Assembly: GCA_036172245.1 (NCBI GenBank)
Contig: JAYWIR010000051.1
Location: 992,001 to 1,022,386, forward strand
Reading direction: 5' to 3'
Length of the DNA: 30,386 bases
DNA from: Raillietiella orientalis
Lineage: Eukaryota
This document shows positions 1 through 30,386 of this stretch, in pieces. Every line of letters begins with the position of its first letter. Within the stretch, counting starts at the first letter, position 1. The translations under genes and the position numbers were made by a program. The notes under the pieces were generated by a model. It ran no database searches and was not told where the DNA came from. It worked only from the letters and a program-made list of their open reading frames with translations.

Positions 1-3000
1 TTTTGCAATTTTCTCTCAGAACCCGAGGCAAGTTTGCACCAAGAATTCCATCTTAGGAATGCGAGACAGAATAGTGTGTACCTGCATGCAAGCCTGTCTC
101 AATAACGAGGGTGGTCACGCAAAGTATACCGAAAACTATTTTTAAGATGCATTACATCTCAAGCATTAATGTAAATACTGTTTTCAAAGTCCTGATTCCG
201 CCCTTCACAAGTGGGTGTTCAGCACAAACTCATGAGATACTTTTTCACTTCATATTTCAAAAATAGGTGGCTCCTTATAGAGAACAGATTCAAAGAGACA
301 TTATTTCCTCCCGTATGTACAGGGCAGTATAAAACTTTAAATGTGAATATGTCACTGTGGGCGTTTTCTATCTAAGAGGAATGAATGCAAGTTTCTGTTT
401 AAGGAATGAACGCAAGGCCCACCCAGTGCAACCTGCTTTTGCTGGATGTCTCAAAGTTGAAAAAGGAAGGGGGGAAAAGGCAAAATACTTGTATCTGCCG
501 AAAATTAAGAACCCTGAAAGTTCAAGCCCATGGCCCAATTAGGGACATCCATTTTTACAACGCCACAAATCGAGGAGTTGGTCTTGCGATCTGTCAGAAG
601 TAAAAACAGACGACCAAACGTGTCAAAGTCACCCAAATGCTCCGCACGTCGTTCACAATTTTTTAGAAGGCCCATTTTACCAGTCATAAAGGTGGAGGCA
701 ATTTCTTAAAGGCATGTCACTAGCTCGGAACGAATGCAATCAAACCACTTTTGAGAAAACTGGTGTTCAGTGCATTGGTCACCGGTTGCTTCGTGCCACC
801 GAACCACACAGTGGATGAAGGAATCCTTTGGGATACGTCTAACTGATAGGCAACTCGTTGTGTTTTTTTCTGGAAAAAAAATGTCCTGGAAACAGAAATC
901 CTGGGCAGACACTGATATGCAGGTTACTGATATACATCAATAAATTTCGTTCCTGGCAGTTAGCACGCTGAGATGAAAAATGACTCCTGCCCGGTGCTTC
1001 GAGAATAAACATTTCTTTCGGCGCTCACTTTTATTGCAACTCAGTTCTTTGTAAACTCTGGCTCTGAAGTGTTGAACGGAAGCATCTAAAAAAAATCACC
1101 TAATTCACATTCACCAGAGTTTCACTTTAGACACTGCACGTCACTAAAGTGTAATGATGTTTTTTGTTGCATGCTGAAATTAATCTCAGATGATCACAAA
1201 ATCGGCAACACGAAACGTCATTACAAATCAATTCACAAAGGATTATGGAAACGTTTCCAAATTTCCATTCTACTGAGATATAGCTGGGTGCACTGAAACA
1301 AGCGTGCCCCCAAGATGGGGATTCTCTGGTATAAAGGGGGAAGCGAATGATACAAAAGGCCAGACTTCTCTCAACAAGAGCCTTGCAAGGATGTTTTTTG
1401 TTTTGTCTAAATTAAGAATGTGAAAGAGAGGAAGCTAAATGAAACTTCTCTGACGTTAAGACGGTTGACATGTGAGCTCCGCTATGGTCGCTGAAATATC
1501 GCGTTCCAAAGCTTTCCAAGATCAAAAGTCTTTGCTGGACACCGAAGTATTGCCGATTTACTTTCAGCTGCACACAGGGTGATAACTACATGCACTCAGT
1601 GTTCATTTGCTAAGCAGGCTGGTTTTCTCTTCTAGGATGCCAAACAAACTTTCCTGGTTGAAAAACGATCAAACCGAAGACTTTCCTATAGATATATATA
1701 CATACATACATCACAGCAATGACTGGTTTGGAATTCGAAGAACGCTGACGCTTGCATTCAAAGCACGTAAAAAAATGCGCTTATCAGCGGCAGTCTCTCG
1801 CGGTCTCTCAGCATTCAAACCCTTCAGAAGGGAAACGGAAAAAAAACCAAACGGCCAACTCGAGCTTCTACGAGCATCTACGTAACTTTTACAAAGACAC
1901 CCTTCGTCGGTGGGTGTGTTCCCGATTAATGCTGAACACGCCAACGCGTTTTCCTCTGCTGTTTGTTCCTCGCGAGCACATTTTTATCAACCGAAGCTTC
2001 CAGAAACAACGATCACAGCACCCCAGAGGTTCACAATTCGTGTCTGGATGTCTAGTCATATCGCAATGAATCATTCCCTTATGGCGACAGGCCCATGGAA
2101 TGTTTCCGGACGCAGCACGAGACAGAGAGAGGCGCATTCGCTCCCCGGCGGGCGCAGACTCGAGGGACTGGCGCAACCGCGATATTGCGTCTGGTCCCTT
2201 CCGCCTGCTCTGCAGATAGGCAAAAGCAGCTGCGAGCGTCAACCCGGGAATACGGTGGATGAGACGTCTCGGGCACTCAGGCGATTTTGGACGCGCAGAA
2301 GACCATCTCTTTGTCTCGGGGAGGATGCCCACAAGAATCTGGTACCTGGCAGGGGTGCTTCTAAACCCGTTTTCTTCAAAACGGGAATGACGCCCTCGTG
2401 GACCGCATGAACCTCCCGGTTGCGTTTCCTGACGTCCGGCTTGAAACTTCAAACTTTTCCTGCACTCCTGCAGAGTCCATTCGGGTATTCTTCAAGATCA
2501 TCTTGACAAGCGCTGGGTGGGTCACTAACCCTCTCCCGTCCCTCAACCCCCTTCCCTTTTTGCCTCAGCCATACGAAACCTCGTCAAACGCAATAAGCAA
2601 TTAGTCAGTCTGTTACCTGCTTGAGGCTGCTCCTCACCGATTCGCGCCGTTGGCCCCCGAGAGTAAATACCCTACTGTGCCTGTGAACTTTAGGAATGGT
2701 CTTTCTCGATGTTTTTGGACAGGGGTGTGCTTTCCGGAAACTTCGCTACTTCACTCTGGCAGCCATTCACATCGGGATGCTCCTTCTTGGAAACCACTGC
2801 GCCTCATAGGCAAGTAAGTCCTGGCGGCCAAGGCACTGCTAGTTCGTCAGGCTGTACCGAAACTCTGCAGGATGACGCAATGTCTTCCCGGTTGCCACCC
2901 TCCTGCTTAGGAGGATCACCCAGAGAACGTCGATCGGGAACCTGGAATGCATGAGCGAAGACAGTGTTGAGGGTTTCATGACAGCTGAGGTCCCATTGGC

Positions 3001-3416
3001 CACGAAACACAGTGCTCGCCCAACCCGGGGAGTTAGAGCAGGCGACCTGAAGTTTACGAGATTCGCCTGCGTTTAACCTGTTAGCTCTTTCCGAGTGCGA
3101 GTCCCTGGGGTGGGGATCGGAAATGAGCAATGGCTCAATGCGCTGAGCTGCAGGCCACACTGTCAGTGAAAAATGGGTTCGTAACACCATGCTCGTCGTC
3201 GCAAGTGCTACGAAGGCCGGCCTACCGGTCCCAGGTGCCGTGACGGACCTCTCGGAAAACGAAAGGGATTTCCGACATGATTCCCCTCTCCAGGGAGGAA
3301 GAAACAAAAGAAGGAAAAAAAATTCGTCGTTGCCCTCACACAATCTGCCAGCTTTCTTTGCCATGTGGACCCAGTTCCCCCTCTCTTACGGAGAGCCGCT
3401 GCAAGGTTAGGCGTCG

Positions 3417-3830
3417 ATGGCAGCTGACTTGATCTCCGCAGTAACGGAGGCCAACGCACTACTCACGGCGCATGTGTTGCGGCGGGCGCAAAGATGGAAC
3501 TCCGTGGCGCCCCGACAGACGTCTCCCGGGTGTCGCGCGCAGGAACACCTGGACGAAAGCCGGTAGTCGCACCTCCCCAGCTCGTAGCGAGCGATGCATG
3601 CGAGAAAGGCCACCACCATCCGCCCCATAGAGCGCACACTGCGACCGATGTTGAGGACCGGTGCCAAACACCACTCGCGACTGCTTCTGCTTCGTGATCC
3701 CGGGGTTCCCCCTGCCGTGCCTTACAGCCTATACGTACCTGCAGTGTTTGCCATTTGCGCAGCAAGCGCGCACATCCAGAGGCGTGGCGCGCATAGACAC
3801 AAACTGCATTCTCATCACTCCTACGCATCG
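3417..3830 (+). pseudogene. Possible highly decayed 3' end of a related LINE ORF2
   Basis: ARKATT...PGVPPAVPYSLYVPAVFAICAASAHIQRR weakly parallels AVKAVT...GTGVVPLYNPMVLTTLALFITAIVIRR in the intact ORF2. Similarity judged by eye only. Confidence 0.3.
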
Positions 3831-6800
3831 ATGACGTCAGCCCCCGTCCCCCTTCGTCGTCCGTTCTCCGATGTTTCACAGCTCTCGGGTCGGCGACCGC
3901 AGCGCCACTTCCCAGGGTTGCCCTTGTACGTTTGCGTGTCTTCCCAACGCCGGACCTGCCCGGCAGCAATTCTGTGGTCACGGGGTCGCAAATCGTTCGC
4001 CGTAATCGCGAAAGAGCACTCCCCAGTGGTAGCCTTGCGCATGCAGCCCGGGCTTCCATGCGTATCGGTCGCTTATCGCCTCTACCTGGCTTGTGTGCTC
4101 TGCGAGGGAAGCCCGAAGGAGAGAAAGAAGCACGCGCGCGCAATGCTCGCCGTATCCGCCGCTCTTGGTTCTTCTCATCCAGTGCTCAGAGTTCCTTTCA
4201 CGGATGTTTTGCTGCATTCATTTTCTGTGCCACATGTTATGTACTGGGACGAGTGATTTAGAATGATAGTTTCCACACGTTTTCCGCTTTACCAAAGCGC
4301 AGTCGAAATGCTGTTTATAGCTCGAATTGGCGTTGGGTCAAAGACAACTTTCCAGCTCGGTATCCTCGTGTCAGCCGTGCTGCCACTTCCTTTCGGAAAC
4401 TCAGGCAGTTGATCATGCCTCCACAATGCGAACATAGTTTACTTCCTTCGGTCAAGGTCAAGGACAAAGTTCACTGCGAACCTAGTAAAAATTCACGTCG
4501 CCCACATACGAAAAACTTGAAACTGGCGCTCCTGAGGGCGTGCTCTCACTTTTCCAACGGAGGAACGCCCTGTCTCCTCTTAACCCAGCGCGTGAACCGA
4601 GTTTGGAACGGAGTTTCGGTTCATGCTTTTTTGCAAAATCTACCAAATCCCGACTCTCCCTTCGGGAAAGCCTCGCTCTGAGGAACCACCTTGCAAGGAC
4701 CTCCTGCACGTAAAAAAAGTTATCTGATTCACTCAACCATGACTCAGCTCTTCGGTGATGCATGAGCTGTTCATACAGCGTGCATCCGTGAGCTATGACT
4801 GCGCACGACTCCCTTACATCTCAGATGACTAAGAAATCCATATTCAAGTTCAGGTGCCTTTCCTGCCAGTTATCCTGGACTCCAAATTGTCTAGGAACGT
4901 GTCTTCCCATATAACCAGGAAAGTTCTCGTTCTTCAACAAGCGGGAGTTTCATTGTTTTTTTTTCTGACGATTTTCGGTTTTAGCTTTCGGCGACTGGCG
5001 ACCTATTTTTACCTTGGACTTCGTTTCAAGTTACAGCAGGCCAATTGAGCTCATTTAGAGTCTCAGATGCACTGCTTCGTCTCAGCGATTTTTTTAATTC
5101 GTATCTAAGAAAGCCTCGACAACCGTCACCTTGACGAGAAAGATCTCTTTTGTCTGTAACGGTTTGCATCATTTGTTAAGGTTTGCACTCACCGGGAGCT
5201 GCAGAGAACAAGGTTTCGGATGGTCCCGTAGCCGACCACTGGTATCGACGCAACTCCGATGCGAAACGTGACAAAGAAGTTCTTCCTCGGTTTCCATACC
5301 AAGATGCTTCTGTGGCGTTGTTGTTTCAATCGCTGATGGAACGCCGAAATTGATGGTGTGCAGTTTATTTTGCTGTGTGGATGTGCAAAGGTGCAAACCC
5401 AATGGGCTTCCGAAGAATCCCATGAACCAGAGCAAGAGAACAGACGACATCACAAAGGCAGCACATCTGAGATCTCTCGCATTCAAAGGCAACACTTTGA
5501 TAAGATGCAGGTACAAAGCTAACAGGCAAGACGCAGGCAATCTCATTTAAAGGTCAAAGCCTGGCGAAGATCCTCCTCCATCGAAACAAACAGATGAAAA
5601 GGTCTTTCGCCTGAAATCGAGCAAAACGGCTCTTCAAACGCCCTAGGAAAATCGTTCTGAACGTCCTATGGGACTCCTGAGATACGAAAGATCTCTGTGG
5701 ATCCTCAAAGATACAGTTTTCCCACTGTTGGCACCTGCAGTCTTGCTGCCAAGGTTTTCCCATTTATTTTATTTTTATTTTTTTATCTCTTTCGGGGATG
5801 AATAACTCGGAACCAAATGGCGGGTTTCCTGTCCTTCATGGAGGTTAAGAATTCGCGAGGAAGGCCCTCAAAAAAATGCTGCTTCGTCACGAGCAGGAAC
5901 GGAAGCCCAGCTCGAGTTTTCCTCGAAGGCCACTGCTTTAGTCTGGCTTCTCATCGGTACACACAGCTAGACGGGGGAGCCCACTGCTTGCATCTGGAGC
6001 GGACATCTGGATGTACCAGCAAACGCTCCTTCCTTCCTAGTGCTACGGGTACGCACTGGGAGGGGAAAACACACCAAGCTGAAGCACACACACCCAGTCT
6101 GCAAGCAGTCTCAGGAGATGCTTTCGTGGTGAACAGGAAGCCGCCGCGTTAGTGAACCCAAAGCCATCGGCATCAAGGCGGGGGAATGGGAAGGGAGTGA
6201 CCTTCGGAGGCTTTGCTCTCATCTCTTGATACTTCGGCGTATGTCGATTATCGGTTTTGTTCTCCTTGGAGCATTGGATCCGCGTGCGTCTTCGTCTCGG
6301 TTCGTGATCCGGACAACCGCTTTCCGATCTCCATGCTTTGCTACGCGTCGTCCAGAGCGCAGCTTCCCTTGCCAACAACCAGTGATGGCTGCTGTACAAG
6401 ACGAAGCTTCCGTGGAAAGTTACGTCCAATGCGAACTCATCCTGGCCAGATACCAGTCGATTAGCTAAGTGTGTTGATACAGTGCAGTGCAACTGATGGC
6501 CAATGTAATTTATTTATTTTTTACGTGGACACCTGTAATCTGAACCCGATGGTACGAGCGCGCTGCGGATGGAGATCGTTCCTAAATCGGCCCCTTTTCC
6601 TGTGTGCGATCACTTGGTGCAAAATCAAGGATTCTGTCGGGTCATGGATTCCTGGATTCCTCTCTGCAGCTTCCAGCATCCTTCCAGATTTTTTTCTTCT
6701 TTTCTTTCCGTTTTTTTTTTTTAGGGGTTCAATTATCTAAGGGGAGGTTCGTCCCTCGTGAGGGTGCAGTAGCTGCTAGGCAACGCCGCTGCATGGCTCC

Positions 6801-9800
6801 TGCACTGTCATCCGTCTGGCTTGCGCGCTGTCACGCACCCGAGGTTCTCACATGAAACCGGGATGGGAGTCCGGAGGGGAGGGACTTCCCACTTGCTGGG
6901 AAGGACCCCGAAAGTCCCAGCCCTGATTCCCGGCTGATAGTCGACGGCGCACGCGGCCATGGAGGTGGACGCGTTCCACTAGCGCACACCCCCTTTTTGT
7001 CCCCATTCCATCTTGCGGGGGACTCGAAACCCAGGCGCGTCGATCCTTACGGAGATGATCCGAACCCGCGACGCGCGCAGATTCAGCGTGCTGGTGACGT
7101 CACGTGCAGTCCCCCAAAGTGCTGGTGACCCCTCGAAGAGAAGAAGAGAGAAGCACGACTGCCCATTTTGTTGTGCTCTCCAGGAACGCAGACTTAGAAA
7201 CACGCCAACACATACACACGACATATAGGATTTCCTCTGGCTCCTGGAATTGGTAATGCGAGCAGAAGAGCTTGCAGGTGCGCGCACTGCTGTCAAGCAA
7301 AGAGCTTTCTCTTTGCTTCAGAGGATGTCTACATCCTCTGCAGCGAATTCTCGGAAACAGAGCAGTCGTCAAGGAAGAGATCATGGAGGAAATGGGAAAG
7401 CACAGGGCCGGAGCGCCGGATGGAGAAAGCACGGGGGAGACAGACAGGCCAGGGACGCGGACCTGCGAAGCCTCGCCGGTCAAATCGGGGACGGATGTCC
7501 TCGAGTCCCGAAGGCAAACACCGGGAGGTGTTTCCGTGCGTCCCAGACAGGAAAAGCTGGGTGAAGGGAGTACGTGCCCTTGACTGCTGATGTCTGTAGG
7601 GAGATAGAAACGGGAGTCAGGGCACCCTACGCCTCCCACTGGTTCACTACGAGAGCACTGCTGCGGAGGGACGGTAGCTAGCGAGAGGGGGCATACTGCT
7701 GACACCTCCTCCTTAGCATCTGCTGGCGGAAGAAGTCCTTTTGAGAAGCCGACTTCTGCGTTCGCAGCATAGCAACCAATCCTCATGTCCGACGGGCAGC
7801 GTAACGACACGGCGCTCCGCTGAACGGAGCTGGGCCGACTGTCTCCCCAAGCATGGAGCGCGCGTTCACTCCGGAGCGTCCATTCAACCAGTGCGAGACA
7901 CGCAGAGCTGGACAGACGTCCGGCTGAGGGCGCGCGGGGGATGCAAGGAGGAGCGAGCACGAAGAGAACGTGGTAGGGAGGGGCGGGAAAGTTAACAGAT
8001 GACCGCGACCCGCGTCCGCCCCGTAGGCGGTGCTCAGGCCAGCGGAAGGTTCTCTTGGGAGTTCGCACGCGGCAGATTGGTTCCTCCCTCGATTGCCGTG
8101 GAGGCGAGGGGGTGGCGGGCCTTTTTTTCTTGCGCCCGGTGGAGACGTCGTTCCACTGAGCGCCACCCTCTCTCCAGGCGTGCTGTTCGGACACAACTCA
8201 GTACCACAAGAGGACCAACATGGAGAAAGCCCACGCGCAATGAGGTAACGCCCCTGTCTCCCTAAGCACATGAGGGCGAACGCAACCTTCACCGTGGAAA
8301 AGATGCTGCTGCCCAAAAGTAGGAACAGAAGGAAGTCTCGAAGTTCCTCCTTGGAAAGAGACGCGCCGCAAGTGCCGAGCGTCAGAACGTGTTCCGGGCT
8401 GTTCCTGAATGCCTCTCGGAACCTCGGATCAACAACACGCCGGGTTCACCAGGAGTTGACCTGGAAAGACCACGAGATGCAGTAGTGAAAGAGATTCGCA
8501 GGAAAACCAAGCAAAAAAAAAAAAAAAAAGAAGGCCTCCCAATTAAAAAGAAACGAATGGGAAGTCTGCACGTGTATCGAGAAGAAGCCTATCCTACAGA
8601 TCTGAGGCAGATGTGGATCCGCTTTGAAAAGGGTGGAAAGGGCTACCGTCAAGGACGCCCACCATCTGGCAGCAAACGCCGGAGCGTAGATGAAAAGATG
8701 AAAAAGTGAGAAGACCAGAAAAAAAAAAAATTAAATGCCACAGCCTGCATGGAGCGGCAGTAGGAATCATCCAAGTAAGGCTCTTTGCAAAGAGGAGGTC
8801 ATAGGAGCATTCTATCGCAAATACGAAATGATTTGTAGAGACCATAGGGGAAGTGAATATCTGTTGAAAATAGGTAGGTTCCCTCTACGAGTTCGCTTTC
8901 CTCTCCTGCCGCAGCCCAATAAAATGGTTCACAGCGGATTACCTTTTCGAGGACGAAGGAGACGTTTTTGGCGCCGGTGAGGTTACAGTCCAATTGGCGA
9001 ATTTAGTGACATCAGACACTGCACGAAACACTTGGAACAAGTGCGCGCAGGACACGTGCGCAGTATCTGTTTTCTAGGGGTAGGTGCTCATTTCCGGGTG
9101 CCACTTTGTCACCCATGTCTTCGTGCCAAAAGATTTCCAGAATGATGAGTACCGAGTTTCTTGGAAACTTATTAAAACCCACTCATCAATTTGTACGTGG
9201 ACCTGGATTCAGAGATGGTGTCCTTACACGAAGAACAGGGCAATCTAAAGAACTGAAAACCTGAATACGGCGATGGAGAAGCAGAATATACGCACGGAAG
9301 ATCTAGGCATACCTCTTCATCACTCTCTGCCTCGGTGTGTTAAAGAGGAAACCACTGCATGTCTCCACAAAGGAAAATGAGTTAACTAAGTGTAGGCCCC
9401 ACCTGAAAGATGAATGACTTTACAGAGAACTTTCCCAGAGCAGCAAGATCATCCAGAAACCAGCAATGATCGAGGAATGCCTCCTGCATCCCTCGTTTCG
9501 TGTAATCCTTCTGCCTCTTTTATGGAAGCTGCACAAATCAACACAAGATCGAAAATACCTACGTAATTCAGGCAGAAGTATGCATTGGTTCTCATCGTCT
9601 GCCTTTCCAAAAAAAAAAAACAATGAACGTTTTTTGGCAGTTATCAGTTAGCAAAAAATTTCACAGCATTCACAGCTTTTTGGAGAGCAGATGCCGAGTG
9701 ATGAGCAGTCGACGGAAAGACGACGCTCCAAGGTGGAAAGAAGCAGGATGCTGGAGACCAATTCCAAATGAGTCTTGAGAATCAGATGCAAAAGCTTCGG

Positions 9801-12219
9801 CTCATGAATGATTCGGAAATGGCAACACTGAAGAAGCTCCATCATTACTTTGGATGAAAGAATCCCACCAAAATCATTCGAGGAAGCTGCAGCGGATATG
9901 TGCCTAAAAGATAAAACGCCGTCGCTGAAAGTCGCTTGATATTTGCGATTTTTCGTCGTGAAATTTGACCGTGGGTTTCTGTGCATGTCGATTACGGAGA
10001 TGGACCGCCGGCAGACTTTCGAGGCAAATCTCTGCAGATTCGTCGGAAACCCGAAATGCTTGTTTCCTTTTCTTTTTTCTTTTTTTACCTCGCATGCTTT
10101 TGGAACAAAAAGAGACAGTTGCGTGCAGGACTTTGATAACCAACTGGCCAATATGAATACATTAAACTAAATGTTTAGTCGTGGACCTCAGGTATTAGTC
10201 GGCTAGCGAACTGATTTAAGGGAAGACTTCTGGAATCATGAATTTTCCAAGAGAACACATCGATTTGTGTGACTGCCTGAGGAATGAATCGTACGTGCAG
10301 AGGAACAGTACACGGAGGAGCACAAAGTCATCTGTCACCACGTTATTCCATTGGATGTGATCCCCAATTGATATGCCGGAAATAATGAGTAGCCTGTAGA
10401 AGAATATCTTAGCATACTTAACCATATTTTAGGGGCAAGTAGATATTTTTTTTTTATAATACGATTTAGTTGGTTTTTTTTTTTTTTAAAAAAAAAAGAG
10501 GAACAAAAAATACCCAAAATTCTAGATTTTAAACTTAGATCTTGCTCTTTGGCAGAAGGGTTTCACATGCAACCCGGGAAACAAACAAAAAAAAAACTTC
10601 TAAAAAGCTTGCACTAAATTTTCTTAGGGAAACCTTAATCCATCCACCAAGGGAAAAAGCTGATGATGCGTCGCCACGATCTATGGATGGTGCCCCATAA
10701 ATCATCTTTCGATTGCACTTGAGGGAAATGTAAAAATAGAATGTATTTTTGCGCCAAATGTACACGAAAGCACGCTTGCTCTTCCCCATCCTCTATCCGT
10801 CCTATGGAAGCACAAAGGAGAAAAGGCAGCAGCGACTCCCTTCTGGGATAATTGGAAAATGAATTCTTCCGTGCTATTTATTTACAGCGGCCATTCATTG
10901 CCATTACGCAACCTCTTAATCTCTCCCTGCCGATCATTACGTAATGTCGTTATTTAATAGGTGAGGCACCTTCATGCCCCGTTAGCTGTCGCTCCCATCC
11001 AGCATGTGTCGATGGTGGTTCAGCACACTCCTTTCCGAGGTGTTTCCACTCTTCGAGTCCAGTGGTGGCGTGAATCCGGTGCGCACGCGGTACGGACCGT
11101 TTCACGACGTACGGTGAGCGCGAGCGTCCCGCCGAACCGTACGGCCTGACGTGTACACGCGCCGGCAGTGGGTCGCCGCGCGCGCTTCCGGGAGTGCTGC
11201 GGGAGGACGGAGGCAGAGTGGCGCGGAGGGAGAGGCCGGCGGCTCTCCCGGGCGTCCCGGCTCCTTGAGGCCGGTGGCTGCGCCGTGCTCGAAGGTGGAC
11301 AGCCCCGGAGGTGGGTGGGTTCCGTTCTTTGCCTCCACGCGCGGAAAACACCGCGTGCCCGCGCAGGTGTGCTGCTCTTTCCGCTCGTCGTTTAAAGGGT
11401 GCCGAGAACCACGGGCCACAGTCGCATCCCAGGGCGCGTGGTGCAGTGCTTCCCCGTGTCGGCTGAGACTACCTGGGCCCGATGTCGCACGGGATACCAA
11501 GAGTAATCGGAACTGCGTTTCTCTGTTTTCCTTTTCGTTTTTGCCTTTTCTTTTTTTTTTAAAAAAAAAAAGAAAAAAAATTGCATAGCAATCCCCAGCT
11601 CAGGAGTGCAAGTACGAATCATTTTGGCATGTATCGTAGCCCCCGTCGGGTTTCGTTAAGTACGGCTAAATGCTATTCAGTGCAGACCTTTAAGAATTTG
11701 TTCCTGGGAATGTGATTAGTACCTATAATGGTGATTGTACTTAATATGGGTTTCGTGAATGTTTTGTGATTGTTCACCAAACTAAAGTAACTTGGTGCCT
11801 CAATGTGCTCCAATTTATTCAACTGTAGCGATTCCCTTGCTTGTTTGAGATTTAATGGTTGGATTTTGTGTTGTTACCAGGTTAGCATCGGAAATTAACA
11901 AATGTGAATGTAATGGAAATCATTTGAAATAGCAGTTACGTATGTCCAGCATTTTGAATACGTTCCAAGTTCCAGAAAGCCTCTTTGAGCTGGCAAATTA
12001 CATAAGTTTTTGAAGTCAATAAAAATTGAGATCATTAAGAATTGGTAAATTCATTACATGTATGTGCAAAAGTAATTTAGTTCTTGAAGGAACTGGATTG
12101 AATTGTATCCATGAAATTGTAATGTGAGAAGCAGTGGGCAGTTTAAGCATGTTTCTGCACCAATCGCAGTTGCATTGCAGCATACAAAGATTTCATTTGT
12201 TGTGTGCACATTTGCATAG

Positions 12220-12436
12220 TTGGGTTGTGCATTGCTATCTCTTTGCTTGGACATTGGCAGAGCTAGAAAAGCTGAGCTTGGGCATTCAGTTCCGGCAATC
12301 TTCGTTGGTGTTGAGCTTACTTGTACTTCTCTGGAATCCTGGAGACTCACTGAAGGCTACTCAGATACCACATTCAGTTGCCATAACTCAATCACTGTGG
12401 ACATCTGATGTGTGGGTGTACCTGACCAACACAAGT
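12220..12436 (+). CDS. Possible upstream exon of the same gene
   Basis: Open frame 12134..12454 has a GTAAGT donor at 12437 on a codon boundary. Removing 12437-12480 joins ...YLTNTS in frame to MSAFCC.... The acceptor at 12219 (TTTGCATAG) is tentative. Confidence 0.4.
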
Positions 12437-12480
12437 GTAAGTCATGACATGTAAAGTTCTGCATGTTCGCCTGGTTTTAG

Positions 12481-13758
12481 ATGTCTGCATTCTGCTGCCA
12501 ATCTGATCACAAAGACCTTTCCAAAGAGACTCGTGTTGGAAAGATCATTGAAGAGCATACAGTGTATCAGAAACAAAGAGCTCGACTGACATTGTCCCCA
12601 AAGAAACCTGTGCCACCCTATTTTTCATTGTTTAAAGATACAGAATTATCTGTAACTTTCAGTCAAGCTCCCCCAAAAGCCAGTTCCCTTTGGCTGCCTA
12701 AAGCTACAACTGTACAAGTGCATCCTGATTTCATAAACTACACACTGTATTTCAAATTAACTCAAGCAGTGGCAAAGTTTGCACCTGCAGTTTATTTTTT
12801 TGGCATGAGTGATGTTCTCCTCTCTCTTATAATGCTGCTTCCTGCTGCATGTACTGTGTTGCTAGCTATGGTATTTTTGCATACATGCTGTAACAGCTTG
12901 GCTGTGCTATCTTTATCTGCTGTAAGAAGTCAGTTGCATATGGTAGCAACACCCCCACAGCCAAGTGCCTATCACAAACAGAGTGATTTGGTAAACCAGT
13001 TATGTGCCTCTACTCACCAGTTGGAAAAAAAGAAGAAACGTAGGAGGAAAGCAAAAGCTCCAATGAAAAACACTCAGGAAGATGCAAAAGTTGAGCCAGT
13101 GAAAGTATTTTCATCCCTGTGCGATAGTGAACTTGATGATAAAGACAGATCCAGTCATCTGCAGGATGCCAATAGCATCCCATCTTCTTGCATTCCTGCT
13201 TCACCATGTGACTTTTTGGAAGAGCCTTCGTGGACTTTGGCTAAAAAGCCTCATCGCAAAAAAAGCAGTGATCCAGCTCGTTCTGTTTGCAGGTCTGGAA
13301 AACGAGCTTTCTCAAGCACACCATTCATTGTCACAAAAGCTCGCTCTAGTCGCCAGTCAGAATCTGCACGACCTCCCCTTTCCCATTTGCATTGTGGTTT
13401 GCAAAAGTCTGAGAGAACTAGCAACTTTTGCTCAAGTAGTTTCTCAGTTAACAAGTGTCATAGACCATTGTTTGTTCCCCAGAGACGCTCCTATTCCTCT
13501 GTTGTAGCTCATGGGTCTTCTGCCAATTTCACTTGTGAAACCTGTGTGCTACTCACAAATGGGGACTCTGAGAATCCAGTCACTTTGGGGCTGGGATCAA
13601 ATTGGAACAGTGGTGCTAGCAGCTTGTGTTGCTTCAAGTATTCCAAGAGTATTGACAAAATTTGGAGCCAAGGTCATGATAGCTGGCTGTTTGCATGCAC
13701 CTGGTCTCCGTGTATCTGCAAATATCCCGAAGACTCTGTCAATCAGGAGGAATTAAGG
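12481..13758 (+). CDS. Probable large coding exon of a host gene of unknown function (hydrophobic segment, KKKKRRRK cluster, Ser-rich region)
   Basis: 476-codon open frame in AT-rich DNA. It is preceded by acceptor-like TTTTAG ending at 12480 and contains donor AGG/GTAAGT at 13759. No family recognised. Confidence 0.6.
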
Positions 13759-14256
13759 GTAAGTTTTCTGAGGAAATTTTCGACTGTTGATGCAGTGTAT
13801 TTATTAGGAAGTGTTGGGTTTCGATCCCTTGCTATTTCTGAACAGCTGATTGGATGGATGTGCTGGTGGGGGAATCCCCAGTTGTACTTATTGATCTCTG
13901 ATTTGCAATAAACATGTGTACAAAGATTGCAAACGTTTCTGTCTGAATTACATTGAGAACGTTCTGCAGTGTGTAACTGAGGTGCCGTTGTCGCATTTTC
14001 TGCCTTTCTGAGCGACATGCAGTTTTTTCTCTCTCCTTTTTTTTTTTTAATAACGGATTTTTCCAGGATACAGAAAAAAAGTTACTGGAACTGATGATTC
14101 TTCGTGCCTATGAAATTCTGAACGTATTTTCTCATCCTATTGTTTTTTTCGCTTTGAGGAGGATGGGAAAAAGGGAAATGGAGTTTGAAGGTGCACAAAT
14201 GGTGGGTTTCATGGCGCGAATTTCGACGTTTCCTGCGGTGCTCCGAGTCTCCGTTT

Positions 14257-14309
14257 TCTCTCTCTCTCTCTTTGTTTTCTAACCAGTTATTCTCTCTCTC
14301 TCTCTCTCT
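14257..14309. repeat. Two short (TC)n microsatellites
   Basis: TC runs at 14257-14271 and 14291-14309. Confidence 0.9.
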
Positions 14310-14403
14310 GATGCATTAAGGTAGGTATTACATCATTCATTCATAGTCGATAACAGGGAAGGATGAAACACAATTGTTATTCACAATGCAGAAGTACAAA
14401 CCA

Positions 14404-14634
14404 AACCAATAGGGAAGATACTGCCAAAGTGGTCACGTTTTAGAGAAGATTCTTTTTGAAACTACGGCTGCGCAAGCGTTAGAATTTTCGGGATGCCATT
14501 TGTGGATCGATTGGGCGATTCGGGGTGTGTATTACGCCGGCACCACGACCGTACTGCCACGGTTGCTCGATCCTAGTGCAAGCCTCTTATAGGAAGGATG
14601 TGGAATCCTTAAATATACGGATCCACTAATATCT
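14404..14634 (+). repeat. Diverged ~230-bp duplicated block, copy A
   Basis: Collinear with 19907-20138: ATAGGGAAGA, GTGGTCACG, AAGATTCTTTT, ACGGCTGCGCA, GCGTTAGAAT, CCATTTGTG, TTGCTCGATCCT, GTGCAAG, TACGGATCCACTAAT. Confidence 0.85.
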
Positions 14635-15289
14635 ACGGAGGTTCAATCCAGTGTTCGAAACAGTACATGAAGAATGTCGTTGGCATTGAACTTGGGATGT
14701 GCAGCGGGTAAGTGGATGGAAGCATCGAGTTCCCGTACCCGTGGTTCTCGTGAGCGACGTCCTTTCCTGCGCATTCACCCGGTGCGTTCACCCTGAGCAC
14801 AAAGCTCGGAGATTACTGCATACCTTGCTATGAATCCGCAAGGTAAATCGCCCCCTTTTTGAAATTTTTGGGGCGCAACCACTCAGAATCCTTCCTCCCC
14901 TTCCCTGAGCAGTAAAGCCAGGAGCGATCATCAAGATGATCAGTCTTCAGAAGAATGAAGCAGCAGTTTCTTTCTCAGAAGAGGAAGGTATACTTTGGTC
15001 ATCATGGTTGTGCTTTTCCTCGGAAGAGCCTCGTGATAATCATATCAAAATCTTTCTCAGTCCGACGTGCGGTGGGGCAATCTTATCGTTTGCAGTCAAT
15101 CAAACAAACAATCGAGGAGACAGGGAAGATTGGTAAGCCTTTCGGGAATGTACTTTGGTTTGTCTCTATTCATGTCTTCACCGGGCAAAGATTCGTTTTT
15201 TGCATACTCGAGGACGAAGGATCAGGAAGCAAAGAGTAGGGAGGGCAATTGAGGGATGGGTCGTTTAGTACACACTACTTTGTGCCTCC

Positions 15290-18200
15290 TGGTGTCATGT
15301 CAGGATCCCCTGTCTGTCAGCTTTCTCAATCTTTCGAAGGACGTGGCTGAAAATCCACATGCTGACACCCTAGCCCCTCGAAGCTTTGTCTTCCGGATGA
15401 GGATGTTCGAACGAAAATGCCAAAATGCTCCTTAGAGTGGATTGTAAGGGGGAGGAAACAGCCCCCTCTCCTTAGATTCCTCGGAGGGTCCCACATCGAA
15501 ATGGATTTTGGAAGTTCATCGCCTGCTTCGCCACCCTCCTCCACTCTTTGGAGAGGATTCTGCAGATGTACAGGTGGAGTGGGGCTTCTAAGATCCCTCA
15601 CGCGGGACAGGCTCCACCGTTCGGGTTTTCAGTCCAATGTCGGAGCCTTGTGCCGCACAGGATCCCTCCGTGGAACACCAGGAGGCAGTCCCGAATCTCT
15701 GGAGGCAGTTCTGACCTCCAAAGGACGGTCCCTATGGCTATTGGATTTAGGACCGGTTTCCTGAACCTTTCCCACACCTTTGATATCACGTCCTCGGCAT
15801 TGCTTTTCGACTTGAAGAGACATCCAGTCCTCGGGGTTCCACTCTGAGCCAATGCGAGTCCTGGTCTTGGCAGAGTCCGCGGGTCCCGTTAGTCATCCAT
15901 CCTTGCGGCTGGCGCTTGTAATGCAACACTTTGCTTTCGTGGATGTTGGTGGCGAGGTGCTCTCATTCTGCGATGGTGACTGTTTTTATGCTCTAGAGCA
16001 ATTTTTGTGTGGCAGAGGACACGCTGAGGAATCGTGAACGACCAACTCTTTGCCCCGAGGTTCCCTGCTTTTCTGGACGATCCCCGAATTCTTTCTTCGT
16101 GCCAGTTCTTGTTTCCTTCTCGGTGTGGGGTCTGTCAGGTACCACTGTCCTGTTGATCCGTGCAAGGGGCGCACCAGGCCCTCGGTCCCGTTGATACTCG
16201 ACGCTCCTTAGGCTCGATGGGACGCATATGACCATTGGTAATAGGCGCCGACGTGCCTGATGATGTGCCGCAGGTCCCGGAGAACTGGGCAACGTGCGCC
16301 ATGACTGTACCTCCTTCCTGGAGCGGTCAGCACACATACGCTTACTCTCGGCATCCGGTCACTGCTTGCCAGGTGTCGCCGGATGTAAGCCAGGTTCGGT
16401 CACCTTCTCCGGCATGCTGAGGAAGACCGTCCCGAGCGAGAACTTGGGTGTGAACACCGGTTTCATTGTCCTTCTCCCTCAGGGAGAAGTTCGCTCGCGC
16501 CTTGGTGGTCCAATGTTTGATTTCTGACTCTTTCCAGGATGCCCTTCAATTTGAGTCCTCAGAGTGCCAGTGGTCTTTTGGCGTCTCCGATGCGGACTCC
16601 CAAGTGTTTTGCCACGGCTGCTGTCCCGATTCCGTGGGATCTCAGGGGGGTGACGTTTGCTGTCCGGTTTTCATGGCCAAGGCGATTGTCCAGAAACGGC
16701 CTTCCATCCTGCTCGTCTGCCATGACACGAAGAGCAGATCGTCGGCGTAGGCCAGGTGGTTGACTCTCTCCCTTTCCGGGGCGAGTCCCTGCGGTGGACT
16801 CGCCGCCGTCGCGTAGGGCGACACCTGGTCCATGTTCAGAACGAAGAGCACGGGGCTCCAGGTTTCTCCATGTCGGACTCCCCATTCGAACATCCGGTGA
16901 TGCCAAGGCCGTTGATCCTGACGGCGAATTTTGCTTACCGCGTGAGTGGTCAAGGATTCTTATTCGGAAAACCCGTCTTCCCGAGGATCCTGAGCAGCGT
17001 GACGTGATCCCTTCCGATTCGAAGGCCTTCGCGATGCCGATGAGGAGTGCAGCATCAGGTCGCTTCCCGGGATGCGCCTGGATCCTAGCAGGGCTTGGGC
17101 GCGCTTGACGTTCTCCCATGCGTCCTGCTTGGAACGGCGCACGTCCGCGTAGGAAAGACCACAGTCCCGAGGCACTTCTTCAGTCCGTCTGCCCGGATCT
17201 TGGCCATCCACCTCGCATCCTAGATCGACCTCCACTGGTTGGTGGACCAAAAATTGCCACCTCCACCCTTCGGGAGTTACCGCAACCACACCCTGCTACG
17301 ATGCAAGGAGGCGGGAAGTCTACCTCGATCCTCCCTCGGACCCGGATGAGCAGCTGCCGGAAGAATCGCTGGTAGGCCAGCAGGTGCCGCTGACAGTGCG
17401 TTACGGGCGCGTTGTCGGAACCTGCCGTCACGTCCCTGCAAGGCTCCGGGAACGCCGCTTTGAACTCCTCATCGTCCGTAACTTCCGCTTCGATCTCTGA
17501 GGACTGTCGTGCGGCCAGTAGTTTCACCGCACGAAGACGCCTCGGTTCCGAATTCCCTGCCCGGAACAGCCGGGAGAGGCAGTGGCAGAAAGCGCCCACC
17601 CTCTTGTTCCGACGTTCGGCAGTCGGTGTCTCGATATTAGATGTGAAGGATGTCTGTGGATTGGTCTTGCTCCTCCCATATTTCATTTACGTCCTTCTTC
17701 CCTCTTTTGTCCGGGTATCTACTCTGGGGCTCTTCCCAATACGCGAAGTGAAAGGCGTCGCGTCGGTGGATCCCCGGGCAGGCTTCTTCTCGAAGTGTCC
17801 TGTCGTCGAATCGCATGTTTGAGAAGAGGTGGTGGACTGCATGTTCAAGGCGATCTCAGTCGTCTACGGAGTGGATGGTGCTTCTGGCAAGGATTGTCTT
17901 CACGACGCGCTGGTATTGCGGGTAACATTCGCATCAGACTAGCATGCATATGAGTGTTGGCCTTGGCTACTGGTGCTCCCTCCTGGGATTTCACCAGTGC
18001 AACTGGAACCTCAACAGGGGGTAGCCCGAGAAGTCGGGGAGACCAACTGCGTCTACGGGCTCCCGGAGCCCCCTGGATGCGGTTTGCGACGGCCCGTGAG
18101 TGCGGGATGTAGTCGATGTGTGTGAAGCTCGAACCTATCCACGCGATGTCGAGTGCTTCCGCCACGTGGCAGTGAATGCTGAACGTCTAAGGCAAGCCGC

Positions 18201-18988
18201 CGGTTGAGGTTAATGTTGAGGTCGCCCATCTCAGCAGGATGAGACGTCCTTCGGTGCCGCCTTGCTCTTGAGAAGAGTTCCCAAGACCAGCGAGAAGGCT
18301 TCCCTCTTCTCATGAAGCCGTATACCTTCACCGCAAGGAAGACTTCCAGGATGGCCACCACCTCGCGGTTGGGCTCTCCCTGGCTGACGTCGATGGTCGC
18401 TCGCAGGTGCTGCGCCCACGTGGTGTCGCTGCCTGTTCCGCCAGACAGGTGGACGGTCGTCCCCACGATCTCGGAGATGCCGTGGACTACAACCGTCTTT
18501 CGGTTGAGGAGAAGCCCATTGTCGAGATCGTCGATCACCTCCGAACTGTCCGTGTAGATGGAGAATCCCACGACGAACGGCATGATCTCCTTGATACACT
18601 GAAAATCAATTCCTTTGCTGTCGATCCCGAGGTAGATCTCCCTCAATGCTCTGTCCGTCCGCGTCCTGTTCGTCATTACAAAGGTGACCGAGGTCACGTC
18701 CGGGCCGAAATTGCTTAGGAACCGGAACCCCTTTCGATTTGTCAGCAGACGATGCAGCCGCGTACGTGCACCAATGCCCTCGTCGGCGAAGACGCGGATG
18801 CGGTCACGTGCGACAATGCCACGGGTGCCTTGCTGTCGTCGTCGTCGCACGCGAAACTTCCATCCGTCCGCAGGCCGCATCCGTACTCCCCACCGTCTCC
18901 ACGACTACCGGTCTCCGCAGGGACACGCAACCGGAACACCATGCGTCCGCAGTTCAGACAACACAGCTTCTGCCTTTAGATTACGACT
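15290..18988 (-). mobile_element. Decayed, internally deleted relative of the intact element, directly downstream of U5
   Basis: ORF1-like LREIYLGIDSKGIDFQCIKEIMPFVVGFSIYTD...TTVHLSG matches VKDIYIALHQKNVDMDVVQAVIPCGNGFTIYTS...TTVYLKG. EN remnants VKVYG, GDLN, IDYI. RT GVRHGETWSPVLF...HLAYADDLLF and KHLGVRIG. C-terminal SELPPEIRDCLLVFHGGILCGTRLRHWT matches SDLPPDTQDDLLLFFNGGILSGSRLRHWT. Many frameshifts; boundaries approximate. Confidence 0.9.
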
Positions 18989-19110
18989 TGCCCTAACAGG
19001 GCACTCAAAAAATTCGGAAAACGCTCTTTTCGACGCTCCCGCCCACGGATTTCTTTAGTAAAAGGCGAAAGAAATGCGCGCTTAGAGCGGGAGCCCGAGC
19101 ACGTTCCGAT
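18989..19110 (-). ncRNA. U5: U5 spliceosomal snRNA (~116-122 nt; 5' end between 19104 and 19111)
   Basis: Minus strand carries invariant loop I in ATTTCTTT-CGCCTTTTACT-AAAGAAAT, the conserved CCG internal loop, stem GCTCCCGCTC/GGGCGGGAGC, basal stem GTGCTC/GAGCGT, Sm site AATTTTTTGA and 3' hairpin TGCCCT[GTT]AGGGCA. Confidence 0.96.
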
Positions 19111-19133
19111 TGCATCCGATGTTGGCCTGAAAG

Positions 19134-19156
19134 TACAGTTAAGGTCCCCACGTAGT
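19134..19156 (-). promoter_or_regulatory. Candidate snRNA proximal promoter element upstream of U5
   Basis: ACTACGTGGGGACCTTAACTGTA starts about -46 to -52 from U5 and resembles the U1 upstream motif. Confidence 0.4.
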
Positions 19157-19906
19157 GGCGTTGAAGTCAGTTTAGAGCTGATACTTTTGGAAAACAAAAT
19201 CACTCATTTTCTATGTTTAGAAGGTTTCGCTTTCGAAGATAAAGAAAAGGAAGCTCAGTTTCATCTGCGACAATTTCTGTCACGACATTGAGTGGATTCA
19301 TAAGTAAATTTTCAAAAAGATCAAGTCTGCGCTGCCTGCCATCTATCTTACGATCCTTGCACCGAATTAGTGACAAGCATGACGAGAGCCTTCCAGCGCC
19401 GCGCTTTCAATATTTCCAAAGATCGTGCTTCTTCGAGGGTAAATATTTGACGATGACGTTTCCATTTGGAAAAGGCAAACCGCGATTCCTCAATGTTGCA
19501 CCCATATTCGACCTTCGAGCTTTTGTTGACTGCAGTGCACCTTCGTCAAAGAGTCTGAAAGGAAAAGTCCCTAAGCAAAGCGCTCGCAAAGATGCAAAAG
19601 TTGCACCGGTGGTTACCATTTCCCTGCACTTTGAGGGGTGGCTCAACGATTCGAGGGTGACAGCGACGAGAGCATGACTGCAGTGCTGATGTACGGGCTC
19701 AACTCCCTGCGGCGAAATTTGCTGCAGACGGATTCAAGAAGCTTGTTCCGCGGTGTCAAAAGTGGGAAGTGACGGTGAGAACGGGCAAAAATGATATGGG
19801 GATGCATGTGTGTAGAAACCACCACTAGTGCATTTTTGTTTCTCTGATTCGTTCTTCCTTTATATCCGGTTGGCCCTTACTTTGGACATGCGCCTCGTAT
19901 AAACGG

Positions 19907-20138
19907 AACCTATAGGGAAGACGCTGCCAGCGTGGTCACGAGAGGAAACGAAAGATTCTTTTGGAAACCACGGCTGCGCATGCGTTAGAATCTCCTAGAT
20001 ACCATTTGTGCGTCGATTCACCATTTAGGGGTCTGGATTGCGCTGGCTCCACGACACGCTTGCTCGATCCTGGTGCAAGTCTTTTGTCGGAAGAATGCGG
20101 AACGTGGTTCGCCCAAAATTACGGATCCACTAATCTCT
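19907..20138 (+). repeat. Diverged ~230-bp duplicated block, copy B
   Basis: Same ordered motifs as 14404-14634. Confidence 0.85.
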
Positions 20139-20299
20139 CGAGCTAGACGTGCAGTGGCGTGACTTCACACGTCCACAGCTTGCAGCAACACTTGCACATT
20201 CGTTTAAAACAGCATCTCGCACTGTTGTCCACCGTGATGGCTTCCTCTCGGTGTTCTGTCGTAACGCTGTTCTCTTGGGGATGGTGGACAGATGCTTCG

Positions 20300-23011
20300 G
20301 TGCTGCTTTGAGATCACCAGGCCATCTGCAGTTCCTGTAGGTAAGCATACGTAAGTGCTCATGCAGGCATCCTTCGGCAGTTGAGGGTATCTTCAGCCGC
20401 TTTTACAAGGTCTTGTTCGACGGCATGTTTCTCCGCCTTCGCACCCGGATGCTGCTGATGAAGAAGGCAAAGATGGTTTCCAACATCGGGTTGTACGCCG
20501 GAACTTCCAACTCGGACATTCCCGTGGAAGATCACGCATTCAGGACGCCCTCTGGCAAAACGTTCTTCATTCATCCACTGTCCAGTCGTTGGCCAGTGGC
20601 AGACAGATGAGGTAGCACGTGGAGTTTGGTTTCGCCACGCGCTTAGGAGCTTCATGCTGACTTCTCCTTGTGAGGTGTCGAAGCCGAGCACCGCACAAGA
20701 GATCTCCGGCGTAGGAAAGCAGGAAGCCATCTAGCGTGTTCGGTGGTGAGTCGGCTGTCCAGATCGCGGTGACCGCCGATCGCCCTGCAGATTTATCTGC
20801 GTCGTGAGGAAACGTCGGGTTCCCGCTGACAGTACGGGTCTCCCTTGCCGCGTCCGGTCTTCGCATCCTCTCTCTTCACTTGGCTCTCTGGAACACCATT
20901 CACTTCCTTTCCAAAGTTTTCCAGAGCTCCCTCGTCCCGCAGGCCACTCTGCGTCCCATTTTCGTGATCCACTGGAAGAGCCACATCTGGTGGCGGTTTT
21001 CGCTGGTTGCGAGCGGTTCGGAATGCGCGCACGATCTTCAGATGGGGTCTCTGATGAATCACTGTTCCCTGCGGCAAATACACGAAGCGGAATATCTCCG
21101 GAGGCGATCTTTCGTCCCAGAGTCTCTTGGCTTATGGGCTCTATTTTCAGCTGGTGGATGCTGAGCAGCTGCATTTTCCGTGAATTCGAGGGGTCGACCG
21201 AATACCACTTGTCATCCTTGGTCACTGGGGCTACCATCATGCCTCCAGACTCTTACAGCACCTTGGCTCGGGCTATGCAAGCAGCGTAGGGACGCCCATC
21301 TCAAGATCTTAGCGGCTTCGATTAGTTGACGAGCGTCGGAGAGCTGGGCTTCCCACTCTGTCGGTTTCATCCACACGCACGTACTCCGCCAAGTATCGCG
21401 GGAAGCACAGATTCTCCAGAATTCCGAGGAATACTCCCGTGGTCCACGGAGTGGAGCACCTTCACCATGTCGGTGAAGCCCAGCATGCGGTTGTCGCCGA
21501 GGTACCGACTCAAGCCGATCGTTGCCTGGGGCGCACTCGACGTTGTCAGGCATGCGCGTATCCGCGAGGCAGAATCGACGATGGAATTGCCTTTTCCATG
21601 TGGATGGCCCGGATCTTCGCCAGCCACTTGGGACGTCCGTGCTCAAGGTGGAGATTTGCCGCAACTGCGATACTTTCGCAAGGCCCCCGTTTGTTGAGCA
21701 ACAGCCTCATCATGCTTGCATGGGACGACGCTGGAGGCTACCGTCCTCTCCTGATCCCATTCGTCTGAGCTCGTGGAACGGACGGGGACAAACGTGTGGG
21801 TGCCGTCGAACGTGGCGCACGCACGCAACACCGTCACCTGCCGCCACGCCCTAGCGCAGTCCCGCCAACAAGCCCTTGATTTCCTTGACCGTTGATATCT
21901 TGCTCCGGGATATGCTGTGGTCTCGGCCAAGCCATCTCTGCGGATATCGGAGGGCGACTTGCAGCTACATAAGGAGCAGAAAGGAAATGGAAGCGGGAGA
22001 CGTCATGCTCTTGGAACGCCCCGCGGTACCTGCGGTGCCCTCCGACATGTACCAAAGCGCATTCTGGGATTCCATGGAGAAGACGCCTGTGGAGACGTTC
22101 TTGCCCTCCATCAGGCCAGCGTCCCCATTCACGCGGTGGAAAACGTACCGTCACTCGTACTGATCCCAGTACCGCGAGAATAAGCGGTCAAAATCGCGCG
22201 GACTCCATGCACAAACTCCTAGAAGCCGGTACAACAGCTCAGCTACAGGCGGTATCACACATGCACATCTTGCGAGGGCTCGCCGTGGGCGATGACACCT
22301 AGTATACGGGCATCAGAAAGAAGCTTGGAGCATGCTCCTGCAACTCCTGCAAAGACGTCTTCCATATGACTGCGCAATGTAACCTGTTTGCAATCTCGTA
22401 TAGGGAGAAAAACTCACACATTCTGAGGCGTTGTACAACGGCGTATCCCGGAAAAGTAGAACGCCGTAGTCGCTAGACCTCAAAGAACGCGAAATCGCTT
22501 CCCATTCAGCACCATACCACTCTCGATGAGTGTCTCTTGCAGCTCTGCGAACGAGGTATATAGCGAAAACACAATTGATGAAGATAGGATCGCCATTAAT
22601 TTTTCAAAGTCCACATTTCGCTTGAGGAAAAAGACATACATGTCACGCAAATTGGAGGCACCTAACATCCCCATTAAAAAGGTGATATCAAAGTCAAAAT
22701 TCATAAGAGATTTGTCCAACCGCTCTATTTCCAAACTTTCGGGCCTAGAAAACGCCACATTCCTAGCAACTGGAATGGCAGCCGCCACTGCAGCATAAGA
22801 TAGCGACAGCGTTGCCAGTAACGGCGTAGCTCCCACCTTGGAGGAGCGAATTTGGAAAAATAACATAAGCGTAGGGGTCGTCCTAGATCGTCCATCCACT
22901 GGTCGGTTGAAATTGACAACACTTAAGCTTCCGCAAATACAGGCGGAGTCCTTCACCCAAAAGGTGCAAAACAAAAAATTCGCCATGGTATCGCTGCATT
23001 CAGGCAAGTAT
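20300..23011 (-). mobile_element. Second decayed, internally deleted relative of the intact element
   Basis: ORF1-like SYAAVAA and LRDMYVFFLKRNVDF...FSLYTS...GMVLNGKRFR (22480-23022). ORF2-like YWDQYE*RYVF (vs YWPQYESRYVF), ATIGLSRYLGDNRMLGFTDMVK..VDH, KWYSVDPSNSRKMQLLSIHQLKIEP, GDLLCGARLRHLT and PAYNPMLETIFAFFISSI. Boundaries approximate. Confidence 0.87.
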
Positions 23012-24025
23012 CCGGCATGCACAGAAATAAGAAGACGGAAATTATGGAGGGCAGCTTTCAGGTAAACATAAACGTGCTATTGTAAGACTCAATGCTTCCA
23101 ACCGCGATTACTTTCTTTATCACAGCAATTCTGACACGAAGGACTGATATTCACAAATCCCGAAGAACAGCACTGCAAATCGAGATTTTTAAAAAAATTC
23201 GGACAGAATAAGATAAGGGTCACGAACTGATGTAATTATGGAAGTATAGCACATTGCGAATAAGATTACGATAGGGAAAAGGACCAATGCACCGCACACC
23301 CTGCACCCAAACCAAAAGAATGCCTCCAGCCTGTATTCAACTGCAAACAACGCAGACACGACGATTTTGGCAACCTTAACCAAGGAACGGGTAAAGGAGC
23401 TACTCCCTCACGTAAGAGGCCGCCTGCAGGGAAAATGCAGGAGGACAGGAGGCGGAAACGACGAAAGGAAAGCGCCTGCATCGAAGACGTGAACGAGATG
23501 ACAGCCGGAAGCAGTGCACAATTTCCAGAACCGGTGGTTAGCGACAAACGTTGACAAGCAGCAAGCGGAAACACGATGAGAACAGTCCATCGAACCTACG
23601 ACACGCGAAAGGAAGCTGGGCAGGAAAAGTAGACAAAGAGGCAAAACCAAACGAACAAGCTCTAAGGCGCACACACCAACGGGAAGCACGCTTTGCAAAC
23701 GCGGAAAACCGCGGCGAAACAACGCTGGGATCGACTGACGTCGGAAGCACGTGCGCAGCATACGGAGCGACCAATCGCACAGCGGCAACGCCGCACACTC
23801 GCAGCAATGGGGCAACGAATAGTGCACAGAAAGCAAAAGAGAGGGAAGCAGAGATCTCAACAAGGCAAACATCAATCCGACTAAACTCTCGCCAAACCAA
23901 GGCAAAACAAAAAATAATACAAAAAATGTTTAGTACAAAAAAACAAGCACAGCCACAAAAATATCACAAACACATGCCACAAATAACACATTGAAGAAAT
24001 ACTGCGCAGCAAAAAACATCCAGAA

Positions 24026-24046
24026 ACTGCGTGAAACTCAACAGTA
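24026..24046 (+). promoter_or_regulatory. Candidate snRNA proximal promoter element upstream of U1
   Basis: ACTGCGTGAAACTCAACAGTA starts at -54 and resembles the motif at a similar position upstream of U5. Confidence 0.4.
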
Positions 24047-24079
24047 GAAACAATGCCAAATTCTAACATATACAAAATC

Positions 24080-24242
24080 ATACTTACCTGGCTTCGAGGC
24101 GATCTTGGTCACCATGGAGATCCCTCCAGAGTGAGGCTCGATCATTGCACTGCGATTGGGCTGACCTCTGCGATAACCCCAAACGTGGGTTACTCGGAAG
24201 CATAATTTTTAGGCTGGGAGACTGCGTTCGCGCGGACTCCTG
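24080..24242 (+). ncRNA. U1: U1 spliceosomal snRNA, full length (~163 nt)
   Basis: Starts ATACTTACCTGG. Helix H GCTTC/GAAGC. SL1 GAGG-C-GATCTT[GGTCACCATG]GAGATC-CCTC. SL2 has the U1A loop ATTGCAC closed by GCTCGATC/GATTGGGC. SL3 TAACCC[CAAACGT]GGGTTA. Sm site ATAATTTTTAG. SL4 GGGAGACTGCG-TTCG-CGCGGACTCCT. Order and spacing match canonical U1. Confidence 0.97.
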
Positions 24243-24380
24243 CGAATTTCTTCAAAGTAAGTGGTTTTTTTCGAGTGCTGTGTGGAAAGTGGTGCCACAG
24301 AAAGGGACCGTGGACTTTGCCCTACCACCCAGTGTGCGGAGGAGGACGTTGCCCCACGGGATCGGCCCCAGTGGGGGAAA

Positions 24381-26003
24381 ATGGAGGCGGTGGACGTCTC
24401 CACATGTGCGAGGCCGGTAGAGGCGCTGGCGGCGAGATCGGCGGAAGGGCCGAACGCAGCGTGCGCGGGAGCGGCGTCCCCTGCAACGCTCGTTGCGACG
24501 CCCGTATCGATCCGCCCTGCGTCGTACGCGGCGGCAGCAGCGGCGGCGCCACCTGGCGGTTGGAATGCGGCGGCGGTGAAATCGGTCGGTTTTCCGGGAG
24601 TGCCTCCGGCAAAACCGAGGATCCCTGTCCAACCAACACGGTACATCCTGGACGACGAGGATGAGCCTATACTCGTCCTGCCGGCAGATGTCAAGCCGGT
24701 AGTTTTTAACTGCGGTCCCCTTCGTTTGGCAAACGTGAAGGACATTTACATCGCCCTTCATCAGAAAAACGTCGATATGGACGTAGTTCAGGCCGTGATT
24801 CCGTGTGGGAACGGTTTCACCATTTACACGTCGTGCGATCCCCTCATCGAGGCACTTTGCGATCACGGCTTGACCATCAGTGGGAAGCTATTCCGTGGAG
24901 TAGGAGAAACCTCCACGACGACAGTGTACCTGAAAGGGGTTGACTTTCACACCAGCAAGAAAGTCATCAAGAACTTCCTGTCGCAGTACGGGGAAGTCCA
25001 CCATCTGGAGATACGGAACCAGTTTGGTGAGATCTTCTCCGGAGAAGGATTTGCCAAGATGCGCCTGTACGAAAATGCGCAGATGCCTGGCGTGGCTTAC
25101 ATCGACGCGTATTCGCAATCGGTGATGTTCAAATACAGGCAACAACCTGTATTTTGCGCTGGCTGCAAGACGTTTGGGCACCGCATCGGAGCATGCCCTA
25201 GGGCTCAATGTCACCGATGCGGCCAGCGAGGACACTTCTTCCGGGAGTGCAACCAGCCCATAAAGTGCTACTTCTGCGGCTTGTCTGGTCATTCGAAGAA
25301 GGAATGCAGGCGATACGCCGCATGGAGGGACGCACAGGGGCTGCCACCATTAACGGTGGAACCGCAAGTGCAAACGGAAGAGGAGAAGAAGACTCCTTCG
25401 GCCGAGGTGACTGCCAGGAAGGCGGCAGAACTCACCGAAGGGAAAAAGAAGCCCGCAAAGGGGAAGAGAAAGACAGCACCACAACCTTCTGTGGAAGCGC
25501 CGGCGGAAGAGGCCGAGCCAGCCAAGGAAGCGGTGGAAATACAAGCTGCAGAGTTGGCGGAAGTTGCCAACGTAACAGCAGAAGTGCAAGAAGTCGCGAA
25601 AATCGTGCAGGAAGCAGTAACCAGAGAAGCGAAGGCAGAAGCTCTGGAACGCATCAGCCGGGTGGAGGCCTCCATCAACGAGCGCGTTCCAGACGCGGCC
25701 AAACGCTTCCAATTGGAAGAAAGGATGCTGGAAGTGAAACAGCGCTTCGCCAGAGGGGAGCTTGAGGATCTGCAATATGCAGTCCCTCGAAGCGTCCTTA
25801 ATGAAACGAGGCACTCAATCGCAGACAGCACCGACTACGTCGGGTCAGAAAGCGACGTAGGAGATCAGCGAGACGCAAAGGGGGGACGACAACGTCTCCC
25901 AAGAAGAAGAAGAGCAAGAGGAAGAGCAGGTCCTCCAACTAGTCCCCTATGGCCACCTTCCTGTCGACTGTCAGGAGCATCAACATCACCTCCTGGAACG
26001 TGA
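24381..26003 (+). CDS. Retrotransposon ORF1, gag-like nucleic-acid-binding protein (~540 aa) with three CCHC zinc knuckles
   Basis: First ATG after U1 is at 24381, in frame with ORF 24261..26003. Knuckles CAGCKTFGHRIGAC, CHRCGQRGHFFREC and CYFCGLSGHSKKEC. SYAAAA motif near the N-terminus, a TVYLKGV RRM-like region and an E/A/K-rich tail. Confidence 0.93.
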   Translation: MEAVDVSTCARPVEALAARSAEGPNAACAGAASPATLVATPVSIRPASYAAAAAAAPPGGWNAAAVKSVGFPGVPPAKPRIPVQPTRYILDDEDEPILVLPADVKPVVFNCGPLRLANVKDIYIALHQKNVDMDVVQAVIPCGNGFTIYTSCDPLIEALCDHGLTISGKLFRGVGETSTTTVYLKGVDFHTSKKVIKNFLSQYGEVHHLEIRNQFGEIFSGEGFAKMRLYENAQMPGVAYIDAYSQSVMFKYRQQPVFCAGCKTFGHRIGACPRAQCHRCGQRGHFFRECNQPIKCYFCGLSGHSKKECRRYAAWRDAQGLPPLTVEPQVQTEEEKKTPSAEVTARKAAELTEGKKKPAKGKRKTAPQPSVEAPAEEAEPAKEAVEIQAAELAEVANVTAEVQEVAKIVQEAVTREAKAEALERISRVEASINERVPDAAKRFQLEERMLEVKQRFARGELEDLQYAVPRSVLNETRHSIADSTDYVGSESDVGDQRDAKGGRQRLPRRRRARGRAGPPTSPLWPPSCRLSGASTSPPGT

Positions 26004-29000
26004 ATGGATTGTGGAACCCGGAGAAGAGACGGATGGTCACGCGGACCATCGAGCGTGACCACATCGTGTGCCTTCAGGAAACCCACGAGCTCGAACATCA
26101 GACCATCTTGGAGCTGGAACGACGACTGGACGCCCAGCTGTTCGTGAGCCCGGGCCAGAAAAGGACCAAAAGCGTGGCGATGCTCGTGAAGAACGAGATC
26201 GCACACACCATCCTGGAAACCTTTTCACCTTGGCCCGGCCGAATCGTCGCAGTGAGGATGTCCTGGTCCGGAAACGTTCACCTGTACTTGGTGAACGTGT
26301 ACGGGCCACACCGTGGAAAACATCGCTGCGCGGAGGCCGTGCAGTCTCTGCTTCGCAGCAAAGCTTCGGCAAAGGACATCGTGATCGTCGTGGGTGACTT
26401 CAACATGCTGGACAAGATAACGCAGTCCAAGGATGCGCGGGGAAGAACGGCGTATCGGCGGCTGTCGGACGAGTTCGGCCTGCAATGGCTGTCTGCCGCG
26501 AGCAAGCCGATCGACCACGTCCTCTTCAGCGAAGACATCGCGACTCGTGTGCAAGGCTTCCGGGAGTCTCCATCCGTACTCTCGGATCATCCCCTGCTAC
26601 GATTCACGCTGAAAACAGAGAACCCCCGAAGAAAGGAAGGCGCGCGGGCTGCATTAGTATGCATGCCCGCATGGTTCCAGACGCATCCCTGTCACCAGGA
26701 ATTGATCGAGGCGATCCTGCGCAGCACCACCATTCGCAGGGTCGCCGACTGGGACAGGTTGAAGCGAACCATCCATCTGTTCAGTAATATGCAATACGGC
26801 GACAGGAAGATGAGGACGGAAGCGTACCGCGAGCTGGAACAGCAGCAAGATCGCTCGCTCTCGAAGTACTGGCCCCAGTACGAGAGCCGGTACGTCTTCA
26901 AGACGGTCAAAGGAGAAGTTGGAGTGCTGGAAAGGAGGAACATCGCCAGCGAAGTTTTCTCCATCCGGCACGCAGATGAAGTCAGGCACACGTCCGAAGG
27001 AATCGCGGAGGCGTTCCACCATCATTACGCCTCGCACTTCCGACGAAGACTTCTGTGCCCGACAGAACAAGAGAACATTCTGCGGTACCTGCATCCGCGT
27101 GTAAGGAAAGAACACCAGGAAAAGATGGAAGCCGAGATCTCCCCAGAGGAAATCAAGATCGCTTTCGCTGGACTGCGCAAGGATGTGGCGGCAGGTCCCG
27201 ATAGTGTTCCCATCTCGCACTATCAGCGGTACCTGCACGCCTACCTTCGCTTGTTCCACGAACTGACAAACGCCATCCAGGAAGAAGGAAGACTTCCAGC
27301 ATCGTTCCACGAGGGAAGGATGAAACTGCTGCCGAAGGGAGGCGACCTGATGGAAGTCACCCAATGGCGGCCGATCACCATCCTGAACACGGATGCCAAG
27401 TGGCTGGCGAAGGTCTGGGCCAACCGCTTAAGAATGGCGATGCCATCCGTCGTGTCTGCTACGCAGACATGCGCGGTGCCCGGACGAAGCATGACTGCGA
27501 ACGTGAAGTGCGCCCTGGCCACCATCGGTTATTGCCGATACGTGGGCGAAGACCTGGTGCTTGGGCTCACGGATATGGAGAAGGCGTTCGACACCGTGGA
27601 CCACTCGATGCTGCTGAAGATCTTGAGGAAACTGGGCTTCCCAAGCATCTTCATGCATTACCTGGAATGGACCCTGGCGGAGCAAATCGTGAAGATCAGG
27701 ATCAACGGACTTGAGACGGCAGCAATTCGGATGGAAAGGGGTGTCCGCCAAGGTGACGCCCTGAGCCCGATGCTGTTCGTGCTGTACATGGAGGCGGTGT
27801 CCGCGATTATAGATCGGGGCAGCCGCCTCCAAGGAATAAAAATCGACAGCCAGCAGCTGACACACCTTGCGTATGCGGACGATCTGCTGTTCTTCCTGAA
27901 GGACGAACGTGATCAAGAAGCATTCCTAGGTGTTGTCAAGCAGATGGAAAATGGACTAGGACTCAAGATCAACTGCCAGAAGAGCCACCTGCTGCCAATC
28001 GGGATCATGGACCTCTCAGTACTTCAAGAGGCCGGATTCCGAGCGGCTGACACCGTCAAGTACCTGGGTATCCGCCTCGGCGAAGAGACTGCGTCTCGCT
28101 GCCTGTGGCAGGAGATCCTGGGTAAGGTCACCGACGAAGCCACCAAGTACACCAGAGTCGACTTCAACATGAAGCGGAGGGCTGCCTTGTGGAACGGAGT
28201 GCTCCTTCCCAAGGTTCTCTACGGAGCAGCCTTCTGCCGAATGGACAAGAAAACAAAGGAAGAACTGGAAAGGCTACAAAGAAAGATCCTCTGGCGGGAG
28301 TATAGACCCAGGGTACGGCTGAAACTTCTGTGCCGCCCACGCGAACACGGTGGGACCGGGATGAAGCTGCTGCAACACTCCGTGGAATGCATGGATGCGC
28401 GGCAGCTCCTGGATCTCACCAGAAGTTGGGAAGACTGGCCCTATGCAGCGCACCGGGCGTACTCGAAGCTGTTGAACGGCTCGAGAGGCCTGATGTCAGC
28501 GCTCATAGGTGCCACAGGACAATGGATCAACATCGACCCTACGTGGAAGCGGAAGCAGGCACTGGTGAGAACCCAAGGGTTCAAAATCGTGCCTCGCAGC
28601 TCCGAGATATGGGACGAAGAACTGGCCATGGTGATACCTCACTTGATCCCGATGCCAAGGGAGACAGTGAACTGGTTGAACCAAAGGCCTAGATTGAACA
28701 TCCGACGGTGCGAGCAGTTCGCTACCAGTGCCAGCCGGCACCAACTGCGACTGCATCGCCTGACCACGACCTTGAGGGGTGGTTTCAATCATCGCACCCG
28801 GGAACTTTGGAAAGAGCAGCCGCAGGAGTCGTGGCTGCTGATGACCAAAGATAACATCAGGGTGGAAACGGCGCGAAAACACCAAGACCTGGATGCCCTC
28901 AACGCAGCCTCGTGCCGTTACGGCCCAGCACATGCCAATGTGGTGGCCGTCGGGGCTGCACTGATGAGGAGCGACCTACCTCCGGACACTCAGGACGACC

Positions 29001-29476
29001 TCCTGTTGTTCTTCAACGGAGGCATTCTGAGTGGATCCAGATTGCGGCACTGGACCGGGAGACAACAAGATGGATTCTGTTTGGCGTGTGGGGAAGAGGA
29101 AACCCAACTCCACGTACTCACCTGCCCCACGCTGCGTCCGGACTGGAAGGCGGTAAAGGCGGTGACGTGCCTGCAGAGGAAGACTGCGATGCAGATCCTG
29201 TGGGGATTGTTTCAGGGGACAGGAGTGGTTCCCCTGTACAATCCGATGGTTTTGACGACGCTGGCCCTCTTCATCACAGCCATTGTGATAAGAAGGGCCA
29301 AGATGTACACACAGCGACGACAAGTGCCGGCTTGGGACATTCTCAGCGGCCTTGTTCGGAAGGAAATCGGGATTAGGAGTTGCGGAAGAATCGCCGCCTG
29401 GACGTACCGTTACATCTTGATGAAGATGGTCGAGTACTCCCAGGCACAAAGGACGATCCCACCCTCCGCCCCTTAA
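25949..29476 (+). CDS. Retrotransposon ORF2: AP endonuclease, reverse transcriptase and C-terminal zinc finger (1175 aa)
   Basis: APE motifs SWNVNG, CLQETH, VNVYGP, VGDFN, IDHV, SDHP. RT motifs GPD, WRPITILNTDAK, DMEKAFDTVDH, GVRQGDALSPMLF, YADD, KYLG. C-terminal CLACGEEETQLHVLTC. Confidence 0.97.
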   Translation: MATFLSTVRSINITSWNVNGLWNPEKRRMVTRTIERDHIVCLQETHELEHQTILELERRLDAQLFVSPGQKRTKSVAMLVKNEIAHTILETFSPWPGRIVAVRMSWSGNVHLYLVNVYGPHRGKHRCAEAVQSLLRSKASAKDIVIVVGDFNMLDKITQSKDARGRTAYRRLSDEFGLQWLSAASKPIDHVLFSEDIATRVQGFRESPSVLSDHPLLRFTLKTENPRRKEGARAALVCMPAWFQTHPCHQELIEAILRSTTIRRVADWDRLKRTIHLFSNMQYGDRKMRTEAYRELEQQQDRSLSKYWPQYESRYVFKTVKGEVGVLERRNIASEVFSIRHADEVRHTSEGIAEAFHHHYASHFRRRLLCPTEQENILRYLHPRVRKEHQEKMEAEISPEEIKIAFAGLRKDVAAGPDSVPISHYQRYLHAYLRLFHELTNAIQEEGRLPASFHEGRMKLLPKGGDLMEVTQWRPITILNTDAKWLAKVWANRLRMAMPSVVSATQTCAVPGRSMTANVKCALATIGYCRYVGEDLVLGLTDMEKAFDTVDHSMLLKILRKLGFPSIFMHYLEWTLAEQIVKIRINGLETAAIRMERGVRQGDALSPMLFVLYMEAVSAIIDRGSRLQGIKIDSQQLTHLAYADDLLFFLKDERDQEAFLGVVKQMENGLGLKINCQKSHLLPIGIMDLSVLQEAGFRAADTVKYLGIRLGEETASRCLWQEILGKVTDEATKYTRVDFNMKRRAALWNGVLLPKVLYGAAFCRMDKKTKEELERLQRKILWREYRPRVRLKLLCRPREHGGTGMKLLQHSVECMDARQLLDLTRSWEDWPYAAHRAYSKLLNGSRGLMSALIGATGQWINIDPTWKRKQALVRTQGFKIVPRSSEIWDEELAMVIPHLIPMPRETVNWLNQRPRLNIRRCEQFATSASRHQLRLHRLTTTLRGGFNHRTRELWKEQPQESWLLMTKDNIRVETARKHQDLDALNAASCRYGPAHANVVAVGAALMRSDLPPDTQDDLLLFFNGGILSGSRLRHWTGRQQDGFCLACGEEETQLHVLTCPTLRPDWKAVKAVTCLQRKTAMQILWGLFQGTGVVPLYNPMVLTTLALFITAIVIRRAKMYTQRRQVPAWDILSGLVRKEIGIRSCGRIAAWTYRYILMKMVEYSQAQRTIPPSAP

Positions 29477-29594
29477 CCCTAGGAACACATACAGACCAAT
29501 TGTGAAAGTGAAATGTATCACGGTCATACAGACATTAAAAGTTTTAATGAATGTGAATTAGGATGATTGGAGTGAAAGGAATTTTGTTGGTTGC

Positions 29595-29628
29595 AATAAA
29601 TTCACCCCACCGCTTGTCGGACTTGGGG
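29595..29628 (+). other. Element 3' terminus: AATAAA followed by a GC hairpin, with no poly(A) tail
   Basis: AATAAA at 29595-29600, then CCCC-A-CCG[CTTGT]CGG-ACTT-GGGG at 29605-29628. U1 sequence resumes at 29632. Confidence 0.6.
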
Positions 29629-29631
29629 ACA

Positions 29632-29772
29632 ATCTTGGTCACCATGGAGATCCCTCCAGAGTGAGGCTCGATCATTGCACTGCGATTGGGCTGACCTCTG
29701 CGATAACCCCAAACGTGGGTTACTCGGAAGCATAATTTTTAGGCTGGGAGACTGCGTTCGCGCGGACTCCTG
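29632..29772 (+). pseudogene. U1: 5'-truncated U1 snRNA (nt 23-163)
   Basis: Identical by eye to 24102-24242 but lacks ATACTTACCTGGCTTCGAGGCG, which includes the 5' splice-site-pairing arm. Confidence 0.93.
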
Positions 29773-30386
29773 CGAATTTCTTCAAAGTAAGTGGTTTTTT
29801 TCGAGTGCTGTGTGGAAAGTGGTGCGACAGAAAGGGACCGTGGACTTTGCCCTACCACCCAGTGTGCGGAGGAGGACGTTGCCCCACGGGATCGGCCCCA
29901 GTGGGGGAAAATGGAGGCGATGGACGTCTCCACATGTGGGAGGCCGGTAGAGGCGCTGGCGGCGACATCGGCGGAAGGGCCGAACGCAGCGTGCGCGGGA
30001 GCGGCGTCCCCTGCAACGCTCGTTGCGACGCCCGTATCGATCCGCCCTGCGTCGTACGCGGCGGCAGCAGCGGCGGCGCCACCTGGCGGTTGGAATGCGG
30101 CGGCGGTGAAATCGGTCGGTTTTCCGGGAGTGCCTCCGGCAAAACCGAGGATCCCTGTCCAACCAACAAGGTACATCCTGGACGACGAGGATGAGCCTAT
30201 ACTCGTCTGCCGGCGTCAATAATGATGGTTTTTAACCCTACGGTCCCCTTCGTTTGCTGGCAAACGTGAAGGACATTTACATCGCCGCCCTTCATCGAAG
30301 AAAAGCGTCCCGATATGGACGTAGTTCGGGCCGTGATTCGATGTGGGAACGGTTTCACCATTTACACGTCGTGCGATCCCCTCATC
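29632..30386 (+). mobile_element. Second tandem copy of the element (U1 head, 5' UTR, start of ORF1), cut off by the window end
   Basis: Near-identical to 24102 onward, with a few substitutions up to about 30200. Several indels after that break ORF1. Confidence 0.92.

Follow-up and report, generated by a model that had tools for sequence, protein, structure and literature searches.

Complete U1 and U5 snRNAs at the 5′ ends of related L1/Tx1-like retrotransposons: a possible case of read-through 5′ transduction

Small-RNA genes and retroelements in the window

The window, by which we mean the whole stretch of 30,386 nucleotides analysed here, holds U1, U5 and U3 sequences and four copies of related non-LTR elements. 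In order of position, the features are as follows.

14878..15048, minus strand: body of the apparently split U3 snoRNA gene, with the hinge and boxes C′, B, C and D (Rfam RF00012)
15052..18965, minus strand: decayed element A, with 5′ UTR, remnants of ORF1 and ORF2, and 3′ UTR (tblastn, tblastx, translations)
15059..15075, minus strand: conserved 3′-terminal motif of element A, CCACCGCACGTCGGACT (pattern search)
18966..18987, minus strand: snRNA 3′ flank with the 3′-box-like motif AATCTAAAG, which starts at 18982 (pattern search)
18988..19102, minus strand: U5 snRNA, head of element A, with loop I, Sm site and 3′ hairpin (Rfam RF00020)
19103..19142, minus strand: apparent 5′ piece of the U3 snoRNA, about nt 1-40 (GACTRTACTTTCAGG motif match)
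20139..22686, minus strand: decayed element B, a third, diverged relative (tblastn, tblastx)
24080..24242, plus strand: complete U1 snRNA, head of element E1 (Rfam RF00003, 132.9 bits)
24243..29631, plus strand: intact element E1, with 3′-box-like flank, 5′ UTR, ORF1, ORF2 and 3′ UTR
29607..29623, plus strand: conserved 3′-terminal motif of E1, inside what Rfam takes for nt 1-22 of the second U1
29632..29772, plus strand: U1 nt 23-163, the 5′-truncated head of tandem copy E2 (blastn)
29773..30386, plus strand: start of tandem copy E2, which extends beyond the window end

E1 has the make-up of an L1/Tx1-like, APE-type non-LTR element. Its ORF1, from an ATG at 24381 to 26003, carries three CCHC knuckles, and its ORF2 (25949-29476) encodes an APE endonuclease, a reverse transcriptase (RT) and a C-terminal CCHC motif. 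The two ORF2 domains were recognised as Exo_endo_phos (E 1.4e-17) and RVT_1 (E 3.6e-30); the CCHC motifs are visible in the translations, where Pfam zinc-knuckle matches fall below the cut-offs. The 3′ UTR contains AATAAA at 29595-29600 and no poly(A). The ancestral start codon is likely the one opening MEAV at 24381, 139 nt past the end of U1.

The second copy follows directly. By blastn, E1 positions 23-769 align with 29632-30386, and E1 and E2 form a tandem repeat with a period of 5530 nt that includes U1 nt 23-163. The U1 sequence is part of the repeated unit, and the portion before E2 shows no differences from the first U1 in the aligned part. Over the first 575 aligned nt, E2 and E1 differ by 5 substitutions; E2 also has a patch of frameshifting indels where it aligns to E1 24678-24800. 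So small a difference is compatible with either order of insertion.

A decayed sister element headed by U5

A complete U5 had been described in preliminary form as lying immediately 5′ of, and on the same strand as, a decayed element homologous in ORF1 and ORF2 to the U1-linked one. The Rfam search bore out the first part: the U5 at 18988-19102 (minus strand) scored 81.0 bits against a gathering threshold of 40 (E 1.4e-12) and covered the RF00020 model in full (1-117/117). The homology held as well. The E1 ORFs matched element A by tblastn in seven segments, all on the strand of U5. One comes from ORF1 (aa 159-226, matching 18646-18440 at 33% identity), and the other six come from ORF2 (aa 174-1071, matching 18165-15532 in changing frames at 25-48% identity). 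Over 670 aligned amino acids, tblastx gave 40.6% identity.

Element A is heavily decayed. Frame translations and tblastn located an ORF1 remnant as an open frame at 18904-18053 and ORF2 remnants at 18165-15532, broken by frameshifts. It measures 3.9 kb against 5.4 kb for intact E1; about 1.4 kb is gone, including the C-terminus of ORF1 and most of the endonuclease. At the sequence level, these comparisons confirm that element A is a diverged, decayed sister of the U1-headed element, headed by a complete U5.

The two elements also share the spacing behind their snRNAs. The (S/T)YAAA motif, which the preliminary description put at about 220-280 nt past the snRNA end in both, was measured at 221 nt in the U5-headed copy (TYAAA codons at 18767-18753) and 280 nt in the U1-headed copy (SYAAA codons at 24522-24536). 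In element A the frame of this motif has a stop ahead of it and is offset from the conserved ORF1 core. The likely ancestral start of element A is MEVS at 18863, 125 nt past the end of U5. Elements about 41% identical thus have a parallel layout of complete snRNA, 3′-box-like motif and start codon 125 or 139 nt on. Such a placement of two start codons, 125-139 nt downstream of complete Sm-class snRNAs on their own strand, is in our judgement far from what one would expect by chance in 30 kb. The 5′ UTRs of A and E1 gave no alignment past the first ~25 nt.

A conserved 3′ terminus shared by the elements

All three matches to the pattern CCACYGCNNGTCNRRCT in the window fall at the 3′ end of an element; 0.07 matches were expected, and none of 100 shuffled sequences reached three. 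Besides A and E1, it marks the end of element B (20157-20141). The element's 3′ end is well defined and conserved, and it lacks a poly(A) tail. A conserved hairpin at this terminus was considered and rejected: RNAalifold returned no pairs, and a fold drawn by hand had no covariation and 62% of its cells paired, no better than shuffles.

Element B is 5′-truncated or deleted, and no snRNA head is detectable on it. Upstream of it, a relaxed Rfam scan gave no match, and a search for the 5′ part of a repeat (R) gave short chance-level matches only. An snRNA head is found on all three copies with a 5′ end present (E1, E2 and A), a count drawn from three copies of two sublineages in one 30 kb window.

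The same terminus accounts for the second U1. The covariance model took the 3′ terminus of E1, together with U1 nt 23-163, for one full "variant" U1, a warning for annotation. We rejected the variant: since A, B and E1 all finish with this 3′-terminal motif, the 22 nt that look aberrant at the start of the second U1 belong to the element, being the conserved terminus of E1 and having counterparts on both decayed copies. The tandem can then be read in two ways. Either nt 22/23 of U1 was the target, or a template jump or repeated insertion into a single site made the tandem.

Element A and U5 within an apparently split U3 gene

The sequence around element A points to a third small RNA. GACTRTACTTTCAGG, the GAC/A′ box region of U3 in a published alignment, occurs once in the window (19140-19126, minus strand, one mismatch), with a chance expectation of 0.04 matches in the whole window. 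It shares the strand of U5 and precedes it by 23 nt. Box A was not recognisable in the remaining 23 nt of the 40 nt upstream piece, and a relaxed Rfam scan of this piece alone gave no match. On the other side of the element, the U3 body scored 54.3 bits against a gathering threshold of 34 for RF00012, with about 36 model positions of the 5′ domain absent. It starts within about 4 nt of the 3′ terminus of element A, which is itself precise to about 4 nt. Together, the 40 nt piece and some 45 nt preceding box C′ add up to the usual length of the U3 5′ domain in the published alignment. Neither a target site duplication (TSD) nor poly(A) was seen at the U3 site.

Because the U3 5′ motif stands upstream of U5 and the U3 body follows the element 3′ end, U5 and element A appear to have been inserted into the U3 gene as one unit, with U5 as cargo. 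The preliminary description had proposed snRNA genes as target or promoter of these elements. The idea of an upstream transcription unit fits, with a donor behind a U5 gene; the idea of U5 as target does not apply here, since the gene that appears split is U3.

Would the arrangement also follow if the elements had simply landed among clustered small-RNA genes, with loss of the spacer and of the 5′ portion of the gene downstream, and if the upstream snRNA were a resident that never moved? U1, U5 and U3 do lie within 15 kb, two metagenome relatives (L057 and L065) likewise have snRNA genes next to them or on both sides, and a layout of intact upstream and truncated downstream genes has been explained in this way for Utopia in Phytophthora U2 arrays, in the account of PMC4640811. 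A deletion between U5 and U3, however, would not leave a U3 5′ piece before U5 and the U3 body after the element. This reading would also need the 5′ junctions of two diverged sublineages to coincide in position although the snRNA gene ahead differs, and we consider it improbable.

Two unrelated events, a U5 retropseudogene entering U3 and a later chance landing of the element, seem more remote still, as does an assembly artefact; we give this pair of explanations very little credence. snRNA retropseudogenes are common in some genomes (PMC4476161), and repeats are open to misjoining. Separate events would nevertheless leave the U1-headed parallel in start-codon spacing and flank motif as a coincidence. 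As for misassembly, a 189 nt contig from a public read run crosses the junction between the element A 3′ end and U3 (14929-15117) without a difference, although the assembly may have been built from this very run, so that the contig is no independent support.

The flank behind the snRNA heads

The 3′-box-like motif bears on how a head could be acquired. The pattern AAT[CT]N1-5AAAG, which was defined post hoc, has 16 matches on both strands of the window, four of which begin 3-12 nt after a small RNA ends: one each for U1, the second U1, U5 and U3. The motif may resemble the vertebrate 3′ box. U3, which has no element behind it, also has the motif after its end, and a mature snRNA would not supply it. 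This suggests that a host 3′ flank moves together with the snRNA head, and a head with its host flank points more to read-through transcription (5′ transduction) than to a template switch involving a mature snRNA.

Under template switching, the RT, on reaching the 5′ end of the element RNA, would switch to an abundant snRNA at its 3′ end, so that each head is added anew and not inherited. Such events are on record for L1 with U6, U5, U3, U1 and U2 in the cases given in PMC4476161 and PMC4494074, and reportedly also for a fungal LINE (PMC2104539). As in the window, the snRNA of U6/L1, U5/L1 and U3/L1 chimeras (PMC4476161) is fused upstream of a LINE in one insertion. The junctions at or near the mature 3′ ends of U1 and U5 agree with a jump, a single chain of jumps could give the E1-E2 tandem with U1 cut at nt 23, and the joint entry of U5 and element A into U3 is accounted for equally well. 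The details fit less well. Chimeras make up a small minority of L1 copies, as is argued in PMC4494074, whereas all the 5′-complete copies here are headed. Those described in PMC4476161 are sporadic, mostly involve 5′-truncated L1, carry TSDs and poly(A), and have 3′-truncated U5 in human (at nt 83, 78 and 98 of 116); in the window the LINE 5′ end is present and full, the heads are complete and neither poly(A) nor, at U3, a TSD is seen. Both heads carry the 3′-box-like motif as in the U3 3′ flank, which a mature snRNA would lack, and E1 and E2 have an identical head and junction. On balance we regard template switching as possible but rather unlikely.

A read-through model

The explanation that we consider best is that an L1/Tx1-like lineage with APE, RT and a CCHC-bearing ORF1 carries a complete snRNA head, U1 in the intact and U5 in the decayed element, by read-through 5′ transduction; we would give it about an even chance. 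Transcription would begin at the snRNA start site, and the transcript would pass the snRNA 3′ box and enter the element. The RNA of snRNA, short 3′ flank and element would then be reverse-transcribed at a new nick, leaving the snRNA as a 5′ head. The donor of the U5-headed copy would have sat behind a genuine U5 gene, and the copy itself would be an old, dead insertion into U3, a part of the explanation that we hold with middling confidence. If a U1-headed RNA entered a U1 gene through a nick at nt 22/23, the head's cDNA could pair with the target's own U1, rebuilding an intact U1 gene upstream and leaving a truncated U1 (nt 23-163) downstream.

Pol II snRNA promoters sit upstream of the gene. 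For this reason a transduced snRNA head would carry no promoter to its new site, which counts against the model. A bolder version holds that an autonomous LINE lineage owns a complete Sm-class snRNA gene as a 5′ module: read-through would start from the snRNA promoter, the Sm site would perhaps bring cap hypermethylation and snRNP-type import or stability, homologous integration would rebuild the gene, and the sisters would have swapped heads, U1 against U5. On integration into a homologous snRNA gene, the host would then lose nothing and the element would regain a promoter. We think this version unlikely.

If the simpler read-through model is right, a promoter-less LINE borrows Pol II snRNA transcription units and leaves them undestroyed. 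It would also offer an alternative account of the unexplained "intact U2 upstream" layout of oomycete Utopia, and a natural intermediate toward snRNA-headed SINEs.

Relation to known systems and to metagenome relatives

Our literature search found no autonomous LINE described with a complete U1 or U5 plus 3′ flank as an inherited head. The broader statement of the preliminary description, that no U5-associated non-LTR element is known, did not survive. U5 snRNA is named among the targets of Tx1 elements in the Fig. 3 legend of PMC4494074, and metagenome locus L020 holds an intact relative behind U5 nt 1-79.

Like Keno, an APE-type member of the Tx1 clade specific for U2 snRNA genes, and the U5-labelled Tx1, E1 is autonomous, with APE, RT and a C-terminal CCHC, and such elements lie in sense orientation in Pol II snRNA genes. 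Keno-type copies split their target at one site, with gene halves on both sides; in the window a complete U5 or U1 and its 3′ flank precede the element, the gene that appears split is U3, and the elements end without poly(A). The U1, E1 and U1 nt 23-163 layout is that of the Phytophthora Utopia copies of PMC4640811, in which an intact U2 precedes the element and a U2 starting at nt 39 follows it. Utopia, however, is U2-specific and has a restriction-like endonuclease (RLE-type, PD..D/ExK), unlike the APE-type E1, and carriage of the upstream snRNA to other loci has not been reported for it. SINEU families share with our elements an snRNA-derived 5′ head inherited by a retroposon family; according to the sections of PMC4494074 dealing with them, the heads are U1 or U2, mobilisation is by Tx1-type LINEs, and transcription is thought to rely on upstream or flanking promoters. 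They are short and non-autonomous and have partial heads, whereas here a complete snRNA heads a full-length autonomous LINE encoding ORF1 and ORF2. L1 5′ transduction, as outlined in PMC11838501, likewise carries upstream sequence along when transcription begins upstream. The U3-U5 linkage of Euglena was rejected as the same arrangement, being convergent in the Euglena paper and tandem here.

The metagenome relatives include typical Keno-like cases, in which U2 nt 1 to about 39 leads into the element, followed by an A-run and then by U2 resuming at nt 38; L001, L002, L004 and L007 show this at both flanks, L014 at the 5′ flank. In ORF2 trees built with the metagenome relatives, the window sequence forms a long branch and falls outside a starred clade (97) that holds all the snRNA-flanked loci. 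Sequence and metagenome searches returned no relative above about 27% identity outside the window. A metagenome scan with ORF2 alone gave 168 pattern matches, none of which was confirmed.

Further searches and public reads

Rfam scanning of the whole window with E up to 5 added nothing new, neither a ribozyme nor a further small RNA. Relaxed scans gave no match over the 121 nt that precede U5, and a single chance-level lncRNA match near repeat R2. CAAYGCC was considered as a promoter motif common to U1, U3 and R2, ahead of which it occurs, and was dropped (13 matches against 9.6 expected, at unequal spacing). A structured RNA in repeat R was likewise set aside, with 3 compensatory pairs of 44 in two copies only.

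One public run, X1 (possibly DNA), contained a fraction of 0.14 of the sampled words; no RNA run was listed along with it. Its reads had no informative joints or loose ends at the snRNA junctions. They gave short, low-depth contigs that are exact at 14929-15117, 17777-17981, 22398-22600, 24820-25120 and 29349-29632, and also diverged contigs of the RT region at higher depth.

Small RNAs and non-LTR elements in the window

The DNA of the window is eukaryotic. An Rfam search of its whole length gave four small-RNA matches at the gathering level, and a relaxed scan of the same length found nothing beyond these four:

24080-24242, +, U1, 132.9 bits
29610-29772, +, second U1 by the Rfam call, 105.2 bits, model 1-166
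18988-19102, -, U5, 81.0 bits, full model
14878-15048, -, U3, 54.3 bits

An intact non-LTR element, E1, lies behind the first U1, and tblastn with its ORFs as query revealed two decayed relatives, A and B, on the minus strand:

+, E1 ORF1, 580 codons in open frame, ATG at 24381, three CCHC knuckles
+, E1 ORF2, 1177 codons, APE endonuclease (E 1.4e-17), RT (E 3.6e-30), C-terminal CCHC
18646 to 15532, -, A, one ORF1 and six ORF2 tblastn segments, 25-48% identity
22686 to 20448, -, B, tblastn segments

In tblastx comparisons, E1 was 40.6% identical to A over 670 aa and 40.9% identical to B over 748 aa, and A and B were 34.9% identical over 126 aa. The three are diverged sublineages.

A complete U5 directly precedes A on the same strand. 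Rfam and tblastn thus bear out the preliminary description, which had placed a decayed homologue of the U1-linked element behind U5. The spacing it gave for the (S/T)YAAA motif, about 220-280 nt past the snRNA end, was likewise recovered, with TYAAA of A (18767-18753) 221 nt past U5 and SYAAA of E1 (24522-24536) 280 nt past U1. U5 ends 125 nt before the putative ancestral start of A, MEVS (ATG 18863); in E1, 139 nt separate the end of U1 from MEAV. The 5' part of B has been lost, and Rfam detected no small RNA upstream of it.

Probable split of a U3 gene by U5 and element A

The U3 match begins at most about 4 nt from the 3' terminus of A, and in the Rfam alignment the 5' domain is short by about 36 model positions. 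The conserved 5' GAC/A' box region is displayed in the U3 alignment of supplementary file 1 of PMC2784804. The GAC/A' motif GACTRTACTTTCAGG has a single match on both strands of the 30 kb window (0.04 expected), at 19140-19126 (-) with one mismatch; it shares its strand with the U3 body and precedes U5 by 23 nt. The 40 nt piece upstream of U5 and about 45 nt ahead of box C' add up to a U3 5' domain of ordinary length; on its own the piece had no Rfam match, and box A was not recognisable in it. Because GACTRTACTTTCAGG lies upstream of U5 and the U3 body abuts A, the layout can be read as follows:

19142-19103, -, U3 nt 1 to about 40
19102-18988, -, U5
18987 to about 15052, -, A
15048-14878, -, remainder of U3

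The simplest reading of this arrangement would be that U5 and A entered U3 as one piece; a U5-headed unit would have inserted long ago into a U3 gene to give the present copy A. U3 at nt ~40 is the probable target of A, the best supported of those considered here. Of the proposal that different Sm-class snRNA genes serve as target or promoter, only the second part fits the U5 at the head of A, with an snRNA gene as upstream transcription unit; the gene split at A is probably U3, not U5.

The second U1 is a junction between tandem elements

One terminal motif, CCACYGCNNGTCNRRCT, is common to the 3' regions of E1, A and B and occurs at:

29607-29623, +, E1
15075-15059, -, A
20157-20141, -, B

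These are its only three matches in the window, all at element 3' ends; 0.07 were expected, and none of 100 shuffles reached three. All three elements are without a poly(A) tail. AATAAA occurs at 29595-29600 (+), about 31 nt ahead of the E1 3' terminus, though no copy carries poly(A).

The E1 copy of the motif falls within the Rfam-aligned nt 1-22 of the second U1, which is identical to the first U1 from nt 23 on. Because the motif lies inside nt 1-22 and identity begins at nt 23, the second U1 is not a variant gene but the 3' terminus of E1 joined to U1 nt 23-163, the head (an snRNA directly 5' of an element) of the next copy, E2. The interval 29610-29772 is thus a trap for snRNA variant annotation: it scores as a full-length Rfam U1, but only nt 23-163 are present.

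E2 lies in tandem behind E1 (period 5530 nt) and is cut off by the end of the window. Only 5 substitutions separate the two copies over the initial 575 aligned nt. Their identity is about 99% outside one E2 patch of several small indels (30205-30330 (+), opposite E1 24678-24800), where ORF1 is broken. Given these substitutions and the indel patch, the order of insertion could be either. Two readings fit the tandem. In one, a U1-headed RNA entered an older copy at nt 22/23 of that copy's U1 head, and the head cDNA would pair with the target's U1 to rebuild a seamless U1 upstream. In the other, a template jump, or repeated insertion at a single site, produced a head-to-tail dimer. U1 nt 23-163 is part of the repeated unit under both. 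The first alone makes U1 a target, so that U1 nt 22/23 is a possible target of E1.

Within the RT region (26160-28280, +), diverged contigs from one public run holding parts of the window had a summed depth several-fold above the flanks; related LINE families are probably more abundant in the data of that run.

Origin of the snRNA heads

The motif AAT[CT]N1-5AAAG, a pattern chosen post hoc, has 16 matches on both strands of the window, four of which begin 3-12 nt past the 3' end of a small RNA:

24245, +, behind U1
29775, +, behind the truncated U1
18982, -, behind U5
14866, -, behind U3

We take it to resemble the vertebrate snRNA 3' box. Because U3 has no element behind it and yet is followed by the motif, the motif seems to be a 3'-end signal of the host and not part of the element; it is a candidate signal for 3'-end formation in the Pol II small-RNA genes of this organism. 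The heads would then include host 3' flank, as expected of read-through transcripts from a copy located behind a genuine snRNA gene (5' transduction) but not of an RT jump onto a mature snRNA.

Template switching in each separate event, which we consider doubtful, also has to account for the complete U5 and for heads on every copy in the window that retains its 5' end (3/3). In the human U5/L1 template-switch chimeras described in PMC4476161, U5 is 3'-truncated, at nt 83, 78 and 98 of 116, in contrast to the complete U5 heading A, and chimeras are argued in section 19 of PMC4494074 to be a minority of LINE copies. The complete U5 and the 3/3 heads agree with read-through, not with template switching.

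On the basis of three headed copies in one window, we give an even chance to the explanation that an L1/Tx1-like lineage sits behind complete Sm-class snRNA genes, is co-transcribed with them and carries them as heads. Residence in a small-RNA gene cluster combined with deletions appears improbable, and coincidence or artefact highly so. The layout U1 / E1 / truncated U1 is the same as that of Utopia in Phytophthora, where the snRNA upstream is intact and the one downstream is 5'-truncated, an arrangement left without explanation or put down to deletion in section 6 of PMC4640811. Among systems known already, the literature searches turned up Keno, Utopia, Dada, SINEU and snRNA/L1 chimeras. 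The literature searched, which had most subscription journals and Repbase Reports outside its range, describes no autonomous LINE that inherits a complete snRNA as its head.

Relatives beside snRNA genes in metagenomes

The closest database proteins reach an identity of only about 25%. An ORF2 alignment used to scan metagenomes gave 391 confirmed relatives, the best 80 loci of which (23-34% identity in the best segment) were retained; these were scanned by Rfam (40 of the 80) and by blastn with the snRNAs found (all 80). Eight of these best 80 carry snRNAs next to the element, in the same orientation:

L001, L002, L004, L007 (both sides), L014 (5' side): U2 nt 1 to about 29-41, element, A-run, U2 from nt 38
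L020: complete U5 (2067-2187), U5 nt 1-79 (2529-2607), element (2634-8235)
L057: complete U2 upstream (72-263), U1 downstream (6094-6146)
L065: U1 (5833-5996) and 5S gene (6939-7057) downstream, 5S rRNA on the other strand

The first five present the same picture as Keno-type insertions in U2. In L020, a complete U5 is followed by a 342 nt gap, U5 nt 1-79, 25 nt and an element with intact ORF1 and ORF2; a Sm-site-like AATTTTTGG and a hairpin lie 33 nt beyond the element end. A 98.6% identical copy of this element (L018) has other flanks, without U5. In L057 and L065, the ~70 nt ahead of U1 are 88% conserved and the elements themselves 66% alike; they form a distinct LINE family that lies ~70 nt upstream of U1 genes and looks specific to an snRNA/5S cluster spacer. 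A complete snRNA joined to the element 5' end, as in the window, was not seen in these relatives, although L057, with its 5' boundary somewhere within the 190 nt behind U2, may be such a case.

All eight loci fall in one clade (FastTree support 94), and a reduced IQ-TREE run, with five of the eight included, had the clade starred 97. The window ORF2 forms a long branch outside this clade, a placement that is not reliable. The U5-linked L020 group nests among the five U2-inserted loci, which would be a U2-to-U5 shift inside the clade. The earlier statement that no U5-associated non-LTR element is known did not hold, given L020 and the naming of U5 among Tx1 targets in the Fig. 3 legend of PMC4494074. 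The snRNA-flanked loci indicate that elements of this part of the LINE tree commonly reside in snRNA genes, and that association with U5 is not unique.

Other features of the window

Outside the elements are nine long open frames, including 12481-13911 (+) and 7100-8197 (-), for which Pfam gave no match at E up to 0.01. Two copies of a repeat R, each about 240 nt long, are 73% identical over 255 nt:

20138-19897, -, R1, abuts B and begins exactly at its 3' end
14634-14394, -, R2, 240 nt behind U3

No Rfam family matched R, in the relaxed whole-window scan either. R1 is followed by CCAAAGTAAGG, which resembles the U1 3' flank, and R could represent a small-RNA gene that has gone unrecognised, or a further target.

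Follow-up and report, generated by a model that had tools for sequence, protein, structure and literature searches.

Insertion of the R2 and R1 retrotransposons inactivates the rRNA unit that receives them. These elements rely on transcription of the target gene, and target sequence carried in the same transcript is said to reinforce target-specific integration (PMC4494074). Insertion at a single site in pol-II snRNA genes has been described for Keno, a member of the Tx1 clade with an AP-type endonuclease, and for a Tx1 family whose listed target is U5 (PMC4494074); Tx1 is described as a group found in animals. The 3′ flank of Keno is the same as that of Utopia and starts at U2 nt 39, and in the U2 arrays of Phytophthora several Utopia families lie side by side in one array (PMC4640811). 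The upkeep of Utopia in about 10 U2 genes has been called hard to understand (PMC4640811). As natural safe-harbour insertion systems, site-specific LINEs attract interest, with standing questions about their transcription and about their tolerance by the host in low-copy targets such as snRNA genes.

Within a window of 30,386 nt (the whole stretch of DNA analysed here), we found a non-LTR element, A, lying intact inside a U1 snRNA gene, with U1 sequence of its own at its front and with the host gene still reading complete. A search of the literature, with Repbase entries and subscription papers (for example, Kojima and Fujiwara 2004) outside its scope, brought up no report of a non-LTR element in U1 or U3 genes, nor of one that rebuilds its target. 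As far as that search reaches, U1 and U3 would be new LINE targets, and the doubt of the initial annotation about earlier reports of an autonomous LINE that targets and restores U1 holds. Like Keno and the U5-targeting Tx1 family (PMC4494074), A is an autonomous non-LTR element with APE and RT domains inside a pol-II snRNA gene; however, those elements target U2 or U5 rather than U1 or U3, and the snRNA head and the rebuilt target proposed here are absent from the accessible descriptions of Keno and Tx1 (PMC4494074, PMC4640811). Utopia in Phytophthora shares the truncated snRNA downstream (U2 from nt 39) and the intact snRNA upstream in place of a 5′ fragment (PMC4640811), but its endonuclease is of the PD-(D/E)xK type, whereas that of A is AP-type. 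R2 and R1 of rRNA genes are without a carried target copy that rebuilds the target. Among non-autonomous elements, SINEU also has snRNA-derived heads and is mobilised by Tx1 LINEs but prefers a Mariner transposon target (PMC4494074), whereas the elements described here are autonomous and target small-RNA genes. L1/snRNA chimeras (U6/L1 and others) are LINE-made insertions whose 5′ end is a full-length sense snRNA (PMC13174262), but they are one-off, mostly truncated L1s at non-specific sites, in contrast to full-length autonomous elements targeting small-RNA genes. U1 snRNA genes are also the specific target of Dada-U1 DNA transposons, but these move by cut-and-paste and use another U1 site, with 6-bp duplications and without reverse transcription or a head (PMC3706591).

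The order given in the initial annotation (full U1, ORF1/ORF2, 3′ UTR, U1 nt 23–163, next copy) is borne out by Rfam, sequence reading and alignment (Table 1). The 3′ end of A at 29631 directly adjoins U1 nt 23 (29632), at the one element-to-U1 3′ junction in the window (n = 1). That this end meets nt 23 while the upstream U1 is complete, as also noted there, is confirmed by the second copy, A′: identity between A and A′ begins exactly at U1 nt 23 (24102 = 29632) and runs for 194 nt with 0 differences. We read U1 nt 1–22 (24080–24101) as target-derived and nt 23–163 (24102–24242) as the head of A. A second Rfam U1 match spans 29610–29772 (plus strand, 105.2 bits), and the 22 nt preceding 29632 are the 3′ end of A itself, not U1 nt 1–22. 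A reading of these 22 nt as degenerate U1 nt 1–22 (11 of 22 identical) was dropped, because the same motif terminates element C next to U3.

Table 1. Positions of the retroelements and small-RNA gene segments in the window.
Feature	Position	Strand	Evidence and remarks
Complete U1 snRNA	24080–24242	+	Rfam RF00003, 132.9 bits, model 1–166, gathering threshold 69.5
Leader of A, U1 3′ end to ORF1 ATG	24243–24380	+	138 nt; sequence reading, copy alignment
ORF1 of A, intact	24381–26003	+	Frame open from 24261, ATG 24381; three CX2CX4HX4C zinc knuckles
ORF2 of A, intact	25949–29476	+	1175 aa; AP-type endonuclease, reverse transcriptase with YADD, C-terminal Cys/His motif
3′ UTR of A	29477–29631	+	Ends in family terminal motif (29607–29623); without poly(A)
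U1 nt 23–163, target remnant of A and head of next copy A′	29632–29772	+	Rfam, copy alignment
Element A′ (leader and ORF1 start)	29773–30386	+	Alignment to A; ORF1 broken from ~30207; runs past window end
Element B, third decayed relative	22686–20133	-	Protein homology span and degenerate 3′ motif (20159–20133)
U3 snoRNA gene 5′ piece, ~nt 1–17, box A′ region	19142–19126	-	Pattern GTACTNTNAGG
Filler between U3 5′ piece and U5 head	19125–19103	-	23 nt; sequence reading
Full-length U5 snRNA, head of C	19102–18988	-	Rfam RF00020, 81 bits, model 1–117
Body of C	18987–15052	-	Many stops and frameshifts; terminal motif 15075–15059
U3 gene 3′ part, without 5′ boxes	15051–14878	-	Rfam RF00012, 54.3 bits; starts ATYTTGRT (15051–15044)

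Element C, decayed and on the minus strand (19125–15052), is an older relative of A, to which it is 30–48% identical at the amino acid level in pieces (tblastn; ORF1 159–226 and ORF2 172–1069); an internal deletion comprises the end of ORF1 and the first ~170 aa of ORF2. Its insertion cut a U3 gene in two. The 5′ piece of that gene was judged against the Entamoeba U3 5′ end (Table 7, PMC3542256); its pattern GTACTNTNAGG occurs once in the window versus 0.06 expected, at a place 24 nt upstream of the U5 head, and the 32-nt stretch containing it, taken on its own, had no Rfam match at a permissive threshold. The 3′ part begins right where C ends (15052/15051), with the 3′ end of C at about U3 nt 18–21, and in this part the 26-position 5′ loop of the U3 model is down to 1 nt (Rfam). 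The junction is crossed with 0 differences by a 189-nt contig from X1, a public run of low-depth DNA contigs in which uncovered parts of the window are uninformative. The U5 head sits within the split U3 gene and therefore came in with the element; from this anatomy, it follows that the truncated downstream small RNA is the target and that the complete upstream snRNA is carried by the element. The Utopia pattern, by comparison, has been ascribed to deletion or recombination (PMC4640811), whereas C shows an snRNA head brought by the element. All three assessable element heads (A, A′ and C; B is excluded from the count) are snRNAs in sense orientation.

Element C also refines two earlier proposals: that A nicks U1 near nt 22/23 and carries the rest of U1, and that insertion restores a full U1. 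Consistent with the first, the 3′ junction marks insertion into a small-RNA gene and an snRNA stands at the head of the element; however, the head of C is a whole snRNA from nt 1 and extends beyond the part 3′ of the nick. The second stands where a U1 head meets a U1 target but not as a general property: because the U5 head of C mismatches its U3 target, seamless rebuilding is a special case. Element C is in this respect a natural control, giving the outcome of the same machinery with mismatched head and target.

The 3′ terminal motif CCACCGCNNGTCGGACT occurs in the window where A and C end and nowhere else (2 matches with ≤3 mismatches allowed; at least 2 in 12 of 100 shuffles). The sequence ATYTTGRT begins at nt 23 of each of the two U1 copies and at the junction of C with U3, and it follows each of the two junctions in the window, one of A to U1 (29631/29632) and one of C to U3 (15052/15051). 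Four X1 contigs match the last ~35 nt of A and then continue into non-U1 sequence (three also differ upstream), so that this 3′ end occurs outside the U1 context too. Strict U1 specificity of the family would be a tentative reading, given C, with its U5 head in U3, and these four contigs. No conserved hairpin was found at the 3′ termini of the three elements (z-scores of 0.21 for A, −0.32 for C and 0.18 for B), and the permissive Rfam threshold gave no new matches across the whole window. A strict pattern of the 3′ motif had 0 matches in a metagenome scan; a 17-base pattern returned 61 loci, which we dropped as chance matches because none (0/61) was similar to ORF1 or ORF2 by tblastn at E 0.01.

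The best explanation, which we hold with moderate confidence, is that the family inserts ~20 nt inside pol-II small-RNA genes and that its retrotransposed unit has an entire Sm-class snRNA at its start, namely U1 for A and U5 for C. The endonuclease would nick the bottom strand immediately 5′ of ATYTTGRT, and target-primed reverse transcription would begin at that nick on an RNA template with the snRNA at its 5′ end. Given that the unit carries a complete snRNA, an element with a U1 head that inserts at U1 nt 22/23 would rebuild U1 seamlessly: the end of the cDNA would anneal to the upstream leftover U1 nt 1–22, and the join would place a complete U1 behind the native promoter. The rebuilt U1 would be open to another hit, which would generate copies arranged head to tail, with A, the youngest and still intact, lying upstream of the damaged A′. 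Where head and target mismatch, as in C, the whole head and a filler would be joined to the broken target without homology. Transcription of the element by read-through from the snRNA promoter is a plausible further step and would let the element inherit its head, instead of gaining it by a new template switch with every insertion.

More tentatively, it is possible that these elements belong to an unsampled autonomous LINE clade that takes its portable front end from Sm-class snRNA genes, landing ~20 nt inside a pol-II small-RNA gene, rebuilding the gene from its own head and being expressed from the host snRNA promoter as an snRNA–LINE fusion RNA. As the target gene would be rebuilt from the head of the element, the host would incur no loss. 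If this is true, the Sm site in the head might direct the fusion RNA into the pathway of snRNP assembly and nuclear import, the intact U2 genes that stand unexplained upstream of Utopia in Phytophthora may follow the same logic, and restoration of the target on insertion would directly answer the problem of host tolerance; the corresponding design principle would be a payload able to repair the gene that it disrupts.

The repeat unit of the tandem copies is 5,530 nt in length. Copy A′ is 97–99% identical to A as far as ~24676/30206, beyond which an indel cluster disrupts its ORF1; the two differ by 5 substitutions in 381 nt in addition to this cluster and are therefore not a fresh duplication. 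An intact A and a broken A′ fit growth of the array at its head end. The U1-to-leader junction and the first 53 nt of the leader (to 24295) are identical in A and A′, and one X1 contig has this junction with 4 differences from the window, which suggests a further copy (four matching rows were counted as one contig, as inferred from their equal depth). The junction is not a one-off, being the same in A, A′ and this further contig. Repeated switching at exact RNA ends could mimic such a shared U1-to-leader junction.

Somewhat doubtful, in our estimation, is an alternative in which small-RNA genes are targeted by an element that has its own promoter and snRNA heads that are not inherited, and the complete U1 before A arises incidentally, through the homology of a newly copied U1 with the U1 target. 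Precedents exist: L1 makes chimeric insertions with U1–U6, U3 and 5S, which are full-length, in sense and at the 5′ end (PMC13174262); U1 and U2 have repeatedly been added to the 5′ ends of SINEU elements mobilised by Tx1 elements (PMC4494074); and template switching at LINE 5′ ends needs no co-transcription (PMC13174262, PMC4494074). The mismatch of the U5 head of C with its U3 target, with filler in front, also favours this alternative, as do U1 parts that are identical in A and A′ while the bodies differ, although 0 differences in 141 nt of these heads are compatible with either an inherited head or fresh template switching. It is further favoured by the leaders of A and C, which are not significantly alike: a score as good is reached by 403 of 500 shuffles over the whole leaders, and by 63 of 500 when the comparison is restricted to the first 45 nt. 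However, snRNAs are present on 3/3 assessable heads, as against 253 chimeric insertions in all in the L1 catalogue (PMC13174262), the same U1-to-leader junction recurs in A, A′ and one further contig, and seamless rebuilding would still require the homology step of the main model.

As a candidate source of the leaders, native snRNA 3′ flanks (3′ box) were rejected: a MAFFT alignment of four 3′ flanks was without a clear block, the leaders scored no better than shuffles, and native flanks are unsupported because the A and C leaders lack significant similarity. The leader sequence may resemble the vertebrate 3′ box. The upstream regions of U1 and U3 yielded no promoter element in common (no shared 8-mer and no positional match).

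It is unlikely that the elements have no head at all. In that case, A would have inserted at nt 22/23 in a tandem U1 array, with deletion of the first 22 nt of the target and of the spacer back to the preceding intact U1, and unequal crossing-over would have given the two copies. Utopia copies that abut U2 nt 39 have an intact U2 upstream rather than U2 nt 1–38, for which Kojima and Jurka proposed deletion on integration or recombination (PMC4640811), and the start of an element is ambiguous in tandem units. Deletion within an array cannot, however, yield the U5 head of C within a split U3 that has kept its 5′ piece; the differences between A and A′ exclude a fresh duplication; and in A the ORF1 ATG lies just 138 nt beyond the U1 3′ end, with the junction and 53 nt identical in A′. 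Very improbable is an assembly artefact in which reads of U1 were fused to a repeated LINE. Mis-joins are favoured by repeats and by low read depth, and the X1 contig over the 3′ UTR of A ends at 29632, one base into U1, but several parts of the region, the C/U3 junction among them, are matched by X1 contigs without differences, and one contig has the U1-to-leader junction (X1 may be the source of the window itself, so this support is not independent), and the same logic is found in three separate elements.

As part of the best explanation, and with middling confidence, we regard A/A′, B and C as three lineages of one deep-branching, L1-like autonomous non-LTR retrotransposon family. Homology among A, B and C extends beyond the RT core (ORF2 211–350, 772–908 and 997–1069; up to 48% identity, tblastn); B is 28–36% identical to A at the amino acid level in pieces (tblastn). 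Rfam at a permissive threshold found nothing at the 3′ flank or head region of B, and a shortened U1 as the head of B was rejected (local alignment score of 46 versus 40.0 ± 6.7 for shuffles, maximum of 59.5; not significant). The ORF2 of A matches the Pfam families Exo_endo_phos (1.4e-17, residues 15–214) and RVT_1 (3.5e-30, residues 462–710), and its ORF1 matches zf-CCHC families below the curated cut-offs only. No restriction-like (PD-(D/E)xK) endonuclease was found by Pfam C-terminal to the RT of ORF2, only the N-terminal AP-type domain. Compared with solved structures, ORF2 matches human L1 ORF2p at 1.5e-56 (195 bits) and R2 proteins at 8.3e-24 or weaker; judged by such sequence similarity, it is L1-like and nearer to L1 ORF2p than to restriction-like-endonuclease enzymes. 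Neither a word-indexed protein search (13 matches, 22–37% identity) nor an exhaustive search of representatives of about 15 billion public proteins (best 150 of 59,964 relatives) found a close relative for comparison of context. The best 150 relatives from the exhaustive search are 23–33% identical, mainly over ORF2 330–840. Five of the top 10 protein relatives are named, and these are from a green alga, plant, turtle and fish.

An intact LINE (element A) had been described in the initial annotation as lying between a complete U1 and a U1 lacking its first 22 nt, with the next copy of the element (A′) behind, and the two U1s, two intact ORFs and A′ were found as described, so this layout is right in all its details (Rfam, reading and alignment; see table). 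True identity of the two U1 copies starts at U1 nt 23 (24102 = 29632; reading and alignment), and the 22 nt preceding 29632 are the 3′ end of A. From U1 nt 23, A and A′ share 194 nt without any difference, across the U1 3′ end and into the leader, the stretch before ORF1. The repeat unit is 5530 nt long and A′ extends past the window end. Over 381 nt the two copies show 5 substitutions; an indel cluster follows and disrupts ORF1 of A′. Flanked by nearly identical sequence, about 100 nt of ORF1 (24677–24770 versus 30207–30310, plus strand) show numerous small indels and substitutions between the copies, and may be a hypervariable or recombinant stretch. Pfam knuckle families matched ORF1 of A only below their cut-offs.

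Features of the two U1 copies, element A and its relatives
Feature	Position	Strand	Evidence
Complete U1 snRNA	24080–24242	+	Rfam, 132.9 bits, model 1–166
Second U1 match	29610–29772	+	Rfam, 105.2 bits
ORF1 of A, intact	ATG 24381 to 26003	+	three CX2CX4HX4C knuckles
ORF2 of A, intact, 1175 aa	25949–29476	+	AP-type endonuclease 1.4e-17, reverse transcriptase 3.5e-30
Element B	22686 to 20448	-	tblastn
U5 snRNA, full length	19102–18988	-	Rfam, 81 bits
Element C	from directly behind U5 to about 15530	-	tblastn
U3	15048–14878	-	Rfam, 54.3 bits

Searches with the proteins of A (tblastn) identified two decayed relatives on the minus strand, B and C. The last base of C (15052) adjoins a U3 whose 5′ loop, the site of the conserved boxes, is missing (reduced from 26 model positions to 1 in a covariance-model alignment). 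The absent piece, which matches the U3 box A′ region, is at 19142–19126, likewise on the minus strand and at a distance of 4.07 kb. A search of the window for the pattern GTACTNTNAGG, built with the U3 5′ end given in PMC3542256 (Table 7) as a reference, yielded 1 match where 0.06 would be expected. With U3 split into a 5′ piece upstream and a truncated U3 downstream, C is therefore inserted in a U3 gene, around nt 17–21. The inserted unit comprises a 23-nt filler separating the U3 5′ piece from U5, the full-length U5, a leader, the ORFs and the 3′ UTR. One contig of the public low-depth DNA run X1 covers the C/U3 junction with no differences. ATCGGA is present twice in the filler (19103–19125, minus strand), which may stem from nucleotides added at the 5′ junction, from another template jump or from a start further upstream. 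A 55-nt direct repeat with 75% identity, one copy near U3 (13047–13101, plus strand) and the other upstream of the promoter region of the split U3 (19557–19611, plus strand), may be due to chance.

Its position inside another gene, 24 nt past the U3 5′ piece, excludes the U5 of C as a native gene. The upstream snRNA, or head, is part of the inserted unit, and the truncated small RNA 3′ of the element is the target rather than an element tail. Both junctions are directly followed by ATYTTGRT (24102, 29632 and 15051), which is weak taken alone (8 matches in the window versus 4.8 expected). Carried over to A, this reading implies that insertion of an element with a U1 head at nt 22/23 of U1 would produce exactly the structure seen, provided that the cDNA end pairs with U1 nt 1–22 left upstream and so makes the join seamless. 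The rebuilt U1 would be a target anew, giving a head-to-tail array with an intact copy upstream of a broken one. The proposal that the element restores its target holds for U1 in U1 and fails as a general property: the head of C is a whole snRNA that differs from its target, and since this U5 head sits in U3, rebuilding is limited to matching head and target.

A different account, put forward in PMC4640811 for a very similar Utopia picture in Phytophthora, is a DNA-level origin, in which a tandem array of snRNAs loses the 5′ part of the target by deletion and undergoes unequal crossing-over. There, intact U2 rather than U2 nt 1–38 lies upstream, and element 3′ ends adjoin U2 nt 39. The arrangement of C, however, cannot result from array deletion, and the divergence between A and A′ fits such an origin poorly. 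Assembly artefact is unlikely given the same logic in three elements and exact contig matches across several parts of the window, with the caveat that run X1 is possibly the window's own source.

Judged from their proteins, A, B and C are members of one family, because the 28–48% amino-acid identity of B and C to A extends to ORF2 outside the RT core (residues 211–350, 772–908 and 997–1069), whereas the best public relatives of ORF2 cover mainly residues 330–840 at ≤33% identity. The 3′ ends of A and C have a common terminal motif, CCACCGCNNGTCGGACT, found within the window at these two sites only and also aligned; that of B is a degenerate form. Directly 3′ of the latter (20132–20095, minus strand) are an Sm-site-like run (AATTTTGG) and a short hairpin. 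Rfam gave no match to this stretch, which looks like a small Sm-class RNA without its 5′ half and may be the truncated target of B. The ORF1 end and endonuclease-bearing ORF2 start are absent from C (18440–18165, minus strand) and B (22183–22189, minus strand), with gaps in tblastn cover at ORF2 residues of about 1–170 and 1–300, respectively; these deletions may be independent or the sign of a deleted, trans-mobilised subfamily.

The head may be inherited, with snRNA and element transcribed together as a single RNA from the snRNA promoter, or a mature snRNA may be gained anew through template switching each time the element inserts. Such switching has been documented for L1, with U1–U6, U3 and 5S (PMC13174262), and for the snRNA heads of SINEU, mobilised by Tx1 elements (PMC4494074). 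Inheritance is favoured by snRNA heads on all three assessable elements and by the U1-to-leader junction, which A and A′ share exactly and one further contig shows with 4 differences. These points carry limited weight, because switching at exact RNA ends would also make the junctions identical, and the U1 parts shared by A and A′ without a difference are compatible with both routes. Alignments of the A and C leaders gave no support for native 3′ flanks of snRNA genes within them.

Specificity of A for U1 is a tentative reading: the window holds a single A-to-U1 junction. The last ~35 nt of the 3′ UTR of A (29595–29629, plus strand) recur in several X1 contigs with other flanks, of which 4 diverge behind 29629 and 3 before 29595 (agreement 0.58–0.62). 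These contigs suggest other families, or non-autonomous elements, that share this RT-recognised end and may use it at other targets.

ORF2 is L1-like in sequence (among solved structures: human L1 ORF2p, 1.5e-56; R2, 8.3e-24). The best 150 of 59964 relatives have 23–33% identity; those with names in the top ten belong to a green alga, a plant, a turtle and a fish. Keno and Utopia target U2, and one Tx1 family is listed with a U5 target (PMC4494074). Dada-U1 and Dada-U6 are DNA transposons that target snRNA genes; the list of such elements in the 2015 Utopia paper (PMC4640811) has only these two, Keno and Utopia. Full-text searches of openly accessible literature yielded no report of a LINE in U1 or U3 genes and no description of one that rebuilds its target. 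The structure is real and unusual; new within the theme of target-specific LINEs would be the element-borne snRNA heads and, for U1, the seamless rebuilding of the host gene.

The leader of C has no counterpart of GTAAGT, which occurs in the leader of A 17 nt past the U1 3′ end (24259–24264, plus strand) and in A′ (29789–29794). This sequence is a consensus 5′ splice-site core with complementarity to the 5′ end of U1, and may act as a splice donor or bind U1 snRNP with an effect on 3′-end processing, unless it is due to chance.
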